Shown here: positions 1 to 64,000 of the stretch, in pieces
Layout of the letters: each line of letters begins with the position of its first letter
How positions within the stretch are numbered: position 1 is the first letter of the stretch
Assembly: GCA_026004495.1 (NCBI GenBank)
Contig: BPJG01000001.1
Coordinates: 496,527-560,526, forward strand
DNA from: Candidatus Parcubacteria bacterium
Lineage (GTDB): Bacteria > Patescibacteriota > Minisyncoccia > UBA6257 > HR35
Length of the DNA stretch: 64,000 bases
Direction: 5' to 3'
Position numbers and translations under genes: made by a program
The notes under the pieces: generated by a model
The model's input: the letters and a program-made list of their open reading frames with translations, nothing else
Databases searched by the model: none
Told to the model about the DNA's origin: nothing

Positions 1-134
1 CAGTTATGAAAAATTTATTTAAAATGGGAGTTCCTGGTTATATAAGTGAATTAAGTTCAGCAGAGAATTTAACTTATGAAGGCTCTCCTATTCAACTTTG
101 GTCTTTAACTAGTTTGTTTTATAATTTAAAATAA
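1..134 (+). CDS. Partial 3' end of a glycoside hydrolase, possibly a glycogen-debranching-enzyme-like C-terminus
   Basis: Frame-3 ORF runs off the left edge and ends at TAA 132-134. Its C-terminal peptide ...EGSPIQLWSLTSLFYNLK resembles the G-x-P-x-Q-A/L-W-S motif near the C-terminus of amylo-alpha-1,6-glucosidase/GDE_C proteins. It is a fragment only. Confidence 0.25.
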   Translation, partial: VMKNLFKMGVPGYISELSSAENLTYEGSPIQLWSLTSLFYNLK

Positions 135-147
135 TATCTTATATTAT

Positions 148-222
148 GGTGGACGTAGCTCAATTGGTTAGAGCGGAGGCCTGTGGAGCCTCAGGTTGCG
201 GGTTCGAGCCCCGTCGTCCACC
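148..222 (+). tRNA. tRNA-His (anticodon GTG), with the extra 5' G(-1) typical of His tRNAs
   Basis: Cloverleaf folded by hand. Acceptor GTGGACG/CGTCCAC, D-arm GCTC...GAGC, anticodon stem GAGGC/GCCTC with loop CTGTGGA, T-arm GCGGG-TTCGAGC-CCCGT, discriminator C. CCA is not fully encoded. Confidence 0.85.
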
Positions 223-223
223 A

Positions 224-994
224 TTATTTATTTTTTGTTTCTAGGAATATCTTGATGCCATTAGCAATCCCTTGAGCTATTTTATCTTGGTTATTAATTA
301 GTAAATTTAGGTCATTCTGATTATTAATATTACCCATTTCAATAATAACCGCAGGAGTTTTGGGATGAATAGTTCTTTTAAATCTAGACCAATTAAAGGC
401 ATAATAATGAGTCATATTAGTAGTTACTTTGTCGATAAATTGTAAACCTGTTGAACTTGAATATTCTTTAATTAATATAGATTTTAATTTTTTAGCTAAA
501 CCTGAATAATCTTTGAATGGAGTACTTACCATAAAACCACTAGTAAATTTATCAGCTTTATTAGAATGAAGAGATATAAAAACACTTGCATAATAATCTT
601 GGGGAATAATAGCAGGTAAAATTGTAATTTTTTCGTAACCATATTGCTGTAAAATTTCTTTAATTCTATAAGCTATATTTTTATTTATATCTACTTCTTT
701 TATTTCATTAACAATTGCTCCTACCTTAGATACCTTTCTTAATTCAAACGGTAATTGATTTTCTTCTATAAAATGACCTATCTGAATAGCTATTTCAGTA
801 TTTGTTGGTTCTATAAAGTTATCAAAATCTGGAAAACGAAAATATAGAGCTTTTTTTGAAAACTCAGGATAGGGTTGATAATAAATTTCTGAAAGAATAT
901 CAAAAAATTGATTTTCGTTAATAAATTGATAATTATTTAAGGTCAATAATAAGATAAAAATAGTAATTAAATCATCTAAATTTTTAACTAACAT
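224..994 (-). CDS. N-acetylmuramoyl-L-alanine amidase (Amidase_3 family)-like cell-wall hydrolase with an N-terminal membrane anchor
   Basis: 256 aa. Hydrophobic N-terminus, then the Amidase_3-like pattern IAIQIGH...SLHSNKAD...AVIIEMGNINNQND, which matches the GHGG / SIH-N / E-GF-N spacing of MurNAc-LAA enzymes. Confidence 0.5.
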   Translation of the reverse strand: MLVKNLDDLITIFILLLTLNNYQFINENQFFDILSEIYYQPYPEFSKKALYFRFPDFDNFIEPTNTEIAIQIGHFIEENQLPFELRKVSKVGAIVNEIKEVDINKNIAYRIKEILQQYGYEKITILPAIIPQDYYASVFISLHSNKADKFTSGFMVSTPFKDYSGLAKKLKSILIKEYSSSTGLQFIDKVTTNMTHYYAFNWSRFKRTIHPKTPAVIIEMGNINNQNDLNLLINNQDKIAQGIANGIKIFLETKNK

Positions 995-1055
995 TTTTTA
1001 TGAAATCATATTTATTTAATATAATATAATATAAATTAATAAAATAATAAATATT

Positions 1056-1499
1056 ATGATTTATTTAGCTTCTGACCATCGCGGTTTTAAACTTAAAGAA
1101 ATTATAAAAAATAAACTTATAAAAAATAAATTTAAATTTATAGATTTAGGTTATTATAATTATAATCCAAATGATGATTATCCCATAATAGCTTTTCAAT
1201 TGGCTAAAAATATTAAGGTAAGCAAAAAAAATAAAGGAATAATATTTTGTGGTTCGGGTATCGGAGTTTGTATAGCTGTTAATCGATTTAAGGGTATTAG
1301 AGCTGGCAGTTCTGATAATTATAAAATTATAAAAAAGGGTAGAGAAGATGATGATATAAATATACTTTGCTTACCTTCAGATTTTATTGATAATAAAAAA
1401 GCTTGGCTATTGATTAAGATATTTTTAAAAACTAAATTTAAAAATAAACAAAGATATATTAGAAGAATTAAACAATTAGATAATTATGATAAGTATTAA
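1056..1499 (+). CDS. rpiB: Ribose-5-phosphate isomerase B (RpiB/LacAB family)
   Basis: 147 aa. MIYLASDHRGF...CGSGIGVCIAVNRF is the RpiB signature. Confidence 0.8.
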   Translation: MIYLASDHRGFKLKEIIKNKLIKNKFKFIDLGYYNYNPNDDYPIIAFQLAKNIKVSKKNKGIIFCGSGIGVCIAVNRFKGIRAGSSDNYKIIKKGREDDDINILCLPSDFIDNKKAWLLIKIFLKTKFKNKQRYIRRIKQLDNYDKY

Positions 1500-1803
1500 T
1501 GATTTTTCTAAAATAGATTTAAGAGTGGCTAAAATTGAAAATGTCGAGCGAATTGACAATAGTAAATTTCTTAAGCTATATATCGATTTAGGTAGCGAAA
1601 AAAGAATTATAGTAGCTGGAATTGGAGAAAAATATCAACCAGAAGAATTATTAGGTCAATTAATTATAGTTGTTGTTAATTTAGAACCTAAAATAATTAA
1701 AGGAATTAAAAGCGAAGGCATGTTATTAGCGGTTGATGATGATAGAGGTCCGGTAATTATTGTTCCTTTAGAACAGGTTATAGTAGGTAGTAGGGTTAAA
1801 TAA
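1486..1803 (+). CDS. tRNA-binding domain protein (CsaA/Trbp111/MetRS C-terminal-like OB fold)
   Basis: 105 aa. DLRVAKIENVERIDNSKFLKLYIDLGSEKRIIVAGI...EGMLLAV matches the Myf/tRNA_bind domain. It overlaps rpiB by 14 nt. Confidence 0.7.
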   Translation: MISINDFSKIDLRVAKIENVERIDNSKFLKLYIDLGSEKRIIVAGIGEKYQPEELLGQLIIVVVNLEPKIIKGIKSEGMLLAVDDDRGPVIIVPLEQVIVGSRVK

Positions 1804-1816
1804 TATTTTTATAAAT

Positions 1817-2911
1817 TTATAATATCAATTCAGCTATTGCTATTTCTAGGGGTAAAGTTATTAAAGGAGGATCTTTTTTGAGTAATATTTCTGATTCAGA
1901 AAAAACTTTAATTAATTTTTTAACATCTTCTAATTCTAATTTATTGGCTAAATCTAAAATTTCTTCAATTAATTCTTGATTATATTCTTTGAGTAATTGA
2001 TTTTTCCATAAAGGATATATTTTTAAAACCAATAAATCTCTTAAAATCTTAATTAATGATCGATTAAAAATAATAAGATCATAGCCATTATTATAAATAT
2101 TATGAATTTCTTTGATAGATTCTTCGAATTTTTTATTTATTATTAGTTTTAAAAAATTTAATATTTTATTAGAACTTACTTTGCCCAAAAATTGTTCAAT
2201 ATGCTCTTCATTTATTATTTTTATGGGATTTAAGCTAAGTATTATTCTTTCAAATAAAGTTTCGGCATCTCTTAAGGCACCTTCTGATTCTTCGGCAATT
2301 AAATAAAGAGCACCTTCTGTAATTTGAACATTTTCCTTTTCAGCTATTTTTTTTAATTTTTTAGTAATATCTATCAGAGAAATTCTTTTAAAATCAAATC
2401 TTTGGAGCCTAGATAGAACTGTAGTCGGAATCTTTTCCGGTTCAGTTGTAGCTAATATAAATATCGTATGCTTAGGTGGTTCTTCTAATATTTTCAAAAG
2501 TGCATTAAACGCTTCCTTAGTTAACATATGGGCTTCATCAATTATAAAAATTTTATATTTTCCTTGAATTGGCCTGAAACCAATATTTTCTTTTAAATTT
2601 CTTATTTCATCGATACCCCTATTAGAAGCAGCATCTAATTCTATGATGTCTAAAAATTTATTTTCGTTTATAGCTTGACAATTTTGACAATTATTACAAG
2701 GTTCATAATTATTTTCTTCTAAGGCTAAACAATTTAAAGCCTTAGCAAATATTCTAGCAGTTGATGTTTTACCAGTTCCTCTTTGGCCAGTAAAAATATA
2801 TCCTTGAGGTAAAAAATTTATATTTTTAAGAAAGCTTTTTAGAATTTTAATTATTAAATCTTGTCCATAAATTTCATTAAAATTTTTGGGACGATATTTT
2901 CTATAAATCAT
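1817..2911 (-). CDS. dnaX: DNA polymerase III gamma/tau subunit (short form)
   Basis: 364 aa. Walker A GQRGTGKTSTAR, zinc module CNNCQNCQAI, IIDEAHML and an SRC-like SRLQRF motif. Confidence 0.8.
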   Translation of the reverse strand: MIYRKYRPKNFNEIYGQDLIIKILKSFLKNINFLPQGYIFTGQRGTGKTSTARIFAKALNCLALEENNYEPCNNCQNCQAINENKFLDIIELDAASNRGIDEIRNLKENIGFRPIQGKYKIFIIDEAHMLTKEAFNALLKILEEPPKHTIFILATTEPEKIPTTVLSRLQRFDFKRISLIDITKKLKKIAEKENVQITEGALYLIAEESEGALRDAETLFERIILSLNPIKIINEEHIEQFLGKVSSNKILNFLKLIINKKFEESIKEIHNIYNNGYDLIIFNRSLIKILRDLLVLKIYPLWKNQLLKEYNQELIEEILDLANKLELEDVKKLIKVFSESEILLKKDPPLITLPLEIAIAELIL

Positions 2912-2923
2912 TATTAAAATTAA

Positions 2924-4057
2924 TTAGACTGAATCTTTTATTTTTAAAATAATGTTATTATTTTTTAATCTTTCTAAAGCTTTAATTTCTAACTGTCGTA
3001 CTCTTTCACGAGTAATACCAAATATTTTACCCACCTCTTCTAAGGTATACATTGAACCATCTTTTAAACCATATCTTAACATAATAATTTCTTTTTCTCG
3101 TGGAGGTAGTGTTTCAATAGCTTGCATTAATTTACTTTTTAATATTTCTAAAGAAGCTTCTTTTTGAGGAGTAGTATATTTATCATCTTTTAATAAATTA
3201 CCTAATTCTGTATCTTTATCTTCTCCTATAGGTTTTTCTAAAGAAGTAACATCGTGTGTTAATTTTAAAAGTCGATGTATTTTCTTTTCAGGTATATTAG
3301 CCTCTCTAGCTAATTCTTCCGGAGTAGGTTCTCTTCCTAATTCTTCTACTAATCTTTTTTTTATCTTATTTAATCTATATAGTTGTTCAATAATATGAAC
3401 TGGCAATCTTACAGTTCGAGCATAATCAGCCATTGCTCTTGTTATTGCTTGACGAATCCACCAAGTAGCATAAGTAGAAAGTTTAAATCCCTTTTTGGGG
3501 TTAAATCTATCAATTGCTTTAGCTAAACCCAAGTTTCCTTCTTGAATTAAGTCTAAAAAAGATAATTTTTTGCTTCTACCGTAGTACTTTTTGGCTATAC
3601 TAAAGACTAATCTTAAATTAGTTTTAATTAATCTTTCTCTAGCTTCTAAATCTCCTTTAGCAGCTTTTTTGGTTAATTCTTTTTCCTCTTCAACTGAAAG
3701 TAATGGAATTTTATTTATTTCCATTAAATATTGTTGAATATGAGTAGGTAAATCTTCTGAACCTGTAATATCTAAATTTTTAATCAATTCATCGGTTTCT
3801 GCTGATTCATTTAAATCCCATAATTCTCCACTATTTTGAATTTCAATACCAGCAGTTTCTAATTTTTCAGCTATATCTTCTAATAAATCTATATTATTTT
3901 CTATATTAGGGAAATAATATAAAATTTCTTTTTCAGTAACAAAACCTCTCTTTTTTCCTTTATTTATTAATTCTTTAATTTTTTCCTCTGTTAATAATTC
4001 CTTTTCTTTTATTTTTCTTTTTTTTATTTTTTTCTGTTTTTTCTTTTTGGAAATCAT
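2924..4057 (-). CDS. rpoD: RNA polymerase sigma-70 (primary sigma factor)
   Basis: 377 aa. Regions 2-4 are recognisable: [40 protein letters not shown] and a region-4 [23 protein letters not shown]. Confidence 0.85.
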
Positions 4058-4060
4058 TAT

Positions 4061-5719
4061 TTATTGATTTTTTTCAAGTTCTCTTAATTTATCAGTTAAT
4101 AATTTTACTTCAGATAAAATATTTTCCGCATTACTTCCTTTAATAAGATTTCTATACTCTTTTATTTTTTTTCTATAAAATTCTTTTTTTATTTCTTTTT
4201 CTAAGAAATATAATTCTTTTTCAAAATCAATATTTAATTCTTTTTCATAATTAATCCTTAAATTTATTATTTCTTTGTAATATTCGTCATTTAAAAATTT
4301 ATCCTTTAAATAGTTATATTCATTTAAGCACTCTTCAATAGTTTTTATTTTTTCTTGAATATTCAAAATTGATACAAAAGTTAAATATCTTTCAATTAAA
4401 TTTTCTAATCTTTCATTATAATTGTCAATAGGAATTGATATATAGCTATTTTCTTGATAAAAATTATTATAAACTATTTTATCAAGCTCATTTAGTTCTT
4501 TAAGAAGAAATTCCTCTTTTAATTCTAAAATTTTAGATATTTGAGAAATATAATAACCTTGTTTTATATTATCTAATTGTTTAATTAGAGGTAAAACTAA
4601 ATCTAAAGTTTGCCTTTTGCCTTCTAGGTTAGTAATATTATAATTATCTAAACAATAATTTATAATATAATCGATAAAGGGAATTTTTTTTATTTGATTA
4701 AGATTGTAATTAGAGTTAAAAAAGTCTGCTAAATCTTTAGCTTGCTCAAAATTTAATTTCCATACTTCTAATTTATTTCCCATTAACATTAAGGCGCTTT
4801 TCCAAGAACTTTTAAATCCAGCTTCATCATTATCAAAAGCTAAAATAAAATTTTTAGCATATGTTTTTAAAATATTTACCTGATCTTGAGTAAAAGCTGA
4901 GCCTGAAACAGCAACTATATTTTGCAAACCATTTTGGTAAGCTAACAAGAAATCAAACTGTCCCTCGACTATAATTATTTCTTTAATTTTTTCAATTTCT
5001 GATAAAGAATAGACTAATCCATATAAAAATTTTGATTTTTTAAAAATTTTATTTTCAGCAGTATTTAAATATTTAGGACCATATTTAACTTCTGGATATA
5101 ATCTTCCCGTAAAGCCAACCAATCTTTTTTTATGATCAATTAAGGGAAAGATTATTCTTCCTTGAAATTTATCTTCATTTTTTTCATTTAAAAGTCCAGC
5201 TTCTTTTATAAGATCCAAATTGTAGCCTAAATTAAATAGATAATCTCTTAAATATGAACCTCTTTCGGCATAACCTAAATCAAATTTTTCTATAGTTTCT
5301 TTTGTTAATCCTCGTTGAGTTAAATAATTGATAACACTAGGATTGTTAATAAGATTTTTCTTAAAAAAATTTAAAGCAATTCTATTTATTTCTAATAATT
5401 TTTTATTTTGAGATAAATTATCACTATTTTCTAAATATTTTAAATCAATATTTAATTTTTGAGCTAAATTATTAATTGCTTCTTTAAAGCTTAAATTTTC
5501 TGTTCTCATATAGAAAGTAACGACATCTCCAGCAATATTACAACCGAAACATTTGAATATTTGTTTTTGGGGAGAAACGAAAAATGAAGGATTTTTCTCT
5601 TGATGAAAGGGACAAAGTCCTTTATAATAATTACCTGCCTTTTTTAATTCAACATAATTGCTAATAAATTCGACTATATCAAGTTTTTCTTTAATTTCTT
5701 GTAAAATTTGTTGATTCAT
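4061..5719 (-). CDS. dnaG: DNA primase
   Basis: 552 aa. Zinc-binding CPFHQEKNPSF...CFGC, then a TOPRIM core EGQFDFL...DNDEAG. It sits directly downstream of rpoD in a macromolecular-synthesis-operon-like order. Confidence 0.8.
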   Translation of the reverse strand: MNQQILQEIKEKLDIVEFISNYVELKKAGNYYKGLCPFHQEKNPSFFVSPQKQIFKCFGCNIAGDVVTFYMRTENLSFKEAINNLAQKLNIDLKYLENSDNLSQNKKLLEINRIALNFFKKNLINNPSVINYLTQRGLTKETIEKFDLGYAERGSYLRDYLFNLGYNLDLIKEAGLLNEKNEDKFQGRIIFPLIDHKKRLVGFTGRLYPEVKYGPKYLNTAENKIFKKSKFLYGLVYSLSEIEKIKEIIIVEGQFDFLLAYQNGLQNIVAVSGSAFTQDQVNILKTYAKNFILAFDNDEAGFKSSWKSALMLMGNKLEVWKLNFEQAKDLADFFNSNYNLNQIKKIPFIDYIINYCLDNYNITNLEGKRQTLDLVLPLIKQLDNIKQGYYISQISKILELKEEFLLKELNELDKIVYNNFYQENSYISIPIDNYNERLENLIERYLTFVSILNIQEKIKTIEECLNEYNYLKDKFLNDEYYKEIINLRINYEKELNIDFEKELYFLEKEIKKEFYRKKIKEYRNLIKGSNAENILSEVKLLTDKLRELEKNQ

Positions 5720-5817
5720 AATTATTGAATATATATTTAGTTAACTTATTTATAACTTCATAAAAAATTATTCTTTTAAATGATTAATTTTACAAAATTT
5801 TATGTTAAAATTTAATA

Positions 5818-6189
5818 ATGGTAAAAAAACAAAAAAAAATAATAGAAAAAGAAATAATAGAATTAGATGTAGCCAATTTATCTTTGGGAAGATTAGCTGT
5901 TTTAATCTCATATTATTTACAAGGGAAACACAGAGTTGACTATAAGCCTTATATAGATTTTCCGGTATTTGTGAATTTAAAAAATTGGGATAAAATAAAA
6001 TTTACCGGTAATAAATTGGATAGTAAATATATATATAAACATACAGGTTATTGGGGTCATTTGAAAAAATATTCATTTAAAGAATTATGGGATAAAAAAC
6101 CTTTGTTTATTATAAGAAAAGCAATTAGCGGAATGTTGCCTAAAAATAAATTAAGAAAAAAAAGATTATTAAGGATTAATTTAGTTTAA
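5818..6189 (+). CDS. rplM: 50S ribosomal protein L13
   Basis: 123 aa. LGRLAV...LQGKH...YKHTGYWG matches L13. rpsI follows, as usual. Confidence 0.85.
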   Translation: MVKKQKKIIEKEIIELDVANLSLGRLAVLISYYLQGKHRVDYKPYIDFPVFVNLKNWDKIKFTGNKLDSKYIYKHTGYWGHLKKYSFKELWDKKPLFIIRKAISGMLPKNKLRKKRLLRINLV

Positions 6190-6198
6190 AAAATAACA

Positions 6199-6747
6199 AT
6201 GGAAAAAAATTTTTCATCTTTAGAATTAGAAGAAGAAATAAAAGAAATTAAAAATATAAATCAAGAAGAGGAAGAAAACATTCAAAAGGATGATATTGAT
6301 ATTTCTGAAGATATTGTTGATATTCCTTCTATTGGTAAAAATAAATATACTGAAGCAATTGGCAGGAGAAAAAGAGCTATTGCAAGAGTTAGAATTTTTG
6401 ATAATTTAGATAGAAAGGACAAAACAGAAATAATAATAAACATTAATAATAAAAATTATGAAGATTATTTTCAGTCTGTAAATTTAAAAAAAATAGCTGA
6501 TGCTCCGCTTAGAAAATTAAAAATTTTTGGTTTTTACAAAATTATTGTTAAGGTCAAGGGTGGAGGCCTAAGAGGCCAAGCAGATGCGATAAAGTTAGGT
6601 ATAGCTAGAGGTTTGGTTAAAATAAATCCAGAATGGAGATTAAAACTTAAAAAAAGTGGTCTTCTAACTCGTGATCCACGAAAAAAAGAAAGAAAAAAAT
6701 ATGGTTTGAAAAAGGCAAGAAAAGCTCCTCAATGGCATAAGCGTTAG
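6199..6747 (+). CDS. rpsI: 30S ribosomal protein S9 with an acidic N-terminal extension of about 50 aa
   Basis: 182 aa. The C-terminal 130 aa carry GRRKRAIARVRIF...GGGLRGQADAIKLGIARGL...KKYGLKKARKAPQWHKR. The N-terminal extension is rich in E, D and I. Confidence 0.85.
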   Translation: MEKNFSSLELEEEIKEIKNINQEEEENIQKDDIDISEDIVDIPSIGKNKYTEAIGRRKRAIARVRIFDNLDRKDKTEIIININNKNYEDYFQSVNLKKIADAPLRKLKIFGFYKIIVKVKGGGLRGQADAIKLGIARGLVKINPEWRLKLKKSGLLTRDPRKKERKKYGLKKARKAPQWHKR

Positions 6748-6751
6748 TTAA

Positions 6752-7801
6752 ATGAAAATAGATACTCAATTATTTTTCTTAATATTAATATTAAGCTTAG
6801 TAGGTTTATATTTTTTTTACGGTGTTTCTTTACCTTATTCAACTAAAATTTTTAATAATCCACTCTATTATTTTAAGAAATTTTTAATATTTAATTTTTT
6901 TCTCCCCTTATTAATGTTTTTTATAGGCTATTTTATGAATTGGCTATTCTTGATGAGGATCGCTAAAATTATTTTTATTGTAAATATTATTTTCCTTATT
7001 CTACCTTTTTTTGATTTTTTTAAACTTCCCAATCAATCTACAGCTAGATGGTTTTATTTAAAAGGAATTTCTTTCCAGCCTTCAGAGTTTATGAAATTAT
7101 CATTACTTTTATTTTTAACCTCAACCTTGCCTTTAATCAAAAAAAATTTAAGTTATTTTTATATTTCTTTAATAATTATTTTTCTTACTTCTTTAATAAT
7201 ATTTATTCAACCAGCTTTAAGTACTCTTCTAATTATTTTAACTAGTACTATGGGTGCTTTAATTACAATTAATTTTAAACTTAAAAATTTTTTTATTTTT
7301 TCAATAATCTTGTTATTTTTTATACTTGCTGGTTTTTTATGGAATTATCGCTTAGAAAGAGTAACTGGAATTTTTATAAGCAATGATAAAGGATTATCTT
7401 TTCAGTTAAATCAAAGTAGATTAGCTATTGGTTCAGGGGGATTGTTAGGCAAGGGTTTAGGTAATTCAGATTTAAAATTAATAGGCTTGCCTTTGATGAT
7501 TAGCGATAACATTTTTTCTGTTTACGCTGAAGAAACTGGTTTCATAGGTTCAATTATTCTTATTATTTTATTTGTTTATTTAATTTTTAGAATAATTTAT
7601 TTAGGATATTATAATAACAATGAGCTTAAGAAGTTTTTTTCTTATGGAGTAGCTTGTTGGTTATCTATCCAAGTTTTTGTTCATTTGATGGCTAATTTAA
7701 CTATTTCCACCGGAGTTCCATTGCCATTTTTTAGCTATGGTCCTTCAAGTCAAATAGCAATTATGACAGCCTTAGGAATTATTAGTGGATTTAAAAAATA
7801 A
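6752..7801 (+). CDS. ftsW: SEDS-family peptidoglycan glycosyltransferase (FtsW/RodA)
   Basis: 349 aa polytopic membrane protein. GSGGLLGKGLGNS...YAEETGFIGS matches the FtsW/RodA core. murG is immediately downstream. Confidence 0.7.
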   Translation: MKIDTQLFFLILILSLVGLYFFYGVSLPYSTKIFNNPLYYFKKFLIFNFFLPLLMFFIGYFMNWLFLMRIAKIIFIVNIIFLILPFFDFFKLPNQSTARWFYLKGISFQPSEFMKLSLLLFLTSTLPLIKKNLSYFYISLIIIFLTSLIIFIQPALSTLLIILTSTMGALITINFKLKNFFIFSIILLFFILAGFLWNYRLERVTGIFISNDKGLSFQLNQSRLAIGSGGLLGKGLGNSDLKLIGLPLMISDNIFSVYAEETGFIGSIILIILFVYLIFRIIYLGYYNNNELKKFFSYGVACWLSIQVFVHLMANLTISTGVPLPFFSYGPSSQIAIMTALGIISGFKK

Positions 7802-7803
7802 AA

Positions 7804-8943
7804 ATGGAAGAAATTAGAATTTGTTTAACTGGTGGATCAACAGGAGGTCATTTTTTCCCTTTGCTTTTTGTATCTAAAAAATTTAAACAAGAAATGATTA
7901 AAAGAAATTGGAATTATAGGATTTTTTACGTTGGAGCTCCGCCATTTGATGAAGAATTAATGAAAAAAGAAGGTATTGAAATATTTAAAATTCCATCGGG
8001 GAAGTTAAGAAAATATTTTGATATCAGAAATTTTATTGATATTTTAAAATTTCCTTTAGGATTTTTAATAGCTTTTTTTAGGCTTTATATTATAATGCCT
8101 GAAATAATATTTTCTAAGGGAGGTTTTGGTAGTTTAGAAGTTGTTTTGGCGGGTTGGTTATTGAGAATTCCTATTATAATTCATGAATCGGATTCTATTC
8201 CTGGAAGAAGTAATATTTTAGCTGGTAAATTAGCTACCTTAGTAGGTCTTAATTTTGAAGAAGCAAAGAATTTTTTTAATCCTAAAAAAACTGCTATAAT
8301 TGGTCAACCTTTAAATTCAGACTTTATCAATATTAAGCCAAAATTGGAAGATTATGAAAGGTTTAATTTAAATCCAGGTGAAAAAATAATATTAGTTTTA
8401 GGTGGATCTCAAGGATCGCAAAAAATTAATGAAACTATTATTTTTGGTTTAAATAAAATTTTAACTGTAACTCAAGTTGTTCATCAATTAGGTAAAAATA
8501 TGTTTGATGAATATTATCAAGTAGCTGATGGTTTCATTTTAGAAAATGTTCCAATGAGAAAAAGTTTATATCATCCCGTACCCTTCTTAAAAAATGATGA
8601 TTTAATTAAATTAATGAAAATGTCTAATTTAGTTATTGCTAGAGCTGGAGCGGGAACTATTTTTGAATTAGCTGCTTGTGGTGTACCTGCTATTTTAATT
8701 CCTTTAAGAAAAGATGTAGGTGGAGAACATCAAATAAAGAATGCCTATAGTTATGCCTATGCGGGAGCTGCGATAGTTATTGAAGAACAAAATTTATTCC
8801 CCGATTTATTGGCAACAATAATTATAAATACCTTAAAAGACGAAAAATTGTTAAAAGAAATGAGTGAAAATGCTAAAAATTTTGCTAAAATTGAAGCAAC
8901 GGATAAAATAGTTAAACAAATGATAATTTTTTTAAATAAATAA
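7804..8943 (+). CDS. murG: UDP-N-acetylglucosamine--N-acetylmuramyl-(pentapeptide) pyrophosphoryl-undecaprenol GlcNAc transferase
   Basis: 379 aa. N-terminal GGSTGGHFFP and C-terminal ARAGAGTIFELAACGVPAILIP...E match MurG (GT28). Confidence 0.8.
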   Translation: MEEIRICLTGGSTGGHFFPLLFVSKKFKQEMIKRNWNYRIFYVGAPPFDEELMKKEGIEIFKIPSGKLRKYFDIRNFIDILKFPLGFLIAFFRLYIIMPEIIFSKGGFGSLEVVLAGWLLRIPIIIHESDSIPGRSNILAGKLATLVGLNFEEAKNFFNPKKTAIIGQPLNSDFINIKPKLEDYERFNLNPGEKIILVLGGSQGSQKINETIIFGLNKILTVTQVVHQLGKNMFDEYYQVADGFILENVPMRKSLYHPVPFLKNDDLIKLMKMSNLVIARAGAGTIFELAACGVPAILIPLRKDVGGEHQIKNAYSYAYAGAAIVIEEQNLFPDLLATIIINTLKDEKLLKEMSENAKNFAKIEATDKIVKQMIIFLNK

Positions 8944-8944
8944 A

Positions 8945-9253
8945 ATGAAAAACAAGTTAGATTTATATTTCGATTTAATAATTATCTTAATTATTTGGTT
9001 AAGTTGGTTATTTGTGATTGATTTAATCCAGGTTAATCAAGTTATTTTTTATTATAAATATTATCCTGAAAAAATAATTTTATCAACTAAAGATATATTA
9101 TATATTTTCCCTATTGCTTTAACTATTTTTATAGTTTATAATTTTATTTTAAGGTTTTTTATTCTAAAAAATAAGATTTTGGATATAGTAAATTTTTTAA
9201 TAATTATATTTAATTTTTTAATTTTAATTAAATTAATTTATTTAAATTTTTAA
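8945..9253 (+). CDS. Small hydrophobic membrane protein (hypothetical)
   Basis: 102 aa with three predicted TM segments. It starts 1 nt after the murG stop. AT-rich genomes generate ORFs of this kind easily. Confidence 0.3.
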   Translation: MKNKLDLYFDLIIILIIWLSWLFVIDLIQVNQVIFYYKYYPEKIILSTKDILYIFPIALTIFIVYNFILRFFILKNKILDIVNFLIIIFNFLILIKLIYLNF

Positions 9254-9264
9254 TAAATCAAATT

Positions 9265-9567
9265 ATGATAGCAATAATTGAAACAGGAGGCAAGCAATAT
9301 TTAATTAAAGAAGGTAGTATTATAACTACTAATAAAATTGAGGGTGAAGAAATAATTTTTGATAAAGTTTTGCTTTTTTATGATGATAAAAAGCTTTTAA
9401 TAGGCAAACCCTATCTTAATAGTATTTATGTTAAGGGTAGAATACTTAAGCAGATTAAAAACAAAATTCATGTTATAAAATTTAAACCTAAAACTCGTTA
9501 TAAGAAAAAAATAGGATATAAAAATTATTTTTCTCAAATTAGAATAGAAGAAATTAACTTTTCTTAA
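9265..9567 (+). CDS. rplU: 50S ribosomal protein L21
   Basis: 100 aa. MIAIIETGGKQY...KFKPKTRYKKKIGY matches L21. No rpmA follows it. Confidence 0.85.
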   Translation: MIAIIETGGKQYLIKEGSIITTNKIEGEEIIFDKVLLFYDDKKLLIGKPYLNSIYVKGRILKQIKNKIHVIKFKPKTRYKKKIGYKNYFSQIRIEEINFS

Positions 9568-10096
9568 AATATCTTTTAACAATATAATCAGGTAGAATTC
9601 CTAATTTAAAATATTTTATTTTAATTTTTGGGGGCAAAAATCTAAATTCTCTTATTTTTTTTCGACAAATTTTTGAACCACAATTACATTTTATTGACCA
9701 AGAATCTTTATACATTGTTGTTGAATAATCATAAGTTATTTCCTCTCCCTGTTTTATATTTTTTAAAGCTATTAAAATAACCTTGTTGCCATTGATATAA
9801 ACATAAGAATTTGGATCGCAAGAATGATTTATAAAATCATCATATATTTTTTTATTTTTACCCGTACCAACAATAAATATATCTTCATCAATTTGAATAG
9901 AGTAATCATCAATTATTTTTTTTATTTTTTTGCTTTTTATTTTATTAAAATGATCTCGTGAAATTATTTTACCTATAAATTCTAAAATAATATCATTTTT
10001 TTTAAAATCTTTCTTTGCAAATAAACCCAAGCCATTATTACTCTTTTTTACTTCAAGATTTTTGTAAAATTCTTTATTAAAATTTATTATTTTCAT
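9554..10096 (-). CDS. SET-domain protein (putative protein-lysine methyltransferase)
   Basis: 180 aa. GLGLFA (GxG), NHSCDPN, EEITYDY and a post-SET-like CNCGSKICRKK Cys cluster. It overlaps the 3' end of the reverse gyrase gene by 20 nt on the same strand. Confidence 0.7.
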   Translation of the reverse strand: MKIINFNKEFYKNLEVKKSNNGLGLFAKKDFKKNDIILEFIGKIISRDHFNKIKSKKIKKIIDDYSIQIDEDIFIVGTGKNKKIYDDFINHSCDPNSYVYINGNKVILIALKNIKQGEEITYDYSTTMYKDSWSIKCNCGSKICRKKIREFRFLPPKIKIKYFKLGILPDYIVKRYFKKS

Positions 10097-13000
10097 TTAA
10101 AAATAATCTCTTAAATAATATTGCTAAAATATCTTGATAGTTTAATTGTTTTTTTTCAATGGCATCCATCTTTTTTTCTAATTCTTTAGTAAAATTTTCA
10201 TTTATTATATCAGAAAATGATGAATTTAGGTAGTTATAAATATTTTTACCTTGATTAGTAGGTATAAGATATCCCTTTTTGATTATGATATATCTTCGTT
10301 CAATTAATGTTTGGATAATACTCGAGTAAGTAGATGGTCTACCTAAATTTTCTTTTTTCATTTTATCAATTATTGAAGCATTGGTATAAAGTAATTCTTT
10401 AGAAAATCTATTAATTTTTAAATCATTAATAACAAATTCACCTGGTTGAATTTTAAATGGATAAATATAAGAATATATTTCATTAAAACCATTTTCAATT
10501 ATTTCTGTTATTACTTCTTTTTCATCTTCAATTAAAACTTTGTTTTCAGATATTAATTTAAATGATATTAATGTCTTTTTTATTTTTATCGCTTTACATT
10601 GTGATGCTATAAATCTTTTTAAAATTATACTATATAATTTTAAATGTTTATTAGAAAATAATTCATTTTGGTTAATAATAGACTGTTCAATAACTTCCTC
10701 AACAGATAAAGCTTTTGTTGGCCTGATACATTCATGCGTTCCTGGTTTTCCCCAACTTCTTTTTTGACTTAAATGAAGCTTATCTTTTTTATTAAGAAAT
10801 TCATAAGCTATTTCTTTACCTAAATTAGATACATAAGTTGAATCAGTTCGATGATAAGTTATTAAACCTCTTTCGAATAAATCTTGAGCTAAGGACATAG
10901 TTGTTGGTAGATCAAATTTAAGTAAATCCCACGAATATTTTAATAAATCACTTGTTTGAAATGGGGGTGGGGGACTAACAATTTCTATCTTAGATTTTAA
11001 AAATTGAATTCTAACTAATAAGTTATTTTTTAATTTTCTAATTTTTTTTACTAAATCAATATTTTCAGTTTGTATATCATAATACTGGTTACCGAAGAAA
11101 AATCTAATTGAATAAATTTTATTTACTCTTCTTTCTAATTCTCTACTAATAATCCAACCTAAAACAGGAGTTTGAACCCTGCCTGCAGATAAATTTAAGT
11201 TTTTAAATTCTTTTTGTATTTTTTCACTTAAAGAAAAACCTATCCAACGATCAGCAATTCTTCTTGTTATTTGAGCACAAACTAAATCTAAGTTTAATTT
11301 TCTTGGTTGTTTAAATCTTCTTAAAAATTCCTCTTTAGTAATTTCATGAAGTTCAATTCTTTTAATATTTTTATTATAGGGATATAGATAGATAAATAAA
11401 TCAAAAGCAATTTTTTCTCCTTCAGTATCTGGGTCAGTAGCTAAATATATTTCTTGAACATTATTAGCTAAATTTTTTAAGATTTCAATTAAAAATTCTT
11501 TATTCAAAAAATTATTATTATTACAAATAGGACAGATATTATCATCAATATCTATATGACGTTGACAATTCAAACATATTTTTAATGGCTCAAATATTGG
11601 TAAAAATTCTTGGTTATCTTTTTTTATTCCATAATAACCCTCTTTATAAACCAAATCGACAAAATGTCCTAAGGTAGCAATAATATTGATTAAATAATTT
11701 CCTAAACTTACTTCATATACCCAAAAATTACGATATATTTTTTTAGCAGGTTTACCAAAAAAATTAGCAATTGTTTTAGCTTTGGTTGGAGATTCAACTA
11801 TTATTAACGCAGTTTTAACTTGATCTTTGGGTAATATTTTTTCTTCCGTTATTATCTTTTTTATCAATTCTCGATCTTTATCAACAAGTTCAATAGTTTT
11901 TTTAAATTCTTCTTTGCATTCTTTGATATTCATAAAATTTATTTTGTAGCCTATTAATTTCAGTTTATTTTTTAAATTATCAAAAATTTTTTTATCTTCA
12001 ACTAATAAAATACTTAATCCTTGGGTTAATCCAAGAGGGAATAATCTTGATGTTCTACCTGAAGCCTGAATATAACCCTTAGGATCAGAAATTAAAAGAA
12101 AAAATTTATCATTTTCTTTAATTACTTTTAAATTTTTATCTTTTTCTATTTTTTCGAAGAAATTTTTATCTTGGAATAATTTTCTTAATTTGTTTTGTAT
12201 TAATTCAATTTTGTTCTTTAAATTTTGATTTCTTAAAATACTTTCTTCGTTTAAAAAACTATATTTTTTTAAAAATTTTATGTCTTTAAAAAGATTATTA
12301 TCTTCTAAATATTGTTGAAAAGTTAAAATCATCATTAATAAAATTCTAGGTGTGTAAGTTATGGTTAGTGGTATTTTAAATTTAGGTATCCCTAGAAAGA
12401 TAGCATAGCGAATAACATGAGGTAAATCTATTCCTCTGGTTAATGGATTTCGAACATTTGAAAAACCAACGACAACATCGATTTCACCATTTTCAAATAA
12501 TTTTATATTTTTAGAATTAAATTTTTCATAGGATATAAATTTAATATTATTTTTTTTTAAATAATTAAAATATTTAAGTAAATCTTCTTTATTAAAATCA
12601 TCAGCCAAGAATACAAAACCTCCTTTTTTTAAATATTTTAGCCATTCAATTGATTTTTTAAATAATTTATCTTTTGAATTTACTTTATCATAGAAATCTA
12701 CAATATTTCTTAAATAAGTATTAGAATTTCCTATTTCAAAATTTAATAGTTCTCTAAATAAATTAATCCTTTTTGTTCTAGGAGTAAGAGTAGCAGAAGC
12801 TATAATAATTTTTCCTTTATTTGATAAATTAATATTTTCCTTAAGTTTTTCGCTCAATTGGTAATCCTTTTTTCTTTTTGAATCTATTATTTTTATTGTC
12901 ATCTCAATATCATTATTGCTGAAACCAATTAGTTGTAAAACTTTATCAATGTTTCTAGGTTGTCTTATCATTGAATCAGCATCGTCAATATAAACTAAAT

Positions 13001-13595
13001 TAAAATTTTTAGGTAGAAGATCAAAATTTTTATGTAAGAATTGGGTGGTTGTAATTAAAATATCATAGTTATTATTGCTAATTTCAATTTTATCTTCGGG
13101 TTTTTTAATAGCTAAGATTTTTATTTCTTTATTTTTATTAAATAAATTAAATTTTTTTTCAATTTCACTAACTAAAATTTTTGTTGGTACCAGATAATAT
13201 ATTTTGTTTTGCTTTAAGATTTCAATATTAAAAAGTGAAAATATTATTCCAAAAGTTGATTTACCAAAGCCTGTGGGAGCAATTATACTGAAACTTTCAC
13301 CCTTTAAAGCTTTCTTTGCCCAATATAGTTGTAAATTAAAGGGTTGATAATTTAATGTTTTTTTAAAATACTTTTTAAATAAAAACAGATCTTTTTCTAT
13401 TTTACAAAAAAAATAACTTTCCCTTAAATCTTGACAATTTTTTGATTTCAAGAGTAATTTTTGATAATTTAATCCAAATTTTCTATAATCATTTAAACAC
13501 TCTTGAAATTTAAGTATTTCTTCAATATTAGCTCTATTTTTATCTAAAGGACAAATTTTAAGATATTCCGCATTCAGTTTATTAATTTTATTCAT
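10077..13595 (-). CDS. rgy: Reverse gyrase (SF2 helicase-like domain fused to a type IA topoisomerase)
   Basis: 1172 aa. N-terminal Cys-rich segment. Helicase motifs I APTGFGKSTFG, II YIDDADS and III SATLT. TOPRIM LIIVESPTKAKTIANFFG and DxD LATDPDTEGEKIAFDL. Topo IA active-site Tyr in GLITYHRTDSTYVS. The base composition is host-like. Confidence 0.85.
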   Translation of the reverse strand: MNKINKLNAEYLKICPLDKNRANIEEILKFQECLNDYRKFGLNYQKLLLKSKNCQDLRESYFFCKIEKDLFLFKKYFKKTLNYQPFNLQLYWAKKALKGESFSIIAPTGFGKSTFGIIFSLFNIEILKQNKIYYLVPTKILVSEIEKKFNLFNKNKEIKILAIKKPEDKIEISNNNYDILITTTQFLHKNFDLLPKNFNLVYIDDADSMIRQPRNIDKVLQLIGFSNNDIEMTIKIIDSKRKKDYQLSEKLKENINLSNKGKIIIASATLTPRTKRINLFRELLNFEIGNSNTYLRNIVDFYDKVNSKDKLFKKSIEWLKYLKKGGFVFLADDFNKEDLLKYFNYLKKNNIKFISYEKFNSKNIKLFENGEIDVVVGFSNVRNPLTRGIDLPHVIRYAIFLGIPKFKIPLTITYTPRILLMMILTFQQYLEDNNLFKDIKFLKKYSFLNEESILRNQNLKNKIELIQNKLRKLFQDKNFFEKIEKDKNLKVIKENDKFFLLISDPKGYIQASGRTSRLFPLGLTQGLSILLVEDKKIFDNLKNKLKLIGYKINFMNIKECKEEFKKTIELVDKDRELIKKIITEEKILPKDQVKTALIIVESPTKAKTIANFFGKPAKKIYRNFWVYEVSLGNYLINIIATLGHFVDLVYKEGYYGIKKDNQEFLPIFEPLKICLNCQRHIDIDDNICPICNNNNFLNKEFLIEILKNLANNVQEIYLATDPDTEGEKIAFDLFIYLYPYNKNIKRIELHEITKEEFLRRFKQPRKLNLDLVCAQITRRIADRWIGFSLSEKIQKEFKNLNLSAGRVQTPVLGWIISRELERRVNKIYSIRFFFGNQYYDIQTENIDLVKKIRKLKNNLLVRIQFLKSKIEIVSPPPPFQTSDLLKYSWDLLKFDLPTTMSLAQDLFERGLITYHRTDSTYVSNLGKEIAYEFLNKKDKLHLSQKRSWGKPGTHECIRPTKALSVEEVIEQSIINQNELFSNKHLKLYSIILKRFIASQCKAIKIKKTLISFKLISENKVLIEDEKEVITEIIENGFNEIYSYIYPFKIQPGEFVINDLKINRFSKELLYTNASIIDKMKKENLGRPSTYSSIIQTLIERRYIIIKKGYLIPTNQGKNIYNYLNSSFSDIINENFTKELEKKMDAIEKKQLNYQDILAILFKRLFLNENNKF

Positions 13596-13675
13596 TCAAA
13601 TTTTATTTAAATTTTAAATTATTTTAAAATTTAGTTTATAATTATAATATAATCTAAAAATTTTTACTATTAAAA

Positions 13676-14482
13676 ATGAAAAAAATCAAGAATTTAAAAT
13701 TTAATGATCCATATAAAAACAATCCCTTGAATATTACTTTAGTTCCCATAGAAAGTTTAGAGGTAATTTCTTACCAAAGAAAACCTAGCCAATATCATAT
13801 TAAGCATTTAATTAATTCAATTGAAAGAATTGGTTTTATTGTTCCTCTGATAGTTGTAGCTAGAGAAGATAGATATATTATTATAGATGGACAACACAGA
13901 TTTCTAGCAGCTAAAGAATTAGGAATAAATAAATTACCAGTAATAATTGTTCCTGATTATCTAGCTAAATTAATGATTAATTTTAATATTGAAAAAGAAT
14001 TAAACATTAGAGAAAAATCACATGTTGCCTTAGCTGTTTATCAGGAATATCTACAAAATAAACCTGATATAATTGAGTCTGATCCTGAAATAATAGATGC
14101 CTTAGAGCAAGCTTATTATATAACTTTAGGTATTGCTTACCAAAAATCAGAAAAAGTAGCAGGTAGTTCATTTGAATCTATTTTGAAAAAATGTGATTTC
14201 TTTTTAGACTTTAAAATTAATGAAGCTTATAGTCTAAGAGAAAAAAGGGCAGAAAAAATTTTAATAGCTAATAGTTTAATAAAAGAAATATCTCAAAAAC
14301 TAAAAGAAATGGATAAATGGCATCCTTATATTTATAATCAAATTATTTCTTGGGCTAATCCTTATAAAAAGAGAAGATTGCCTACTGAATTTGATGATTT
14401 ATTTAATGAATTAATAGATAATTTACAAACAGCCAGAGAAAAACCTCAAATAGTTATTACAGAAAATAAATTATATTTTTAA
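13676..14482 (+). CDS. ParB/Srx-fold DGQHR-domain protein (DndB-like family), stand-alone
   Basis: 268 aa. The N-terminal ParB-like nuclease fold carries the literal motif IIDGQHRF plus upstream ISYQRKP. The C-terminal half is unassigned. Confidence 0.5.
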   Translation: MKKIKNLKFNDPYKNNPLNITLVPIESLEVISYQRKPSQYHIKHLINSIERIGFIVPLIVVAREDRYIIIDGQHRFLAAKELGINKLPVIIVPDYLAKLMINFNIEKELNIREKSHVALAVYQEYLQNKPDIIESDPEIIDALEQAYYITLGIAYQKSEKVAGSSFESILKKCDFFLDFKINEAYSLREKRAEKILIANSLIKEISQKLKEMDKWHPYIYNQIISWANPYKKRRLPTEFDDLFNELIDNLQTAREKPQIVITENKLYF

Positions 14483-14683
14483 TTTTTCGAAGTTAGACTT
14501 TAAAAGTCGCTTTCGACATTTTGTGCATACCCTAATCCTTTTTCTGTTTGGAAGTTTTAACCATTGAATATTAGGATATTGGAAATAGGTAGTTGTTGGA
14601 TTATATTTACTTCTTGTTTTAATTCTTTTTGTTGTTTTAAATCTACCCTTTTGACAAATTGAACAAAAAGATTTTTTACTCAT
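14471..14683 (-). CDS. rpmB: 50S ribosomal protein L28
   Basis: 70 aa. CSICQKG...TKR...NP...RVCTKCRKR follows the L28 pattern C-x2-C...KRR.NPN...RVC.C. Confidence 0.65.
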   Translation of the reverse strand: MSKKSFCSICQKGRFKTTKRIKTRSKYNPTTTYFQYPNIQWLKLPNRKRIRVCTKCRKRLLKSNFEKLKI

Positions 14684-15980
14684 TTTCTATTGTTATTTTA
14701 ATTAAAGCATTATTAACTTCAATATCATCTAATTTTAAATTATTTTTTAAATAGTTCAAGATTTCATTTTTTTTATTTTCATTTGATTCTTTAATTATAA
14801 TCAGCAATTTTTTATTTTGAAAATCTAAGCCTTCAATTTGGTATTCTTTAAGATTATTTAAAATTTCCAACTTTTTGTAGATACTTAGATTATCATTAAT
14901 TTTTGTTAAATTTGTTAACAGTGATTTTAATTTTTCTAAATTTTGTGACTCATTTTTAATCGTCGAGATTTCATTAGTTATTTTATTTTTTTCTTTATTA
15001 AGATAATTATTAAGCAAGATTAAACCAGTATTTATTGTCAGGCCTAAAAAGATGCTTAAAATTAACCAAATTTTTAAACTGTTATTTAAATTATAAAGAT
15101 TATATTCTTTCTCAAAATTATAAATGTTTAAATTTAATTCAGAAGATAAATTGTCTTTTAAATTTTTTATAATATTTAAGGAAGCAATTTCAATTGTATT
15201 TAATTTTAATTCTTTATTAACATTTATAATTTTTAAATTTTCAATTTCTATATCTAAACTTTCGTCATTTAAATTGAAAATTATATCAATAGGGTTTATA
15301 AGTGACCTCATAGAAGAAATTATCATTCTTTCTATTATTTCTTTTTTATTATCGGAATCAATATTTTCTCCTAAAATATTTGTTATAAATCCATTTTCAT
15401 ATGTACAGATAGTTAATATGTTATCAGCTAAGATAGATATTAAATAACTTTTATCAAAAGCTAATGCATATTTTTCCTTTATAAAATTCAATATTGGAAA
15501 AACTATTAATTGAAATTTTAAGGGAATAAAATTATTTAGTAAAAGTTGGTTATTTATAATTTCTAAAATTTCTTTTTCAAAAAATAGAACCAAGGTGTTT
15601 TCATAAAGATTAGGATTAAAATAACTTTTCCATAAGTATCTTTCAATGTTGATAGGTAATTCTTCTTTAATTTTATTTTCTATAAGATTTTTATTTTTTT
15701 CCTTATTCAACTCGGGAATATTAAATCTTTGAATAAAAAATTTAGGAATATTTAAAATGATATTTATTGGTTGAGGTGGATAAGTTTTTTTGATGGTTTT
15801 TAAACTTTCTTCTATATTTTCTTTTACAATCAATTGCGAATCACTGATAAAATTTTTATTAAATTCTATCTTATTAATAATTTTTAATTCTTTTTTTGTT
15901 TTTTTTATTTCAATTAAGGTTAATTTATTGGCCGAAATAGTTAAAACTAAATTTTGGGGTTTAATAATAAACTTCTTCAT
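14676..15980 (-). CDS. Hypothetical membrane protein, possibly a PilM/PilN-like fusion
   Basis: 434 aa. N-terminal soluble domain with a PilM/FtsA-like start LVLTISANKLTLIEIKK. One TM segment near residue 300, then a coiled-coil region as in PilN. The assignment is weak. Confidence 0.25.
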   Translation of the reverse strand: MKKFIIKPQNLVLTISANKLTLIEIKKTKKELKIINKIEFNKNFISDSQLIVKENIEESLKTIKKTYPPQPINIILNIPKFFIQRFNIPELNKEKNKNLIENKIKEELPINIERYLWKSYFNPNLYENTLVLFFEKEILEIINNQLLLNNFIPLKFQLIVFPILNFIKEKYALAFDKSYLISILADNILTICTYENGFITNILGENIDSDNKKEIIERMIISSMRSLINPIDIIFNLNDESLDIEIENLKIINVNKELKLNTIEIASLNIIKNLKDNLSSELNLNIYNFEKEYNLYNLNNSLKIWLILSIFLGLTINTGLILLNNYLNKEKNKITNEISTIKNESQNLEKLKSLLTNLTKINDNLSIYKKLEILNNLKEYQIEGLDFQNKKLLIIIKESNENKKNEILNYLKNNLKLDDIEVNNALIKITIENE

Positions 15981-15984
15981 ATTT

Positions 15985-17523
15985 TTATTCTAAATACCAT
16001 TCTTCAATTTTAACAAATTTTTCGCTTGGATCATTCAAATAATAAACATTAAAATTTTTTAAATTCCTAGGTAAGATATATGGATAATAAGGATTAACTA
16101 AAAAAATAATAGGAAGTTTATTGATTTTTTCATCTATTTCTATTAATATTTTTGAAAAATTATCCCTTGGTCCTATTTCTAATTCTTGGATTAATTTAAT
16201 GATTTCTGGATAATTTTCCTTTGTTAGATTAAATACTGAATTTTCTTCAAAAAAATATCTCAAGTCAGGAATAAGTTTGTATGAAATTCCATAAATTAAT
16301 CCCTCATAATCACCCTTAGGAATAATTTTATTATTTATTTCATTTATATTTCTAATTTCAATTTTTATTCCATATTTTTTTTGAAAATAATTAGCTATTT
16401 TATTTATTAAATAATTATCGGGAATTATTATTTTAAAATCATATTTTTTAGAATTATAATTTTTATTTTCAACTAATTGGCTAGGAGATAACAATAATAT
16501 TTTTCTAATTGAAGGCGAGAAAATACTATTAGAGACTTCGAAATATTTATTATTAAATATTTCTTTTTCTAATTCTGTATAATTTATGTTTTTTTTAAAA
16601 TCTTCAATTTCACTTTGCTTAATTTTTTCAGAATTAAAGAAAATAGCAATAATTCTTGGTATAATAATATTTTCTATTTTTAAAGTTCGACTAATATTAT
16701 TTTCAATAAATTTTGGCATTAGACCACCAATAGCATTAATTTCTTTTATTTTTAATTTTTCATAAGCCTCATTTGTATTAGGATATATAAAAACATAAAT
16801 TTTATTTATATAAGGAAATGGTTTGTAATATTTATTTCTTATGAATTCAAGTATATTATTGTTTTTTCGATAAAAAATAAAAGGTCCGCTTGAAATCTTA
16901 ATGAGTTCTTCGTCTTTATTTTTCCAATCATCTGGTTCATATTTAGACCAAATTTTACTCGGGATAATTTTTATTTGAGATAATTTTTGGATAAATAAAT
17001 TATCAACTGTTGGTAATTTAAAAATTAATTTGTAATTATCAATTTTTTCTGCTTCTATATTATCGAAATAAAATCTCGAGGGATTATTAGAATATACCTT
17101 GTAATAATATAGGCTATCTAAAACATCTTTGGTATTAATTCTTTCGCCGTTACTCCAATAAGCCTCTTTAAGTTCAATTTCATATTTTAAACCTTTATCT
17201 ATCTCAGTAATTTTCTTAGCTAACTCTAATTCATATCCTCCGTTTCCACTAGGTCGAACTAAGCTATCATAAATTAAATTTACTAACATTCTTTCACTTT
17301 GATTTTCAGCTAAAAAAGGATTTAATGTATTTATTGGTTGATAAATTCCTTCTTTTAAAATTCCATTATATTTAAATTTTTTACCAAAAATTTCTTTATA
17401 AAAATATTTCACAGAAAATATAATTAAAATAAAAGATAAAAAAACAGAAATTAAAATTATTAATTTTTCTATTTTGTTTAAATCTTTTATTAATTTATAA
17501 GTTATTAAAAAAAATTTCCGCAT
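15985..17523 (-). CDS. Solute-binding protein family 5 (OppA/DppA-like) with an N-terminal membrane anchor
   Basis: 512 aa. After the TM anchor, GILKEGIYQPINTLNPFLAENQSERMLVNLIYDSLV...YELELAKKI...YEIELKEAYWSNGERINTKDVLDSL follows the SBP_bac_5 N-terminal pattern. No cognate permease genes are adjacent. Confidence 0.45.
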   Translation of the reverse strand: MRKFFLITYKLIKDLNKIEKLIILISVFLSFILIIFSVKYFYKEIFGKKFKYNGILKEGIYQPINTLNPFLAENQSERMLVNLIYDSLVRPSGNGGYELELAKKITEIDKGLKYEIELKEAYWSNGERINTKDVLDSLYYYKVYSNNPSRFYFDNIEAEKIDNYKLIFKLPTVDNLFIQKLSQIKIIPSKIWSKYEPDDWKNKDEELIKISSGPFIFYRKNNNILEFIRNKYYKPFPYINKIYVFIYPNTNEAYEKLKIKEINAIGGLMPKFIENNISRTLKIENIIIPRIIAIFFNSEKIKQSEIEDFKKNINYTELEKEIFNNKYFEVSNSIFSPSIRKILLLSPSQLVENKNYNSKKYDFKIIIPDNYLINKIANYFQKKYGIKIEIRNINEINNKIIPKGDYEGLIYGISYKLIPDLRYFFEENSVFNLTKENYPEIIKLIQELEIGPRDNFSKILIEIDEKINKLPIIFLVNPYYPYILPRNLKNFNVYYLNDPSEKFVKIEEWYLE

Positions 17524-17528
17524 TTAGT

Positions 17529-17750
17529 TTAAGAAATTAGAGCTCTTAAATATGATAATAATAAGAAGAGAACAATTATTATCCAAGTTAAATAATAAAT
17601 ATATTTTTCTAATCCCCTTCTTTGACTAAATGAAAAACTTCCTGAGAATCCAAAAATAGTTCCCAAGCTTTCTCCTCTTTGTTGTAGAATAATAAGAATT
17701 ATTAAGATAATAGCGTTAAAAATTATTAAGATATCTAAAAAATTAATCAT
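17529..17750 (-). CDS. secG: Preprotein translocase subunit SecG
   Basis: 73 aa. Two TM segments flank LQQRGESLGTIFGFSGSFSFSQRRGLE, the Gly-rich SecG loop. Confidence 0.6.
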   Translation of the reverse strand: MINFLDILIIFNAIILIILIILQQRGESLGTIFGFSGSFSFSQRRGLEKYIYYLTWIIIVLFLLLSYLRALIS

Positions 17751-18994
17751 TTTTTAGGAATTGGTTTATTTCTTAATCGACGATGATAATTAATTGTTAA
17801 TTTATGAATTTTTTTATCAATGTTTTTTATTAATTGACCTAAGGCATGTGGCAGTAAATTTAAATTTATTGATTTATTTTTGCCATAAAAAATATTTTCT
17901 GTTGGTTTGGCTATACTAATAATTTTAACATAATTTTCTAAGTTATTCTCTTGAAGTGCTTTAAGGGCATAATTGAATTGAGCCTTACCGCCATCTATTA
18001 GAATAATGTCAGGCAAAGGCCAATCCTCATGATTTAATCTTCTTTTTAGTATCTCGTATATCATTTGTGGATCATTAATATTTTTGGTAAATTTAATTTT
18101 AAATTTTCTAAATGAATTTTTTTGATATTTTCCTTCCTTAAAGGTAGCACAAGTACCAACCATTATTTCACCTGACCAATGAGAAACATCATAAGCTTCA
18201 ATTAGTAATGGTAGCTTATCGATTTTTAATAAATTTTTTAATTCTTTTCCAGCTTTAAGATAGTAATTATTATCATAATCGGTTATTAAATCTTTATGAT
18301 TCATTAGTTTATTAATAGCTATTATTTCTTTCTTAACTTTATTAGCTTCTTCTAATTGGTTGTTTATTATTAATTTTTCTAATTTGTTTAAGAGTGATAT
18401 TTTTATTTTTTTTAAGTCACCTCTTAATATTTTTACTATTTTAATAATATTTTTTAGATACATTTTTTTATCTCCCCCTTCTCCTTCCTTGCAGCACCAA
18501 CCATAACATAATCCTATTGTAGAATTAAGACAAGATGATTTATGTTTTTTTAGGCAAGTACAAAATGGAATTTCTTTTCTAATTATTTTTAATATTGTCT
18601 TTAATGATGATCCTTCGGTAAAAGGACCAATAATTTTTAAAATATCATATTTTTTAGGTTGATGGGTGATAATAATTTTAGGGTAATCGTTTTTAGTAAT
18701 AACTAAATAAAAATAATAAGAATCATCTCTTAAGAGATTATTATAAGGAGGGTCAAATTTTTTTATCAATTCTGCTTCCTTTAAAATTGCTTCAACTTCT
18801 GAATTTAACTCTAAAATTTCTATTTTATTTGTATCCTGTAAAAGGTTATTAATTTTTATATTTTTATTTTTAAAATATTCAGCAATTCTCTTTTTTAAAT
18901 TAATAGATTTCCCTACGTATAAAATTTTATTATTTTTATCTTTAAAAATGTAAACACCTATTTTTTCAGGGATTTTATTTATTTCTATTTTCAT
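17747..18994 (-). CDS. uvrC: Excinuclease ABC subunit C, short form lacking the C-terminal (HhH)2 domain
   Basis: 415 aa. GIY-YIG GVYIFKDKNNKILYVGKSINLKKRIAEYF. C-terminal endonuclease/RNase H-like region EAYDVSHWSGEIMVG...KFKIK...IDGGKAQ. A Cys-rich insert FCTCLKKHKSSCLNSTIGLCYGWCC is present. Confidence 0.75.
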   Translation of the reverse strand: MKIEINKIPEKIGVYIFKDKNNKILYVGKSINLKKRIAEYFKNKNIKINNLLQDTNKIEILELNSEVEAILKEAELIKKFDPPYNNLLRDDSYYFYLVITKNDYPKIIITHQPKKYDILKIIGPFTEGSSLKTILKIIRKEIPFCTCLKKHKSSCLNSTIGLCYGWCCKEGEGGDKKMYLKNIIKIVKILRGDLKKIKISLLNKLEKLIINNQLEEANKVKKEIIAINKLMNHKDLITDYDNNYYLKAGKELKNLLKIDKLPLLIEAYDVSHWSGEIMVGTCATFKEGKYQKNSFRKFKIKFTKNINDPQMIYEILKRRLNHEDWPLPDIILIDGGKAQFNYALKALQENNLENYVKIISIAKPTENIFYGKNKSINLNLLPHALGQLIKNIDKKIHKLTINYHRRLRNKPIPKK

Positions 18995-19017
18995 AAAAGA
19001 ATTTTATAATATTTAAA

Positions 19018-19635
19018 ATGTTAGGTAAATTAATTATAATCGAAGGCATTGACGGAAGTGGAACTACAACCCAGTCTAAACTATTATTTAAATATTTAAA
19101 GGCTAATAAAATAAATTCAATTTTAACCAAAGAACCTTTTAATAAATATCTAGTTAATTTAATTAAGAAAAATAAAGAACCTATAATAGATTTATTTTTA
19201 TTTTTAGCTGACAGAAGTATTCAGTACTCGAAAGTAAGACAGTGGCTCAAAGAAGGAAAATGGATAGTAAGCGATAGATCTTTCCCTTCAACTTTAGTTT
19301 ATCAATGGTATTTAAATGAGAAATTAAAAAAATTGATTAATAAAAATTTAATAATAAAATTAAATAATCTAAGCCAATTTAATATTCAACCAGATATGGT
19401 TATAGTTTTAGATATTAATCCTCAAGTAGCAATTAAAAGATTAAAAAATAAAATTAAGAAAAGTAAAATAAGTAAATTTGAAAAATTATCTTTATTAAAA
19501 AACCTTTCACAGGGATATCTTTTTTTTGCTAAAAAATTAAATTGGAATGTTATAGATGGCAATTTATCAATTAATGAAGTTCATAAAAATATTTGTCAAA
19601 AAATAATTAATAAATTTAATCTTAAAATTAAATGA
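19018..19635 (+). CDS. tmk: Thymidylate kinase
   Basis: 205 aa. LIIIEGIDGSGTTTQ P-loop and DRS/LID-like region. Confidence 0.8.
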   Translation: MLGKLIIIEGIDGSGTTTQSKLLFKYLKANKINSILTKEPFNKYLVNLIKKNKEPIIDLFLFLADRSIQYSKVRQWLKEGKWIVSDRSFPSTLVYQWYLNEKLKKLINKNLIIKLNNLSQFNIQPDMVIVLDINPQVAIKRLKNKIKKSKISKFEKLSLLKNLSQGYLFFAKKLNWNVIDGNLSINEVHKNICQKIINKFNLKIK

Positions 19636-21068
19636 ATTTTAATATATTTATAGGATTAGAAATTCATCTAGAATTAGCTACTAAAAGCAAAATGTTTTGT
19701 AGTTGTCCCAATATTGCTGATGAAATTAGACCTAATTTTAATATTTGTGAAGTTTGTACTGGCCAACCTGGAGTTTTACCCGTAGTTAATAAACAAGCTG
19801 TTATTTTTGCTCTTAAATTAGCTAAAGCTTTAAATTGTCAAATAAATAAAATAAGTTACTTTGCTAGAAAAAATTATTTTTATCCTGATTTGCCCAAAAA
19901 TTATCAAATTTCTCAATATGATTTACCCTTAGCCTTTAATGGTAATTTATCTTTTTATTTTAATGAAGAATTAAAAAATATAAGGATAAAAAGAATTCAT
20001 CTCGAAGAAGATACTGGTAAATTATTGCATCTTAGTAATTATTCATTAGTAGATTTTAATAGATCTGGGGTGCCTTTATTAGAATTAGTAACCGAACCAG
20101 ATATTAAATCAGCTGAAGAAGCTAAATTATGTGTAGAAGAATTGATTACAATTATTAGGTATTTAGAAATTTCTGAGGCCAATCCTGAAAAAGGACAAAT
20201 TAGATTTGAAGCTAATATTAGCCTTTCTACTGATAATAATTTAGGAACTAAAGTAGAGGTTAAAAATTTAGGTTCTTTAAAATCTTTAAAGGATGCTATT
20301 AATTATGAAATTGAAAGGCAAAAAAATTTGATTTTAAGAGGAGAAAAAATTAATCAAGAAACAAGAGGATTTGATGAAAAAAAAAGAACTACTTTTAGCC
20401 AAAGACATAAAGAAACTTCAGAAGACTATCGCTATTTTCCTGAGCCCGATTTACCTTTTTTAGAATTAGACGATGATTTTATAAAATCAATCCATCTCCC
20501 TGAGCTGCCTAATCAAAAAAGAGAAAGGTTTATAAAAGAATACAATTTATCATTAAAGGAAATAAATATTTTAACTAAAGATAGATTTGTCTCTAATTTT
20601 TACGAAAAAACAATATCAGAACTAAAAGAAGAGATAGATAATAATTTTGAAACTCGATTTGTTTATAATCTTTTAGTCAATGATATTTTTGGTTTACTTG
20701 AAAAATATAATCAAAATTTATTAACTATAAATTTTTCTCCCCATCACTTTGCTCATTTAATTTCAGAATACTATAAAGGTAATTTAAATATAAAATTGGT
20801 TAAAAAAATATTAACTGAAGTAATTGAGCATAATCATAATGTTGAAGATTTATTAACAAAACTTAATAAAATTGATGATGTACAAGAATTAACAAAGTTA
20901 GTAGAAGAATCAATAGAGAAAAATTCTCAAGCTGTCCAAGACTACAAAGAAGGTAAAAAAAATGCCCTTCAATTTCTTGTAGGTTATATAATGAAAAAAA
21001 CTAAAGGTCAAGTAGATATAAATATACTTAAAGATTTATTGATTAAAAAATTAGAAGAAAATTTTTAA
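19632..21068 (+). CDS. gatB: Asp/Glu-tRNA(Asn/Gln) amidotransferase subunit B
   Basis: 478 aa. IGLEIHLEL...CSCPN...GQPGVLPV...RIHLEEDTGK matches GatB. The 4-nt overlap with tmk (ATGA) indicates translational coupling. Confidence 0.85.
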   Translation: MNFNIFIGLEIHLELATKSKMFCSCPNIADEIRPNFNICEVCTGQPGVLPVVNKQAVIFALKLAKALNCQINKISYFARKNYFYPDLPKNYQISQYDLPLAFNGNLSFYFNEELKNIRIKRIHLEEDTGKLLHLSNYSLVDFNRSGVPLLELVTEPDIKSAEEAKLCVEELITIIRYLEISEANPEKGQIRFEANISLSTDNNLGTKVEVKNLGSLKSLKDAINYEIERQKNLILRGEKINQETRGFDEKKRTTFSQRHKETSEDYRYFPEPDLPFLELDDDFIKSIHLPELPNQKRERFIKEYNLSLKEINILTKDRFVSNFYEKTISELKEEIDNNFETRFVYNLLVNDIFGLLEKYNQNLLTINFSPHHFAHLISEYYKGNLNIKLVKKILTEVIEHNHNVEDLLTKLNKIDDVQELTKLVEESIEKNSQAVQDYKEGKKNALQFLVGYIMKKTKGQVDINILKDLLIKKLEENF

Positions 21069-21102
21069 TTTTTAAAAAAATTTTAATTTTTAAATTAAAT
21101 AA

Positions 21103-21126
21103 GACCAGGTAAATCACGACCTGGCC
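21103..21126. terminator. Candidate bidirectional hairpin terminator between convergent gatB and the pilin gene
   Basis: CCAGGT-aaatcacg-ACCTGG, a 6-bp stem, in an AT-rich spacer. The flanking T-runs are imperfect. Confidence 0.3.
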
Positions 21127-21163
21127 TTATTATAATAAATATTTTAATTTTTTGTTAATATGA

Positions 21164-21625
21164 TTATCTAGAGCAAATAGGAGATGAACCTGCTGGTTCT
21201 GTATTAGGGGCACAAACTTCTAATCTATTTCCCTCTGTTTCATTTATCCTAACTGTATATTGAGTTTCTGTTGCATTTGGATCTAAAGAAGGATCTCGAG
21301 GAAGTCTTTGTAAATAATCTGGAACTAAGCAGGAAAGATTAATTTGGTTAGCACTCTCAGTTCCAGTGGCTATAATATAAGTGGTGTTAGTTGGTAAAGA
21401 ATTTTGATAATTTTGGCTACTTGTACATACCCATCTTCCTTGATTATCTACTTGAAGCTGGGCAATGGCATTTCTAATAGCTAATGTATCTGTAGTTCTT
21501 TGAGTATTTCTTGTTTTTTGAAATTGTCTAGCTGGATTAATAGCAACTATTATAGCTCCAGCTAAAAGAACTATTATACCAATAACAAGTAATACTTCTA
21601 TTAAGGTAAAAGCTCTTTTTTTCAT
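21164..21625 (-). CDS. Type IV pilin (major pilin candidate), prepilin-type N-terminal methylation domain
   Basis: 153 aa. MKKRAFTLIEVLLVIGIIVLLAGAI is a class-III signal peptide with the G/FTLIE motif. The gene looks noticeably more GC-rich than its neighbours by eye. Confidence 0.75.
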   Translation of the reverse strand: MKKRAFTLIEVLLVIGIIVLLAGAIIVAINPARQFQKTRNTQRTTDTLAIRNAIAQLQVDNQGRWVCTSSQNYQNSLPTNTTYIIATGTESANQINLSCLVPDYLQRLPRDPSLDPNATETQYTVRINETEGNRLEVCAPNTEPAGSSPICSR

Positions 21626-21740
21626 TTTTATTTAATTTTTTTTATAAAATTATTAATTAAATCTGTTTTATTAATTACGACCTAATTAATAGATAAATTA
21701 TAATAAAAAAATATTAATTTAATTAAAATTTTGTGGATAA

Positions 21741-23216
21741 TTATTTAATCTCTTGCCAATATAAAGTTTCATAAAATTCAGAAGCTAGGGGAAATTCTGG
21801 TGGAGGAGAATAGAGAAGATTGGCATCATAAATTATATTTCTATTTTGATAGCCAGAAACTAAATTATTTCCACTTACCCAGGCAAATCCATATCTAATT
21901 CTTGAGGCTATGGTTCCAAATATTGTTAGATTTGTTTTAATATTATTATTTCCACAAGTGCCGTTATAATGAAATCTACCTGCTCTTCCGTTTTGGGCAA
22001 TTAAGGCAGCATCAATTCTTAAATCATTTTCGCTTTCTAAACCAATAGTAATACTTTTTTGAGCAATTAATCCAATAGAATCATTGCCATTATAATTAGT
22101 ATAGGTTAAATCGTTATTGACAATAATTCTTGTTCTTTGATTAACATTTTCAGGAAATTTAGCAGAAGCAATTAGTAATCTTTTATTATTAATCTTACCA
22201 CTAACCCAAATATTATCTTCAATAAAGATAACTCCATTAGTAGGAATATTATAATTACCTAAAAATGTTTTTTGATCAATACTCCATGTTCCATAAAGAT
22301 ATCTTGAATTTGAAGTATAGCAAGAATCATTACCAAATTCATAGGGATCATAAGCACAACAATTATCAGGAAATTTTTTAACCTTATTAACTCTGTATAA
22401 ATCAAATGTTCCATCCTGTTTTAATATTATTTCATAACCATAGTTATTATCGCCACTAAAATTACGATAAAAACCAGATGAAGAGGCAATATCTTTTAAT
22501 TGAGCTAAATTAGCAGATAAACCTACAAAATCAAGTGTTGGTTTACCAACTTCTCTGCCTGCTTTAAATATATCTGGCCTGGAAGGTAAATTATTAGGGT
22601 TAGGATTAGATGGCGGACAAGGATCCTGAGGAGAGACATGGGTGTGGACTGCCCATTCATCGCAACCAGTATGGTCAGGATCGTCATAAGTTATTAAAGC
22701 ACTACTAATTAAATTATAGGCAGTGCCATCAAATCTTATTCCTTTATTAGAATGAATTTGCCCATAAACAACAGTTCCTTGGCCGAAACGTACATTATCA
22801 TCACTTAAAACAGAAAACTTAATTAATGAAGGTATAGCTAATTTACTTTCTATTATTTTTTCAACATTGCTAAAATTTAATTTACCTGTTGATTTTATGT
22901 TGACAATTGTTGAGCCAATTAATGGTGGTGTAATTTCAAGTTTAAAATATCCAATGATATTTCCTATTCTGTTTTTAAAATTATGAATATAAGGACCAGG
23001 TTGGTCAGTGCCATTCGTATAATCTTTGGGAAAATGATTTAAATACCAACGATAGTATTCAATTCCTGATTCTGAAATTGCAACTGCCTGTCTTTTTTCT
23101 ATTTCTTTTATTGTAGTTGAATAAAAAACATATACCCAAGATATAATACCTGTTAAGATAATTATTGCCAGGGTATTGTATACTAAAACATAAATTAAAA
23201 TTTGTCCTTTTTTCAT
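21741..23216 (-). CDS. Large pilus-associated protein (PilX-like?), N-terminal TM helix then an extracellular domain
   Basis: 491 aa. Hydrophobic N-terminus without a canonical prepilin cleavage motif. It sits inside the pilus gene run. Confidence 0.3.
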   Translation of the reverse strand: MKKGQILIYVLVYNTLAIIILTGIISWVYVFYSTTIKEIEKRQAVAISESGIEYYRWYLNHFPKDYTNGTDQPGPYIHNFKNRIGNIIGYFKLEITPPLIGSTIVNIKSTGKLNFSNVEKIIESKLAIPSLIKFSVLSDDNVRFGQGTVVYGQIHSNKGIRFDGTAYNLISSALITYDDPDHTGCDEWAVHTHVSPQDPCPPSNPNPNNLPSRPDIFKAGREVGKPTLDFVGLSANLAQLKDIASSSGFYRNFSGDNNYGYEIILKQDGTFDLYRVNKVKKFPDNCCAYDPYEFGNDSCYTSNSRYLYGTWSIDQKTFLGNYNIPTNGVIFIEDNIWVSGKINNKRLLIASAKFPENVNQRTRIIVNNDLTYTNYNGNDSIGLIAQKSITIGLESENDLRIDAALIAQNGRAGRFHYNGTCGNNNIKTNLTIFGTIASRIRYGFAWVSGNNLVSGYQNRNIIYDANLLYSPPPEFPLASEFYETLYWQEIK

Positions 23217-23220
23217 TATT

Positions 23221-23778
23221 TTATTTATATCTTAAATTTCGAGGGGCAACAATAAATGACCTATTAATAATTTTTTTATTAGTTATATCTTCAATGATTA
23301 AATTAACCTTAATTAATTTTACTTGATTAATATCAGAAGTTAATTCATTATTTTTATTAAAATATTGAAAAATATTAGAATTCCTTAAATCACTGATCAT
23401 TAAAATAATTTTTTCTTGATTGAGGTCATAAAAAAGTGGATTATTTTGAGGTTTAGTTACCCCCTTTTTAAAATTACTACCATCAACAAAATATCTAATT
23501 TTTTCTATTAAATTATCGTTATCAATATTAGCATAGAAAATTATTTCATTATTTTTTATTTTCTCTATTGGATAGTTGCCAATACTAGATTGCATCATTG
23601 ATTTTAATTCACGGCTCATTATATTAATAGTATTGTTAATTTCTTGATATTTACCTAAATTGAATATAAAGTAAATATTAAAATTTGAAATATTAATAAT
23701 AAAAAATATCAAAATAAAAGTAATAAGACTTATAATAAAAATTCCCATAATTATTTCAATTAAAGTAAATCCTCTCAT
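23221..23778 (-). CDS. Minor pilin/pseudopilin (prepilin-type N-terminus)
   Basis: 185 aa. MRGFTLIEIIMGIFIISLI. Overlaps its neighbours by 4 nt. Confidence 0.6.
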   Translation of the reverse strand: MRGFTLIEIIMGIFIISLITFILIFFIINISNFNIYFIFNLGKYQEINNTINIMSRELKSMMQSSIGNYPIEKIKNNEIIFYANIDNDNLIEKIRYFVDGSNFKKGVTKPQNNPLFYDLNQEKIILMISDLRNSNIFQYFNKNNELTSDINQVKLIKVNLIIEDITNKKIINRSFIVAPRNLRYK

Positions 23779-25085
23779 TTTTTTCTTTTTATTAAGAGAT
23801 TTCCTAATAAGACTGAAATTGTGATTATAATAGCTAAACTTAAGATAATTATTTTAAAATAATCAATTCTATACTTATCTACTTTATTAACATTATTTCC
23901 ATAAAAATTTATTTTTTCTTTCTCTTTGCGTTGTTGATAATTATTTTCTAAATTATTTAAATTTAGATTTATCTCATTTTGATATTCATTTTTTTCTAAT
24001 ATATTATTATCTCTGATTTTACTGTTAAAAATTTTATTTTTTTCTAATTTTTGATTATTGGGATTATTATTTTTTTCTGATGAGTTAGTTACAATATTAT
24101 TTTGATTAAAATTTTGTTGATTATTTTTATTTGTATCTAAATTATCTATATTCACTTTATTTTTATATTTTGAAGAAGGTAAATTATTATTAATATTAAT
24201 AGAAAAATTTTCACTTGAAGTGTTATTATCGGTGTCAATATTTTCATTATTATTATTATTGCTATAAGTATTAAAATTTATTTCTGCAGTTGAGGAATTT
24301 TGCCAATAATCAAAAACTATTAATTTAACATAATATTCTCTTTCAGCTTGAATATCGATATTTCCTGAACATAATCTAATATTTGGGGGACAAGATTCAT
24401 AATAATCATTTTGATAAGTATTAGTAGAATAAGAAATATTATCATAATAAATTAATTTATAAATAATAGGTTCATTAGCATTGAATGTAATCTTTACTAA
24501 ATTTTGATTTATAAGTTGATAGCTTAAATTAGAAATTATTGGAGATAAATTTTCAGTTCCTTCATAAAGAGAAATTTTGAAAGAATTTTTTTCTTCCGAA
24601 TCGTTAATAATTAAGGGTCTAATAGTTTCAGGTATATTTAGGGTTGCCTCAATATTTTGCAATAGTTCTAAAATATTAAAAGCGAAAATCTTTAAATTAC
24701 TATTTTGATTAGTGGTTAATTTAAATTTGTATTCCTGGCCACTATTAATTCTAATATTTTCATTCAGAGGAATATCAAAATGAATTCCTGACCAACTAAA
24801 ATTAGTTGGTGGTAAATTTATTATTTTACTTTCTAAAATATTATTTTCTTTATCTAATAAAGTAAAGTTTAAACTAGTTAAAGGACCGATATTTTCAATC
24901 CACAACCTAATCATACTTAAGAAATCGTTAAATGGTACAAATCTTTGAATATACTCTTTGTCTTTTTCAATAGGAATTTTATTGCCAAAGTCAGGTGAAA
25001 ATTCAAAAAATTTATAAATTTCTGCTAAAGCAATATTTAAGTAAATTAAATTTAAAAAAACTAAATAAAATAAAATTTTTTTCAT
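23775..25085 (-). CDS. Hypothetical surface protein in the pilus locus (signal peptide, Asn-rich low-complexity region, C-terminal TM anchor)
   Basis: 436 aa. N-terminal signal-like MKKILFYLVFLNLIYLNIALA, a C-terminal TM segment and a KRKK tail. Confidence 0.3.
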   Translation of the reverse strand: MKKILFYLVFLNLIYLNIALAEIYKFFEFSPDFGNKIPIEKDKEYIQRFVPFNDFLSMIRLWIENIGPLTSLNFTLLDKENNILESKIINLPPTNFSWSGIHFDIPLNENIRINSGQEYKFKLTTNQNSNLKIFAFNILELLQNIEATLNIPETIRPLIINDSEEKNSFKISLYEGTENLSPIISNLSYQLINQNLVKITFNANEPIIYKLIYYDNISYSTNTYQNDYYESCPPNIRLCSGNIDIQAEREYYVKLIVFDYWQNSSTAEINFNTYSNNNNNENIDTDNNTSSENFSININNNLPSSKYKNKVNIDNLDTNKNNQQNFNQNNIVTNSSEKNNNPNNQKLEKNKIFNSKIRDNNILEKNEYQNEINLNLNNLENNYQQRKEKEKINFYGNNVNKVDKYRIDYFKIIILSLAIIITISVLLGNLLIKRKK

Positions 25086-26851
25086 TCTCTACTTAATTTA
25101 AATATTAATTCCTTAAATGGTATGTTAATATTAGTGGTCGTGCTTAAGGTTTGATACCCTTCTTTATTAATTTCGAGATTATATGTATCTGATATTAAAT
25201 TCGTAAAAAGAGATTGTCCCGAAGATAAACAATCAGAACTAAACTTAATATTAACCCTATTTATTGAGGGAGTATTATTTTCATCTGAGGTTTTAAGGTA
25301 AATTTTATATCTTAAATATTTTTGATTTATGGGAATAATGGTTAAATTAGATGGAGAAGAAGTAAAAAAGGAATTATTGGTTCCATCAGGACCAATAAAA
25401 TTCCAAGTATTATTGTCATTGTTAACTGCTATTTGAAATTTAACTTCAGTATTGGGTAGCTGATTATTCGGTAACCATTGAAGTGTTAAAAACTTAACAT
25501 TTGTTGAAGTTCCAATATTAATCGTTTTTGATTCTAACCATTCAATTGTATTTGTTGGATAATAACCATTTATTCTTTTTAAAGAAATTACATTTTCGTT
25601 AATTTCTATATTTGGGCTAATAGCTGAATAATTATTTATCCAATTGTCTTGAATAATATCTTCTGTTTTAGTATATTTTATTTGTTCCAAATTATCTTTA
25701 GATAATTTTATTTGTACTTCGTTTAGAGGAATATTATTATCATCAATAACTGTTACTAAAAGAGAATTATCTGTTGAAGAGTTAATATTTAATCTAAGAA
25801 AATAATTTAATCCAGGCATAATATTCAAAGGTGAAGAACTATTATATCCACCTATTACATAATTTGAATTGGTTAATTCATAACTATAATTATCCCATTC
25901 TAATTTTAAATTTTTTTCACCATTAGAATCAGTAGTTGTCGAGATAATATTTTTTATTATATCTGGATTACGGCCAATTAATTTTGTTCCTGTAAATTTA
26001 AGGGGTATATTTGTTAATGGTTGGCAGAAGTTATCTATTGTTTTAATTAATAAATTAGCCAAAATATCTATTTGGAAAGTAACAGTCGTTAATGTTTGCT
26101 CTAAAACTGTTTGATGAGGAATAAGAGGATTGGGATTCTCAATTGATCCTGGTTGATAAGATTTATCAGTTGAATAATTCTCCTTACTGACACTAATTTG
26201 ATATGCATTAGTTCCTGTCGGAATATCAATTAATTGTAATAAACCTTGATCATTGGTTAAATCTTGAATAATAATTGGAGGTGAAGTTGAATTATTAATA
26301 ACATAAACACTTGTTTGAGATATTGGTTGTCCGCTGGCATCTATTACTTTAATAAATAATGAACCATTTAAAGTAGAACTTTCAACATTTTTAGGAGCTA
26401 TAATTGCTGTTAATGTTTGTTTTTTTGTTTTAAATGAACAATTTAAACAGACTCCTTCTAATTCAACTAATTTATAATCAGCTGGAGCTAAATCATTGGG
26501 ATTACCTCCAATAACACCATCAGCCGGATCGTCAATATTTCTAATGTAATAATTTATTTTTATACTTAAATTGTCATAATTTACAATTTTTTCTCGAGTT
26601 AAAATTCCTGTAGGCCAGCCATCAACTATCCCTATATCTTCATAGTTCATAACTCTTATAATTTCCAATTCATTTTCTAATGCAGATATAATTTGAAGAT
26701 TTATCCTAGCGTTTAAGGTAGATTGTAGTAAATTTAAAAATATGCTTATTATTAAATAAGTTATTACTGAGATAATAAATAAAGCTATTAGAATCTCTAT
26801 AAAAGTATAACCAAAATTATACTTATTGTTGAATTTTATCTGTAAGTTCAT
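25082..26851 (-). CDS. Giant pilin-like protein (prepilin-type leader then a roughly 550 aa extracellular domain), candidate tip adhesin
   Basis: 589 aa. A 14-aa leader ending ...NFG, followed by YTFIEILIALFIISV. Confidence 0.45.
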   Translation of the reverse strand: MNLQIKFNNKYNFGYTFIEILIALFIISVITYLIISIFLNLLQSTLNARINLQIISALENELEIIRVMNYEDIGIVDGWPTGILTREKIVNYDNLSIKINYYIRNIDDPADGVIGGNPNDLAPADYKLVELEGVCLNCSFKTKKQTLTAIIAPKNVESSTLNGSLFIKVIDASGQPISQTSVYVINNSTSPPIIIQDLTNDQGLLQLIDIPTGTNAYQISVSKENYSTDKSYQPGSIENPNPLIPHQTVLEQTLTTVTFQIDILANLLIKTIDNFCQPLTNIPLKFTGTKLIGRNPDIIKNIISTTTDSNGEKNLKLEWDNYSYELTNSNYVIGGYNSSSPLNIMPGLNYFLRLNINSSTDNSLLVTVIDDNNIPLNEVQIKLSKDNLEQIKYTKTEDIIQDNWINNYSAISPNIEINENVISLKRINGYYPTNTIEWLESKTINIGTSTNVKFLTLQWLPNNQLPNTEVKFQIAVNNDNNTWNFIGPDGTNNSFFTSSPSNLTIIPINQKYLRYKIYLKTSDENNTPSINRVNIKFSSDCLSSGQSLFTNLISDTYNLEINKEGYQTLSTTTNINIPFKELIFKLSRE

Positions 26852-27893
26852 AAATTGGTATAATAATAGAAATAGCCATAAAACCGACTATTATACCCAT
26901 AATAATTAAAATAATAGGCTCTAAAGAATTTACTAATCTTTCAATCCCTGAATCCAATTCTTCCTCGTAGTTATTGCTTAAATAAAATAAATTTTGTTCT
27001 AAATTCCCAGTTTTTTCACCTACCTCAATCATTTTTGAAAACTCATAAGGGAAAATCTTTTTATATTTCTCTAAAAATTCGTTAAAACTATGTCCAGCCA
27101 AAACAAATTGTGATGCTTTAATAAAATATTTTTTATAGACTTCATTATTAACATTTTTTCCAGATAGCTCTATAGCTTCAACAATTTTAACTCCACTTTT
27201 TAATAACATAGCTAATGAACGGGAAAATTGAGTTAAGGAATATTTTTTTATAAGACTGGAAATTAAGGGTAAATTAATTAAAAATAAATCAAAAAAATAT
27301 TTAATTTTTGGAAATCTATTAAGAAATATAATTAAGATTATTAAACTAATAAATAAAAATAATACATAATATCCATAATTTAACATAAATCGAGATAGAG
27401 AAATGAATATTTTGGTAATTTTAGGTAATTCAACGTTTAGATTTTCAAATATAGGTAATAATTTAGGAAAAATAAAATATATAACAAGGACAATAATGAT
27501 TAATATAACTAAGATAATGAAAATAGGATATATTATTGCTGAGATAAATTTTCTTCTTAGTCTCTCAATTTTTCTTAATTCTTCCGACAATCTTTCAAGA
27601 TTTTCAATTAAATTTCCTGTTAATTCACCTATTCTAATAATTGAAATTAAAAATTCGCCTAAAATATTATTAAATTTTGATAAACTAGTAGCTAAAAATT
27701 GACCTCTTTGAATATCTTCAATAGCTGTTTCTAAAATATATTTTAAAGCTGGAGATCGCTGATATTTTTTTAAATAAATTAAAGCATCAGTTAAACTCAT
27801 ACCACTTTTTAATAAAAGAGATAGATTCCTTAAAAATAAAATTTTAGCCTCTAATCCTAATTTTAGAATAAAGGGTTTTTTATTATTATTCAT
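26823..27893 (-). CDS. pilC: Type IV pilus assembly platform protein PilC (GspF family)
   Basis: 356 aa. Two T2SSF-like repeats and three TM segments. Confidence 0.75.
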   Translation of the reverse strand: MNNNKKPFILKLGLEAKILFLRNLSLLLKSGMSLTDALIYLKKYQRSPALKYILETAIEDIQRGQFLATSLSKFNNILGEFLISIIRIGELTGNLIENLERLSEELRKIERLRRKFISAIIYPIFIILVILIIIVLVIYFIFPKLLPIFENLNVELPKITKIFISLSRFMLNYGYYVLFLFISLIILIIFLNRFPKIKYFFDLFLINLPLISSLIKKYSLTQFSRSLAMLLKSGVKIVEAIELSGKNVNNEVYKKYFIKASQFVLAGHSFNEFLEKYKKIFPYEFSKMIEVGEKTGNLEQNLFYLSNNYEEELDSGIERLVNSLEPIILIIMGIIVGFMAISIIIPIYELTDKIQQ

Positions 27894-29133
27894 GAATAAC
27901 TCTTAATACCTCTTCAATTGTTGTTAGGCCCTGAATAACTTTATTAAAACCATCACGAATCATTGTTGACATACCTTCTTCTAGGGCAATCTTTTTTATT
28001 TGTTCGCTATTATATCTTTTCATAATTCCATCTTTTATTTTTTTACTTATAGTTAAAACTTCAAAAATTCCTATTCTACCCAAAAATCCTGTAGAATTAC
28101 ATACTTCGCACCCATTAGCTTTATAAATTTCATAATTTCTTATTTTTTTTATGTTTTCTAGAGTTAAATCTTCGGCAATACCTTCTAAAAGAGATCTTGC
28201 TTCAGCAGCATTTAACTTATCTGGTTTTTTGCATTTATCACATAATTTTCTTACTAATCTTTGAGCAATGACAATATTTACAGTTGAGGAAATTAAAAAT
28301 GGTTCTATGCCCATTTCTAATAATCTTGGCAAAGCAGTTGGAGCATCATTAGTGTGAAGAGTAGAGAGAAGTAGGTGACCAGTTAGGGCAGCGTTAACTG
28401 CGATATCAGCTGTTTCTTGATCCCTTATTTCTCCTACCATAATAATATTTGGATCTTGTCTAAGAATAGCTCTTAATCCTTTACTAAAGAATAATCCTAC
28501 TTGAGGATTGACCTGAATTTGAGTAAGGCCACTAATTGAATATTCAATAGGGTCTTCTAAAGTTATGATAGATACATTAGGAGTATTTAAGGCTTTTAAT
28601 ATTGAATATAGAGTAGTGCTTTTACCTGAACCCGTTGGTCCGGTAACTAAAATCATTCCATATGGTTTTTTTATTGCTTCTTTTACTTTTTTAAGATCTA
28701 TTTCAGAAAAACCTAAATTTTCTAAAACATAAATATCTTTTTGAATTAATAATCTTAAAACTGCATTTTCTCCGTAATAAGTAGGCATAATAGAAATTCT
28801 AATATCAAAACTTACATTTTCTTGAGGAATTGTAAATTTAAATCTTCCATCTTGAGGAGTATTATGTTCATCTGTCCTTAAACCTGAAAGAACTTTTAAT
28901 CTTGAAATAATTTCTTCTTGAAGATATTTTTTAAAATTAAAAAAATTATAAAGAATTCCATCAACTCTATATCTTACGTTAATACTAGTTTCTGTTGGTT
29001 GGAAATGAATATCAGAAGCTCGTGATTCGTAACCAAAAATTATTAAATAATTAACCAAATCAATAATAGAAACTTCTTCTAATTGTTTGTTACTTTCTAA
29101 TTCAATTTGTTTTTTTAAATCCTCAATTTTCAT
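27886..29133 (-). CDS. pilB: Type IV pilus assembly ATPase (GspE/PilB family)
   Basis: 415 aa. Walker A GPTGSGKSTTLYS, Asp/His boxes and a C-terminal tetracysteine CDKC...CEVC. Confidence 0.8.
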   Translation of the reverse strand: MKIEDLKKQIELESNKQLEEVSIIDLVNYLIIFGYESRASDIHFQPTETSINVRYRVDGILYNFFNFKKYLQEEIISRLKVLSGLRTDEHNTPQDGRFKFTIPQENVSFDIRISIMPTYYGENAVLRLLIQKDIYVLENLGFSEIDLKKVKEAIKKPYGMILVTGPTGSGKSTTLYSILKALNTPNVSIITLEDPIEYSISGLTQIQVNPQVGLFFSKGLRAILRQDPNIIMVGEIRDQETADIAVNAALTGHLLLSTLHTNDAPTALPRLLEMGIEPFLISSTVNIVIAQRLVRKLCDKCKKPDKLNAAEARSLLEGIAEDLTLENIKKIRNYEIYKANGCEVCNSTGFLGRIGIFEVLTISKKIKDGIMKRYNSEQIKKIALEEGMSTMIRDGFNKVIQGLTTIEEVLRVIHE

Positions 29134-29165
29134 TATTTCTAATTTAAATCAAATTAATATATTTT

Positions 29166-30347
29166 TTATTTTAAATTTAATTTCAAATATAAATCTTCTA
29201 AAACATTACGATAACAAATATAGGCTATATATGGACTTTCATAGGGATTGAAATATTTATGAACATCGCCATCATTAAACCATTTAGTGCACATATAATA
29301 AAAATGATCAGCAGTCTGAAGTTTTCTCCATTGACTAATAATATTTATGTCATTTTTATTTAAGACATTTTTTTCTAAATTATATAATCTTTCGAGAGTA
29401 TCCTTTTGCATTTCATTTTCTAGCCAAGCACTTAAATCTCGTTCAGTGTCTGCCCAAGTAATAGGATAAATAGACGACCATTTTCCTCGACTAGGGTATT
29501 TTTTAATTGCTTCAGATAAGGTATTAAACTCTAAATCGTTTTCTTCTGTAATTTTAAGAATTAGATCTGTTATAAAATCAAAAATCCCAGTTTCTTTCCA
29601 TTGATGTTCACCAAAAGTTTCAAAATCCATAAAAAGATTTATTACCTCGCTATTATTTTTAATTTGGTTTAACCAAGATAAAAATTTATCAGCTGTTAAG
29701 GGCCATCCTTCCCAATTTTTATTAGAAAATCTAAAGCTAATATCATCAGATAAATTGTAATTTCTTAAAAGAACTTTCAATTTTTGATTGGGAGTATGAT
29801 AAACGAAATTAGGTGATCGCCATTCAAGAATTCTATCAACACCTTCAGTTATAATTCCTTTAAAATTTAATTTTTCTAAAATAATTTCTAAATCATCAAA
29901 ATAGATTAATTCAGTGTTTGAAAATATTATCGGTTCTTGAGAAAAAAATTCTTTTATTAATTTTTTATGATAATTAATTTGAAATTTAAATTCCTCTTTA
30001 GAATAGAGACTTGATAAAGAATGGTAGTAGGTTTCGCCAGTGAATTCTAGGCAACCGGTAGAACTTATTTTTTGCCACCAATCAATTACTTCTGGGTGCC
30101 ATAATTGTAATTGTTCCATTAAAGTTCCTGTTATGCCAACTGAAAATTTAAATCTAAAGTTTGTTTCTTTGATTAATTCATAAAATATTTTAAGCGTCGG
30201 TAAATAACATTTTTCTACTATTCTATCTAAATAAAATTTATTTTTTTCATCATCAAAATAATCGCTGTCATTACCAATATTAAAAATAGTAAAATTTTTT
30301 ATCCTAAATGGTTGATGAACCTTAAAATAAAAACAAATTGATGTCAT
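29166..30347 (-). CDS. Glycoside hydrolase family 57 protein (alpha-amylase / alpha-glucanotransferase / branching-enzyme type)
   Basis: 393 aa. N-terminal FYFKVHQPFR is a GH57 hallmark. Confidence 0.65.
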   Translation of the reverse strand: MTSICFYFKVHQPFRIKNFTIFNIGNDSDYFDDEKNKFYLDRIVEKCYLPTLKIFYELIKETNFRFKFSVGITGTLMEQLQLWHPEVIDWWQKISSTGCLEFTGETYYHSLSSLYSKEEFKFQINYHKKLIKEFFSQEPIIFSNTELIYFDDLEIILEKLNFKGIITEGVDRILEWRSPNFVYHTPNQKLKVLLRNYNLSDDISFRFSNKNWEGWPLTADKFLSWLNQIKNNSEVINLFMDFETFGEHQWKETGIFDFITDLILKITEENDLEFNTLSEAIKKYPSRGKWSSIYPITWADTERDLSAWLENEMQKDTLERLYNLEKNVLNKNDINIISQWRKLQTADHFYYMCTKWFNDGDVHKYFNPYESPYIAYICYRNVLEDLYLKLNLK

Positions 30348-31498
30348 ACTTGTAAAATTTGTTTATAAACTTCTAATACTTTATTTACTCTATCTTCCCA
30401 GTTAAATTTAATTAATTCTTCATAAGAATTTTTAACCATTTCATTTTTTAAGGGTTGGTATTTTAACACGGCAACAATATAATTAGCCATTAATTTAATA
30501 TCCCAATAATCAACTTTTAAACAGTTATCTAAATATTCACCCAATCCTGTGGTTTTTGATATTATTATTGGTTTTTTTAATTTAATCGCTTCCAAAGGAA
30601 CTAAACCAAAGGGATCAAAAACTGAAGGAGCTACTAATACATCACTCAATTTATAAATACTCCATAATTCTTCATCTCTTAAAAAACCACCAAAAATAAT
30701 ATTATCAATTACATTCTCATTATAAGCAATTTTAATTAATCTACTTAACATTTCTCCACTTCCAGCAAAGATATATTTTACTTTAGGTATATGTTGTTTA
30801 ACATATTTTATAGTTTTTAATAAGTAATCTGGTCCTTTTTGTAAAACCAATCTTCCTACAAATAAAACTATTTTGTAATTTTCTAATTTCAATTCTTCGA
30901 TAAATCTTATATTAAAATATGAATAATTTTCGTTATCAATTCCATTAGGAATAGGAATAATTTTATTTTCATCTATTTGGTAAAAGTCTTTAACTATTTT
31001 TTTAGTTAGATTACTAACAGTAATAAGTTTATCAGCGGCAGAAAAACATTGTTTTTCAAAATTAAAGACTGTGAGATTAGGATTTACACCAGTTCTTTCA
31101 ATCTCGGTAGAGTGAATATGAATTATTAATGGTTTATTTAATTTTTCTTTTAAATATAAACCAGCTAATCCTCCTAACCAATCATGAGCATGAATAATAT
31201 CAATTTTTATTTCATTTTCTTTAATTTTTTGATAAATTCTTTGTCCGTAAGTTAGAACTTGATTGAGTAAGTTATTATCTATATTTAAGTTTAGGATGTT
31301 GTAAGGATTAATAAGTTTAATTTCATTATTGGCAAATATTATTTTAAATTTTTTATTTTTTATAGGTAAATAATAGGGTAGGGTAAATATCAAGTTTATT
31401 TTTTTAGATAAATTTAAGGCTAAATAAAATGAAGCAACTCCTAATCCTCCACTATTAAAAGGAGGCAATTCCCAACCTATCATTAAAACATTTAGCAT
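30344..31498 (-). CDS. Glycosyltransferase (GT4/GT5, glycogen-synthase-like)
   Basis: 384 aa. N-terminal SGGLGVASFYLA resembles the GlgA GGLGDV motif. The C-terminal GT-B half carries E...E. It overlaps the GH57 gene by 4 nt. Confidence 0.55.
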   Translation of the reverse strand: MLNVLMIGWELPPFNSGGLGVASFYLALNLSKKINLIFTLPYYLPIKNKKFKIIFANNEIKLINPYNILNLNIDNNLLNQVLTYGQRIYQKIKENEIKIDIIHAHDWLGGLAGLYLKEKLNKPLIIHIHSTEIERTGVNPNLTVFNFEKQCFSAADKLITVSNLTKKIVKDFYQIDENKIIPIPNGIDNENYSYFNIRFIEELKLENYKIVLFVGRLVLQKGPDYLLKTIKYVKQHIPKVKYIFAGSGEMLSRLIKIAYNENVIDNIIFGGFLRDEELWSIYKLSDVLVAPSVFDPFGLVPLEAIKLKKPIIISKTTGLGEYLDNCLKVDYWDIKLMANYIVAVLKYQPLKNEMVKNSYEELIKFNWEDRVNKVLEVYKQILQV

Positions 31499-31559
31499 TA
31501 ATAATATTTTAAATCAAGTAGTTAAATTTTGTAAATAAACTGTATATTTTTTTATATTA

Positions 31560-33287
31560 TTATTTATTCTTTTTAAGTTGTTGCAAAAATTTTTTAAAAG
31601 TGAGTGTATTGAGAATATCATTTTTATTTGCCCATCCACGACGTGCTTGACTAACTCCTAAATCCAAAAAACTTAAATGTAAAACTGAATGAGCATCAGT
31701 ATTAATAATCATCTTTACTCCTTTTTCAACGCATTTTCTTATATGCTCATCTTTAAGATCTAATCTATCTGGATAAGCATCAATTTCTAAAATAGTATTT
31801 GTTTTTTTAGCATAATCAATAATTTCATCAATATTAATTTCATAAGCAGGTCTTTTATTAATTATTCTACCGGTTGGATGAAAGATACAATCAACATTTG
31901 GATTAGTCATTGCTTTTTTGATTCTTTCAGTTTGAATATTTCTTGGTAAATTAAAATGACTATGTACAGCAGCACCAACAAAATCTAATTTTGCCAAAAC
32001 TTCATCTTTAATATCCAAACCACCATCTTTTAAAATATTAACTTCTGCTCCTTTTAGAATTTTTATCTTGCCTTTATATTTTTGATTTAATTTATCAATC
32101 TCAGCCATTTGCTTTAATAATTTTTCTTCATCCAAACCACCAGTCATTGCCAAAGATTTAGTATGATCAGTAATACAAATATATTCCAAGCCAAGTTTAA
32201 TTGCCTCTTCTATCATTTCCTTAATTGAATTTTGACCATCAGTCCAATTTGTCTGAACTTGCAGATCACCCTTAATTGAACCATATTCAATCAACTTTGG
32301 TAATCTTCCTTCCATTGCTAATTCAATTTCGCCTCGATCTTCTCTCATCTCAGGCGGTATCCAATCTAAACCAAGTTTTTCATAAATTTCCTCTTCTGTT
32401 CTGCCGGCAATCATTTTTTCATTCTTGTCAAAAAGTCCATATTCGTTCAATTTCCATCCTTTCTTAATTGCTAATTCTCTCATTTTAATATTGTGATCCT
32501 TTGAACCAGTAAAATAGGCCAGCGCAGCACCAAAATTTTCTTCAGATACAACCCTTAAATCAGCATCGAGCCCAATTTTGAGTCTAACCATAGTTTTAGT
32601 TAGCCCTTGAGCATAAATATTATTTACTTCAGGAAACTTAACAAAATAATCCATTAATTTTTTAGGTTTGTCAGAAACAGCCAAAATATCAATATCACCA
32701 ATTGTTTCTTTTTTTCGACGATAAGAACCAGCAGGCATAACCTCTTTAGCTAATCCACTTTCTTTTAAATAATTTACTAATTCTTCAACCACAGGAATAA
32801 TAAAACCCAAAATCGCTCTTCCTCCTCCTTGCTTAAAAAATTCAATCCCTTTTAAAATTTTCTCTTCACTTTTCTCTCCAAATCCGGGTAGCCTTCTGAT
32901 TTTATGCTCTCGACAAGCCTTTTCTAAATCATCAATTGTTTTAATTTCCAAAGCTTTATAAAGCTTATAAACAATCTTTGGTCCAACACCTTCAATTGAA
33001 GTTAATGTTTCAACATCAACTGGCACTTCTTTTTTTAATTCTTCTAATTCTTTAATTTTGCCAGTTTTCAAATATTCAATAATTTTTTCAGCAATTGACT
33101 CGCCAACCCCAGGCAAGTTTTTCAATCCTTCTTTCCCTCTTTTTTTGATAAATTCTTCAATGTCTTCATCTAAAGCTTCAACTGAATAAGCAGCCCTTTC
33201 GTAAGCTTGAGGTTTAAATTTAATTTCCTTCATATCTAAATAAATTGCCATCATTCTTAAAAGCTTTGCTATTTCAGGATTTTTCAT
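31560..33287 (-). CDS. polX: Family X DNA polymerase with a C-terminal PHP phosphoesterase domain
   Basis: 575 aa. PolX N-terminus NPEIAKLLRMMAIYLDMKEIKFKPQAYERAA, HhH GVGESIAEKI, nucleotidyltransferase GSYRRKKETIGDIDIL and PHP motifs HTHT-like CITDHT...HSH. Confidence 0.8.
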   Translation of the reverse strand: MKNPEIAKLLRMMAIYLDMKEIKFKPQAYERAAYSVEALDEDIEEFIKKRGKEGLKNLPGVGESIAEKIIEYLKTGKIKELEELKKEVPVDVETLTSIEGVGPKIVYKLYKALEIKTIDDLEKACREHKIRRLPGFGEKSEEKILKGIEFFKQGGGRAILGFIIPVVEELVNYLKESGLAKEVMPAGSYRRKKETIGDIDILAVSDKPKKLMDYFVKFPEVNNIYAQGLTKTMVRLKIGLDADLRVVSEENFGAALAYFTGSKDHNIKMRELAIKKGWKLNEYGLFDKNEKMIAGRTEEEIYEKLGLDWIPPEMREDRGEIELAMEGRLPKLIEYGSIKGDLQVQTNWTDGQNSIKEMIEEAIKLGLEYICITDHTKSLAMTGGLDEEKLLKQMAEIDKLNQKYKGKIKILKGAEVNILKDGGLDIKDEVLAKLDFVGAAVHSHFNLPRNIQTERIKKAMTNPNVDCIFHPTGRIINKRPAYEINIDEIIDYAKKTNTILEIDAYPDRLDLKDEHIRKCVEKGVKMIINTDAHSVLHLSFLDLGVSQARRGWANKNDILNTLTFKKFLQQLKKNK

Positions 33288-33337
33288 AATTTATTCAAAG
33301 TAAATATTAAGAAAATAAAATTTAATCTTTAAAATAC

Positions 33338-33366
33338 TTGACTTAATTTATTATTTAAAATAAAAT
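33338..33366 (+). promoter_or_regulatory. Sigma-70-type promoter candidate (TTGACT-17 nt-TAAAAT) for the 665-aa secreted protein gene
   Basis: -35 TTGACT at 33338-33343 and -10 TAAAAT at 33361-33366 with 17-nt spacing, about 25 nt upstream of the ATG at 33391. AT-rich DNA gives chance -10 matches, but the near-consensus -35 is rare here. Confidence 0.4.
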
Positions 33367-33390
33367 TTTAAAATAGCCTTATAAAAGACA

Positions 33391-35388
33391 ATGAATAAAT
33401 ATTTTAAAAAATTATCTCTAATTTTGTTAATTTTAATTACCTTTTATACTTTAATATTTATTAAACAAATTTATTCTCAAAATAACATTCCTATTTGCAG
33501 TTCACCTAATAATTTACTTATTTTACCCGGTAATTGGGAGGGCAATAGAATTGTGATGACTTCTGCTACTGGTTCTTTAGGTCTCACTGATTTATCATTA
33601 TCAACTTCATCTAGTGGAAATATTTTAAATACTTCTAATACTTGGTTAATTTTAAATAAGGGTTTGATTTTATCTGGACCCTCATATGGTTTTAATAATG
33701 CTGGAGCAATTTATTTTAGGGATTTAAGTGAGGCACGTACAATCAGTAGTGGGGGAAATACACGTAATTCTTATTCTGAATTTATAATTTATGTTCCTAC
33801 TACTACTAATAATTTAGTTTTCTTCTATAAAAATGCAAGTGAAACAAGTTCTGGAACTGTTTTAACTATTTCTACTTCTGGAGATATTATTTCATCAGGG
33901 AATATAATTTCTAGTGGTAGGCAAGGTGTCATTACTAATAACTTATTTTCACTTAACAATATTTCAATAGGAACTTCTTCTGCCTTAGATAAGCTTTATC
34001 TTTATGCTACTAGCGATCAATACATAAACTTACAATCAGCTAATAGAGGAAATTTAAAAATTGGTAGTTTGTTTTCTAATTCTGAAGCAGTAATTAGATT
34101 TAAGGAAATTCTTAAAATTTTTTACTCAAATAATTCTTTACCAGTTTTAACGATTAATAATAATGAAAGAGTGGGAATAAATACTTCTACTCCATATTCA
34201 ACCCTTGATGTTAGAGGCGATATTAGAGCCTCTCAAGATATTATTACTAATGGTAGATTTTGTTTAGGTAGTAACTGTATTACAAATTGGCCTTCAGCTG
34301 GTGGAAATATTTGGGGTAGTGGTTCGGATAATTATATTCCTCTATGGACTGGAGTTAATAATCTTGTAAATTCAATAATTAAGCAAACCCTATCTGGAGC
34401 AACAAGAACGATAGAGGTTATTAATGGTTCTATAATAGCTAATAAATTTTGTTTTAAAACAGATAATAACGATCTATCATGCATTTCAAGCTGGCCATCT
34501 CGACCAGCTGTAGCTCATTTTTATCGTTATATAGTTGGTCATGAATATTGGGAAAATTTTTTAACTAACCTTATTAATTCAGAACCTAATGTTTCAGGTA
34601 TAGATCCTTATATTAGACCTAGAAATGGTAATTATAATGAAAACATAGGTAAGGGCTATCCTTATTTAAGCCTTCATGATATTATTAATAGAATAGGAAT
34701 TGATCCTGATAATCAATTTGCTACTAAATGGTTTATCTTAGGTTACTCTTATCGACAGCCATATACTAATGTACCTACGGCTTTATTTATTGAAGAAGGA
34801 GATAATATTAATCCATGGAAAAGATACACTAAAACTTCATCTTCTCCAGGAGGTCTTAATCCCAATAATTCATCAGATGTTTTGGTATATTGTCATTATA
34901 ATGCTCCTAGCGGAGCTATTTATACAACCTCTAATAAACAAGAGTGTGATCAAATTAGAAATGGAAATCTTCAGGGTTATAGCATCAGGAGTTATACTTA
35001 TGCAGAAAAAAATTATGATATTAGAGGTTATGTAGCTTTAGATTTAAGACTTGAGCCAGCTAACCAAAGAACTGTTTGCACTAAAAGAGATTACTTAGAT
35101 TCTATTTCAATAGCAAGTTGGGGTAATACAAGTGTTATTAATTTAAGGATTAATGACTATAGATATCCTAATTTAAATAATGATCCTTGCGTAGACATAA
35201 GCAATCGAAGACCCAATCTTCATTCTGTAATAATGGGTAGATTTAGGGTAAGACCCTATCCAACCTCAAATACTGCTTCTTCAGATTATATTCCACAAAC
35301 GAGCATTGCTTCTTTTTTAAATAATAACAATACTGATTTTAAAGTTGTGATTAAATCTTTAGGGGTAGTGGAATTAAGAAATTATTAA
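33391..35388 (+). CDS. Large secreted, Ser/Thr/Asn-rich fibre-like surface protein (hypothetical)
   Basis: 665 aa. N-terminal signal/TM, repeated IISSGN motifs, and a segment ERVGINTSTPYSTLDVRGDI resembling the VGIGTTSP..LDV.G repeat of tail-fibre-like and surface-fibre proteins. Confidence 0.4.
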   Translation: MNKYFKKLSLILLILITFYTLIFIKQIYSQNNIPICSSPNNLLILPGNWEGNRIVMTSATGSLGLTDLSLSTSSSGNILNTSNTWLILNKGLILSGPSYGFNNAGAIYFRDLSEARTISSGGNTRNSYSEFIIYVPTTTNNLVFFYKNASETSSGTVLTISTSGDIISSGNIISSGRQGVITNNLFSLNNISIGTSSALDKLYLYATSDQYINLQSANRGNLKIGSLFSNSEAVIRFKEILKIFYSNNSLPVLTINNNERVGINTSTPYSTLDVRGDIRASQDIITNGRFCLGSNCITNWPSAGGNIWGSGSDNYIPLWTGVNNLVNSIIKQTLSGATRTIEVINGSIIANKFCFKTDNNDLSCISSWPSRPAVAHFYRYIVGHEYWENFLTNLINSEPNVSGIDPYIRPRNGNYNENIGKGYPYLSLHDIINRIGIDPDNQFATKWFILGYSYRQPYTNVPTALFIEEGDNINPWKRYTKTSSSPGGLNPNNSSDVLVYCHYNAPSGAIYTTSNKQECDQIRNGNLQGYSIRSYTYAEKNYDIRGYVALDLRLEPANQRTVCTKRDYLDSISIASWGNTSVINLRINDYRYPNLNNDPCVDISNRRPNLHSVIMGRFRVRPYPTSNTASSDYIPQTSIASFLNNNNTDFKVVIKSLGVVELRNY

Positions 35389-35389
35389 A

Positions 35390-35785
35390 ATGAAAAATAA
35401 AGTTTTATTATTAAATTTAATTTTAAGCATATCAATTATCTTAATATCATCCTATTTTGTTTTTGCCGATATTATTTTTGAAGATTTTAATAATAATGAT
35501 GACCAAATGATTAATTTAGGTAATATAGCTAATATAGAAGATGGTGGTAATGAAAGAGATTTTATAATCTTAGAAACATATCCAGAGAATTCAATGCCAA
35601 CTGAGTTAATTAATGACCTATACGAATTGGAAGAACAAAGACGAGAAGAAAATATTATTTTAATAAGCGATAATTATTTTCCTACTGAAGAATCATTAGC
35701 CAACGATACTGATAATGAAGGTAATCCCTTTGGTGGTACTGATCATGATCCAGAATTAATGAATGTTATTATTGTCAATCAATAA
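35390..35785 (+). CDS. Small secreted acidic protein (hypothetical)
   Basis: 131 aa. Signal-like N-terminus and a D/E-rich body. It is tightly packed between the fibre-like gene and rmuC. Confidence 0.3.
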   Translation: MKNKVLLLNLILSISIILISSYFVFADIIFEDFNNNDDQMINLGNIANIEDGGNERDFIILETYPENSMPTELINDLYELEEQRREENIILISDNYFPTEESLANDTDNEGNPFGGTDHDPELMNVIIVNQ

Positions 35786-36788
35786 AATAATTATGTTAGA
35801 TATCTTAATATACTCTATCTTATTTATAATTTTTATTTTAATTCTGATTGTATTATATTTTATTTATTTAGTTAGAATAAAGATTGAGGATAATTTAAAA
35901 AATAATACTTTTTTAGATCTTCAAAATAAATTATTAGAAAGTTTTTCTTTATTAAAACAAGAGGCAATTTCTCATCTTCAAACAACGATTGATAAACAAG
36001 AAAAATTTATCGAATCAACTTCAAAAATTGAAGAATTAGCAAGGAATTTAGAATCAAGCACTATTGAAATAAAAACCTTTAAAGAAATTTTAGCTGGACC
36101 AAAAAATAGAGGCTTCTTAGGTGAAATTATGCTAGAAGAAATAATTAAAAATCTTCCTTCATCTTATTATGAAAAACAATATCCTTTTGGCTTTGATCGA
36201 GTTGATTATGTATTGAAATTAAATGACACCTTAATCCCTATTGATGCTAAGTTTCCAATTCAAAATTTTAATAAATTATTTGAAATTGAAGAAAAAGATA
36301 AAGTTGGACTTAAAAAAGAATTAGCTAAAAATTTAAAAAATAAAATTGATGATATTGCTCGAAAATATATCTTACCTTCAAAAGGGACAATAGAGTTTGC
36401 TTTGATGTATTTAGCTAATGAAGGAATTTATTACGAGCTTTTAACTGACAAAGATTATCAAGAGGTTTGGGATTATGCTCGAGAAAAATCAGTTTTTATT
36501 ACCTCCCCAAAAAGTTTTGAAATTATCTGTTCTTCCTTACTCTTGATTATTCGTAAGCAAGAATTAGGTAAAAATATCCAACAAATCTTGGCTAATTTAC
36601 ATCAATTAGAAAAAGATTTATTAGAGTTGGAATCTAAATTTGAAACGTCTTATAATCAATTAAATAATAGTTTTCGTAATTTACAAGAGCTTTCAAGAAT
36701 TTTAAATAGATTTATTGTTAATTTTAAAGCCTTAATTAAATCAGAACAAAAATTAGAAGAAAAAATTAAAGAAAGGTCGTTAATTTAA
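35763..36788 (+). CDS. rmuC: DNA recombination protein RmuC
   Basis: 341 aa. N-terminal TM, a long coiled-coil, and a C-terminal RmuC-like nuclease-fold region. Confidence 0.55.
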   Translation: MLLLSINKIIMLDILIYSILFIIFILILIVLYFIYLVRIKIEDNLKNNTFLDLQNKLLESFSLLKQEAISHLQTTIDKQEKFIESTSKIEELARNLESSTIEIKTFKEILAGPKNRGFLGEIMLEEIIKNLPSSYYEKQYPFGFDRVDYVLKLNDTLIPIDAKFPIQNFNKLFEIEEKDKVGLKKELAKNLKNKIDDIARKYILPSKGTIEFALMYLANEGIYYELLTDKDYQEVWDYAREKSVFITSPKSFEIICSSLLLIIRKQELGKNIQQILANLHQLEKDLLELESKFETSYNQLNNSFRNLQELSRILNRFIVNFKALIKSEQKLEEKIKERSLI

Positions 36789-36797
36789 GTTAATTTA

Positions 36798-36835
36798 ATA
36801 CCACTGATTTACTCGGATAATACATACCACTGATT
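36798..36835. repeat. Two copies of the 12-mer ATACCACTGATT, 26 bp apart start to start, in the rmuC-gap intergenic region
   Basis: Exact direct repeat at 36798-36809 and 36824-36835. The segment is relatively GC-balanced inside an otherwise AT-rich spacer, roughly 120 nt upstream of the gap start codon. Confidence 0.5.
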
Positions 36836-36955
36836 ATCATGGACACTATAAGTACCTAGAGGTTTGTATTTTAAAATATACGTATATAAATATGTGGTTA
36901 ATAATTTATTTATTTTAATCACTTTCTAAATCCGTGTAAATCTGTAATTTAAAAA

Positions 36956-37969
36956 ATGCGTTTAGCCATCAATGGTTTTGGTAGAATTGGAAGAATATTT
37001 TTTCGTCAAGTTTTTGGTAAAGAAAATTTTGATATCGTCGCTATTAATGATTTATCTGATACAGAAAATTTAGCTTATTTATTAAAATACGATACTGTTT
37101 ATGGTCGGTATAATAAATCAGCTGAAGTTAAAGATGGAAAATTAGTTGTTGATGGTAAAGAAATTTTAATTTTAAAAGAGACTGATCCTGTAAAACTTCC
37201 TTGGCAAGAGCTAAATATTGATGTTGTTGTTGAATCAACTGGTGTTTTTACTGAATTTGAAAAAGCAAAGGCTCATTTAACTGCTGGAGCCAAAAGAGTT
37301 GTTATTACTGCACCAACAAAAGATGAAATTACTCCTCACTTCACTCCTGGTTTAGAAGATTTAGGCAAAATCTATTCTTTGGATGAACAAGGTTTAATTA
37401 CTTCTAATGCTTCATGCACAACCAATTCAGTCAATCCAGTCATTGCTATTTTAAATAAAAGGATTGGAGTTAAAAAAGCAATTTTAACAACTATTCATGC
37501 CTATACTAATACTCAAACAATAGTTGACAGTGTTATTAAAGGACATGATTTTAGGCGTGGTCGAGCTGGGGCTCAAAATATTATTCCTTCAACAACTGGA
37601 GCAGCTGAAGCAACTACCAAAGTTATTCCTGAAATGAAAGGAAAATTTGATGGAATATCAATTAGGGTTCCAGTTGTTATTGTTTCCTTGTCTGACATAA
37701 CAATCCTAACAGAAAAACCTACTTCCATTGAAGAAATAAACAATATCTTTAAGGAAGAAGCAAATTCACCTCAATGGAAAGAGGTTATTAAAGTAGTCGA
37801 AGATCCAGTTGTTTCAAGTGACATCATTGGCGAACCCTATGGTGCTATTATTGACCTTACCTTAACTAAAGTTGTTGATGGTGATTTAGTTAAAGTTTTT
37901 TCTTGGTATGATAATGAATGGGGATATTGTGCAATGTTGGTTAAACACATAGAAAAATTATTTTCTTAA
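36956..37969 (+). CDS. gap: Glyceraldehyde-3-phosphate dehydrogenase
   Basis: 337 aa. NGFGRIGR Rossmann motif and the catalytic SNASCTTN. Confidence 0.9.
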   Translation: MRLAINGFGRIGRIFFRQVFGKENFDIVAINDLSDTENLAYLLKYDTVYGRYNKSAEVKDGKLVVDGKEILILKETDPVKLPWQELNIDVVVESTGVFTEFEKAKAHLTAGAKRVVITAPTKDEITPHFTPGLEDLGKIYSLDEQGLITSNASCTTNSVNPVIAILNKRIGVKKAILTTIHAYTNTQTIVDSVIKGHDFRRGRAGAQNIIPSTTGAAEATTKVIPEMKGKFDGISIRVPVVIVSLSDITILTEKPTSIEEINNIFKEEANSPQWKEVIKVVEDPVVSSDIIGEPYGAIIDLTLTKVVDGDLVKVFSWYDNEWGYCAMLVKHIEKLFS

Positions 37970-38063
37970 ATATTTAAAAATTTATAATCTAGATTAAATT
38001 CTTAGTTACTTTTGGGTTGTGTTTTGAATATATTATTTTTGAATTTATTTTTATTTTAATTGG

Positions 38064-38741
38064 ATGAGATTAAGAAGAAATTTTTTTACAAGGCCTACCT
38101 TAAGGGTTGCTAAAGATTTATTAGGTCAATTAATAATAAGAAAATACAATAATAAGCTAATAATTGGCAAAATAGTGGAAACAGAAGCATATATAGGGCC
38201 AAATGATAAAGCTTCTCATGCTTATACTAAAAAAGAGCAGAGAATTAATGAAAAAATTAAGATATTAAATAACAATTGGAATAGGATAAAAAAATGGGTT
38301 GATAATAAAGATAAATTTTTTAAAAAAATTATTACAACTAAAAAATGTAAAATTACTTCACGAAACTTAGCTGAATATTTAAGTGGAGGGCATATATATA
38401 TTTATTTGATTTATGGTAATTACTATCAATTTAATATAACTACCTTTAAAGAAGGCTATCCTGAATGTGTATTGATAAGAGCATTGGAACCTATAAACTA
38501 TAAAAAAAAATGGATAAAACCTAACGGTCCTGGAAAATTATGTGAATTTTTAAAATTGGACAAATCTTTTTGGGGAGTTGATTTATGTACTTCTAAAGAT
38601 ATTTTTTTAGTTTCTGGTGAAAAAAATAAAAAAATTGATATAATAAAGACTAAAAGAATAGGTATTGATTATGCTGAAGAGTATAAAGAGAAATTATGGA
38701 GATTTTATATAAAAAATAATAATTATGTAAGCAAAAAATGA
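38064..38741 (+). CDS. mpg: 3-methyladenine DNA glycosylase (AAG/Mpg family)
   Basis: 225 aa. FFTRPTLRVAKDLLGQLIIRK...GKIVETEAYIGPNDKASHA matches the Mpg N-terminal core. An internal Lys-rich insertion is present. Confidence 0.65.
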   Translation: MRLRRNFFTRPTLRVAKDLLGQLIIRKYNNKLIIGKIVETEAYIGPNDKASHAYTKKEQRINEKIKILNNNWNRIKKWVDNKDKFFKKIITTKKCKITSRNLAEYLSGGHIYIYLIYGNYYQFNITTFKEGYPECVLIRALEPINYKKKWIKPNGPGKLCEFLKLDKSFWGVDLCTSKDIFLVSGEKNKKIDIIKTKRIGIDYAEEYKEKLWRFYIKNNNYVSKK

Positions 38742-39442
38742 AAGAAAAGTTAACCATTGAAGAAAATAAAGAAAAACAACCTGAGGGAATTAAAATTAGA
38801 CCCGCTTTGTTTATTCCTCAAAATTTAGGACAAGAGGTTTATCAAAATTTTCGTAATTTTGCTTTTGATGAACAAGAACAAATAAAATTTAATTTTAAGG
38901 CAATTGATTTCGGAAATTATTTTTATGTTATTTTAAATAATTCTCTAAAAACTAAAACAATTCCTAATGGTAAGATATATAATTTTGAATTACCAGCAAC
39001 CTTCAATTCATCAACAATAGATTATTTTATACTTAAACCTTCTCAAATTGAAAAATCACAAGCCAAAGAAGTGACTGAAGATACTGAAAAATTTTTAATG
39101 AGTTTTATTAAATATTTCATTACTATTACAATTCGAAAAAATGAAGATAAATATTTAATTTTAGGTAATTCATTTTTGCCTCTCCCTGAACCATACGAAA
39201 TTCAATTAGAAAATTCTGAAGAAAGTTATTATTTTTATCCAGTTTTTAATTCATGTATATTTATTGAAAGAAAACCAAATGATGAATTGATAATAAAATC
39301 TATAAAAATTTCTTACGATCGTAACTCTAATTTATTAAAGATAATAGAAGAAGAAATAAATACCCCAACATTAAACGAAAAACAAAAAGAAAATTTAAAG
39401 CAAAGCATTAAAGAAAAATGGGGAAGAGAAGTAAATTTTTAA
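38738..39442 (+). CDS. Hypothetical protein
   Basis: 234 aa. No motif recognised. It overlaps the mpg stop by 4 nt, which suggests co-transcription. Confidence 0.3.
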   Translation: MKEKLTIEENKEKQPEGIKIRPALFIPQNLGQEVYQNFRNFAFDEQEQIKFNFKAIDFGNYFYVILNNSLKTKTIPNGKIYNFELPATFNSSTIDYFILKPSQIEKSQAKEVTEDTEKFLMSFIKYFITITIRKNEDKYLILGNSFLPLPEPYEIQLENSEESYYFYPVFNSCIFIERKPNDELIIKSIKISYDRNSNLLKIIEEEINTPTLNEKQKENLKQSIKEKWGREVNF

Positions 39443-39452
39443 AAATATAACT

Positions 39453-40487
39453 TTAAATTGGATGAAGGGGAATAAAATCTAAACCTGTATTTTCTGGTAA
39501 ATCTAAAATTATATTCATACATTGAATAGCTTGACCTGCTGTTCCCTTTACTAAATTGTCGATAGCGCTTAGGATAACTATTCTTTGTGTTTCTTCATTT
39601 ATTTCAAAGCCAATATCACAATAATTAGTTCCTAAAATAATTTTAGGTTCGGGTAATCTATATAATCCTTCTTTTTGTTTAATTATTCTAATGAAGGATT
39701 CATTTTTATAATATTTTAAGTAAATTTGCCATAAATCCTTTTCAGTTATTTTTTTATTAATTTCTAAAATATGAATAGTTGATAAAATGCCTCTTACTAA
39801 TTCAATAGCTGTAGCTGTTATTTCAACATCGATATTTAAAAAATCCTTTATTTCTGCCTCATGTCGATGATTAACAACTTTATATGTTCTGACAACATTA
39901 TTTCTTTCAGGGTGATGACTAGATAAAGATGGTTTTGAACCTCCCGCAGAGCTACCTATTTTAACATCAGCAATAATTTTAGTATTTTTATTTATTAATC
40001 CTTCTTTTACAAGGGGATAAAGTGGTAAGATTAGAGAGATTGCCTCACAACCTGGACAAGATAAATAATTTGATCTTTTAATCTCATTTCTATTAATTTC
40101 AGGTACAGCATAAATAAATTTTTTTAACCAATCTTCGGCTAAATGATTTTCTTGATAATATTTTTTAAATAAATATAAATTTTTCATCCTAAAATCAGAC
40201 CCTAAATCAATAATGTATTTAGCTAATTTACTAATTTTATTTATATATTTCATTGATTCTAGATTTGGTAAAGCAACAAAAATAATATCGCATTCTTTTA
40301 GTTCATCAAGGCTACAAAAATTTTTTTTAATTTTACCTCTGAGATTAGGATGAACAATTGTAATATCTTTACCAATATAATTTTTACTTGTTATTTGATT
40401 AATTTCTACATAAGGATGATTAATTAATAATCTTAAAAGTTCTCCCCCGGCATAACCAGAGCCACCTATTATACTTACTTTAATCAT
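39453..40487 (-). CDS. argC: N-acetyl-gamma-glutamyl-phosphate / LysW-gamma-aminoadipyl-phosphate reductase
   Basis: 344 aa. VSIIGGSGYAGGELLRLL Rossmann motif and an active-site Cys region LSCPGCEA. Confidence 0.8.
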   Translation of the reverse strand: MIKVSIIGGSGYAGGELLRLLINHPYVEINQITSKNYIGKDITIVHPNLRGKIKKNFCSLDELKECDIIFVALPNLESMKYINKISKLAKYIIDLGSDFRMKNLYLFKKYYQENHLAEDWLKKFIYAVPEINRNEIKRSNYLSCPGCEAISLILPLYPLVKEGLINKNTKIIADVKIGSSAGGSKPSLSSHHPERNNVVRTYKVVNHRHEAEIKDFLNIDVEITATAIELVRGILSTIHILEINKKITEKDLWQIYLKYYKNESFIRIIKQKEGLYRLPEPKIILGTNYCDIGFEINEETQRIVILSAIDNLVKGTAGQAIQCMNIILDLPENTGLDFIPLHPI

Positions 40488-41334
40488 TGTTTAAATTTTG
40501 AAGACAAAATTTAATTATTTCATCTGAAATACTGATTCCAGTTGTTTTTTGTATATTTTTGAACTCAATTGTATGGTTTAATTCATTGATTAAATAACCA
40601 TTATTAAATTCAAAAATATCAACTCCATAAATGCCCAAGGGTAATTTTTGAATTAAATTCTCGCATAAATTTTCTAAATCTTTATCCATATTACATAATC
40701 TAATTTTTCCTCCTCGAGCAGTATTAGATATCCAGTGAAAGTTTTCGCGATAAACAGCACAAATTATTCTGTTACCTACAATAGTTACTCTAATATCACG
40801 ATTAGGTTTAGTGATGTATTTAGTAGTATAAAAAATATTATGATAAGGAGCAGAAAGATAGCGTTTATGTTCTAATATTCCTTCAAAAGCATCGCGATCA
40901 TTTATTTTAGCTAATAATCTACCCCATGAGCCATATATCGGTTTTAATACTAAAGGGTAATCATTTAAAATTTTAGTTACTTCATCGATTAATTCTTCAT
41001 TAAAAAATACTAAAAAAGGAATTGTTGGTAATTTGTTTTTGATCAGAAATAGAGAAGTTAGAAATTTATTGGAACAAATATGATTAACTTGTGAATTATT
41101 TATTACTTTAATACCGAATGTTTCAAAAAAATAAACTATTTGATCGCCAATGAAATTTGATAAACACCTATTCAAAATTAATTTATAGTTAAATTTAAAA
41201 TTATTAGGATCTAAAATTAATTTATCTGTAGAAATTAAATTTATTTCAAGATTTAAATTTTTAGCCGATTGAATTAATAATTTTTCGTCTTCTCTTAAAA
41301 TATTGTATATTAAAGAAATCATTATTGTCCCCAA
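40480..41334 (-). CDS. lysX: RimK-type ATP-grasp ligase of the LysX/ArgX family (ligates substrate to the LysW C-terminus)
   Basis: 284 aa ATP-grasp fold. The track start is TTG. An in-frame ATG at about 41320-41322 overlaps the LysW stop as TAATG. Confidence 0.65.
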   Translation of the reverse strand: MGTIMISLIYNILREDEKLLIQSAKNLNLEINLISTDKLILDPNNFKFNYKLILNRCLSNFIGDQIVYFFETFGIKVINNSQVNHICSNKFLTSLFLIKNKLPTIPFLVFFNEELIDEVTKILNDYPLVLKPIYGSWGRLLAKINDRDAFEGILEHKRYLSAPYHNIFYTTKYITKPNRDIRVTIVGNRIICAVYRENFHWISNTARGGKIRLCNMDKDLENLCENLIQKLPLGIYGVDIFEFNNGYLINELNHTIEFKNIQKTTGISISDEIIKFCLQNLNND

Positions 41335-41498
41335 TCTTCTTCAATATGAGGTGCTTCTTCTAAAGTAATATTATTACCTATTATATTTTTAACAACTAAT
41401 TTATTATTACAGCTTTCGCAATTTAATAATTCATTTTCTTCTAGTAAACTTTGAAAAGAAATTTGAGAACCACAAATTGGACATTCAGCTTGATTCAT
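41322..41498 (-). CDS. lysW: Amino-group carrier protein LysW (58 aa, zinc ribbon)
   Basis: Absent from the ORF track because it is shorter than 60 aa. Minus-strand translation reads MNQAECPICGSQISFQSLLEENELLNCESCNNKLVVKNIIGNNITLEEAPHIEEDWGQ. CxxC...CxxC zinc ribbon and the acidic EDWG tail of LysW. The terminal residue is Gln (CAA), not the canonical Glu. Confidence 0.7.
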   Translation of the reverse strand: MNQAECPICGSQISFQSLLEENELLNCESCNNKLVVKNIIGNNITLEEAPHIEEDWGQ

Positions 41499-41570
41499 TT
41501 TGGTAAATTAAAAAAATTAATTACGACATTTTTTATAAACTTTATAAACTGAGATAAATAAAATTATAAT

Positions 41571-42227
41571 TTATAATTTTTCAAAATCAATGGTTATTAA
41601 AGTATTTGAAGATAACTTTTGAAAATTAAAATTTAATATCTCTTCAGAGCAAATTAAAATTATTTCATTATCTTGGTATAATCTTAAACTAAAATAATCT
41701 TCATTTTGGCTAAAAATAGAAATTAAATTTAATTTTTTTAAATTTAAATCAATTAGAATAACATTCATTCCTATGATTAATTTAGTTTTCTTAACTATAA
41801 TTTGATAAAAATTTTCCCAATAATTATTAATATCTTTATTATGTAATTGCTTAATTAAATTAAATAATTTTTGAGAACCAATCTTGCCCGAAATATTTAT
41901 TTTTACACCTCTTAATAATCCATTAAAAATAAAAATTAAACTATCATCAAAAAAGGGTTGATTAAATTCAATTTCATTTTTACTATTATGAGCCGAGCGA
42001 CTATGAGCTATCAACAATTTGTCATCTAAAAAATTTTTAAATAAATATTTTTCTTCCCAAATAGGATTAATTGATTTATAAAATTGTTTAGTAGTAATGA
42101 TACCCCACCCATCTTTTTGGCGATCGCCATCAGGAGTTAAACTCCTTTCACAAATATTAGCAAAATTTTCTAAAAAATAACTAATATCAATTTTCTTTTT
42201 TGAAATAACAGTTAATAATCTACACAT
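41571..42227 (-). CDS. Class II (Ntn-type) glutamine amidotransferase-like protein, stand-alone
   Basis: 218 aa. It begins Met-Cys (MCRLLTV...), a candidate N-terminal nucleophile. DGWGI and IAHSRSAHNSKNEIEFNQPF resemble the RGxDxxG and HxRxATxG...NxQP motifs of GATase_2 domains. It is embedded in the lysZJ-W-XY operon. Confidence 0.45.
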   Translation of the reverse strand: MCRLLTVISKKKIDISYFLENFANICERSLTPDGDRQKDGWGIITTKQFYKSINPIWEEKYLFKNFLDDKLLIAHSRSAHNSKNEIEFNQPFFDDSLIFIFNGLLRGVKINISGKIGSQKLFNLIKQLHNKDINNYWENFYQIIVKKTKLIIGMNVILIDLNLKKLNLISIFSQNEDYFSLRLYQDNEIILICSEEILNFNFQKLSSNTLITIDFEKL

Positions 42228-43362
42228 TTTTTATAACTTCTTTAAATTTTTCGATAAAATAATCAATATCTTTCAAGCTAATAATATAAGGTGGTAGAAG
42301 GCGAATAACATTATCTCCAGCCGGTATCGTTAAAATAAAATTTTCTTGAAGTTTTTTAATTATTTCTGTTCTTTTATTATTTACTTCTATTCCAATCATT
42401 AATCCCTTTCCTCTTATATCTTTTAATAAAGGAGAATTAATTTCTTTTAATCTTTTTATTAAATAATCACCTTTTTCTTTTATTTTATTTAAAAAATCAT
42501 CATTTAATAATTCCGTGATTTTTAAAGCTACACTACAAGCCACTAAATTACCGCCAAAAGTTGAGGTATGAAAAAATTTAGGAAGACTTTTGGCTATTTC
42601 TTCTTTAACAATTACAGCACTTAGAGGAAAACCATTAGCAATACCCTTACCTAAGCAAATTATATCTGGAGATACTTCTTCCCATTGACTAGCTAAAAAT
42701 TTTCCTGTTCTTCCTAAACCTGTTTGAATTTCATCTATTATTAGAACAATTTTATTTTTTTGACATAATTTAGATAATTGCTCTAAATAACCAGTAGGTA
42801 GTAAATTTATACCTCCATCTCCTTGAATTGGTTCAATTATTATTACTCCTATTTGCTGATTAATATAACTTAATAATTCATCAAAATTTCCATAATCAAT
42901 AAAATCTACCTTAATTAAAATATCATTTAAATTTGTTTTGTATTTACTATTATAAGTTACCGAAAGTGAACCCAAGGTTTTACCGTGATAACTATTTTTC
43001 ATTGCAATAATTTTTGTTTTTTTAGAAAAATAAAGAGCAAATTTTAAAGCCGCATCTATTGCTTCAGCACCCGAATTCAAAAATAAAATTTTACCTTCAA
43101 TATTACATTTAGCTAATAATTTTTGAGCTAATTCATTTCTAATTGGATTGATAAAACTATTATGAAGATTAATTAGTTCATCTATTTGTTTATTGGCGAT
43201 TTTATTCAGTATATTATTTCGATAACCCAAAATATTAGCTCCATAATTTGACATCATATCTAAATATTTGTTACCATTTTGATCATATAAATAACATCCT
43301 TCACCTTTTATTATTTCTAGGCCTCGATTTAAATATAAATCAAGAAGATAATCTAGTTTCAT
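42220..43362 (-). CDS. argD: Acetylornithine/LysW-lysine-semialdehyde aminotransferase (class III PLP)
   Basis: 380 aa. Class-III aminotransferase with a PLP-Lys region around DIICLGKGIANGFP. Confidence 0.8.
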   Translation of the reverse strand: MKLDYLLDLYLNRGLEIIKGEGCYLYDQNGNKYLDMMSNYGANILGYRNNILNKIANKQIDELINLHNSFINPIRNELAQKLLAKCNIEGKILFLNSGAEAIDAALKFALYFSKKTKIIAMKNSYHGKTLGSLSVTYNSKYKTNLNDILIKVDFIDYGNFDELLSYINQQIGVIIIEPIQGDGGINLLPTGYLEQLSKLCQKNKIVLIIDEIQTGLGRTGKFLASQWEEVSPDIICLGKGIANGFPLSAVIVKEEIAKSLPKFFHTSTFGGNLVACSVALKITELLNDDFLNKIKEKGDYLIKRLKEINSPLLKDIRGKGLMIGIEVNNKRTEIIKKLQENFILTIPAGDNVIRLLPPYIISLKDIDYFIEKFKEVIKNV

Positions 43363-44174
43363 TTATTAATAAAAGTTCCAATTTTTTTATTTAAGGCATC
43401 TTGAATGCAATTTTTTATCCTTCCATCGGTAATAAAAATTTCTGAATCAAAATTAGTTAAAATGTTTTTGATATTTAATAATTTTTTTTTGAAACCATAG
43501 GTTAAATTTTGATTTAAAAGTTTATCAATATCATTAAGATTAAAATTTCGAATAAGACTATTTTCGTCATTAATATTTTTTAAAATACCTGGCTTATCAA
43601 TTACCATTATAATTTTAGTTGGCTTATATTCTTTAGCTAAAAAATAAATTAATTGCTCATTATCAACATTGACTATTTCTCCTTCAGCTGTAATAACTGG
43701 CTGACTAATTACTAAAATAAACTTATTTTCTAGTAGCATATCAATAAGATTTTTATTTATTTCTATAACTTTTCCAGTTAAATTATTGTCAATCAATTTT
43801 ATTTTGCCATCAATTTTAGCAGTTAAAAATTTTTTTCTTTTAGCTATAATTAATTCACCATCAATTCCACTCAAACTAATAGCATTAATTTTTCTTTTTA
43901 TCAACAAACTAACGAATTTTTTACTAACTAAACCTGCATAGCTCATTAAAATTAAATCGATAATATTATTATCAGTAAAAACACTTTTATAACCACTTTC
44001 TGATTCAATAATTCTAATTTGAATATTTAATTTTTGAGCTAATTCATTTCTATACTGATTAGCACCGATAATTATTATAATTTTTTCATCACTATTTTTT
44101 ATCATATAACTAATATCATCGGCTAAGTATTCTAAATTTATATTTTTACTTCCTCCTATTTTTATTATTAACAT
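43359..44174 (-). CDS. argB: Acetylglutamate / LysW-aminoadipate kinase (amino-acid kinase family)
   Basis: 271 aa. MLIIKIGGS... follows the AAK fold pattern. 4-nt overlap with argD. Confidence 0.7.
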   Translation of the reverse strand: MLIIKIGGSKNINLEYLADDISYMIKNSDEKIIIIIGANQYRNELAQKLNIQIRIIESESGYKSVFTDNNIIDLILMSYAGLVSKKFVSLLIKRKINAISLSGIDGELIIAKRKKFLTAKIDGKIKLIDNNLTGKVIEINKNLIDMLLENKFILVISQPVITAEGEIVNVDNEQLIYFLAKEYKPTKIIMVIDKPGILKNINDENSLIRNFNLNDIDKLLNQNLTYGFKKKLLNIKNILTNFDSEIFITDGRIKNCIQDALNKKIGTFINK

Positions 44175-44291
44175 TGAAAATAATTTTTTAAAAAGTTTAT
44201 AATAAATACTTTTCGAATTAATTAAATTTACGATTTTATTATTTAATTTTATTTTAGATTCTTTAATTAAAAAAATATTATAATTAAATTT

Positions 44292-45923
44292 TTAATTAAT
44301 TTTAAAAGGGAATAGGCTTTCTAAGGTTTCTTTTTTAAATTTATCCTCTACTATTTTATTAAGAGCTATAATTGATATTATATCTTCCTTGTCTAATTCT
44401 AGTTCAAGGGGTAATTTTATTCCTCCAAATAAATTCTCGTAGTCTTTTTTTATTATTTCTATTTTGGGATTAAAAAATATATCACTTATTTTATCGGGTA
44501 AACTTTCTTCAATTTCTTTAAAATTGCCATTTATATAATTTTCAAAAATGAACATTAATAATTTTCTAATAAAAATATTCTTTATTATTTTAAGATGCTT
44601 TTTATCTTGATTTTTTTCATTCCAGGTAATTATCCACTCTTCTAAACTTTTTTCTCCTTCTTCTTTTTTTCTAATTTCATTTATGATATTATCAACTTTT
44701 TCTTTTTCTTCTTTTAGGTGTTCAAAATAATTTATTTTTTCTAATAAACTAATAAATTTTTTACTATCTATTTTGATTTCTGAAAATATTTTATCTTTGT
44801 TTATTAAGAATTCTTTAGTTTTTAAATAAAAATCAACAACCCTAATCCTATTTCTAGTTTCTTGATTTACAGGACTTGATAAAGTTTCTTCTAGTCCCAT
44901 ATACTTTGCTGTGTAAAAAAATGGTTCTGAATTTCCAAATAAAAACCTTATTGTATCATTTTCTGTTTTGCCCTCGCTAGATATTTCAAAAATTCTAAAT
45001 CTTTCTTGAGGTTTTTCGGCCTCTAATAATTCTGGTAGACCTAATTTTTTTCTTAATTCGTTAAACTTGCCATATTCTGCGCCTATATGAACTAAATTTC
45101 CTAATATACATATGAGAACAATAAATTCATATGTTATGTCTTTAATCATTTTATTTTTTAAATCATCTAAATAATCTTTTGTAATGCCTAAATCTTCTAT
45201 AATATTTCTTAGGGTTTCGTAATTATCCAAAAGGACATCAGCTAATTGACTATTAATATCTGTAATATTTTGTATTTTTTCATTAATATTTTTGAAAGAA
45301 TTATAATAATCTTTCAAAATAGAAATAACAGTTTTTTGTGCTTCTTCAATAAAAATACCTCTTAAATTAATTTTTAAATTTGAAAGTTCTTTATTTAATA
45401 AAATTTCTAAATTTTCACTAATTTCTTTTTCCCATCCTTCGTTAGATAAATAATCCATTAATTCTAAATGAAAATCTAAAGAAGTTTTAAATTTTTTGTT
45501 TTTAAGAAAAGGTATAATATCACATAAAGAAAATCTAAAATTTCCTAAATATATAAAATCGGGTCTTTCTTGTTCATATTTTTGGTAATAAACTGGATAA
45601 TTAAATATTTTTTCATCATCATCTATAACTTGTTCAATTCTTTTAAAACCTAAATTTAAATAATCTATAGCTCTAGGTCTTAAATGAAGAGTAGTGCTTA
45701 TATATTTTATATTTTGATTACCTAAGATATTCCTAATTTTATTTTTAATATTTTCTAATTCTTCTTCCTTTATATTATACTTTTCCGATATGAATTTTAG
45801 ATCATTAGAAATGGCTTCTTTTCTATTTTCTAAAAAATATTTAAATTTTTCTAATTCTCTAGGATAATCAAATTTTTCTTCTTTATCTAATTTTTTTGTT
45901 TCATAATATTCTCTCTTTTTCAT
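44292..45923 (-). CDS. Hypothetical protein (543 aa), no recognisable domain
   Basis: Long, continuous, host-like ORF. Soluble, rich in K, E and I. Immediately upstream of the lysZ cluster on the same strand. Confidence 0.3.
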   Translation of the reverse strand: MKKREYYETKKLDKEEKFDYPRELEKFKYFLENRKEAISNDLKFISEKYNIKEEELENIKNKIRNILGNQNIKYISTTLHLRPRAIDYLNLGFKRIEQVIDDDEKIFNYPVYYQKYEQERPDFIYLGNFRFSLCDIIPFLKNKKFKTSLDFHLELMDYLSNEGWEKEISENLEILLNKELSNLKINLRGIFIEEAQKTVISILKDYYNSFKNINEKIQNITDINSQLADVLLDNYETLRNIIEDLGITKDYLDDLKNKMIKDITYEFIVLICILGNLVHIGAEYGKFNELRKKLGLPELLEAEKPQERFRIFEISSEGKTENDTIRFLFGNSEPFFYTAKYMGLEETLSSPVNQETRNRIRVVDFYLKTKEFLINKDKIFSEIKIDSKKFISLLEKINYFEHLKEEKEKVDNIINEIRKKEEGEKSLEEWIITWNEKNQDKKHLKIIKNIFIRKLLMFIFENYINGNFKEIEESLPDKISDIFFNPKIEIIKKDYENLFGGIKLPLELELDKEDIISIIALNKIVEDKFKKETLESLFPFKIN

Positions 45924-45932
45924 ATAAAAATT

Positions 45933-46880
45933 TTATAACAATTTTGAAAATAAATTAAATGAGTTTTTAAATAAAACATACGAAGGAACATTAAACTTCC
46001 TTAGACTTTCACTAAATTCTAAATAATTCTTAATTCCTTCATAATTTTCATTAAATTTAAATCCAAAAAAATCAGTTCCTATTGCTAAATTGTTTTTGAA
46101 TTCATTTTTTAAATGCCTAAAAGTTTTTAGCCAATTTATAAAATTAATTTCTCCATTAATATTTATTGAATAAGGCAGGCAAGTTAATCCAATTAACCCT
46201 CCTATGTCTTTTAATAATTTTAGGTTTTTTATATCCAAGTTTTGTTCAAAGTCGATTAATTCTTTAAATCCATTATGAGAGAAGATAACAGGCTTTTTAT
46301 AAATTTTTAAAATATCTCTGAATGTGTTTATAGATGAGTGAGCTAAATCTAATACAATTGGTAGTTTCTCTAATATTTTTATTAATTGCTTGCCTTCTTT
46401 TGTTAAACCCTTATTAGTTGTATTTTTTAATGAAGCAGAAAATTTTGTGTCTTCATTCCAATTTAATCCGAATACCCTTATACCTTTTTTATATAGTGAA
46501 TATATATCACTAATATTATTTAAAAAATTTAATCCTTCTGTACCCAAGATTAATCCTATATTTTTGGATTGTAAAACATCCTTTAAATCTCTTTTGTTAT
46601 ATATGATTTTAAATATCTTAAATCTATTTATCCATTTTAAGAATCTCTCTAATCTTTCCATAAATTGAGTAATATTTATAGGAACCCATTTATTATTTAT
46701 AAATTCAAAAGGAAAAATATTTACGACAGCAAATTTTAACCCTGATTTTAAAAATTGTGGTATATCACCATGCCTTTTTAATTCTAATATACTGAGATTT
46801 TTATATTTCATATTCAAAAATTTAGGGAACCTAAGATAAACTTCTATATCAAGATGTAAATCAAATATTACATTTTTCAT
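45933..46880 (-). CDS. Peptidase M19 (membrane/renal dipeptidase family)-like metallohydrolase
   Basis: 315 aa. N-terminal IFDLHLDI resembles the DGHND metal site. VIFSHNGFKELIDFEQNLDIKNLKLLKDIGGLIGLTC matches the M19 pattern SHS...RN..D..L....GG.IG. Confidence 0.45.
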   Translation of the reverse strand: MKNVIFDLHLDIEVYLRFPKFLNMKYKNLSILELKRHGDIPQFLKSGLKFAVVNIFPFEFINNKWVPINITQFMERLERFLKWINRFKIFKIIYNKRDLKDVLQSKNIGLILGTEGLNFLNNISDIYSLYKKGIRVFGLNWNEDTKFSASLKNTTNKGLTKEGKQLIKILEKLPIVLDLAHSSINTFRDILKIYKKPVIFSHNGFKELIDFEQNLDIKNLKLLKDIGGLIGLTCLPYSININGEINFINWLKTFRHLKNEFKNNLAIGTDFFGFKFNENYEGIKNYLEFSESLRKFNVPSYVLFKNSFNLFSKLL

Positions 46881-47923
46881 GGAATTAATTTTAACTCTCT
46901 TTGAATATTTTCAAATTTTTCTCTTATCTCTACTCTAAGATTATGAAAATGAATACTTTCATTAACTTCTACCTCTAATTCTATAAGACTTTTAGGATCT
47001 AATTTCTTACCTAAGCTTTCTACTGATTCTTTTACAATTTCTCTTGCTACATCTTCACAAAATTGTTCTTTTATCAAAGCTTCTTTAATAAAATCAAACT
47101 CATCTTTACCGCTTAATAATTCTCTAGTAATTAAAACACTCTTATTCAAAATTTTATAAATTTCATTATGAGTTATATTATTTTTTAAATCTTCAATTAT
47201 TAACTTTGCCGTACCTAAATTAGTATGAGATCCAAAATTTAATGGATTAATTACTTTATAAATATCCTTATCAGATAAACCTAAACTTTTTAAATAATGA
47301 TAAGCTTCTCTTATACTCCATCTTTGAGGACAAGGGCAAGCATTCATAAATGGAACATCCATCCCTAATTTGTATCTAATTTCATCTTTATTTAAAAAAC
47401 CAATGGCTATAATTTTTATGTTTTCATGAGCTAATCTACCGGATGAATTTTTATCAATTAACTTTTCATAATTAAATACAATCTTTATAATACCAGTTTC
47501 TCTATTTTGTAATTCTGCTGCATATTTAATAAGATTTTTTAAATATTCTTTTAAATTAGTTCTACTAAACTGATATTTTTGCATAGCTTTTTCTATTCGA
47601 GACATATGTAAACCTCTCTGATTTTCTGGCAAATCAAAGAATATTTCAATATCTACTTCTGGTTCGATTATTTTATTTTTTTCAAAAATATCTTCAATTT
47701 GTATTTTATGTTTTCTGTTTGTTACTCCTACTTTTGGAAGTGGAAATAAAATTTTTGGAGTAGAAGCTGGTATATCTACAAAATTTTTTTCATCTATATT
47801 TTCAAAATTTTTTATACCTTTGACCTCTAATAGTGGTTGAAATTGGAATGTTGATACTACCTTTTGATTTTTTAAACTTCGAACTTTCAACGATTTTAAT
47901 GAACCAAAAATTTTGTTTATCAT
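46877..47923 (-). CDS. Possible GTP cyclohydrolase FolE2/MptA-family (T-fold) protein; uncertain
   Basis: 348 aa. GLHMSRIEK resembles the G-T-H-M-S-R-F segment I recall from FolE2/MptA, and there is a C-terminal CPCPQ Cys pair. The recollection is not firm. Overlaps the M19 gene by 4 nt. Confidence 0.3.
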   Translation of the reverse strand: MINKIFGSLKSLKVRSLKNQKVVSTFQFQPLLEVKGIKNFENIDEKNFVDIPASTPKILFPLPKVGVTNRKHKIQIEDIFEKNKIIEPEVDIEIFFDLPENQRGLHMSRIEKAMQKYQFSRTNLKEYLKNLIKYAAELQNRETGIIKIVFNYEKLIDKNSSGRLAHENIKIIAIGFLNKDEIRYKLGMDVPFMNACPCPQRWSIREAYHYLKSLGLSDKDIYKVINPLNFGSHTNLGTAKLIIEDLKNNITHNEIYKILNKSVLITRELLSGKDEFDFIKEALIKEQFCEDVAREIVKESVESLGKKLDPKSLIELEVEVNESIHFHNLRVEIREKFENIQRELKLIP

Positions 47924-48007
47924 TTTTAATTTTTATTTATAACTTTTAAGTATCAATAAAGAATAATAATCGACCAGTATATTTTTTTAATATATAAAAT
48001 AAAAAGA

Positions 48008-48030
48008 CCGGCTTTTGTGCCGGCTTCTTT
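48008..48030 (-). terminator. GC hairpin (CCGGC-ttttgt-GCCGG) with flanking A/T runs; best read as a minus-strand intrinsic terminator
   Basis: On the minus strand the hairpin is followed directly by TCTTTTTATTTT. It could stop leftward transcription leaving the foreign trpS island. Confidence 0.4.
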
Positions 48031-48497
48031 AGATATTTTTTAAGATAACTAATTATGCCGGCACTCTTCCGATTCTTAATAATAAATTAATAATTAAAAA
48101 TAAATTCCAATTTTTTATAATCTCACTTTTCATTATTGTGAAAAATTTTAAATTAAAAAAAATTTTTGTCAAGAGTTTTAACTATTAAAGTAAATGTTAA
48201 TAATGATTTTGAATTTTAAACCGACAATGGAAATTAATATTTTCTCTTTTAGGTTATTTATTAATTAAAGTTATTTCATTAAAATTATTTTTTAATATTT
48301 ATATTATTTTTTGTAATTTAATCTTTTCTTTTATTTTATTTTTTAAACCAGTTTTAAAAGGTGAAACTATTGGGATGATTTTAATTGCTTTATTTATGAT
48401 AATTTTTTATTATTTTTTGGGATTTAATTGTTTATCATAATTAAAAAATTTTTTTATGTTTATAAGTTAACATTATTAAAAAAAATTTTTTTTGGAT

Positions 48498-48721
48498 TAA
48501 AATGGCGGTATCTTTTGGACAAAATCCGAACCTATTTTGAACAAAATCCCGATGCCGAAATCTAACCTGTGCGTCCGCCTTCGGCGGACGCACACCCACC
48601 CACCGCCCAAAACGAGCAAGCGGACAAAAATTTCCCCCCAGATTCTCCCTTGTCTGCTAGTTGAATGATTGAATTAAACTTGGCAAAATTTTATTATAAT
48701 AAATATAACAATAATAAAGTT
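48498..48721. repeat. IR1-L: left copy of a 224-bp inverted repeat, about 98% identical to IR1-R
   Basis: Its reverse complement matches 50174-50397 with 3 mismatches by manual alignment. About 50% GC. It contains a perfect palindromic hairpin GTGCGTCCGCC-TTC-GGCGGACGCAC at 48569-48593 and, at its inner end, a truncated copy (MIELNLAKFYYNKYNNNKVVAEKID*) of the N-terminus of the 68-aa HTH ORF. Confidence 0.85.
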
Positions 48722-48905
48722 GTGGCGGAAAAAATAGATTGATAGCGTCTCTCATTCTATAAATTTCAGGTGCAGTATTAAAACATTACCTAAATCAATA
48801 TCATGGAAAAATGGAGCAAAACTTTGTAATTCTTTTGGTATTTTTTGCTTCTTCATGGTTTTTTAAAAAAGAAATGCTGGAGTTGTTGAAATAACCCCAC
48901 CCCGT

Positions 48906-49973
48906 TTAATCGAATCGCAGGACTTTCCTGACTTCGCTAAGGGTTTCGATGGCGTTTTCTCTAGCCACCTTAGCCCCCTCTTCCAGGGCGGAAGAAATGT
49001 ACGACGGGTCGTGCAAAATCTCAGCCCTCTTCTCCTGAAACTCACTGAGGAAGTTCTGAACGATGCGAGTCAGAATTTGTTTAAACTGACCCATTACTGG
49101 TTTGCCACTCTTATGTTCCTGGATAACGGCATCCACCTCATCGCGTTCCGATTGGGTTTTTGCCAGCCCCTTGGCAATTAAGATATGGCTTTCCAGTTTC
49201 TCGTTCATTACTCCCTCAAATGCAGTCTCAGCGGCTTTGATCTTGTTGGCAACCGTCTTTAGGTCATCCGTCAGGAAAATAGCACCGCCAGGATTACTTT
49301 TGCTCATCTTGCCCTTTCCTCTCAGGGCAAGAATACGTAGCGACTTAACCTGCAACACCTGAGGAATTGGAAAAATCTCCCCGTACTTCTTGTTGAACCT
49401 GCGAGCGAGGAGACGCGTAACCTCCATGTGTGCGAGCTGATCTTCTCCCACCGGTACCCTTTTGGCTCTGTTCAACAAGATGTCAGCAGCCATTAGTACC
49501 GGATAAAGAAGAAGGAGGGCATTAGCAGTTTCCGGCCGTGCGTTGTTCTTGAGCTTATCCTTGAGAGTCGGTACTCTCAAGAGTTCAGCCACAGAAACAA
49601 GCCTAGACAGAATCGCGGTAAGCGTTGTTACCTCTCCCGCTATATCCGATTGGAGATAGATCTTCGCTTTCTGCGGATCAACTCCAAGCGCGATGTAGTC
49701 AGCTACGACTCCGTGGATGTACTGCCTCACAGTATCCGGTTCGTTGTCCGTGATCGCGTGCAAATCGGCAACGAACACAACCGGAGACACGCCCTGTGTT
49801 TGAAGTTCAACAATGGGAGCTACTGCCCCCAGGTAGTTGGCGACGGTCAAGTCGCCAGTGGGCCTGATGCCCGTCAGTAACTCAACCTTGTAATCCATGG
49901 TAGACGCCTCCTTTTTTAGGGTACTATCCATACTATAATCCTTTTTCCATTTTTTGCCAAGATCATATGTCAT
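48906..49973 (-). CDS. trpS: Tryptophanyl-tRNA synthetase, compositionally foreign (about 50% GC by eye)
   Basis: Class-I aaRS. TGDLTVANYLGA is a HIGH-region variant typical of TrpRS, and KMSKS is present. The likely true start is the internal MDYK Met near 49898, which has a GGAGG RBS 8 nt upstream, giving about 331 aa. The gene is far more GC-rich than anything around it. Confidence 0.85.
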   Translation of the reverse strand: MTYDLGKKWKKDYSMDSTLKKEASTMDYKVELLTGIRPTGDLTVANYLGAVAPIVELQTQGVSPVVFVADLHAITDNEPDTVRQYIHGVVADYIALGVDPQKAKIYLQSDIAGEVTTLTAILSRLVSVAELLRVPTLKDKLKNNARPETANALLLLYPVLMAADILLNRAKRVPVGEDQLAHMEVTRLLARRFNKKYGEIFPIPQVLQVKSLRILALRGKGKMSKSNPGGAIFLTDDLKTVANKIKAAETAFEGVMNEKLESHILIAKGLAKTQSERDEVDAVIQEHKSGKPVMGQFKQILTRIVQNFLSEFQEKRAEILHDPSYISSALEEGAKVARENAIETLSEVRKVLRFD

Positions 49974-50023
49974 ATCTATTTTTGTTTGATTACACTAATA
50001 ACGACCGTGTCTTTTATGTCTAA

Positions 50024-50230
50024 TTATATTCTAAACGTTGGCCTAAAAGGTTTTAATATACCCTTAACATCATAACATCTCAAAACCATACTGGAAACTC
50101 CGAATATTTTGGATACCTGTTTTATTGTCAGTAATTCTGGGAATCTTTCTGATTCCATAATCGCTTGCTCTAAAACTTTATTATTTTTATATTTATTATA
50201 ATAAAATTTTGCCAAGTTTAATTCAACCAT
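50024..50230 (-). CDS. Excisionase/AlpA-like (MerR-superfamily HTH_17) small DNA-binding protein
   Basis: 68 aa. LTIKQVSKIFGVSSMVLRCYDVKGIL fits the Xis/AlpA HTH. Its first roughly 55 nt lie inside IR1-R, and a truncated inverted copy lies in IR1-L. Confidence 0.5.
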   Translation of the reverse strand: MVELNLAKFYYNKYKNNKVLEQAIMESERFPELLTIKQVSKIFGVSSMVLRCYDVKGILKPFRPTFRI

Positions 50231-50397
50231 TCAACTAGCAGACAAGGGAGAATCTGGGGGGAAATTTTTGTCCGCTTGCTCGTTTTGGGCGGTGGGTGGG
50301 TGTGCGTCCGCCGAAGGCGGACGCATAGGTTAGATTTCGGCATCGGGATTTTATTCAAAAAAGGTTCGGATTTTGTCCAAAAGATACCGCCATTTTA
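50174..50397. repeat. IR1-R: right copy of the 224-bp inverted repeat
   Basis: See IR1-L. Its outer end is ...CCGCCATTTTA, the inverted att-like 11-mer. Confidence 0.85.
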
Positions 50398-50521
50398 CGA
50401 TTTCAGAGCTTTGAGAAGTTCTTGCCTCGCCTTCGCTTCGCTCGGGCTCGGCAAAAGCCACGATTTTATACGGATTTTTGAAATAAAAAAAACAATTTCT
50501 GCCCGCTCAAAAGAAAGTTCG
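50387..50521. repeat. IR2-L: left copy of a 135-bp inverted repeat, about 95% identical to IR2-R
   Basis: Its reverse complement matches 52001-52135. It is GC-rich (CTCGCCTTCGCTTCGCTCGGGCTCGGC). It begins with the same CCGCCATTTTACGATTTC terminus that ends IR1-R, so the two IR systems abut and share 11 nt. Confidence 0.8.
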
Positions 50522-50620
50522 CCGTGCGAAGCACGGGCAAAATAAAATTTTGCAAAACAATCTTTTTTCTCTCGCTTCTGGCGAAAAGCAAAGCGATAAT
50601 TTAATTTTGGTAAAACAAAT

Positions 50621-52056
50621 ATGACAAAAGAAAATTCAAAAAGAAAATTTTTCATTTATGTCCGCAAGTCAACTGACTCAGAAGACAGACAAGTAAGAAG
50701 TATTCAGGACCAAATTGCGGAACTCAAGGAATTGGGGAAAAAAGGAAAATTTAGAAATCGTTGATATTTTGATTGAAAAACAAACCGCTAAAATTCCCGG
50801 AAGGCCAGTTTTTAATGAAATGCTGAAAAGAATTCAATCAGGCGAAGCGTCTGGATCCTGACCGGCTTGCTCGTAATTCTATTGACGACGGGCAAATTAT
50901 TTATCTTTTGGATACCGAAATTATCAAAGAGTTAAAATTTCCTACTTTTTGGTTTGAGAATACGCCACAAGGAAAGTTTATGTTATCTATCGCTTTTGGC
51001 CAATCAAAATACTATATTGATAATCTTTCAGAAAATATCAAAAGGGGACATCGGCAAAAATTAAAACAAGGTTTATGGCCCCAAATGGCGCCTCTTGGTT
51101 ATCTCAACGATACAAAAACAAAACAAATTTATGTTGATAAAGAAAAAGCACCGCTTATTAAAAAGGCGTTTGAACTTTACGCTACTGGAAAATATACCTT
51201 GAAAGAAATTAGAAAAATCATTAACGATTTGGGGTTGCGGGGAAGAAAAAATAAACCTCTTTCAACTTCAAATTGTTAATATCTTTTACAAAATCCTTTT
51301 TATTACGGAGTGATGAGATACAACGGCGAATACTACGAAGGAAGGCACGAACCGATTATTACAAAGAAACTTTTTGATGATGTTCAGGAAGTAATGAAAC
51401 AAAAATCAAAACCGCAAAAACCAGACAAAATGAAATTTTTTCTTTATCGCGGATTATTTCGTTGTGGAGAATGCAGTTATGCCATTACCGCGGACAGAAA
51501 AATCAAAAAGAGCGGGAAACAATACACCTATTACTATTGCACCAAGAAAAACCCAAATCATAAATGCTCGCAAAATGTTTTTACCAGAGAAGAAAAAATT
51601 TTATCCCAAATCAATGAAGTGCTACAAAAAGTTTCTTTATCTAATGATTGGGCTGATTGGATGATAAAAAAACTTGAAAGAGAAAAAGAAGAAAAAGTCC
51701 AATCATCACGCTTTTTTGCTCAAAAGATTGAAAGCGAAATAAAGGAGATTGACGAGAAGTTGGAAAAGTTAATGACTGCCTACCTTGAAAATGCTTTGTC
51801 TTTAGAATAATACCGAGAAACCAAAAATAAACTTATTAATCAAAAACAACTCCTGAAAGATAAACTAATCGCTTTTGAGCAAAAAAGCAATAATCGGTTC
51901 GAACTCGCCATAAAATTCATAAATTCCTTAAAACAAAGCCAGATTATCGCTTTGCAAGAAAATCACGAGCAAAGCCGGGATTTTCTAAAAAAGATTAGTT
52001 CGAACTTTCTTTTGAGCGGGCAGAAATTGTTTTTTTTATTTCAAAAATCCGTATAA
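50621..52056 (+). pseudogene. Large serine recombinase (resolvase domain, recombinase domain, zinc ribbon, coiled coil), disrupted
   Basis: N-terminus MTKENSKRKFFIYVRKSTDSEDRQVRSIQDQ with the catalytic Ser motif. One frameshift in an A6 run near 50738. A second indel near 50850, upstream of DRLARN. Two in-frame TAA stops, at 51277 (...STSNC*YLLQNPFYYG...) and 51808 (...LSLE*YRETKNKL...). CGECSYAITADRK...YYYCTKKN is the zinc ribbon. The last roughly 19 codons lie inside IR2-R. GC is intermediate between host and trpS. Confidence 0.65.
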
Positions 52057-52135
52057 AATCGTGGCTTCTGCCGAGCCCGAGCGAAGCGAGGGCGAGGCAA
52101 TACCTTCTCAAAATCATGAAATCGTAAAATGGCGG
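52001..52135. repeat. IR2-R: right copy of the 135-bp inverted repeat, abutting tRNA-Ser
   Basis: See IR2-L. It ends in TAAAATGGCGG, whose last 6 nt are the CCGCCA 3' end of tRNA-Ser on the minus strand. Confidence 0.8.
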
Positions 52136-52219
52136 AAGGGGTGGGATTCGAACCCACGAGGCCCCAGAAGAGGCCACGGCTCTCCAGGCCGTTCCGTTAA
52201 TCCACTCCGGCACCCTTCC
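52130..52219 (-). tRNA. tRNA-Ser (anticodon GGA) with a long variable arm and encoded CCA
   Basis: Folded by hand. Acceptor GGAAGGG/CCCTTCC, a 3-bp D-stem, anticodon stem ACGGC/GCCGT with loop CTGGAGA, variable arm GGCC-TCTTCTGG-GGCC, T-arm GTGGG-TTCGAAT-CCCAC, discriminator G plus CCA. Confidence 0.85.
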
Positions 52220-52442
52220 AAGATATACTAGAATAATAAGGCTAAATATTTAAAAAAATAAATTCATAATTATTAATTCATTAATTAAAATTTATTTTAT
52301 TATAATATTAGGATAATATAATTATAACAAATAAAACTACAAAGATAATTTTTTATATTAATTTATGAGCTATGAATAAATTTTTGATTAAAATTTATTT
52401 TTTTATTAAGAAGCATTTTAAAGCAAAAGCAAAAATTAAAAA

Positions 52443-53300
52443 ATGGAAATTAAAAGATTTATATTAATAACAACAGTTTTTATCCTGGGTATTATTTCAA
52501 TATTTTTTGTTTTTTCAATAAAAAATCATAAAGAATTTATAGCTCCTAAGATTGGTGTTACTATTTATCCCCTTTATGATGTTGTTAAAGAAATTGTTGG
52601 TGATAAATATGAGGTTGTTTTAATTGTCCCTCCTGGCGCTGAACCTCATAATTATGAATTGAAAATAGAAGATGTTAAAAAACTTCGAGGCATTAAAATA
52701 GTTTTTGCTAATGGTTTAGGAATTGATGATTGGACAGAAAATTTAATTAAAAATTTTAAAGATGTAAAAATAATTTACTTATATCAAAGTGTTGATTTAA
52801 TTGATCAGGATCCTCATTTTTGGCTTTCTTTAGAAAATATGAAAAAAATTGCGAAGATTGTCGAAAAAGAAATGGAAAACTTTGATAAAAAAAATAGAGA
52901 GTATTATCAAGAAAATTTAGATAAAGTTTTAGAGAAAATAGAAAATCTACAAACAGAAGCAAAACAAACAGTTTTTTCAAATAAATTCATTATTACCCAA
53001 CACAATGCTTTTAATTACTTAGCTAAGGAATTAAATTTAAATGTCGCCGGTTATTTAGAAGGAGAAAACAAAGAATTAACCCCAGCTGACCTTTCACAAT
53101 TAATTAATAAAATAAAAATTTTAAATATAAAAGTGATTTTTAAAGAGCCAGGAGAAGAGAATAATCTTTTGAAAACAATAGCCCAGGAATATAATTTAAA
53201 AATCTATGAATTAGATTCAATTGAAGGCAAAAGTGGTTTAAACTATTTTGACGCTTATAGAAAAAATATAGAAACTCTAAAATTTATACAAAACGAATAA
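52443..53300 (+). CDS. znuA: Metal (Zn/Mn) ABC transporter substrate-binding protein, TroA/ZnuA family
   Basis: 285 aa. N-terminal anchor, then the cluster-9 SBP pattern with a metal-binding His in PPGAEPHNYE. Confidence 0.7.
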   Translation: MEIKRFILITTVFILGIISIFFVFSIKNHKEFIAPKIGVTIYPLYDVVKEIVGDKYEVVLIVPPGAEPHNYELKIEDVKKLRGIKIVFANGLGIDDWTENLIKNFKDVKIIYLYQSVDLIDQDPHFWLSLENMKKIAKIVEKEMENFDKKNREYYQENLDKVLEKIENLQTEAKQTVFSNKFIITQHNAFNYLAKELNLNVAGYLEGENKELTPADLSQLINKIKILNIKVIFKEPGEENNLLKTIAQEYNLKIYELDSIEGKSGLNYFDAYRKNIETLKFIQNE

Positions 53301-53571
53301 AACTTATATAACACTAATCGCAAGGAAATTATTTATAAGTTACACTAATTTTTATAAATATTTTAGAAATTTTACCTCGAACGGTGCCTTATAATAGAAA
53401 AGAGTATAATTTAGATGTATTCTGTTTTGGTTCTTGTTTGTGATTTGTTATATAATTAGTTGTATTATTTTATTTAATGGTTATTATAATTACCTAAGTG
53501 GTAATATTTACCATCTAACAGATTAAGTATATAATTCAATATCATATTTTAACCTATGCTAAAATTTAATT

Positions 53572-54288
53572 ATGAATGCTTTAGAGGTAAAAAATTTGAT
53601 TGTTAAGATTGGGGAACAAGAAATTATTAGAAATATTAGTTTCGTTTTGCCTGAAGGAACAATTACTGCCTTAATTGGTCCAAATGGAGCTGGTAAATCT
53701 GTCTTATTAAAAACAATTCTCGGTCTTTTTCCTTATTATGGAGAAATAAAAATTTTTGGTGAAAATCATTTAAAAATGCTAAATTTTGTTGGTTATGTGC
53801 CTCAAAATTACACACTTGATCCCATTTTGCCCTTAACAGTTTTTGAATTTTTAAAATTTAGTAATAGAGATAAAAATAAAATTAACGCGGCATTAAAAGA
53901 AACTGATATCTATGAATTAAAAAATAGAAACTTAGTTCAATTATCAGGAGGTCAACTACAAAGAGTCTTATTTGCTCGTGCAATCCTAAACGAACCAAAA
54001 ATTTTACTTTTAGATGAGCCAGTTTCTGAAACAGATATTGTGGGTAAAAAAGAATTTTATGAAATAATTAAATACTTAAATCAAGAAAAAAAAGTAACTA
54101 TTTTGATTACCAGCCATGAAATTACTATTATCCATACCTTTGCTCAAAGAGTTTTGTGTTTAAATAGATCTTTAGTTTGTGTTGGATCAATAACTGAACT
54201 TTTTAAAGAAGAAATTTTAAAACAACTTTATCAGAGAGATATTTTTGTTTATCCCTTCAATCGTCCAAATACAAATACAAATGAATAA
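53572..54288 (+). CDS. znuC: Metal ABC transporter ATP-binding protein
   Basis: 238 aa. Walker A GPNGAGKS, signature LSGGQLQR and Walker B LLLDEP. Confidence 0.75.
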   Translation: MNALEVKNLIVKIGEQEIIRNISFVLPEGTITALIGPNGAGKSVLLKTILGLFPYYGEIKIFGENHLKMLNFVGYVPQNYTLDPILPLTVFEFLKFSNRDKNKINAALKETDIYELKNRNLVQLSGGQLQRVLFARAILNEPKILLLDEPVSETDIVGKKEFYEIIKYLNQEKKVTILITSHEITIIHTFAQRVLCLNRSLVCVGSITELFKEEILKQLYQRDIFVYPFNRPNTNTNE

Positions 54289-54309
54289 TTACTATAATCT
54301 TAAATTATT

Positions 54310-54370
54310 GTCTGCTTTCAGTCCGCGTAATTCTGCATTAAAATTAAATTGTCTGCGTAAGTCTGCGTAT
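54310..54370. repeat. Short array of the decamer GTCYGCGTAA in the znuC-znuB spacer
   Basis: Copies at 54321-54330 (GTCCGCGTAA), 54351-54360 (GTCTGCGTAA), 54361-54370 (GTCTGCGTAT) and a partial GTCTGCT at 54310-54316. Locally GC-enriched. Confidence 0.5.
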
Positions 54371-54386
54371 AATCTGGTTATAAAAT

Positions 54387-55190
54387 ATGAATTTATTTGA
54401 ATATCCATTTTTATTAAAATCATTAATTATTAGTTTTTGGTTAGGTATTGTTTTTGCCTTATTAGGTATTTTTGTTTTTATTAAAAGAATGTCTTTTTTT
54501 AGTGATGGAATTGCTCATTCATCTATTTTAGGTTTAGCGATAGCTTTTTTATTAAATTCTAATATATTACTTTTTGCCCTTTTAAATGGTGTTATTTTTT
54601 CACTTTTAATCTATTATTTAGAAAGAAAAACAAAAATTCATTCTGATACTTTAATAGGTCTTGTCTTTGTTTCTTCTTTATCCTTAGGATTGATACTTAT
54701 GTCATTAAAATCTTCTTATCAACCAGAACTTTTAAATTTTCTAATTGGTAATATTTTAACAATTAGTAATTTTGATTTTGTTTTGACAATAATTTTTTCT
54801 GTTTTAGTTTTAACTTTTATTATTTGTCAATTTCCCAAAATAATTTTAGCCCTTTTAGATCCCGTTGAGGCAAGATTAAGAAAAATAAATGTTAATCTTT
54901 ATGAGTTTTTGTTTTATTTAATTTTAGGTATTAGTGTAATTTTAGGTATTAAATTAGTTGGCGTTATCTTAATAACCGCCTTTTTAATTTTACCAGCTGC
55001 AACTTCATCTTTGGTCTCTTCATCCTTTAAAAGTTTTATTTATTTAAGCATTATCTTTGCTTTATTTAATGTTGTTTTTGGTTTTTTAATTTCTAATTTT
55101 TATAATTTTCCCTTGGGAGCAAGTATTGTTCTTTCTGGTTTTTTTATATTTTTCAATCTCTTTTTAATAAAGAATTTTTTAAATAAGTAA
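54387..55190 (+). CDS. znuB: Metal ABC transporter permease (ABC-3 family)
   Basis: 267 aa with 7-8 TM segments, ABC-3/ZnuB-like. Confidence 0.7.
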   Translation: MNLFEYPFLLKSLIISFWLGIVFALLGIFVFIKRMSFFSDGIAHSSILGLAIAFLLNSNILLFALLNGVIFSLLIYYLERKTKIHSDTLIGLVFVSSLSLGLILMSLKSSYQPELLNFLIGNILTISNFDFVLTIIFSVLVLTFIICQFPKIILALLDPVEARLRKINVNLYEFLFYLILGISVILGIKLVGVILITAFLILPAATSSLVSSSFKSFIYLSIIFALFNVVFGFLISNFYNFPLGASIVLSGFFIFFNLFLIKNFLNK

Positions 55191-55214
55191 AAAAATATTA
55201 TTTTTAATAATTTG

Positions 55215-55287
55215 AGCGGTGGACGGGATTCGAACCCGCGACCTTCTGCTTGGAAGGCAGACGTTCTACCAACTGAACTACCACCGC
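55215..55287 (-). tRNA. tRNA-Gly (anticodon TCC)
   Basis: Folded by hand. Acceptor GCGGTGG/CCACCGC, D-arm GTTC...GAAC, anticodon stem TCTGC/GCAGA with loop CTTCCAA, T-arm GCGGG-TTCGAAT-CCCGT, discriminator U. No encoded CCA. Confidence 0.85.
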
Positions 55288-55357
55288 TTATTTAAAATAA
55301 AATATATTATAAGTTAATTTAGAAAATATTTAAAGATAAAAAATTTGTTAATTTAAA

Positions 55358-55386
55358 TTGACTAAAACTAAATTACTTGATAAAAT
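55358..55386 (+). promoter_or_regulatory. Sigma-70-type promoter candidate (TTGACT-17 nt-TAAAAT) upstream of the 55444 gene
   Basis: -35 TTGACT at 55358-55363 and -10 TAAAAT at 55381-55386, about 58 nt upstream of the ATG. The hexamers and spacing are identical to the candidate at 33338. Confidence 0.4.
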
Positions 55387-55443
55387 ATTTTTAGGCGACT
55401 ATTATAAAGTTAAGTTTTAAAATTACTTTCTCTAATAAAAAAA

Positions 55444-56502
55444 ATGAAAGAATTACTTTATGAAACCCTTGATGATTTAATATCTAATTTAGACCTAAGA
55501 CAAAAAGATATTTTTAAAAAAAGATTTGGTTTAGATGATAAACAATATACTTTAGCAGAATTAGGAAGAAATTATAACTTAACTCGTGAAAGAATTAGAC
55601 AAATTCAAAGCAATATTTTAAAAAATATACACGAAAAAATTTATAGCCATAATTTTCTTCAAAAAGATTTCCTCTATCATTTAAATAAATATTTAGGTAA
55701 TCTAAAAATTAAAAGATTGGAATATATAAAATTAAAGTTTAAAGAAAATTATAATTTTGATTTAGGAGAATTAAAAATTTTAGAATTATTTTTAAGAATT
55801 CACCCTCAAGTTTATTTATTCGAGGAAAATGAAATCTATAATAATTTTATTTATTTGCAAGAAGAATATTTTAGAAATCTAAATAATTTTACTAAACATA
55901 TTATAAATTTTTTTGATAAAGAAAAAGTTATATCCGAAATAGAATTCTTAGAATTTTTAAAAGGGGAGATCTTTAATCATTTCAAAATTGAAACTGGCAT
56001 AGATGAAATATATGAATTTATAAGATTATTTAAAATAATTAGAAAAAATCCTTTCAATGAATTTGGATATATAAAGAATAAAAGAATTTTACCATCCTCA
56101 TTAATCGATAAAATAAGATTAATTTTATCTTTTGAAAAAAGGCCACTTTCTTTTTATGAAATTTATAAAAAACTTAATGAAATTAACAAAATTGACGATG
56201 AATTTATTCATCAAGTGTGGAAGAAAAAATATTCCTTAAGAACAGTTCATTATATTTTAAATAGTTATAAAAAAGAATTTGTTTTAGTAGGTAGAGGAGT
56301 TTATACTCTTAAAGATTGTGGTATAAAAGAAGGAAAATTAATTGATATTATCACTGAATTAGTAAAAGAAAATAATGGTTTATCGTTGGATGACCTGTTA
56401 GATAATCTAAAAAAACAACAGAGAATTTTTTCTAAAAATACCTTCTTAATTTATGTTTATAGAAATTTTAGAGTAATTAATGGTAGGGTTTATTTAAGAT
56501 GA
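55444..56502 (+). CDS. Sigma-70 region-4-like HTH protein with a roughly 280 aa uncharacterised C-terminal region
   Basis: 352 aa. Residues about 20-60, LDDKQYTLAELGRNYNLTRERIRQIQSNILKNI, resemble sigma region 4.2. The rest is unassigned. Confidence 0.4.
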   Translation: MKELLYETLDDLISNLDLRQKDIFKKRFGLDDKQYTLAELGRNYNLTRERIRQIQSNILKNIHEKIYSHNFLQKDFLYHLNKYLGNLKIKRLEYIKLKFKENYNFDLGELKILELFLRIHPQVYLFEENEIYNNFIYLQEEYFRNLNNFTKHIINFFDKEKVISEIEFLEFLKGEIFNHFKIETGIDEIYEFIRLFKIIRKNPFNEFGYIKNKRILPSSLIDKIRLILSFEKRPLSFYEIYKKLNEINKIDDEFIHQVWKKKYSLRTVHYILNSYKKEFVLVGRGVYTLKDCGIKEGKLIDIITELVKENNGLSLDDLLDNLKKQQRIFSKNTFLIYVYRNFRVINGRVYLR

Positions 56503-57821
56503 TAGATTATTTGAGATTTATAATTGGCTTTCTATTTTCTGTTTGGTGGCTTATTTTGCCTTTAATTTTATGGTATATAGTAAAAGAAAAACATTTAATC
56601 ACTAAAAGAATTACTTATCGTGCTAAAATTCAATGGATTTTTTTAGAAATTAAAATTCCCGAATTTGTTAAAAAAACTCCTTCAGCAATGGAGGAAATAT
56701 TTTATTCTCTTCATGCAATTTATAGAGGTGGAGATCTTTATTCAAAATATATTTTAGGTTTTACCCCACCTTTTTATGTTTTTGAATTTATTGGTCATAA
56801 TGGAAAATTAAGATTTATTATTCGGTGTCATAAAAATTTAAAAGATTTTGTTACGAGTCGAATATATTCTCAATATCCATCTGCCTTAATCGAAGAGGTT
56901 GAGGATCCGTTAAGGGACTTGCCTTGGAAAATTCCCAATCCTACCTATAATGTTTTTGGAACTGAATTTACTTTTACTAAAAAAGAAGATGACAAATTAA
57001 CGCCTAAGAATTATTATCCGATAAAAACATATAAAGTTTGGGAAAATCTTAAAGACGAAGAAAAAATTGACCCCATTTCTGTTTTTTCTGAAGGCGTCTC
57101 ATATTTAACTGATCAAGAATGGATAATTTTACAAATTATGGCTATGCCTGTGTTAGGCAGTGATAAAGAATTTGGAGTAGAATGGCAAATTAGAGGTACT
57201 AAAGAAATTAATAAAATAATGGGAAGAAAAGAAAAAACTGAACCGTCTCCCTTTGAATATATTGGTGAATTTATTAAAAATTTGCTTTTAGCATTTGCAG
57301 GTCAAAAAATTGAATGGAAAGTTGGAAAAGAAGATCAAAAAAGTGAAGATGTATCTATATTAAAATTATCTCCCGGAGAAAGAGAAGCTATTGAGTCAAT
57401 AGAAAGAAAAATTTCTAAACCTGGTTATTGGTGCGTAGTAAGATTTTCATATGTTGCTAAAAATGATGTTTTTTCTAAAAATATTGATAAAAATGTTGCT
57501 TTAGTTATGGGAACATTAAAAGTTTTTGATAATCCAAGTGGTAATGGTATAGTTAGAGATACTAAAACCATTACAAGTATTGATAGGCCAATTTCTGGCA
57601 AGGTTCCTTATTATAATGAAAAAATATTTTTTAGAAAAAGATTTATTTGGCTTTATACCAAAGGAAGATTTCCAAGTGACTTTAGCTCAAATAGAATTAT
57701 TTTAAATACCGAAGAAATAGCCTCTATTTATCATATACCCCAAGATGTTGGTCCTTATTATGGTATTGAAAAAATTCCTACTAAATATATACCTCCCAGC
57801 TCAGAGGTACCTGAGTTTTAA
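56499..57821 (+). CDS. Hypothetical membrane-anchored protein (440 aa)
   Basis: N-terminal TM helix, then a soluble domain with no recognised motif. 4-nt overlap with the upstream gene. Confidence 0.3.
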   Translation: MIDYLRFIIGFLFSVWWLILPLILWYIVKEKHLITKRITYRAKIQWIFLEIKIPEFVKKTPSAMEEIFYSLHAIYRGGDLYSKYILGFTPPFYVFEFIGHNGKLRFIIRCHKNLKDFVTSRIYSQYPSALIEEVEDPLRDLPWKIPNPTYNVFGTEFTFTKKEDDKLTPKNYYPIKTYKVWENLKDEEKIDPISVFSEGVSYLTDQEWIILQIMAMPVLGSDKEFGVEWQIRGTKEINKIMGRKEKTEPSPFEYIGEFIKNLLLAFAGQKIEWKVGKEDQKSEDVSILKLSPGEREAIESIERKISKPGYWCVVRFSYVAKNDVFSKNIDKNVALVMGTLKVFDNPSGNGIVRDTKTITSIDRPISGKVPYYNEKIFFRKRFIWLYTKGRFPSDFSSNRIILNTEEIASIYHIPQDVGPYYGIEKIPTKYIPPSSEVPEF

Positions 57822-59644
57822 ATATTACTTAAAGAACCTTTATCTTCTCCAATTATTCTTTTGAATTGATTTTTTTCTATGGTTTCTTTTTTATATAAAA
57901 TCTTAGACAATTTTTCTAATTTATCTTTTTTTATTTCTAATACTTTTCTTGCTCTTTGCAAAGAGTGATTAAGAATATTTTTAATTTCTTGATCAATTTC
58001 CTCTGCAGTTTTTTCTGAATAATCTTTTTCAACTAAATATTCTTTATAACCATAAATAAGTTCTTGCTTTGAACCTAAGCTTATTGGTCCAAATTTTTCT
58101 GACATTCCATAATTAGTAATTAATTCTTTGGCTAGATTTGTAGCAATTTTAAGATCTGAGCTAGCTCCAGTGGTTACATCTCCAAAAATAATTTGCTCAG
58201 CAGCATACCCTCCTAAAATACTTGCTAATTCATCTAAAAATTCTTTTTTGAAATAAAAAGATTTTTCTTCTAAAGGTATTTTTAGAGTGTAACCTCCAGC
58301 TCTACCTCTGGCAATGATTGAAATTTTTTGAACTGGTGAAGAATTTGGTAGATAATGAGCCACAATAGCATGACCTGCTTCGTGATAGGCAGCTATTAGT
58401 TTTTCTTTTTTGGAATATACTTTTGATTTTCTTTCGGGTCCTAATAATATTTTTTCAACCGCAAAAATTAAATCTTCTTGCTCTATTTGATTTTTGTTAT
58501 TTTTAGCTGCTAAAATAGCTGCCTCATTACATAAATTAGCTAAATCAGCCCCTGAAAAACCAGGAGTTCTTTCTGCTATTTCTTTAATATCAATCTTACC
58601 AACTCTTTTATTTCTTAAATGAATTTTCAAAATTTCCTCTCTTTCTGAAACAGAGGGTAGCTCTAAAAAGACTTTTCTATCAAATCTTCCTGGTCTCAAA
58701 AGAGCAGGATCTAAGACATCTGGCCTGTTTGTTGCTGCTAAGACAACAAGAGGAATTTCTTTTTCAAATCCGTCCATTTCTGATAATAATTGATTTAGGG
58801 TTTGCTCTCTTTCTTCATGGGCTCCAGTAATTCCTATTCCTCTTATTCTACCTATTGAATCTATTTCGTCAATAAATAGTATAGAAGGAGCTGTTTTTTT
58901 GGCAATAGAAAAAGCGTCTCTTATTCTACTTGCTCCAATACCTACAAATAATTCAATAAATTCAGAGCCAGAAATATAAAAAAATTGAACTCCAGCCTCT
59001 GCTGCTGTTGCTTTGGCTAATAAAGTTTTTCCTGTTCCAGGAGGTCCAACCAATAAAACACCCTTTGGTACCCTTGCTCCTAATGATAAAAATTTCTGAG
59101 GATTTTTTAAGAAATCAATTATTTCTTTCAATTCTTCTTTTGCTTCTTTTAAGCCAGCAACATCATCGAAAGTTATTTTTTCTTTACGTGGATCATAAGT
59201 TCTAATACTTGAGCGAGAAAAAGAAAATATTTGACCTGCACCTTTTTGGGCTTGCGAAAACATATACCAGAATAACCAAATAATTAATATTACCGGCAAT
59301 AAATTAACAATTAACATCATTATTAATTCTTGATAACTTTTATCACTAGAAGTTATTTTTAGATTTAGCAAACTTGTGGTTGTAATATTTAAATCTTTAG
59401 CTATTTGCCAAAAGGTTAAATTGTTTTCTTTATTAACTCTTAAAATACTATTATCATAAGTTTCAATAATTATATTAGTGGGATTAATAATTAGTTGTTT
59501 AACTTTATTATTTTCAATTAATTCTTTTAATTCAAGAAAAGAGATATTTTTAATTACTTTTTGAGCAAAAAAAGAAGAAAAAATAAAAAAACCGATTATT
59601 GTTACAATAAATATGGTAATATAACGAATAATTTTTTTATCCAT
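57818..59644 (-). CDS. ftsH: ATP-dependent zinc metalloprotease FtsH
   Basis: 608 aa. Two TM segments, AAA Walker A GPPGTGKT, SRH, and zinc HEAGHA. Confidence 0.9.
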   Translation of the reverse strand: MDKKIIRYITIFIVTIIGFFIFSSFFAQKVIKNISFLELKELIENNKVKQLIINPTNIIIETYDNSILRVNKENNLTFWQIAKDLNITTTSLLNLKITSSDKSYQELIMMLIVNLLPVILIIWLFWYMFSQAQKGAGQIFSFSRSSIRTYDPRKEKITFDDVAGLKEAKEELKEIIDFLKNPQKFLSLGARVPKGVLLVGPPGTGKTLLAKATAAEAGVQFFYISGSEFIELFVGIGASRIRDAFSIAKKTAPSILFIDEIDSIGRIRGIGITGAHEEREQTLNQLLSEMDGFEKEIPLVVLAATNRPDVLDPALLRPGRFDRKVFLELPSVSEREEILKIHLRNKRVGKIDIKEIAERTPGFSGADLANLCNEAAILAAKNNKNQIEQEDLIFAVEKILLGPERKSKVYSKKEKLIAAYHEAGHAIVAHYLPNSSPVQKISIIARGRAGGYTLKIPLEEKSFYFKKEFLDELASILGGYAAEQIIFGDVTTGASSDLKIATNLAKELITNYGMSEKFGPISLGSKQELIYGYKEYLVEKDYSEKTAEEIDQEIKNILNHSLQRARKVLEIKKDKLEKLSKILYKKETIEKNQFKRIIGEDKGSLSNI

Positions 59645-59696
59645 TAGATATTATAAATTTAGAGTAAATTATCGAAAAATAATTTATTAATTTTAA

Positions 59697-60761
59697 TTAA
59701 TTTACTAAATCTAAAATTAATTTTTTATCTTGAAATTCCAGCTTGCTTATTTTAAATCTATAAGATTTTCCAACTTCGATTATATCTAAATTATTTAAGG
59801 TTATTCCTCTAACCCCATTAGTTTCTATAGTCGCAAAAATGTCATTATTTTTTTCTAAAACTAAACCCTCAACAATATCACCCTCTTTATATGTTTCAAT
59901 GAATTTTAACCAAGTATCATCAGCAAGATATTTTAAACTTAGATTAACTTTAGTATTTTCTATTTTAATAATTTGAGCCTTAATTTTTTCTCCAACTTTA
60001 AAAATTTCTTCAAAATTTTTAAATTTTTCTGGAATTTCTGTAATATGAATTAATCCATCTATTTGGGGATTATCATGTATTTTTACGAAGATACCAAAAG
60101 AACTTACACCTATTATTTCAACCTCAATAATTTGACCAATAGAAAATTTTGATAGAGTCTCTTTATATTCTTTTAATTTTGTAATTCGTTCTGAAAGAAT
60201 TAATTTATCATTACTAGGATCAAAGCTAATAATTTTTAATTTAATTTTTTTTCCTACAAATTTATTTAAGTGTTCTAATATTTTATTCTTATCGTTTTCA
60301 TTTACCCGAGGATAATTTTCGGCAGCTAATTGTGATACAGGAACAAAACCCTTAATGCCTTCTAATTCAACGATTAACCCTCCCTTATTAGCTTCCTTAA
60401 CTTCTAATTCAATTATTTCGTTGTTATTTATTAATTCTTTTATTTTTTGCCAATTATTAACATTTTGATAATTTTGAATTTCTACTTCAAAATTTCCATA
60501 TCCATCATCTAAGCCAACTATTTTTGCAAAGACTTCATCGCCTTCGTTTAATTTATTAATTAAATCTTTATTTCTTAAATAAAAAATACCATACAACCTT
60601 CCAATGCCATAAGGAGATAAATCAATAAATACTTCTTTTGATTTTTTCTTTATTATTTTACCTTTAATAATACTACCTTCTTCTATTTTTTTTATCTTAT
60701 TAAAAGAAATATCGCTTGTTGTCAATTGGGTTGTTGATTGGTTTTGAATAATTTCATTCAT
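59697..60761 (-). CDS. S1 RNA-binding domain protein (short ribosomal-protein-S1-like, about 4 S1 repeats)
   Basis: 354 aa. Repeated OB-fold S1 motifs (GKIV/GEKIKAQII/GQIIEVEIIGV...). Confidence 0.55.
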   Translation of the reverse strand: MNEIIQNQSTTQLTTSDISFNKIKKIEEGSIIKGKIIKKKSKEVFIDLSPYGIGRLYGIFYLRNKDLINKLNEGDEVFAKIVGLDDGYGNFEVEIQNYQNVNNWQKIKELINNNEIIELEVKEANKGGLIVELEGIKGFVPVSQLAAENYPRVNENDKNKILEHLNKFVGKKIKLKIISFDPSNDKLILSERITKLKEYKETLSKFSIGQIIEVEIIGVSSFGIFVKIHDNPQIDGLIHITEIPEKFKNFEEIFKVGEKIKAQIIKIENTKVNLSLKYLADDTWLKFIETYKEGDIVEGLVLEKNNDIFATIETNGVRGITLNNLDIIEVGKSYRFKISKLEFQDKKLILDLVN

Positions 60762-60821
60762 TTTTATGCTATAATTTTAAAAATAAAAATTAATTTTAAA
60801 AGTTAATTATACTTCAAAAAA

Positions 60822-61298
60822 ATGATTATTAAAAAAGACAATTCAGTTGTAGTAATTATTTTAAATAAAAATAAGATTTTATTAGACCCCCCTAAACCAC
60901 TTGAGGGATTTATAAATATTTTATCAGACCCTCAAAAAAATCTCAATACTAACAAGTTTTTCAATATGCCAGGAGAATATGAGGTAGAGGGTGTTTATTT
61001 ACGAATTTATTTTAACAAAAAAAATCTAATTTCTGTTTTTAGAATAAATGAAGTTAATTTTATTTATTTAAACGAAGATCTATCAGATGAATTATTAAAC
61101 TTTATTTTAACTGAATGGTCAGAATTAGATATTGCTCTAATTAGAAATAAAATCAACATCTTGGATAAAATAAAAAATAAGTTAAAATTTAAAATGATTA
61201 TAGATTTAGATAATAAAAATAATTTAAAGGGTGAAAAAATTAAAGAATTAAAAATTAATTCCAAAAAAATAGAAGAAAAAAATATTATTTTAGTTTAG
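60822..61298 (+). CDS. Hypothetical protein
   Basis: 158 aa. No motif recognised. Confidence 0.25.
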   Translation: MIIKKDNSVVVIILNKNKILLDPPKPLEGFINILSDPQKNLNTNKFFNMPGEYEVEGVYLRIYFNKKNLISVFRINEVNFIYLNEDLSDELLNFILTEWSELDIALIRNKINILDKIKNKLKFKMIIDLDNKNNLKGEKIKELKINSKKIEEKNIILV

Positions 61299-61313
61299 AT
61301 AAATTTTTTAAAA

Positions 61314-61535
61314 ATGTTTGATCAAAAGCATATTAGAAATAAATTTAAGGCGCTAAAATATTCAATTGCTGTTTTTATTATTATTATGTTTCTTTGGTGG
61401 TTGCAGGGAGGTCATATACTTTCTTTTCTAAAACCTCAACCATCTCCAGCTGAAATTGCCATTAATACAACTGCTAATATTTTTAAATTAGGCTTAGCTA
61501 ATATTTTTTCTTTTTTTGTTGAGTTATTTAAATAA
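61314..61535 (+). CDS. Small membrane protein (hypothetical)
   Basis: 73 aa with one or two TM segments. Confidence 0.2.
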   Translation: MFDQKHIRNKFKALKYSIAVFIIIMFLWWLQGGHILSFLKPQPSPAEIAINTTANIFKLGLANIFSFFVELFK

Positions 61536-61616
61536 CTTTAATGTATTTAATAACTTAAGAGATTTAAAAATTAATTTATTCTAATTTTTAATTTTTTATA
61601 TTTTAAAAACTAAATT

Positions 61617-63953
61617 ATGAAAGAATCAATAAAAATATCAGAAATTACAAACGAATTAAAAAGTTCATACCTTGACTATGCTTTAAGTGTTATTATTTCT
61701 AGAGCTTTACCTGATGTTCGAGATGGATTAAAGCCAGTTCAAAGAAGAATCCTTTATGTTATGAGAGAACTAGGCCTTTGGCCAAATGAAAAATTTACAA
61801 AATGTGCAAATATTGTTGGTAATACTATTGCTAGATATCATCCTCATGGCGACCAAGCTGTTTATGAATCATTAGTAAGATTAGCTCAAGATTTTTCTAT
61901 GAGGTATTCTTTAGTATGGGGCCAAGGTAATTTTGGGTCAATTGATGGTGACCCTCCAGCTGCTTATAGGTATACTGAAGCTAAATTAACTCCTATAGCC
62001 GTTGAAATGCTTGCTGATATAGAAAAAGAATCTGTCGATTTTAGGTCAAATTATGATAATACGAGAAAAGAACCAGTAGTGCTTCCATCTAAGATACCTC
62101 AACTTTTAATTAATGGAACCTTAGGTATTGCTGTCGGAATGGCTACCAATATTCCTCCTCATAATTTAACTGAAGTGAGTAATGCAGTCAAAAAATTAAT
62201 CAATAATCCCGATATTTCAATAAAAGACTTGATTCAAATTATAAAAGGACCTGATTTTCCTACTGGAGGGATTATTTATGGCAAGAAAACACTTTTTGAG
62301 GCCTATAGAACTGGTAGAGGGAGTATCGTTATTAGAGGGAAGGTTAAAGTTGAAGAAACAAAAAGAGGTAATAAATATTTAGTTATTACTGAAATACCTT
62401 GGCAAGTTAATAAAGCAGAATTAATTCGTCAAATAGCAGATTTGGGTTTAAATAAAATATTACCTCAAATTAAAGAAGTTAGAGATGAGTCAAATAGAGA
62501 AGGAATTAGAATAATAATTGAATTAAGCGATAAAGATGATAGATTAATTCATAATACAATTAATAAAATTTATCGCTTGACAGATTTACAAAAAAATTAT
62601 TACTTTAATTTAATTGCTTTAGAAAATGGAATTCAGCCAAAATTATTTAATTTAAAAGATTTACTTCTTAATTGGATAGATCATAGAAGAGAAATAATTC
62701 GTCGTCGAACTAAATACGATTTAGATAAGACAAAAGAAAGAATTGAAATTTTAGAAGGTTTTAAAAAGGCTATTAAAAATATAGATTTAGTTATTAAAAT
62801 AATTAAAAAATCAATCGATAAACAAACAGCTAAAAAAAATTTAATGGTTAAATTAAAGATAAATGATAGACAAGCAGAGGCTATTTTGGAAATGCCTTTA
62901 AGGTCATTAACTTCTCTAGAAACTAAGAAAATCATTGAAGAATTAAATGAAAAATTAAAACTAAAAGCAGAATTAGAAACGATTCTTAAATATCCTAAAA
63001 AAATTGATGAAATTATTATTAGAGAAACTGATGAATTAATTAAAAAATTTGGTGATGAAAGGAAAACTGAAATAATTGATGAAGATTTAAGTATAACAAA
63101 AGTAGAAGAGGAAGTTATTAATGAAGATATTTTATTATTAATAAACAACAAGGGTTTAGTTAAATCATTCGCTATAAATACTTCTATAGATAAAATATTA
63201 AAAAATAAGGATGAGATTGGGAAAATAGTTATTGCCAATACTCAAGATAAATTATTAGCTTATTCTCAAAATGGTAAAATTTATACTATTTCGGTAAATG
63301 AATTTTACAATACAAACAAATATTTAGAATCAACAATAATATTGGATAAGAATGATCAATTAAAAGATATCTTAACTTATAAAAATAAAAAATATATTCT
63401 TTGCTTAACTAAATTTGGTTTGGGTAAAAAAATTAAACTTGACGAAGTTATTAGTAATAGAAAAAGTGGAGTTCAAATAATTAAATTAAAAGATAATGAT
63501 AGTTTGATAAAAACATTAGCAGTTGATGATGAGCCAATAGCTATTTTTACTAAAAATGGTTCTGCTTTAGGTATAAAAGATCAAGTTCCAATTCAAGGAA
63601 GAGCTTCAGCTGGAGTAAGGTTAATTAAGCTTTCCCAGAACGACAATGTTTTTAATATTTCCGTTGTTAATAAGAATTACGTAGTTGTAATTTTTTCAAA
63701 TGGTTATATAAAAAAGTTTTCTGTTAAAGAGCTTAATTTTCAAAAAAGAGGTGGTAAAGGTATTAAAATATTTGAAAATAAAGATAAGTTTGGAGAATTA
63801 ATTTTTGTTGATTTATTAAATAATGATGATAAAATTTTATTAGTTAATGAAAAAATGGAAACCATTTTAGTTAAAGATATTAAAGAAGTAAAAAGAATTA
63901 ATCAACCTATTAAAATAGTCGATCTCAAAATTAATTTAGTTAATACAATTTAA
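61617..63953 (+). CDS. gyrA: DNA gyrase subunit A (or ParC); type IIA topoisomerase A subunit
   Basis: 778 aa. [23 protein letters not shown] and the active-site [10 protein letters not shown]. The C-terminal beta-pinwheel is shorter than in many GyrA proteins. Confidence 0.8.
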
Positions 63954-63955
63954 AA

Positions 63956-64000
63956 ATGGAAAGTAAAGAAATAAAGATAAGAATAAATCCTAGGATTTTT
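63956..64000 (+). CDS. 5' fragment of an ORF running off the right edge
   Basis: MESKEIKIRINPRIF... Too short to assign. Confidence 0.15.
   Translation, partial: MESKEIKIRINPRIF

Follow-up and report, generated by a model that had tools for sequence, protein, structure and literature searches.

Reverse gyrase and a SET methyltransferase encoded by adjoining genes in a hot-spring Patescibacteria lineage: genes of known kinds in an order specific to the lineage

Introduction

A gene for reverse gyrase in a bacterium of 25% GC, overlapped at its 3' end by a gene for a SET-domain protein, raises the question of whether the two form a functional unit or are merely neighbours. The initial annotation of this locus, in a Candidatus Parcubacteria genome, proposed the former, namely a coupled module of DNA topology and nucleoid-protein methylation. 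It knew of no earlier description of such a module, and no paper mentioning both reverse gyrase and a SET domain was found in the literature searched. Here we analyse the locus within the whole 64-kb stretch of DNA presented (the window; GC 0.251) and among related loci, and arrive at the verdict that genes of known kinds are arranged here in a way specific to one lineage.

Results

The reverse gyrase is full-length and native to its genome

The rgy-SET locus comprises the following features:

9265..9567 (+), rplU, ribosomal protein L21, convergent with SET (PF00829, E=5e-25)
9554..10096 (-), SET plus post-SET lysine methyltransferase, 180 aa (PF00856, PDB sequence matches, AF2/Foldseek)
10077..10096 (-), overlap of the rgy 3' end with the SET 5' end, 20 nt, in different frames (ORF coordinates)
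10077..13595 (-), rgy, reverse gyrase, 1172 aa, member of a Patescibacteria-specific clade (TIGR01054, Pfam, 4ddt alignment)

Both reading frames and their overlap thus lie where they had been annotated. The product of rgy matches the NCBIfam model TIGR01054 'reverse gyrase' with 1056 bits, against a cutoff of 471.7, over model positions 9–1168 of 1172, which bears out a full-length reverse gyrase, and contains the Pfam domains DEAD/ResIII, Toprim and Topoisom_bac. Residues 48–1164 align with the Thermotoga maritima enzyme (4DDT/4DDU, E=1.6e-174) and, as in the latter and in Archaeoglobus fulgidus reverse gyrase (1GKU), an SF2 helicase-like module and latch region are combined with Toprim and type IA topoisomerase domains, although identity to these enzymes is only ~35–39%. 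All catalytic motifs are intact: shared with both enzymes are the Walker A, DDxD, SAT and QxxGRxxR motifs, Toprim E601 and D721xD723, the catalytic Y914 and the second, internal CxxC...CxxC zinc finger (C674, C677, C688, C691). The N-terminal zinc finger, by contrast, which reads CPNCGG...CxxC in canonical reverse gyrases (PF17915), is reduced to C15/C33, and this two-cysteine form, C-P-x-D ... C-x-x-D/H, is common to the whole Patescibacteria clade. Public data hold at least 55 clusters (at 90% identity) of Patescibacteria-type rgy, already annotated as reverse gyrases, and these 55 are monophyletic in a neighbour-joining tree.

Bacteria gain reverse gyrase by horizontal transfer, with many transfers seen in its phylogenies (PMC6878951), and one island in the window, a trpS of 49% GC beside recombinase remnants, is clearly foreign. 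We nevertheless regard it as scarcely credible here that rgy was acquired recently, or that it entered the bin or assembly as contamination from a hyperthermophile of the same community. This reading is contradicted by the native composition of rgy, noted initially and upheld by our measurements (GC 0.222; GC3 0.119, within the 0.11–0.18 of native genes in the window; codon-usage distance 0.45, among the lowest in the window and hence among the closest to its average), by its position on a 634-kb contig with housekeeping genes on its flanks, and by its place within the 55-cluster Patescibacteria-specific clade, where local synteny is conserved. Rather, rgy was probably gained early in a thermophilic Patescibacteria clade, followed by vertical inheritance and full amelioration to host composition.

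A hot-spring habitat explains the presence of reverse gyrase

The exact SET protein, together with its flanks, is present in read set DRR290133, as is a Katase hot-spring MAG labelled KatS3mg095, and the Katase hot-spring sediment has a temperature of 52 °C (PMC9671151). Metagenomes that yield CPR rgy contigs also yield archaeal, hyperthermophile-type rgy. The three tRNAs, taken as a proxy for thermophily, have a GC content of 60–66% in the 25% GC genome. A hot-spring habitat explains the reverse gyrase of this Parcubacteria MAG, and its occurrence at 25% GC, initially presented as a surprise, loses that character given the many Patescibacteria-type clusters and the moderate thermophiles growing at 40–60 °C in which the enzyme was already known (PMC6878951). 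The latter include Thermodesulfovibrio aggregans (60 °C), Nitratiruptor (55 °C) and Nautilia profundicola (40 °C; Catchpole and Forterre 2019, PMC6878951). Like these organisms, and unlike the hyperthermophilic setting of the T. maritima and A. fulgidus enzymes, the ~0.63-Mb CPR bacterium studied here lives well below 65 °C. The moderate thermophiles, however, are cultured, and two of them have relatives among the epsilonproteobacterial rgy loci of our set (Nitratiruptor L066, L071), whereas the present host belongs to an uncultured, probably symbiotic and ultra-small lineage with a large rgy clade of its own.

The window also encodes a gyrase-type subunit, as had been reported:

61617..63953 (+), gyrA-like type IIA topoisomerase subunit A (Pfam DNA_topoisoIV and DNA_gyraseA_C)

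Among NCBIfam models, those for GyrA score best, with 838 and 825 bits, slightly below their equivalog cutoffs (902 for the former), and the protein passes the cutoff of the type IIA subunit A subfamily NF004044. The coexistence of gyrase and reverse gyrase, which the initial annotation singled out, is usual in thermophilic bacteria, for example in Thermotoga and Aquifex genomes.

The SET protein belongs to a conserved family

A genuine SET domain was found by profile search (PF00856, E=2.2e-22, 79.9 bits against a Pfam cutoff of 22.4), and the GC3 of the gene, 0.116, is that of a native gene. The annotated motifs GxG (G22-L-G24), NHSCDPN (90–96) and the post-SET cysteine cluster (C137-N-C139-x4-C144) are present, whereas 'EELTYDY' had been misread and is EEITYDY (118–124). 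Across 66 homologues, N90, H91, S92, C93, P95, D123, Y124, C137, C139 and C144 are invariant. In both sequence and fold, the nearest proteins of solved structure are the eukaryotic MLL/KMT2, ASH1L, NSD and SETD2 SET plus post-SET domains: PDB sequence matches comprise MLL1, MLL3, MLL4, NSD, ASH1L and SETD2 (E=4e-19 and weaker), and an AF2 model (pLDDT 92.5) finds MLL, ASH1L and NSD as its best structural matches in Foldseek, with MLL and ASH1L at E ~1e-12 and TM 0.6–0.7. To these domains the family adds a conserved C-terminal tail of two helices (~residues 148–180), F-x-Y-L-P...K-Y...P-x-Y-I. In kind, the protein may be likened to Methanosarcina mazei Go1-SET and Chlamydia pneumoniae cpnSET, which are likewise small stand-alone prokaryotic SET lysine methyltransferases. 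We take it to be a small lysine methyltransferase dependent on SAM, from a family with a wide distribution that spans CPR bacteria, DPANN and other archaea, the putative substrate most likely being one or more basic or DNA-associated proteins.

The rgy-SET adjacency is confined to a shallow clade

The rgy stop codon (TAA, 10077–10079) lies downstream of the SET start codon (ATG, 10094–10096), and no terminator-like site was found in 9000–14800, hence none between the two genes. Because rgy and SET are co-oriented and overlap by 20 nt, co-transcription is plausible; the predicted transcription unit ends at rplU, which overlaps the SET 3' end by 14 nt. An overlapping or tight junction is retained in three of the four sampled lineages of the close clade, relatives having overlaps of 17 nt (L002) and 4 nt (L006) or a gap of 29 nt (L008). 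A functional module could account for this retained junction: SET would methylate reverse gyrase itself, or else a nucleoid protein, and would in this way adjust DNA topology or the thermostability of proteins in the heat. Methylation of chromatin proteins by prokaryotic SET enzymes has a precedent, given that Go1-SET methylates MC1-alpha and cpnSET methylates Hc1 in vitro (PMC3980110).

Whether the adjacency is conserved in related bins depends on distance. It is kept where rgy is ≥64% and SET ≥71% identical, in fully syntenic loci with the order UvrC-SecG-SBP-x-x-ParB-like/rgy-SET/L21-x-MurG-FtsW, and it is lost beyond: SET is absent downstream of CPR rgy loci at ≤61% rgy identity, and indeed from all other CPR-clade rgy loci with usable downstream sequence (~11 loci), while SET homologues at 41–48% identity occur away from rgy in unrelated gene contexts. 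The place of SET is taken by an unrelated ORF with a hydrophobic N-terminus (L097, 61% rgy identity), a cupredoxin (L095), a class Ib aminoacyl-tRNA synthetase (L096) or ArgRS (L016–L019, L052, L099–L101, L178). Since rgy overlaps ArgRS by 14 nt in one such lineage (L178), overlap with unrelated housekeeping genes is seen in sister lineages too, and the rgy-SET overlap carries little weight as a signal. With a SET HMM, none of 80 loci from GTDB species representatives showed a SET ORF at up to 6 kb from rgy, and among 80 metagenome loci just 2 did, these two being related. A weak further point is that, among the SET matches listed (120 of 140), none came from the rgy-bearing CPR contigs of 556,583, 247,965 and 348,033 bp.

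Among ~150 non-CPR rgy loci, the single exception is an archaeal lineage labelled Thermoproteota, where, in two genomes between which rgy and SET are only 49% identical, both genes belong to a single string of genes on one strand, SET being 2.4 kb downstream of rgy. Proximity in two independent lineages, somewhat above the ~0.3–0.5 expected by chance on a rough estimate, is suggestive but not significant. Candidate substrates are also missing from the neighbourhood, no HU, Alba or Sac7d-like gene being present in the window. Taken with the shallow distribution, this leaves the proposed module improbable.

A divergent ParB/KorB-like gene is the best conserved neighbour

On its other side, rgy faces a divergent gene:

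13596..13675, rgy/ParB-like divergent intergenic region, 80 nt, with the perfect palindrome TATAATTATA at 13637–13646
13676..14482 (+), ParB/Noc/KorB-like protein, 268 aa, with a ParB_N domain and DGQHR motif (PF02195, AF2/Foldseek)

This gene is the best conserved neighbour of CPR-clade rgy. Its product scores 36.6 bits with PF02195 (cutoff 26.3), remains below the cutoff of TIGR00180 (45 versus 58), and has an AF2 model (pLDDT 86.6) whose top Foldseek PDB matches are ParB, Noc, PadC and KorB (E=2e-7 and weaker). Analogues of the nucleotide-pocket boxes of ParB/Noc/KorB CTP-dependent clamps and repressors are present (Q-R-K, DGQHR, N-x-E-K-E-L-N-I-R-E), and a helical domain comes after them. 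The protein differs from this group, however, in its low TM scores (0.3–0.4), in having DGQHR instead of GERRxRA, and in its linkage to rgy, with no adjacent parA, rather than to an origin-proximal parAB operon.

It is conceivable, if rather doubtful, that this protein, as a putative DNA-binding nucleotide switch, and not SET is the functional partner of CPR rgy, either binding a putative TATAATTATA site in the promoter region common to both genes, and so controlling rgy and its own expression, or acting on DNA together with rgy. Consistent with this, 10 CPR lineages, with rgy at 51–76% identity, keep the two genes as divergent neighbours in at least four different outer contexts, flanks varying both on the ParB-like side (bL28-like/SBP genes, T2SSE/F genes, a Peptidase_M23 gene, other ORFs) and on the rgy side (SET, cupredoxin, class Ib aaRS, ArgRS), and the protein is highly conserved, at 56–80% identity across >120 clusters. 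The palindrome is kept in intergenic regions that otherwise cannot be aligned, exact in five of eight lineages and near-exact in the other three; in the window it occurs three times, against 1.8 expected. The 13-mer TATTATAATTATA, carried by the window in its own rgy/ParB-like intergenic region, has matches in just 4 of 181 fetched loci (two lineages), all at this intergenic position. On the other hand, TATAATTATA consists of two overlapping -10-like hexamers, one per strand, and may in such AT-rich DNA be a promoter only. Moreover, three or four CPR rgy loci have no ParB-like gene nearby (L016, L020, L052, probably L099), none of ~150 non-CPR rgy loci has one, and the family extends beyond the rgy clade, with an occurrence away from rgy in a non-CPR bacterium.

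Discussion

The rgy-SET pairing is limited to one narrow lineage, and therefore looks more like a matter of local gene order than a module dedicated to DNA topology and methylation. We consider it likely that the two are independent enzymes of known kinds which, within a single hot-spring Patescibacteria lineage at the rank of genus or family, happen to form a tight two-gene transcription unit. The position of SET after rgy would then be a lineage-specific result of gene packing in a streamlined genome, with co-transcription probably giving co-expression of both genes in the close lineage. Reverse gyrase itself would serve as a thermoadaptive enzyme of this lineage: as its family membership suggests, the helicase-like half would use ATP to drive the topoisomerase half, adding positive supercoils or renaturing DNA, and may thereby protect a very AT-rich chromosome at ~50 °C and above.

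Identity and catalytic core of the reverse gyrase

The reverse gyrase gene (rgy) and the SET-domain lysine methyltransferase gene (SET) lie on the same strand of the window; they are read in different frames and share 20 nt (10077–10096). Both ORFs are found where the initial annotation had placed them, and their family assignments follow from TIGR01054 and PF00856. Beyond rgy, a divergent ParB-like gene is separated from it by a short intergenic region.

Features of the locus
9554–10096, minus strand: SET, 180 aa, SET and post-SET domains, PF00856
10077–13595, minus strand: rgy, 1172 aa, full-length reverse gyrase, TIGR01054
13637–13646: perfect palindrome TATAATTATA within the rgy/ParB-like intergenic region (13596–13675)
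13676–14482, plus strand: ParB-like gene, 268 aa, divergent from rgy, ParB_N domain PF02195

What the analysis shows for rgy and SET is the family to which each belongs, that their catalytic residues are intact and their composition native, and how far their gene order extends across relatives. The rgy product matches NCBIfam model TIGR01054 with 1056 bits (curated equivalog cutoff 471.7) over model positions 9–1168 of 1172, and it fuses an SF2 helicase-like N-terminus and a type IA topoisomerase C-terminus in a single polypeptide with the Pfam domains DEAD/ResIII (residues 89–271), Toprim (597–752) and Topoisom_bac (767–1157). Residues 48–1164 align with the crystallised Thermotoga maritima enzyme (E=1.6e-174). 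The ATPase motifs APTGFGKST (106–114, Walker A), DDAD (204–207), SAT (267–269) and QASGRTSR (510–517) are invariant or nearly so in an alignment of 27 clade members, while the Toprim acidic residues (E601 within VESPTKA, and D721-P-D723-x-E725-G-E727) and the catalytic tyrosine Y914 within ITYHRTDS are invariant and align with the T. maritima enzyme. As in other members of the family, ATP used by the helicase-like half would power strand passage in the type IA half. At about 50 °C and above, the positive supercoils and DNA renaturation so produced would protect the AT-rich chromosome. The protein is 100% identical to GIW65979.1 (annotated ‘MAG: reverse gyrase 2’) and the SET protein to GIW65978.1 (‘SET domain-containing protein-lysine N-methyltransferase’); both derive from a Candidatus Parcubacteria bacterium, on a contig of 634,165 bp. 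The two genes belong to known families and are already annotated as such in public databases.

A reduced N-terminal zinc finger throughout a Patescibacteria clade

The second zinc finger of rgy, which is inserted in the Toprim domain, is intact, with C674, C677, C688 and C691 being invariant and matching the CxxC...CxxC of T. maritima. The N-terminal zinc finger (PF17915, CxxC...CxxC) retains only C15 and C33 of its four cysteines, the second Cys of each pair being replaced by D. This two-cysteine pattern, C-P-x-D ... C-x-x-D/H (within residues 1–47 of the window protein), is found in all reverse gyrases of the Patescibacteria type (homologue clusters P0121–P0175) and contrasts with the CPNCGG...CxxC of canonical reverse gyrases, where all four cysteines are present. 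PF17915 is among the listed Pfam domains of 0 of the 55 Patescibacteria-type clusters and is present in most canonical matches, although some non-CPR (that is, non-Patescibacteria) matches also lack it. The reduced finger is a clade-level variant that leaves the TIGR01054 score unaffected. The N-terminal zinc finger of the T. maritima enzyme reportedly matters for DNA binding and supercoiling, which makes the Patescibacteria clade, with half of this element lost, a natural variant of interest for assays.

The homologue search yielded 55 clusters (90% identity level) at 46–76% identity, after which identity drops to at most 42%. Few of these clusters are named, mostly as Patescibacteria, Parcubacteria, Minisyncoccia or ‘bacterium HR35’ and once as Deltaproteobacteria, whereas the named clusters from 39% identity down include Aquificota, Thermodesulfobacteriota, Thermococcus and others. 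The 55 clusters form an exclusive clade in a neighbour-joining tree of 108 sequences, and all Patescibacteria-type rgy loci examined have 22–29% GC, which together argue that rgy is old in the CPR lineage and fully ameliorated. Recent transfer, named in the initial annotation as a reading that would overturn its own, does not apply to a gene with this clade and these low-GC loci. The native composition proposed there is borne out by GC3 values of 0.119 (rgy) and 0.116 (SET) and by a codon usage of both genes that is typical of the window (GC 0.251). Contamination or recent transfer of rgy was rejected on grounds of composition and synteny.

Reverse gyrase is expected from the probable habitat

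A SET gene identical to that of the window, with its flanks, is present in read set DRR290133, which also contains the locus of the Katase hot-spring MAG KatS3mg095. The Katase sediment from which the KatS3 MAGs derive is at 52 °C and pH 7.2, and its description names small Patescibacteria MAGs without any mention of gyrase (PMC9671151). Moderate thermophiles with growth at 40–60 °C are known to carry reverse gyrase (PMC6878951), so that the probable hot-spring habitat predicts rgy here; its presence in a 25% GC bacterium, regarded at first as a surprise, is in keeping with such a habitat and constitutes no anomaly. CPR-type rgy contigs elsewhere share metagenomes with archaeal, hyperthermophile-type rgy (e.g. 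ERZ1669249, Ga0105162). A gyrA-like gene is located at 61617–63953, as had been reported for the window, and the joint occurrence of gyrase and reverse gyrase is usual in thermophilic bacteria, as the genomes of Thermotoga and Aquifex illustrate.

The GC content of tRNA and rRNA had been suggested as a proxy for growth temperature. The GC content of the window's three tRNAs is 60–66%, in a genome of 25% GC; high tRNA GC reportedly fits a thermophile (Galtier and Lobry 1997), here from a small sample of three genes. In the GC-rich 48–52 kb stretch, suspected of encoding rRNA, Rfam found no rRNA either at the gathering threshold or at E<0.1; the stretch instead represents a foreign trpS island. 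This compositional island (48906–52219) carries a trpS gene (TIGR00233, 265 bits) that has 49% GC and a GC3 of 0.56, compared with a GC3 of about 0.13 for the genome. Beside trpS lie two large serine recombinase fragments (PF07508, PF13408), abutting tRNA-Ser(gga) at 52130–52219, and the whole looks like what is left of an integrated element, now decayed, through which a foreign Trp-tRNA synthetase was introduced. By the Zeldovich formula, an IVYWREL fraction of 0.441 gives a growth temperature of about 78 °C, an estimate discarded as unreliable because AT bias inflates isoleucine, tyrosine and leucine. In another part of the window, a 665-aa ORF with no Pfam or NCBIfam match (33391–35388, plus strand) adjoins a PolX-type polymerase gene (31560–33287) with DNA pol beta and PHP domains.

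The SET protein is an intact member of its family

The SET protein matches PF00856 with E=2.2e-22 and 79.9 bits (gathering threshold 22.4), its residues 22–125 covering profile positions 1–105 of 105. The GxG motif corresponds to G22-L-G24, NHSCxPN to N90-H-S-C-D-P-N96 and ExxxYDY, with the catalytic Tyr, to E118-E-I-T-Y-D-Y124; the GxG, NHSCDPN and post-SET Cys motifs read in the initial annotation are thus retained, whereas its EELTYDY is corrected to EEITYDY. N90, H91, S92, C93, P95, D123, Y124, C137, C139 and C144 are invariant across 66 SET homologues. Among these, C137, C139 and C144 form a post-SET CxCx4C zinc cluster, which is completed by C93 of the NHSC motif and aligns with the post-SET region of MLL1. 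The AF2 model (pLDDT 92.5, pTM 0.87) retrieves MLL1, MLL3, MLL4, ASH1L and NSD1 in Foldseek (E=1e-12 to 1e-10, TM 0.57–0.74), and by both sequence and fold the nearest solved relatives are the SET and post-SET domains of MLL1, MLL3, MLL4, NSD, ASH1L and SETD2. The family additionally shares a conserved C-terminal tail of two helices.

By analogy with characterised family members, SET would use SAM to methylate lysines in proteins that are probably basic. HU or Alba-like nucleoid proteins had been put forward as substrates; a phmmer search of the 64-kb window with approximate queries (HBsu, HupA, Sso10b/Alba and Sac7d) found no match. In KatS3mg095, the closest sequenced relative, SET (locus L006, 8001–8560) is annotated as a 151-aa product because the frame shifts by 1 nt within a run of eight A, beyond which the rest of the C-terminus is intact in the next frame. 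On these grounds the ‘truncated’ product was not taken as evidence of pseudogenisation; the shift may stem from a read error in the homopolymer, from slippage or from recent loss of the gene's function.

Adjacency of rgy and SET is confined to close relatives

The initial annotation proposed that rgy and SET constitute a module coupling DNA topology to nucleoid-protein methylation. The SET homologues P0002, P0008 and P0009 (71–85% identity) all have rgy directly upstream; the two genes overlap by 17 nt in P0002 and by 4 nt in P0009, and are 29 nt apart in P0008. These loci share the whole neighbourhood UvrC-SecG-SBP-x-x-ParB-like / rgy-SET / L21-x-MurG-FtsW-S9-L13-DnaG-RpoD, so that the adjacency tells only of close relatedness, and it is limited to loci whose identity to the window reaches at least 64% for rgy and 71% for SET. 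SET homologues that are 41–48% identical (P0010, P0012 and P0017) are without rgy within 8 kb and occupy unrelated contexts: one neighbours genes for a giant surface protein and an HTH protein, one lies between hypothetical proteins and a histidine kinase, and one between uvrA and uvrB. The last of these contexts is seen on a CPR-like 434-kb contig (L013, 3626–10604), where a 42% identical SET homologue lies between uvrA and uvrB and uvrC adjoins uvrA, another DNA-metabolism neighbourhood for SET and a single case.

From the side of rgy, a SET HMM built from 120 homologues was run on all ORFs of the rgy loci, giving 0 matches in 80 loci of GTDB species representatives and two (L144 and L166) in 80 JGI metagenome loci. 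CPR-type loci make up 4 of the 80 metagenome loci listed, and CPR rgy contexts were sampled with ~20 loci. SET does not follow rgy in L095–L097, L016–L019, L052, L099–L101 or L178, and in CPR-clade loci with rgy identity of at most 61% the downstream gene differs between loci.

Genes downstream of rgy in more distant CPR-clade loci
L097: unrelated ORF with a hydrophobic N-terminus
L095: cupredoxin, on the other strand
L096: class Ib tRNA synthetase
L016–L019, L052, L099–L101, L178: ArgRS (large subclade), then PAP2 and a MurJ-like flippase

In L178 rgy overlaps ArgRS by 14 nt, which argues that overlap of rgy with the next gene is ordinary packing in streamlined genomes and carries no functional signal. 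The ArgRS subclade also serves as a control, illustrating that tight linkage of rgy to unrelated genes is common. Among the SET matches listed, none has as its longest contig one of the large CPR contigs that carry rgy (556,583, 247,965 and 348,033 bp), a weak hint that many rgy-bearing CPR are without this SET family. The proposed module is therefore not conserved beyond close syntenic genomes: the adjacency is kept in that clade, is absent in more distant CPR loci, and the SET family is not generally found beside rgy. We consider it likely that rgy and SET have independent functions and that their adjacency is lineage-specific, and true functional coupling of the two appears unlikely.

The two metagenome matches, L144 and L166, represent one lineage, in which one of the SET clusters is labelled Thermoproteota archaeon, and share the order rgy, sugar-nucleotidyltransferase/phosphomannomutase-like gene, SET and macro-domain gene on one strand (L144, 5986–13441; L166, 5989–13348); the second gene is a fusion of 800 aa, and SET lies two genes downstream of rgy. 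Between the two loci rgy and SET are each only 49% identical, indicating that the arrangement has outlasted considerable divergence. Proximity of rgy and SET is thus seen in 2 independent lineages compared with 0.3–0.5 expected by chance, a rough estimate for a 12-kb window, 0.7–2-Mb genomes and about 160 loci. By this estimate, two lineages are a little above chance and too little to establish a rgy-SET module. The rgy N-terminus of the L144/L166 lineage is also partly degenerate, reading CP-x-D...C-x-x-C.

A ParB-like gene and a palindrome often accompany CPR reverse gyrase

The ParB-like protein scores above the cutoff for PF02195 (36.6 versus 26.3 bits) and below that of the full ParB profile TIGR00180 (45.1 versus 58.45). 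The best Foldseek matches of its AF2 model (pLDDT 86.6) are ParB, Noc, PadC and KorB, with TM of only 0.3–0.4. The invariant columns of the family, Q-R-K, DGQHR and N-x-E-K-E-L-N-I-R-E, are analogous to the boxes that form the nucleotide pocket of ParB. The family comprises >120 clusters at 56–80% identity, and its gene is divergent from and adjoins rgy in 10 CPR lineages with rgy 51–76% identical (L002–L008, L015, L017, L018, L095–L097 and L178). The pair persists although its outer neighbours differ on both sides: next to the ParB-like gene there are T2SSE/F genes, a Peptidase_M23 gene, a small zinc-ribbon protein together with a solute-binding-protein gene, or other ORFs, and next to rgy there is SET, cupredoxin, a class Ib aaRS or ArgRS. 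No ParB-like gene is found near rgy in L016, L020, L052, probably L099, and all non-CPR rgy loci; one non-CPR member of the family lies away from rgy. Two minus-strand genes upstream of the ParB-like gene are syntenic in most relatives at close and middle distance; they encode a 70-aa zinc-ribbon protein (14471–14683; 31% Lys+Arg, CxxC...CxxC, weak resemblance to bL28 in PDB 5v7q, E=0.4) and a 434-aa protein with no Pfam or NCBIfam match (14676–15980).

The rgy/ParB-like intergenic regions span 19–168 nt and are unalignable apart from TATAATTATA, which is exact in 5 of 8 lineages, near-exact in the other 3, and occurs only 3 times in the 64-kb window. An extended 13-mer, present in the intergenic region of the window, matches only 4 of 181 loci (two lineages), each time at the rgy/ParB-like intergenic position. 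Because each strand of TATAATTATA reads as a −10 hexamer, with the two overlapping, the palindrome may represent a compact bidirectional promoter, an operator, or both. A scan of 9000–14800 revealed no terminators, and its 69 promoter-like sites (49 expected) are uninformative in 23% GC DNA. In this lineage rgy and SET are probably co-transcribed, from a promoter region common to the ParB-like gene. It is possible, and we propose it only tentatively, that the ParB-like protein is a regulator or partner of rgy; with its ParB/KorB-like character and conserved palindromic promoter, it is a better candidate for this role than SET.

Implications for ultra-small hot-spring bacteria

The rgy of hot-spring CPR could also be read as the core of a small chromatin/topology unit. 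Its regulation or recruitment would then fall to the ParB/KorB-like protein, a nucleotide switch bound at the palindromic TATAATTATA promoter, and one genus would have added SET to the transcript in order to methylate reverse gyrase, some other nucleoid protein or the ParB-like protein itself; the Thermoproteota-labelled recurrence would be a real convergent coupling of positive supercoiling and lysine methylation. We regard this joint reading as improbable, and favour independent functions for rgy and SET. Were the rgy-SET pairing functional, it would be the first bacterial link between a hallmark thermophile enzyme and protein lysine methylation.

A study of Kerguelen hot springs implicitly counts a Patescibacteria MAG among rgy carriers (PMC9789041). 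The literature covered by our search, which lay mostly outside subscription journals, contained nothing on CPR reverse gyrase, its degenerate zinc finger, the ParB-like neighbour or rgy-SET linkage. The data describe a monophyletic, ameliorated rgy that is entrenched in ultra-small CPR bacteria of hot springs around 50 °C, and this bears on the use of reverse gyrase as a temperature marker in ancestral reconstructions.

What the first reader, a model, noticed from the sequence alone, without database searches (positions are those of the whole stretch)
41322..42227. LysW carrier protein ends in Gln instead of Glu and is adjacent to an Ntn-type class II amidotransferase-like gene; no LysK in the cluster
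The cluster lysZ(argB)-lysJ(argD)-[GATase-like]-lysW-lysX-lysY(argC) is the amino-group-carrier-protein pathway used for lysine, arginine or ornithine synthesis in Thermus and archaea and for non-proteinogenic amino acids in actinomycetes. Canonical LysW ends ...EDWGE, and the substrate is ligated to the gamma-carboxyl of the terminal Glu. Here the 58-aa LysW reads ...EEDWGQ, with CAA then a TAA that overlaps the lysX ATG. A C-terminal Gln could not be ligated unless deamidated. A 218-aa protein starting Met-Cys, with HxRxA..G...NQP-type class II amidotransferase motifs, is inserted in the operon. The usual M20 deacylase LysK is missing. Hypothesis: the Ntn hydrolase either matures LysW by deamidating the terminal Gln to Glu, or replaces LysK in releasing the product from the gamma-glutamyl isopeptide, analogous to EgtC-type gamma-glutamyl amidohydrolases. 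Either would be a new variant of the AmCP pathway.
Basis: partly seen in the sequence, partly recalled or inferred. Interest (0 to 1): 0.7.

Follow-up and report, generated by a model that had tools for sequence, protein, structure and literature searches.

The report
Gln-ended LysW with EgtC-like hydrolase
In this tiny bacterium and hundreds of other microbes, the carrier-protein pathway that makes lysine has apparently swapped its usual last enzyme for an unrelated cysteine hydrolase, and only these versions let the carrier protein end in glutamine instead of the normally essential glutamate.

Summary
The window (Candidatus Parcubacteria MAG KatS3mg094) carries lysZ-lysJ-[218-aa Met-Cys protein]-lysW-lysX-lysY, and LysW ends EEDWGQ (CAA TAA). 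An independent assembly and a second lineage 86% identical in LysW reproduce the CAA.

The 218-aa protein has a class-II Ntn glutaminase fold (AF2 pLDDT 96.7). Its closest solved structure is EgtC. It belongs to a compact family of about 156 clusters at 50% identity.

In all 80 species genomes retrieved, and in every other informative locus, this gene sits inside a LysW cluster. That is often a complete alpha-aminoadipate lysine operon, with the gene where Pyrococcus has the M20 hydrolase LysK. Only one M20 gene was found in 2 Mb of such loci.

Gln-terminal LysW is not a one-off:
- More than 116 examples occur in metagenomes.
- At least 16 independent E/Q switches are inferred.
- It is found in 8 of 59 genomes carrying this cluster type.
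- It is absent from the 120 best relatives of Thermus/Thermococcus/Sulfolobus LysW.
- All 36 Q-terminal loci that show the whole cluster carry the Ntn gene.

Best reading: one gamma-glutamyl-amide hydrolase releases lysine or ornithine from LysW, replacing LysK, and also deamidates LysW-Gln. This parallels Pup and Dop. No biochemistry was done.

The parts
43359..44174 (-). lysZ, the [LysW]-aminoadipate/glutamate kinase
   Evidence: Pfam AA_kinase 80.7 bits. NCBIfam [LysW]-aminoadipate kinase NF010659 200.9 bits.
42220..43362 (-). lysJ, the [LysW]-semialdehyde aminotransferase (ArgD-like)
   Evidence: Pfam Aminotran_3 349.5 bits. NCBIfam argD and LysJ models also match.
41571..42227 (-). 218-aa EgtC-like class-II Ntn amidohydrolase. 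Proposed LysW gamma-glutamyl-amide hydrolase that replaces LysK and also deamidates LysW-Gln.
   Evidence: Starts Met-Cys-Arg. AF2 pLDDT 96.7. Foldseek top hits are EgtC 4zfl/4zfj (TM 0.72, E 4e-11), then GlmS and PurF glutaminase domains. The family profile hits 3mdn and EgtC. The gene lies inside LysW clusters in all 80 genome loci.
41322..41498 (-). lysW, the 58-aa amino-group carrier protein ending EEDWGQ
   Evidence: Pfam Zn_ribbon_LysW 37.3 bits. NCBIfam LysW/ArgW 46.3 bits. Sequence read.
41325..41327 (-). CAA codon for the C-terminal Gln58 of LysW (canonical LysW has Glu here)
   Evidence: The codon is reproduced in the Logan assembly and in a second lineage (L011). The sister genome L012 has GAA.
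40480..41322 (-). lysX, the ATP-grasp ligase that attaches the substrate to the LysW C-terminal gamma-carboxylate. Its ATG overlaps the lysW TAA by one base.
   Evidence: Pfam LysX_preATP_grasp plus RimK. NCBIfam LysX_arch 256 bits. The start was fixed by alignment with L011 and L012.
39453..40487 (-). lysY/argC, the [LysW]-aminoadipyl/glutamyl-phosphate reductase
   Evidence: NCBIfam argC 375.5 bits. Pfam Semialdhyde_dh domains.

Best explanation
The 218-aa protein belongs to a distinct family of stand-alone class-II N-terminal-nucleophile amidohydrolases (EgtC-like fold). Within one class of LysW/AmCP clusters it takes the place of the M20 metallohydrolase LysK.

Proposed mechanism (inferred, not shown):
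1. Met1 is removed, exposing Cys2 as the nucleophile.
2. Cys2 attacks the gamma-amide of the C-terminal residue of LysW, whose free alpha-carboxylate is held by Arg77.
3. A LysW-gamma-glutamyl thioester forms and the leaving group departs.
4. Water regenerates LysW-Glu.

When the leaving group is lysine or ornithine, this is the last step of the pathway (product release). When it is ammonia, the same chemistry converts a genetically encoded LysW-Gln into the ligation-competent LysW-Glu.

Because each new LysW-Gln molecule needs only one such turnover, a Glu-to-Gln change at the LysW terminus is tolerated only in lineages that use this enzyme. That would explain why the window's LysW can end in Gln.

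The logic matches Pup and Dop in actinobacteria. There, one enzyme both deamidates PupQ to PupE and hydrolyses the gamma-glutamyl isopeptide.
For: Shown here:
1. Fold and catalytic residues.
- The AF2 model has pLDDT 96.7.
- The best PDB matches are EgtC (TM 0.72), then GlmS and PurF glutaminase domains.
- The family profile hits 3mdn (4.7e-7) and EgtC (8.8e-5).
- Met-Cys-Arg is present in 41 of 41 alignable members and in 116 of 117 distinct ORFs in loci.
- R77 aligns to GlmS R73 and N102-G103 to GlmS N98-G99; these residues are invariant in the family.
2. Synteny.
- 324 species genomes encode a relative.
- In all 80 loci fetched the gene abuts lysY, lysZ or lysJ. The taxa include Parcubacteria, Microgenomates, Ignavibacteriota (among them cultured Melioribacter roseus and Rosettibacter primus), Desulfobacterota, SAR324, Acidobacteriota and Woesearchaeota.
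3. The LysK slot.
- P. furiosus has HCS-HACN-W-X-Y-Z-J-LysK(M20) and M. sedula has ...W-X-J-LysK.
- CPR and Woesearchaeota loci have W-X-Y-HCS-HACN-HICDH-Z-J-[this gene], or Y-[this gene]-Z-J.
- A homocitrate synthase gene adjoins the cluster in 61 loci.
4. LysK is absent locally.
- LysK and DapE probes find one M20 ORF in 2.03 Mb (213 loci plus the window).
- The same probes readily find LysK in three control clusters.
5. The Glu/Gln pattern.
- 8 of 59 species genomes with this cluster type have Gln-terminal LysW.
- A pattern scan of metagenomes, blind to cluster type, gave more than 120 matches, 116 of them true Gln-terminal LysW. All 36 that show lysZ and lysJ carry the Ntn gene, and none carries an M20 gene in the cluster.
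- At least 16 E/Q changes are inferred on a LysX+LysY+GAT tree, including a clade with Gln fixed.
- None of the 120 best relatives of Thermus/Thermococcus/Sulfolobus LysW ends in Gln.

From established knowledge:
- LysX needs a carboxylate to form an acyl phosphate.
- LysK is an ArgE-type M20 hydrolase (PMC12998189).
- EgtC hydrolyses a gamma-glutamyl amide.
- Dop both deamidates PupQ and depupylates (PMC8599861).
Against: - No biochemical data exist for any member of the family.
- Genome-wide absence of a LysK/ArgE orthologue could not be tested. Only 64 kb of the 634-kb contig, and at most 10 kb either side elsewhere, were visible. M20 genes are common and LysK is unlinked in some organisms; the Anaerolineales locus L223, for example, has neither gene in its cluster.
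- The window protein itself is below Pfam's GATase_4 cut-off.
- One locus (L077) has an M20 gene 3.3 kb from GAT-lysZ-lysJ.
- A few Gln-terminal LysW genes are orphans (L111, L181), so their partner genes are unknown.
- The control set of 120 LysW proteins is taxonomically narrow, and at least one member (L222) is itself of the Ntn type.
- The hhalign match to GlmS is short and has low probability. The suggestion that the Asp binding the glutamine alpha-amino group is replaced by G117-[S/A]118 rests on motif position only.
Confidence: 0.68

Rival explanations
1. The enzyme is a dedicated maturase. It exists only to deamidate LysW-Gln to LysW-Glu, and product release is done by an unlinked LysK elsewhere in the genome.
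For: - The window LysW does end in Gln, and glutaminase chemistry fits.
- All 36 fully visible Gln-terminal clusters carry the gene.
Against: - 51 of 59 species genomes with the gene have an ordinary Glu-terminal LysW that needs no maturation. The gene is nevertheless conserved there with invariant catalytic residues.
- The gene occupies the LysK position in otherwise complete operons.
Confidence: 0.05
2. The enzyme is an editing or rescue hydrolase. It removes wrongly ligated amino acids or dead-end adducts from LysW, and the true release enzyme is an unlinked M20 hydrolase.
For: - The synteny and fold evidence is the same as for the best explanation.
- Some LysW clusters keep LysK elsewhere in the genome, as Thermus does (background knowledge). 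Locus L223 has no hydrolase in its cluster.
Against: - It does not explain why M20 genes are missing from about 116 such clusters yet are clustered in the canonical ones.
- It would still imply activity on the LysW gamma-amide, so it differs only in physiological role.
Confidence: 0.1
3. The enzyme is an ordinary free-glutamine glutaminase or the amidotransferase subunit of an unidentified synthase. It supplies glutamate or ammonia to the pathway. The Gln-terminal LysW is then either non-functional (pathway decay) or repaired by another enzyme.
For: - It has a class-II GATase fold with the Cys, Arg and Asn-Gly catalytic set.
- Databases annotate these proteins as glutamine amidotransferases.
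Against: - The protein is stand-alone at about 215 aa, with no synthase domain or conserved partner other than the lys genes.
- LysJ already supplies the amino group.
- All other genes of the window cluster are intact.
- Gln is fixed across a whole clade of intact clusters and has arisen at least 16 times, which does not fit decay.
- The position that binds the glutamine alpha-amino group in GlmS-type enzymes appears altered (inference).
Confidence: 0.08
4. The enzyme acts as a gamma-glutamyl transpeptidase. Its thioester intermediate passes LysW directly to the alpha-amine of the next aminoadipate or glutamate. This recycles LysW without ATP, and lets LysW-Gln be loaded the first time without LysX.
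For: - Ntn thioester chemistry allows aminolysis as well as hydrolysis (background knowledge on gamma-glutamyl transpeptidases).
- It would give Gln-terminal LysW a positive role, which fits its fixation in a clade.
Against: - lysX is retained, full length, in every Gln-type and Glu-type cluster seen.
- There is no direct evidence for this mode.
Confidence: 0.07
5. The terminal Gln is a sequencing or assembly error, with GAA misread as CAA.
For: A single-base difference separates the two codons.
Against: - An independent assembler gives an identical sequence.
- The same codon occurs in a second lineage from another sample.
- More than 116 further Gln-terminal LysW genes are found elsewhere.
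Confidence: 0.01

Closest known systems
LysK, the [LysW]-lysine/ornithine hydrolase (M20 metallopeptidase, ArgE/DapE family; PDB 5xoy)
   Same: It has the same proposed substrate bond, the gamma-glutamyl amide between the LysW C-terminal residue and the alpha-amine of lysine or ornithine. It holds the same place at the end of the pathway and the same operon slot, after lysJ in P. furiosus, M. sedula and L224.
   Different: There is no homology between the two. LysK is a metal-dependent M20 fold, whereas this protein is a metal-free Cys Ntn hydrolase. LysK-type LysW relatives sampled here never end in Gln (0 of 120).
EgtC, the ergothioneine-pathway gamma-glutamyl amidohydrolase (PDB 4zfj, 4zfk, 4zfl; TIGR03442)
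   Same: It is the closest solved structure (Foldseek E 4e-11, TM 0.72). Both are stand-alone class-II Ntn hydrolases of about 220-230 aa with a Cys2 nucleophile. Both hydrolyse, or are proposed to hydrolyse, a gamma-glutamyl amide without passing ammonia to a synthase.
   Different: Sequence identity is about 14%. The score against the EgtC model is 24.7 bits against a cut-off of 218.65. The genomic context is lys genes, not egtA-E. The proposed substrate is a protein C-terminus with an acylated alpha-amine, not a free gamma-glutamyl compound.
Pup, Dop and PafA in Actinobacteria
   Same: [quoted passage not shown] In both, the terminal residue is encoded as Gln in some species and Glu in others. 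Dop both deamidates PupQ and cleaves the gamma-glutamyl isopeptide (PMC8599861). The pattern found here is the same: E/Q variation occurs only where the amidohydrolase is present.
   Different: The proteins are unrelated: Dop and PafA are glutamine-synthetase-like, and Pup is disordered rather than a zinc ribbon. Pup tags proteins for degradation, whereas LysW carries a biosynthetic intermediate. The parallel is by analogy only.
Canonical LysW/ArgW/AmCP pathways (Thermus, Sulfolobus, Thermococcus, haloarchaea, Streptomyces)
   Same: They share the carrier (zinc ribbon plus acidic EDWG tail), LysX, LysZ, LysY and LysJ. The cluster often includes homocitrate synthase, homoaconitase and homoisocitrate dehydrogenase.
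   Different: In this variant the release enzyme is replaced, and the carrier's reactive terminal residue may be encoded as Gln.

Membership tests
LysW / amino-group carrier protein | Zinc-ribbon globular domain (CxxC...CxxC) matching the LysW model | tested here: met
   PF21344 scores 37.3 bits against a cut-off of 27. The sequence carries C6xxC9...C27xxC30. The NCBIfam LysW models match, but below their trusted cut-offs (46.3 against 75; 37 against 53.2).
LysW / amino-group carrier protein | Acidic C-terminal tail ...E-D-W-G followed by a terminal Glu whose gamma-carboxylate is the attachment site | tested here: not met
   The tail EEDWG is present, but the terminal residue is Gln (CAA) rather than Glu. 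As encoded, the attachment carboxylate is missing.
LysW / amino-group carrier protein | Encoded next to lysX with lysY, lysZ and lysJ | tested here: met
   The same order is seen in L001, L012, L014 and L015.
Class-II (Ntn) glutamine amidotransferase superfamily (Pfam GATase_4 / GATase_6) | Cys immediately after the initiator Met, acting as the N-terminal nucleophile | tested here: met
   The protein starts MCRLL. Cys2 is present in 41 of 41 alignable family members and in 116 of 117 distinct ORFs.
Class-II (Ntn) glutamine amidotransferase superfamily (Pfam GATase_4 / GATase_6) | Four-layer alpha-beta-beta-alpha Ntn glutaminase fold | tested here: met
   The AF2 model has pLDDT 96.7. Foldseek gives probability 1.0 to EgtC, GlmS, PurF and AsnB glutaminase domains.
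Class-II (Ntn) glutamine amidotransferase superfamily (Pfam GATase_4 / GATase_6) | Arg that binds the substrate alpha-carboxylate, and the Asn-Gly oxyanion hole | tested here: met
   R77 and N102-G103 are invariant and align to GlmS R73 and N98-G99. The alignment is short and of low probability, so the equivalence is supported but not proven.
Class-II (Ntn) glutamine amidotransferase superfamily (Pfam GATase_4 / GATase_6) | Score above Pfam's gathering threshold | tested here: not met
   The window protein scores 17.6 bits against 23 for GATase_4. 27 of 46 family members match GATase_4 at E<=1e-3. The family is therefore a divergent branch without a model of its own.
EgtC (TIGR03442) | Equivalog-level sequence score and an ergothioneine (egtA-E) gene context | tested here: not met
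   The score is 24.7 bits against a cut-off of 218.65. The context is lys genes in every locus.
LysK / M20 [LysW]-lysine hydrolase | Homology to the M20 metallopeptidase family | tested here: not met
   There is no Pfam M20 match. The fold is Ntn. The protein is proposed as a functional analogue only.
LysK / M20 [LysW]-lysine hydrolase | Hydrolysis of LysW-gamma-Lys or LysW-gamma-Orn | not testable with these tools
   This needs an enzyme assay. The support here is operon position and the absence of M20 genes.
Pup/Dop-type 'Gln-encoded carrier plus deamidase/hydrolase' logic | The terminal residue varies between Gln and Glu among species, and one enzyme both deamidates and cleaves the gamma-glutamyl amide | tested here: inconclusive
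   E/Q variation and its restriction to clusters with the Ntn gene are shown. Dual activity of the enzyme is inferred, not shown. There is no homology to Dop.

The most novel reading that the evidence does not exclude
The Ntn enzyme is more than a LysK substitute. It makes LysW a genetically 'capped' pro-carrier whose activation depends on the release enzyme, as PupQ depends on Dop. It may also work as a gamma-glutamyl transpeptidase, passing the LysW thioester straight to the next aminoadipate or glutamate. Steady-state lysine synthesis would then bypass the ATP-dependent LysX step, and LysW-Gln would be loaded without ATP.
Probability: 0.1. Interest if true: 0.9.

Novelty: new variant of a known kind. 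Interest (0 to 1): 0.8.

Why it matters
The LysW/AmCP route is the textbook case of carrier-protein-mediated amino-acid synthesis. So far it has been described with a single release enzyme (LysK, of the ArgE/M20 type) and an invariant C-terminal Glu.

If this reading is right:
- A second, unrelated release enzyme exists. It is the one used by a broad set of little-studied lineages: CPR bacteria, DPANN archaea, Ignavibacteriota, Desulfobacterota and others. This would fill the 'missing last step' that makes automated reconstructions call lysine synthesis incomplete in these genomes.
- It assigns a function to a family now annotated only as 'class II glutamine amidotransferase' or 'hypothetical'.
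- It reveals a natural Glu/Gln polymorphism at a catalytic attachment site that is readable straight from genomes, and a second, independent instance of the Pup/Dop design.

The hypothesis is directly testable, because cultured carriers exist (Melioribacter roseus, Rosettibacter primus).

Tried and rejected
- **Sequencing error.** Rejected. The CAA is identical in the Logan assembly and is shared by a second lineage.
- **Peptidase_M19 at 45933-46880 as the LysK substitute.** Rejected. No M19 homologue accompanies any other cluster.
- **Membership of EgtC or YafJ.** Rejected on model scores and gene context.
- **A LysK just outside the finding.** No M20 ORF exists in the whole 64-kb window. The rest of the 634-kb contig could not be read.
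- **Literature searches.** LysW combined with amidotransferase, EgtC, Ntn, GATase or YafJ, and 'amino group carrier protein' combined with 'Ntn hydrolase', returned nothing relevant. Subscription-only papers are not covered.
- **Viral-contig scan for an unbiased E/Q baseline.** It gave only 4 loci and was not useful.
- **hhalign of the family against the GlmS glutaminase domain.** It aligned only the R...N-G core at low probability. No structural superposition was possible, so the claim that the Asp binding the alpha-amino group is replaced remains an inference.
- **AFDB Foldseek library.** Unavailable.
- **Exceptional Gln-terminal loci without the Ntn gene (L111, L120, L129, L181, L186, L210).** Inspected. 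They are orphans, LysW next to HCS and aconitase, or rearranged clusters. None shows a LysK-type cluster.
Full report
**1. What is in the window**

The window is 25% G+C. It is identical to part of a 634-kb contig of the MAG 'Candidatus Parcubacteria bacterium KatS3mg094'. On the minus strand lie these genes:
- lysZ, 43359-44174
- lysJ, 42220-43362
- a 218-aa ORF, 41571-42227
- lysW, 41322-41498
- lysX, 40480-41322
- lysY/argC, 39453-40487

LysW has 58 residues. It matches Pfam Zn_ribbon_LysW above threshold and ends ...APHIEEDWGQ. The codons are CAA then TAA, and the final A of TAA is the first base of the lysX ATG. The 218-aa protein begins Met-Cys-Arg.

No M20 peptidase is encoded anywhere in the 64 kb. 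This was tested by phmmer with P. furiosus and M. sedula LysK and with E. coli DapE.

**2. The Gln codon is real and inherited**

- The Logan assembly of run DRR290133 is identical to window 40256-42847.
- A different organism from an unrelated sample (ENA ERZ1669417, L011) has a LysW 86% identical that also ends EEDWGQ. It shows the same GGA CAA TAATG junction and the same flanking genes.
- The sister MAG KatS3mg095 (L012) and more distant Parcubacteria (L001, L014, L015) have GAA.

**3. What the 218-aa protein is**

Sequence models are weak for the window protein. GATase_4 scores 17.6 bits against a cut-off of 23, and the EgtC model scores 24.7 against 218.65. The family as a whole is clearer:
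- 131 homologues of 210-225 aa were found.
- A profile of 46 of them hits PDB 3mdn (a class-II GATase-domain protein) and EgtC.
- 27 of the 46 match GATase_4.
- An AF2 model built on that alignment has pLDDT 96.7.
- Its best structural matches are EgtC (TM 0.72, E 4e-11), followed by the glutaminase domains of GlmS, PurF and AsnB.

Family-invariant residues include Cys2, Gln37, G40-W-G42, H75, R77, S78, N89, P91, F101-N102-G103, G114, I116, G117, K120, N155, Y178 and S194. In hhalign, R77 aligns with GlmS Arg73 and N102-G103 with GlmS Asn98-Gly99.

In GlmS-type enzymes the motif [ST]-D-[ST]-E supplies the Asp that binds the free alpha-amino group of glutamine. This family has I-G117-[S/A]-[Q/E]-K120 at the start of the equivalent helix. 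I infer, from motif position only, that the pocket is adapted to a glutamyl residue whose alpha-amine is in a peptide bond.

An exhaustive search of 1.84 billion representatives gives 156 clusters at E<=1e-30. The family is compact, and neither Pfam nor NCBIfam has a model for it.

**4. The gene is a fixed part of one class of LysW clusters**

A scan of one genome per GTDB species found 324 genomes with a relative. In all 80 loci retrieved the gene directly adjoins lysY, lysZ or lysJ. The same holds for the metagenome contigs looked up individually. Three gene orders recur:
- Z-J-GAT-W-X-Y in Parcubacteria, including the window.
- W-X-Y-(HCS-HACN-HICDH)-Z-J-GAT in Microgenomates, Gottesmanbacteria, Levybacteria and Roizmanbacteria.
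- W-(HCS)-X-Y-GAT-Z-J in Ignavibacteriota, Desulfobacterota, SAR324, Calditrichia, KSB1, Acidobacteriota and Woesearchaeota.

The Ignavibacteriota include the cultured species Melioribacter roseus and Rosettibacter primus.

A homocitrate synthase gene adjoins the cluster in 61 loci. Several loci (L016, L017, L084, L092, L052, L055, L222) carry a complete alpha-aminoadipate operon. In those operons every step from 2-oxoglutarate to LysW-lysine has a gene, and the only candidate for the final hydrolysis is this protein.

**5. It sits where LysK sits, and LysK is not there**

Canonical clusters fetched as controls:
- P. furiosus: HCS-HACN-W-X-Y-Z-J-M20.
- M. sedula: Y-Z-lrp-W-X-J-M20.
- ENA contig L224: W-X-Y-Z-J-M20.

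I used these LysK proteins and DapE as probes against all ORFs of 213 loci plus the window, 2.03 Mb in total. They hit a single M20 ORF (L077, 3.3 kb from GAT-Z-J). The same probes detect the control LysKs, even the frameshifted one in L224. This is in-situ non-orthologous displacement at the level of the cluster. Whether LysK is absent genome-wide could not be tested.

**6. Gln-terminal LysW is widespread and tied to this gene**

- Among the species genomes with the gene, 8 of 59 LysW proteins end in Gln: L017, L020, L021, L032, L052 (a Woesearchaeote), L071, L078 (Melioribacteraceae) and L089 (Solibacteraceae).
- I scanned metagenome contigs for A-P-x3-E-D-W-G-Q-stop, a pattern blind to cluster type.
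- 116 of the 120 are genuine LysW genes and 4 are chance matches.
- 36 of the 116 loci extend far enough to show lysZ and lysJ, and all 36 carry the Ntn gene.
- The other 80 are cut off within about 3 kb, or have LysW detached from lysX. L111 and L181 are orphans, L129 has lysW-HCS-aconitase, and L210 is rearranged.
- No LysK-type cluster with a Gln-terminal LysW was seen.
- An NJ tree of concatenated LysX+LysY+GAT was built for 95 non-redundant clusters (53 Glu, 42 Gln). Parsimony on it needs at least 16 E/Q changes. A large sediment clade, 84-93% identical in these proteins, has Gln throughout.
- As a control, a profile of the three crystallised LysW proteins (Thermus, T. kodakarensis, S. 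tokodaii) found 1001 relatives. Of the best 120, 116 end in Glu and none in Gln.
- Comparing 8 of 59 with 0 of 116 gives a one-sided Fisher p of about 1e-4 (my arithmetic).

The control has limits. It is dominated by Thermaceae, Thermococcales and Sulfolobales, and it contains at least one Ntn-type cluster (L222).

**7. Mechanism proposed**

LysX must phosphorylate a carboxylate, so LysW-Gln as encoded cannot be loaded (established ATP-grasp chemistry). LysW-gamma-Lys is, chemically, a C-terminal glutamine whose amide nitrogen carries the product. Its alpha-carboxylate is free, as in the substrate of a glutaminase.

A Cys-Ntn glutaminase-type enzyme that accepts an acylated alpha-amine would hydrolyse both LysW-gamma-Lys/Orn (releasing the product) and LysW-Gln (releasing ammonia). 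Both reactions yield LysW-Glu. This single activity explains four observations:
- The gene is conserved with Glu-terminal LysW in most lineages.
- LysK is missing from these clusters.
- Glu-to-Gln changes at an otherwise invariant catalytic residue arise repeatedly and persist.
- They do so only where this gene is present.

The same design is established for Pup. PupQ in some actinobacteria and PupE in others are ligated through the C-terminal gamma-carboxylate, and Dop both deamidates PupQ and cleaves the isopeptide (PMC8599861).

Shown here: fold, catalytic residues, synteny, local absence of LysK, and the E/Q distribution. Inferred: the substrate, both activities, and the neutrality of Gln.

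**8. Rivals**

- A maturase-only role fails, because most carriers of the gene have Glu-terminal LysW.
- A free-glutamine glutaminase role does not explain the strict synteny, the missing step, or the E/Q pattern.
- An editing role with an unlinked LysK cannot be excluded without whole genomes.
- A transpeptidase mode is chemically possible, but lysX is always retained.
- Sequencing error is excluded.

**9. Comparison with what is known, and novelty**

The carrier, ligase, kinase, reductase and aminotransferase are ordinary members of the AmCP system described in Thermus, Sulfolobus and Thermococcus (PMC12998189). Two features are new: a release enzyme of a different superfamily, and a carrier that may be encoded in an amidated, unreactive form.

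Full-text searches of open-access papers and bioRxiv found no paper that links LysW or AmCP with a class-II amidotransferase, EgtC or an Ntn hydrolase. Subscription literature was not searchable.

I rate this a new variant of a known kind, of high interest to specialists, and directly testable in cultured organisms.

**10. For the window organism specifically**

The Parcubacteria clade carries only Z-J-GAT-W-X-Y, with no HCS, HACN or HICDH within 10 kb. It therefore remains open whether the cluster makes lysine from scavenged aminoadipate or ornithine from glutamate.

Noticed in passing
window 45933-46880 and 46877-47923 (minus strand): A Peptidase_M19 (membrane dipeptidase family) gene and a folE2-type GTP cyclohydrolase lie just upstream of the lys cluster, separated from it by a 543-aa ORF with no family match. 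No M19 homologue accompanies any of the roughly 200 related clusters, so it is not the missing hydrolase.
   Followed up: partly
L113 6781-6957 (-) and L212 6235-6411 (+): A second LysW paralogue sits in tandem with the Gln-terminal LysW. Its tail has degenerated (...AADPSAVEDWADS and ...VEDWANQ). It may be a decaying duplicate or a carrier with another role.
   Followed up: no
L214-L217 (IMG/VR viral contigs): Four viral-collection contigs encode Glu-terminal LysW-like zinc-ribbon proteins (...EDWGE) with no lysX, lysY, lysZ or lysJ nearby.
   Followed up: no
window 39453-44174; L001, L012, L014, L015: The Parcubacteria clade has only the second half of the pathway (Z-J-GAT-W-X-Y). No homocitrate synthase, homoaconitase or homoisocitrate dehydrogenase lies within 10 kb. 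The substrate (imported aminoadipate or glutamate) and the product (lysine or ornithine) are unresolved. Any amino-acid synthesis is unusual in such a reduced genome.
   Followed up: partly
L077 9965-12573 and 15894-17060: In a 6.97-Mb Desulfobacterales chromosome, GAT-lysZ-lysJ lie without lysW-X-Y nearby. The only M20 peptidase found in 2 Mb of loci lies 3.3 kb downstream. This genome may carry both types of hydrolase.
   Followed up: no
L111 about 6135-6167 (-) and L181 4239-4430 (-): These Gln-terminal LysW genes are orphans with no lys genes within several kb. Their neighbours are a lipase-like protein and an FAD oxidoreductase. Their partner genes and function are unknown.
   Followed up: partly
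L222 14073-15742; L187 4005-5707; L091 7189-8040 and 9083-9985: Some Ntn-type clusters carry two lysX paralogues. This resembles the LysX/ArgX pairs of Sulfolobales and suggests dual lysine and arginine use of one LysW.
   Followed up: no
L223 2601-8722: An Anaerolineales cluster (W-X-Y-Z-J-HCS) has neither an M20 gene nor the Ntn gene in the cluster. The release enzyme can evidently be unlinked in some lineages.
   Followed up: no

Follow-up and report, generated by a model that had tools for sequence, protein, structure and literature searches.

The segment at 48498–52135 of the 64-kb window (the whole stretch of DNA that was analysed) is best read as a decayed integrative element at a tRNA-Ser gene, a cassette remnant that carries an intact, apparently fold-constrained trpS whose GC-richness is that of its lineage. 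We put the probability of this reading at roughly three in four. The trpS gene sits in a 3.6-kb segment that runs from an att-like site at 48498 to tRNA-Ser(GGA), and we assigned the following features to this region:

48498–48730, minus strand: left inverted arm, attL-type end (233-nt inverted repeat at 96%, compared base by base; att comparison with loci L055–L057)
48717–48856, minus strand: SAM-methyltransferase stub joined to the left arm, ~46 codons long and frameshifted once (tblastn)
48906–49898, minus strand: trpS, bacterial-type tryptophan-tRNA ligase, 330 aa, intact (Pfam, NCBIfam, structure alignment, composition, motifs)
49907–49960, minus strand: putative trpS expression signals, promoter-like TTGGCA-17-TATAGT (49960–49932) and GGAGG ribosome-binding site (49911–49907) (consensus scan, sequence)
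50024–50158, minus strand: MerR/HTH_17-type small HTH gene with a premature stop (Pfam MerR and MerR_1; translation through the stop)
50165–50521, plus strand: internal attP-like arm, intact, in inverse orientation to the tRNA (inverted repeats overlapping at the core; L055–L057)
50621–52056, plus strand: large serine recombinase pseudogene with Resolvase, Recombinase and Zn-ribbon domains (Pfam on fragments, three-frame translation)
52001–52135, minus strand: attR-type junction, arm Y and core joined to the tRNA 3' end (135-nt inverted repeat at 94%; L055, L057)
52130–52219, minus strand: tRNA-Ser(GGA), intact, integration target (ARAGORN; Rfam tRNA, 54.8 bits)

A reading made earlier from the sequence alone (the sequence-only reading) named elements that all proved to be present where it put them. 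It had placed a tRNA-Ser(GGA) gene with its 3' end against the island, in agreement with both ARAGORN and Rfam. It had also described a repeat-bounded segment; the repeats are real, with the correction that they are inverted and nested. The first repeat pairs 48498–48730 with 50165–50397, and the second pairs 50387–50521 with 52001–52135. Read inward from the host, the left arm is composed of a core TAAAATGGCGG (48498–48508), an arm X that holds a pseudo-tRNA 3' half and a GC hairpin at 48568–48594, and a copy of a promoter region, P, that ends 18 nt ahead of its ATG. The internal arm contains P (~50165–50240), X (~50240–50386), the core CCGCCATTTTA (50387–50397) and arm Y (50398–50521). The 11-nt core thus occupies three sites: attL as X-core-host at 48498, an inverted attP as X-core-Y at 50387, and attR as tRNA-core-Y at 52125, where it supplies the CCGCCA end of the tRNA-Ser. 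Imperfect dyad symmetry surrounds the core (CCAAAAGGTA-CCGCCATTT-TACGATTTCGG).

The recombinase remnant that had been noted beside trpS proved to be a large serine recombinase, broken by two frameshifts (near 50740 and 50855) and two in-frame TAA codons (at 51277 and 51808). More than 100 relatives share 63–92% identity with it and nearly all belong to Patescibacteria; the intact ones measure 516–547 aa and reach 91%. Inverted X-core-Y arms flank the recombinase in L055, L056 and L057. In L055 and L057, which come from independent metagenomes, a tRNA-Ser adjoins one arm through the same tRNA-Ser/core/Y junction, and in L056 a different cargo is followed by a third site, of attL type. The recombinase of L055 lies opposite in orientation to those of the window and L057; with duplicated inverted arms bracketing the gene, both orientations occur in nature.

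Based on these comparisons, the element belongs to a large serine recombinase family that is common across Patescibacteria (CPR) and integrates at the 3' ends of tRNA-Ser genes. It carries two inverted attP-like arms, each made of the pseudo-tRNA half X, the core and Y, that part the recombinase segment from the cargo segment. If one arm recombined with the 3' end of tRNA-Ser, probably by attP × attB chemistry, this would yield attR (tRNA-core-Y) and attL (X-core-host) and leave the other arm intact inside the island. One arm split and the other intact would explain the two nested inverted repeats. The suggestion of a foreign, recombinase-associated island with trpS as cargo therefore holds, in that the att junctions fit one integration and the trpS module occurs elsewhere in CPR genomes. 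We did not find an empty attB; the nearest sibling genome (L059) is non-syntenic on that side.

The recombinase has the same three domains as the phiC31/Bxb1-type integrases, SCCmec Ccr and Tn4451 TnpX, and the element shares with this group short att sites, a small core with imperfect dyad symmetry and cargo beside the recombinase. It differs in that its recombinase is a pseudogene, its attP is doubled as two long inverted arms (~0.25–0.36 kb) that bracket the recombinase gene, and it targets a tRNA gene at the 3' end, a preference that to our knowledge marks tyrosine rather than serine integrases. Genomic islands at tRNA genes, which classically use tyrosine integrases, resemble it in inserting at the tRNA 3' end, in the replacement 3' end supplied by the element, in the decayed tRNA-like half within the arm, and in being decaying remnants of foreign composition. 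The recombinase family sets them apart, as do direct repeats limited here to the 11-nt core and internal repeats that are inverted. Like Hin/hix of Salmonella, the recombinase gene lies between inverted sites and is found in both orientations (L055 versus the window and L057). Here, however, the serine recombinase is of the large rather than the small kind, the arms extend over hundreds of nucleotides and double as attachment sites, and no switchable promoter was identified.

The cargo is the leading part of a cassette found circulating among CPR bacteria, shortened by an internal deletion of ~5.5 kb. The full CPR cassette encodes a MerR-type HTH protein, TrpRS, a SAM-methyltransferase, an epimerase, a TrpRS-like paralogue, UbiA and a TrpD-like protein, and this order is kept at unrelated chromosomal positions in L001–L008, L011–L014, L046, L049 and L052. 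DNA homology to 13 other CPR loci spans exactly 48722–50201 of the window. The methyltransferase stub consists of two pieces in different frames, 82–83% identical to the methyltransferase of L003 (tblastn), whereas L001–L003, L006 and L046 have full-length genes; the stub borders the deletion. The HTH gene has 44 codons versus 58–60 in relatives (L001, L003, L004, L008). It had been called excisionase-like, a label that finds no support: the MerR/HTH_17 gene accompanies trpS as a conserved partner where cassettes are not integrated, and here it is truncated. In L003, a 205-nt inverted repeat of 99% identity places the cassette promoter region before both convergent operons, and L008 independently shows contiguous X, P, merR and trpS. 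Recombinase, MerR gene and methyltransferase are all dead in the window; trpS alone is intact.

A chimeric assembly, in which a GC-rich gene from another organism was joined through the repeats, would produce a repeat-flanked segment of this kind, and L002, a Parcubacteria genome of the same sample, has a related cassette. The sequence-only reading had asked for support at both junctions; the right one is without independent confirmation, and the left one is backed by a Logan contig (L058, run DRR290133) that matches 42821–48548 at 100%, including the host/arm junction and the left arm's own variants. The two arm copies are 4–6% apart and so are not one graph node used twice, and the trpS genes of the window and L002 differ by 16% at the DNA level. 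A unique deletion scar forms the inner left junction, with the promoter copy fused, frameshifted, to methyltransferase codon 46, and all three junctions follow att logic and recur in other samples. The same run also contains a KatS3mg MAG contig. KatS3mg MAGs were assembled from PacBio HiFi reads with an N50 of 10.5 kb (PMC9671151); reads of ~10 kb are far longer than the island, if the contig, as is probable, belongs to that set. We consider a chimera very improbable.

The assignment of trpS as a tryptophanyl-tRNA synthetase with a KMSKS motif was borne out by Pfam (tRNA-synt_1b, E=7e-56), by NCBIfam TIGR00233 (265 bits, cutoff 176.75) and by alignment with solved bacterial TrpRS structures over the full length. 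The gene contains no Trp codons. The motif TGDLTVAN had been taken for a variant of HIGH; it is not degenerate, since LT(V/I)AN is common to the whole CPR TrpRS clade and corresponds to the T-I-G-N form of ordinary bacterial TrpRS. At positions invariant among 15 clade members, the window protein has one private change, S191A. The GGAGG site proposed as its own ribosome-binding site is 8 nt upstream of the start codon (ATG at 49898), and the predicted promoter, a consensus match only, agrees at 10 of 12 positions. Against relatives, Ka is 0.06–0.07 and Ks 0.7. As the one intact gene, with a promoter-like site and ribosome-binding site of its own, trpS is most likely expressed and retained by selection as a working TrpRS. 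A tblastn search of the 64 kb returned no second trpS, as the sequence-only reading had stated for this window. This gene may be the cell's main or sole TrpRS.

In the protein tree, the window TrpRS nests within the CPR TrpRS clade, and its nearest non-CPR relatives are only 35–39% identical. A high-GC donor lineage thus finds no support, and the enzyme does not group with high-GC phyla, a possibility that the sequence-only reading had put up for testing; the GC-richness belongs to the trpS gene lineage. Grouping with CPR would also suit a native, vertically inherited trpS, GC-rich by chance and lying beside an unrelated recombinase relic, as would the GC-richer housekeeping genes of some CPR (DnaK and RelA, GC3 0.50–0.54 in L052 and L046). 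However, GC3 stays at or below 0.18 in every host gene of the window, and trpS lies between attL and the internal attP together with cassette debris. Its closest relatives (88–90% identity) occupy differing genomic contexts in differently classified CPR bins, whereas native-type CPR TrpRS reach only 52–65%. Vertical inheritance is accordingly hard to credit.

We regard as unlikely, yet worth weighing, that trpS is an auxiliary gene retained because it confers resistance, either to an environmental tryptophan-analogue antibiotic or as self-immunity to something that the other cassette enzymes make (TrpRS-like paralogue, TrpD-like, UbiA, methyltransferase, epimerase), with a native AT-rich TrpRS elsewhere. 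In many CPR genomes, TrpRS is tightly linked to enzymes with tryptophan- or anthranilate-related folds, and self-resistance classically takes the form of a target gene duplicated within a cluster of enzymes; trpS is also mobile and unusually conserved (75–92% identity across hosts). Against this, the putative biosynthetic genes are deleted in the window and trpS is still intact. A species-level scan of low sensitivity gave no second TrpRS match in genomes with the cassette-type trpS, and genomes of ~0.6 Mb seldom retain redundant housekeeping genes. The comparison with indolmycin-resistant enzymes of actinomycetes found no support either: structure alignment and motif comparison revealed no indolmycin-type substitution in the window TrpRS, the His equivalent to B. 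stearothermophilus H43 stands in a normal DLHAIT context, and standard structures score above Deinococcus TrpRS II. Like mupA/ileS2, the indolmycin-resistant second TrpRS of Streptomyces and Deinococcus TrpRS II, trpS is a complete aminoacyl-tRNA synthetase gene on a mobile element; unlike them, it lacks a resistance-type substitution, is related only at the family level, comes from the recipient's own superphylum and is linked to a conserved enzyme cassette. The non-canonical TrpRS loci of CPR and DPANN (TrpRS-A, TrpRS-A-like, ORF1; Mukai et al, 2017, PMC5370408) likewise bring together a TrpRS of bacterial type and a TrpRS-like protein of archaeal type in CPR, and their TrpRS also lacks Trp residues. 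They differ in that neither a tRNA-Trp(A73) gene nor ORF1 turned up here and the partners are TrpD-like, UbiA, epimerase and methyltransferase genes.

The compositional contrast first noted for trpS was confirmed (50% GC in a 24% GC host), in windows and gene by gene. In 100-nt windows, GC is 0.46–0.57 across 48900–49899 and 0.10–0.30 in the flanking host DNA on both sides. The trpS gene has GC 0.50 and GC3 0.56, whereas host ORFs of 150 aa or more (n=47) have GC 0.245 ± 0.034 and GC3 0.136 ± 0.018 (maximum 0.181), which places trpS more than 20 sd out. The depositors annotated trpS as 355 aa, extending to 49973; only the 330-codon core ORF is GC-rich, and the 25 upstream codons are AT-rich. 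The same ORF-limited spike is seen in at least 12 other CPR genomes, and this recurrence is a new finding. Within the clade, GC3 of trpS ranges from 0.18 to 0.62 and does not track host GC.

The predicted mRNA fold of GC-rich trpS alleles is stable far above shuffled sequences, which is also a new finding. The folding tool gave an MFE z-score of -7.3 for the window gene. Dinucleotide shuffles gave -8.2 to -9.3 in five loci (the window, L001, L002, L004, L012) and -6.2 in L052, and synonymous-codon shuffles of the GC-rich alleles -7.9 to -9.6. In the latter test, 33 host ORFs averaged -0.39 ± 0.83 (minimum -2.9). A 47%-GC DnaK control gave -1.2. The trpS alleles of L046, L049, L011 and L009 are not unusually structured (z -0.2 to -1.4). 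In the predictions, the sense strand exceeds the antisense in stability by 47 kcal/mol, and the fold is gene-length, with excess pairing spread along the whole length. The alignment consensus folds at -269 kcal/mol versus -174 ± 8 in codon-column shuffles, and 27 predicted pairs have changed on both sides, compared with 16 ± 3 in shuffles and 8–18 in slid controls. Pair-level conservation is modest in these predictions: on the window MFE structure, synonymous sites vary at 34.5% if paired versus 40.1% if unpaired (p=0.03), and changed sites stay paired at no higher a rate than slid controls do. L012 is equally stable, yet has only 11–16% of its predicted pairs in common with the others; selection may thus act on overall RNA stability rather than on a single architecture.

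A stable predicted sense-strand fold would need G and C at synonymous sites and slow their divergence. In AT-rich hosts, trpS composition would decay slowly. Alternatively, the GC-richness could be no more than the un-ameliorated signature left by a GC-richer donor in a recent transfer, with the predicted structure incidental. Private synonymous changes in trpS run 49–65 GC>AT versus 22–27 AT>GC (~2.3 to 1), an excess that shows its composition to be away from equilibrium. With increasing divergence, clade members show declining GC3 (down to 0.18) and weaker fold z, and the L008 module adjoins 53%-GC DNA. However, neighbouring genes in the same mobile cassettes have GC3 of 0.24–0.33 at the same loci, with divergence that correlates with that of trpS (Spearman 0.56–0.76), and trpS Ks (0.6–0.7) is less than half of theirs (1.2–2.7). 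The synonymous-shuffle scores lie beyond base composition alone, as the DnaK control illustrates; L012 is hyper-structured despite near-saturated Ks from the others, and the protein relatives are all CPR. Such a transfer is therefore quite improbable, and GC content as a simple donor signature does not fit a spike confined to the trpS ORF of an AT-rich cassette, across many hosts and with an extreme predicted mRNA fold. For the fold-constrained trpS that we favour, the closest likeness is to the genomes of MS2-type single-stranded RNA phages, in which synonymous sites likewise give far above-chance base pairing over the whole length, as predicted here; unlike these, trpS is an ordinary DNA-encoded, cellular-type gene with no known replication or packaging role, and its individual predicted helices are only partly conserved.

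The island at 48498–52135 is laid out as a decayed integrative element at tRNA-Ser(GGA), bounded and divided by attP-like arms that consist of a core flanked by arm X, a pseudo-tRNA half, and arm Y. Its features are:

48498–48730 with 50165–50397: inverted repeat, 233 nt, 96% identity
48498: attL, host-core-X, core read as TAAAATGGCGG
48906–49898, minus strand: trpS, a GC-rich ORF for a bacterial-type TrpRS
50387–50521 with 52001–52135: inverted repeat, 135 nt, 94% identity
50387, reverse complement: inverted attP, Y-core-X, core read as TAAAATGGCGG
50621–52056: large serine recombinase pseudogene, recognised from ordered Pfam domains on fragments, with two frameshifts and two in-frame TAA codons
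52125: attR, Y-core-tRNA, core read as TAAAATGGCGG
52130–52219, minus strand: tRNA-Ser(GGA)

The two inverted-repeat pairs are nested and overlap by 11 nt. This shared 11-mer, CCGCCATTTTA, joins the final six bases of the tRNA (CCGCCA) to TTTTA and occurs three times. The attL and attR cores are common with the 3' end of the tRNA, and the three sites carry the halves host-core-X, Y-core-X and Y-core-tRNA, an arrangement that fits an integrative element at a tRNA gene. The core-proximal stretch of X, AGGTTCGGATTTTGTCC...CCGCCA, looks like the tRNA's T-arm plus acceptor 3' half, GGGTTCGAATCCCACCCCTTCCGCCA, and the half-sites flanking the core show imperfect dyad symmetry, CCAAAAGGTA / TACGATTTCGG, which is the expected form of a serine-integrase site. 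The segment from attL to the inverted attP contains a methyltransferase stub, trpS and a MerR/HTH_17 gene; the recombinase gene occupies the segment from the inverted attP to attR. The sequence-only reading had described an island with trpS as cargo at this tRNA, and with the tRNA present as stated and the three att-type sites in place, that description stands.

On the recombinase fragments, the N-terminal resolvase catalytic domain is followed by the recombinase domain and then by the zinc-ribbon, and relatives carry PF00239, PF07508 and PF13408; by this domain evidence the window copy is a pseudogene of the large serine recombinase family. The reconstructed protein has more than 100 relatives at 63–92% identity, almost all from Patescibacteria, which are 516–547 aa long if intact and often lie on short contigs or at contig ends. 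Inverted X-core-Y arms like those of the window bracket the recombinase gene in three of these relatives (L055, L056 and L057). One arm abuts tRNA-Ser(GGA) in L055 and tRNA-Ser(GCT) in L057, and L056 has two complete arms plus a third site, of attL type, behind a different cargo (an HTH gene and DNA methyltransferases). The L056 cargo between arm copies (933–4939) comprises an HTH_3 regulator and two N6/N4 DNA methyltransferases, with a HinfI-like endonuclease further on, and the junction of the attL-type site falls inside the CCGCCA core. The end of the recombinase gene that faces the tRNA is the 5' end in L055 and the 3' end in the window and L057. These data fit a single model, in which a circular element would comprise a recombinase segment and a cargo segment, kept apart by two inverted attP arms. 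Integration via either arm, or later inversion, would yield the two recombinase orientations, and the unused arm would stay within the island after integration; the integration chemistry itself is inferred.

Arm X of the window contains, at 48568–48594 and 50301–50327, a GC hairpin of 12 bp whose loop is GAA, followed by a T-rich tail and thus terminator-like, directed toward the core. This hairpin is missing from L055–L057, which have a longer GC stem further out, and arm X seems to tolerate hairpin insertion. An apparent 7-bp "acceptor stem" in the window arm was discarded as a feature, being not conserved in the same three relatives. Across eight aligned arm X copies the consensus fold was weak (-10 kcal/mol), with little covariation. 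We also rejected a T-box leader, tRNA-like element, tmRNA, SRP RNA or other known RNA within trpS or the GC-rich arms, as Rfam over 48300–52400 (E≤1 with a meaningful score) matched the tRNA alone, and ARAGORN reported no further tRNA and no tmRNA. We treat arm X as a putative recombinase-binding arm with a terminator-like hairpin.

The trpS product is, by model score and motifs, a bacterial-type TrpRS (class Ic). It scores 265.1 bits against TIGR00233, the NCBIfam trpS equivalog (cutoff 176.75), and matches Pfam PF00579 with E=7e-56. Solved TrpRS structures align with it end-to-end, and the signature motifs PTGDLTVANYLG, GKMSKS, VGEDQ and DLHAIT are all aligned with these structures and with CPR relatives. 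The window enzyme is predicted to charge tRNA-Trp with tryptophan. The first of these motifs had been singled out as a variant of HIGH, but LT(V/I)AN is common to all CPR relatives and aligns with T-I-G-N of standard bacterial TrpRS, so that it is no oddity. Tryptophan residues are absent from 20 of the 21 CPR-clade TrpRS examined (the window and L001–L020), the exception being L016 with two, and cysteine is also missing from most of them.

Two further points of the sequence-only reading, a GC-rich trpS in an AT-rich host and the lack of another trpS in the window, were borne out. Mean GC of the window is ~24%, and 1-kb windows attain 0.48 solely at 49–50 kb. At 100-nt resolution GC is 0.46–0.57 over 48900–49899 and ~0.3 or less just outside, a sharp step. 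The GC3 of trpS is 0.56, compared with 0.136 ± 0.018 (maximum 0.181) in 47 host genes (ORFs ≥150 aa), and the 64 kb, part of a 634-kb contig, hold no second TrpRS-like sequence. Directly 5' of trpS lie GGAGG and a promoter-like site with 10 of 12 consensus positions. With all its motifs intact, trpS is the sole unbroken gene of the island. It has a single private substitution (S191A) at positions invariant in 15 other clade members, and its Ka of 0.06–0.07 stands against a Ks of 0.7 relative to the closest relatives. The survival of trpS among otherwise broken island genes argues for its retention by selection. We favour the inference that trpS replaced the native TrpRS gene rather than supplementing it, given the very small genome and the loss of the other cassette genes.

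A high-GC donor lineage, which the sequence-only reading had considered for trpS, is not supported by the protein. In a neighbour-joining tree, computed with Streptomyces sequences left out, cassette-type TrpRS form a tight clade within CPR TrpRS. Native-type CPR TrpRS without the cassette are 52–65% identical, and sequences from Firmicutes, Bacteroidota and others reach only 35–39% identity. This position identifies CPR themselves as the donor pool, instead of a high-GC phylum. More than 100 protein clusters are 71–90% identical to the window TrpRS; where named, they are labelled Parcubacteria, Falkowbacteria, Paceibacterota and the like, and besides these there are some evidently mis-binned short contigs. 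Across the clade, trpS GC3 ranges from 0.18 to 0.62 without correspondence to host GC, a spread consistent with repeated transfer. A phage origin of TrpRS was rejected, as a viral contig collection gave no relative. The suggestion of an auxiliary enzyme conferring resistance to indolmycin-type antibiotics fares no better. The histidine that we take to be the inhibitor-contacting, resistance-associated position (H43 in B. stearothermophilus numbering) is kept within DLHAIT as in ordinary TrpRS, the protein groups in the CPR clade of that tree, and the Deinococcus TrpRS II matches it more weakly than standard TrpRS does (E 3e-39 versus 2e-53).

Homology of the window DNA to 13 genome loci spans 48722–50201, precisely the stretch enclosed by the inner arm ends, and identifies trpS as the head of a conserved gene set. 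In this cassette one strand encodes a MerR-type HTH protein, TrpRS and a SAM-methyltransferase, which is CmoB-like. The converging strand encodes an NAD-epimerase, an archaeal-type TrpRS-like paralogue (KMSKS retained, far below the trpS cutoffs), UbiA and a TrpD-like glycosyltransferase-3 enzyme. The flanks vary by genome (MacB transporter, pilin cluster or hrcA-grpE-dnaK operon). The cassette could represent a small biosynthetic or envelope-modification pathway. Copies are found at:

L001, 5171–12121
L002, 9926–16633
L003, 698–6627
L046, 10001–15675
L052, 9379–15112

In L003 a 205-nt inverted repeat (99%; 498–702 / 6623–6827) places the same promoter/leader before both convergent operons, which suggests co-regulation of the two, perhaps by the MerR-type protein. 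The left arm of the window has a promoter copy that stops 18 nt short of the ATG and continues directly into methyltransferase codon 46, from which we conclude that ~5.5 kb of the cassette was deleted; the remaining methyltransferase stub has 46 codons and is frameshifted. In L008, arm X is joined to the promoter, HTH gene and trpS independently of the window. This join indicates that arm X belongs to the recombinase element and that the cassette was captured by the element family at least twice. L008 is the module's only GC-rich context (53% GC), with a 139-aa ORF beyond arm X (309–728, minus strand), and the element on this short contig may be nearer a donor-like state. The MerR/HTH_17 gene of the window is truncated by a premature stop. 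It had been likened to an excisionase, an assignment that is not borne out, as the gene travels with trpS in recombinase-free cassettes (L001, L003 and L004) and is absent beside the recombinase in L055–L057; the protein scores 21 bits against the "excise" model, below the cutoff of 28.8.

A chimeric contig, with the GC-rich gene taken from another organism, is very unlikely. A contig from Logan, an independent assembly of run DRR290133, equals window 42821–48548 at 100%. It passes the host/island junction by 51 nt and has left-arm-specific variants, the arm copies differing by 4–6% within each pair. On the right, a contig with ZnuC is too short to serve as a check; the tRNA-Ser/core/Y junction, however, recurs in other samples. 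The same run also holds a contig of a metagenome-assembled genome (MAG) from the KatS3mg set, of which L002 is another genome; KatS3mg MAGs derive from PacBio HiFi reads with an N50 of 10.5 kb (PMC9671151).

Within the cassette, GC-richness is limited to trpS: GC3 is 0.57–0.62 for trpS in the closest relatives, 0.24–0.33 for other cassette genes at the same loci and ~0.14–0.19 for host genes. Among the window, L001, L002 and L003, trpS Ks is 0.6–0.7, less than half of that of neighbouring genes (1.2–2.7). Recent independent replacement of trpS in the cassette might lower Ks in this way; as the sole cause it was rejected, since protein distances of trpS correlate with those of its neighbours (Spearman 0.56–0.76). 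The predicted minimum free energy (MFE) of the trpS coding sequence is -383.5 kcal/mol, compared with -314 ± 9.5 for dinucleotide shuffles (z = -7.3). A second set of shuffles gave z of -9.0 for the window, -8.5 for L001, -9.3 for L002, -9.2 for L004, -8.2 for L012, -6.2 for L052 and -3.0 for L003. For clade members of lower GC, for native CPR trpS, and for cassette neighbours, host genes and a dnaK control of 47% GC, z ranged from -2.5 to +0.9. When protein and codon usage were kept by shuffling synonymous codons, trpS z remained at -7.9 to -9.6, and 33 host ORFs had a mean of -0.39 ± 0.83 and a minimum of -2.9. The host ORF at this minimum (36956–37966, plus strand) has a relatively high GC of 0.32. 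Both halves of trpS contribute to the fold (z ~-5 each), and the sense strand is more stable than its complement by 47 kcal/mol, a sign of G-U pairing and hence of a fold in RNA, not DNA.

Folded jointly, seven alleles yield a consensus with 308 pairs and -269 kcal/mol, compared with -174 ± 8 for codon-column shuffles, and 27 of its pairs are changed on both sides (16 ± 3 in shuffles, 8–18 in slid controls). Strict conservation of one RNA architecture was rejected: sites of the MFE structure predicted for the window allele show weak conservation, and L012 has a different fold, sharing only 11–16% of predicted pairs yet being equally stable, where crown-group alleles share 23–77%. Private synonymous changes are GC>AT-biased, ~2.3 to 1. 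In our reading, selection would favour a very stable predicted fold of the trpS mRNA, holding GC high and Ks low, with particular helices turning over and the fold property eroding in some lineages. As to its purpose, our guess is that the predicted fold might serve the stability or expression of a mobile transcript without Trp codons. We give a probability of about 0.35 to a joint reading of these observations. The trpS coding sequence would have been selected into a ~1-kb, gene-length fold that allows a mobile gene devoid of Trp codons to function in whichever AT-rich CPR host it reaches, for instance through escape from RNases or from Rho-dependent silencing of foreign transcripts. It would also be the immunity or companion gene of an undescribed tryptophan-related cassette, and this cassette would be spread by serine-recombinase elements that target tRNA-Ser and bear two inverted attP arms. 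If this is true, a structured mRNA joins non-coding RNA and foreign DNA as a possible meaning of a GC island in an AT-rich genome.

Precedents exist for mobile aaRS genes, for tRNA-targeted islands and for serine-integrase elements taken singly, and CPR genomes are usually regarded as streamlined and static. What is new is their combination in CPR bacteria, in which a core translation enzyme moves between ultra-small cells as cargo of a defined integrative element. Also new are the twin inverted attP arms, which with the tRNA-Ser target define the anatomy of an abundant CPR recombinase family that could supply new integrases, and the conserved, uncharacterised cassette, which ties TrpRS to a TrpRS-like ligase and TrpD/UbiA-type enzymes. 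The GC-rich, predicted hyper-stable coding sequence is new as well and offers an alternative to a foreign high-GC donor as the source of the composition. The ORF-limited spike is found in many hosts and goes together with an extreme fold predicted for the mRNA, which uncouples a GC-rich patch from a high-GC donor and makes trpS a directly testable case of synonymous-site selection for gene-length RNA structure. In the searchable literature we found no prior description of CPR serine-recombinase islands at tRNA genes or of structured GC-rich genes in Patescibacteria; the closest published work concerns non-canonical TrpRS loci and Trp-free TrpRS in CPR (PMC5370408).

Several observations concern the surroundings of the island. 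The cumulative GC skew (window ~39000–57000) has its minimum at 49–50 kb, gene orientation changes from the minus strand (42–48 kb) to the plus strand (52–57 kb), and a spacer of 10–17% GC lies at 48100–48500. A replication origin beside the island was rejected, there being no DnaA-box cluster (23 matches versus 18.7 expected, none in the AT-rich spacer). FolE2 (GIW66012.1) and TrpRS (GIW66013.1, a 355-aa form) are consecutive proteins in the depositors' annotation. The sibling genome L059, compared via FolE2 relatives in search of an empty target site, is rearranged and not syntenic on this side. At 2548–6611, beside tRNA-Asn(GTT) and a few kb from its folE2, L059 encodes a further large serine recombinase of 541 aa, accompanied by a MerR and a primase/helicase gene, and the folE2 neighbourhood may be a hotspot for such recombinase elements. 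A TyrRS gene is also near this element (7494–8714), and in L014, from a Berkelbacteria bin, a TyrRS gene (5517–6704, minus strand; TIGR00234, 311 bits) immediately adjoins the trpS cassette.
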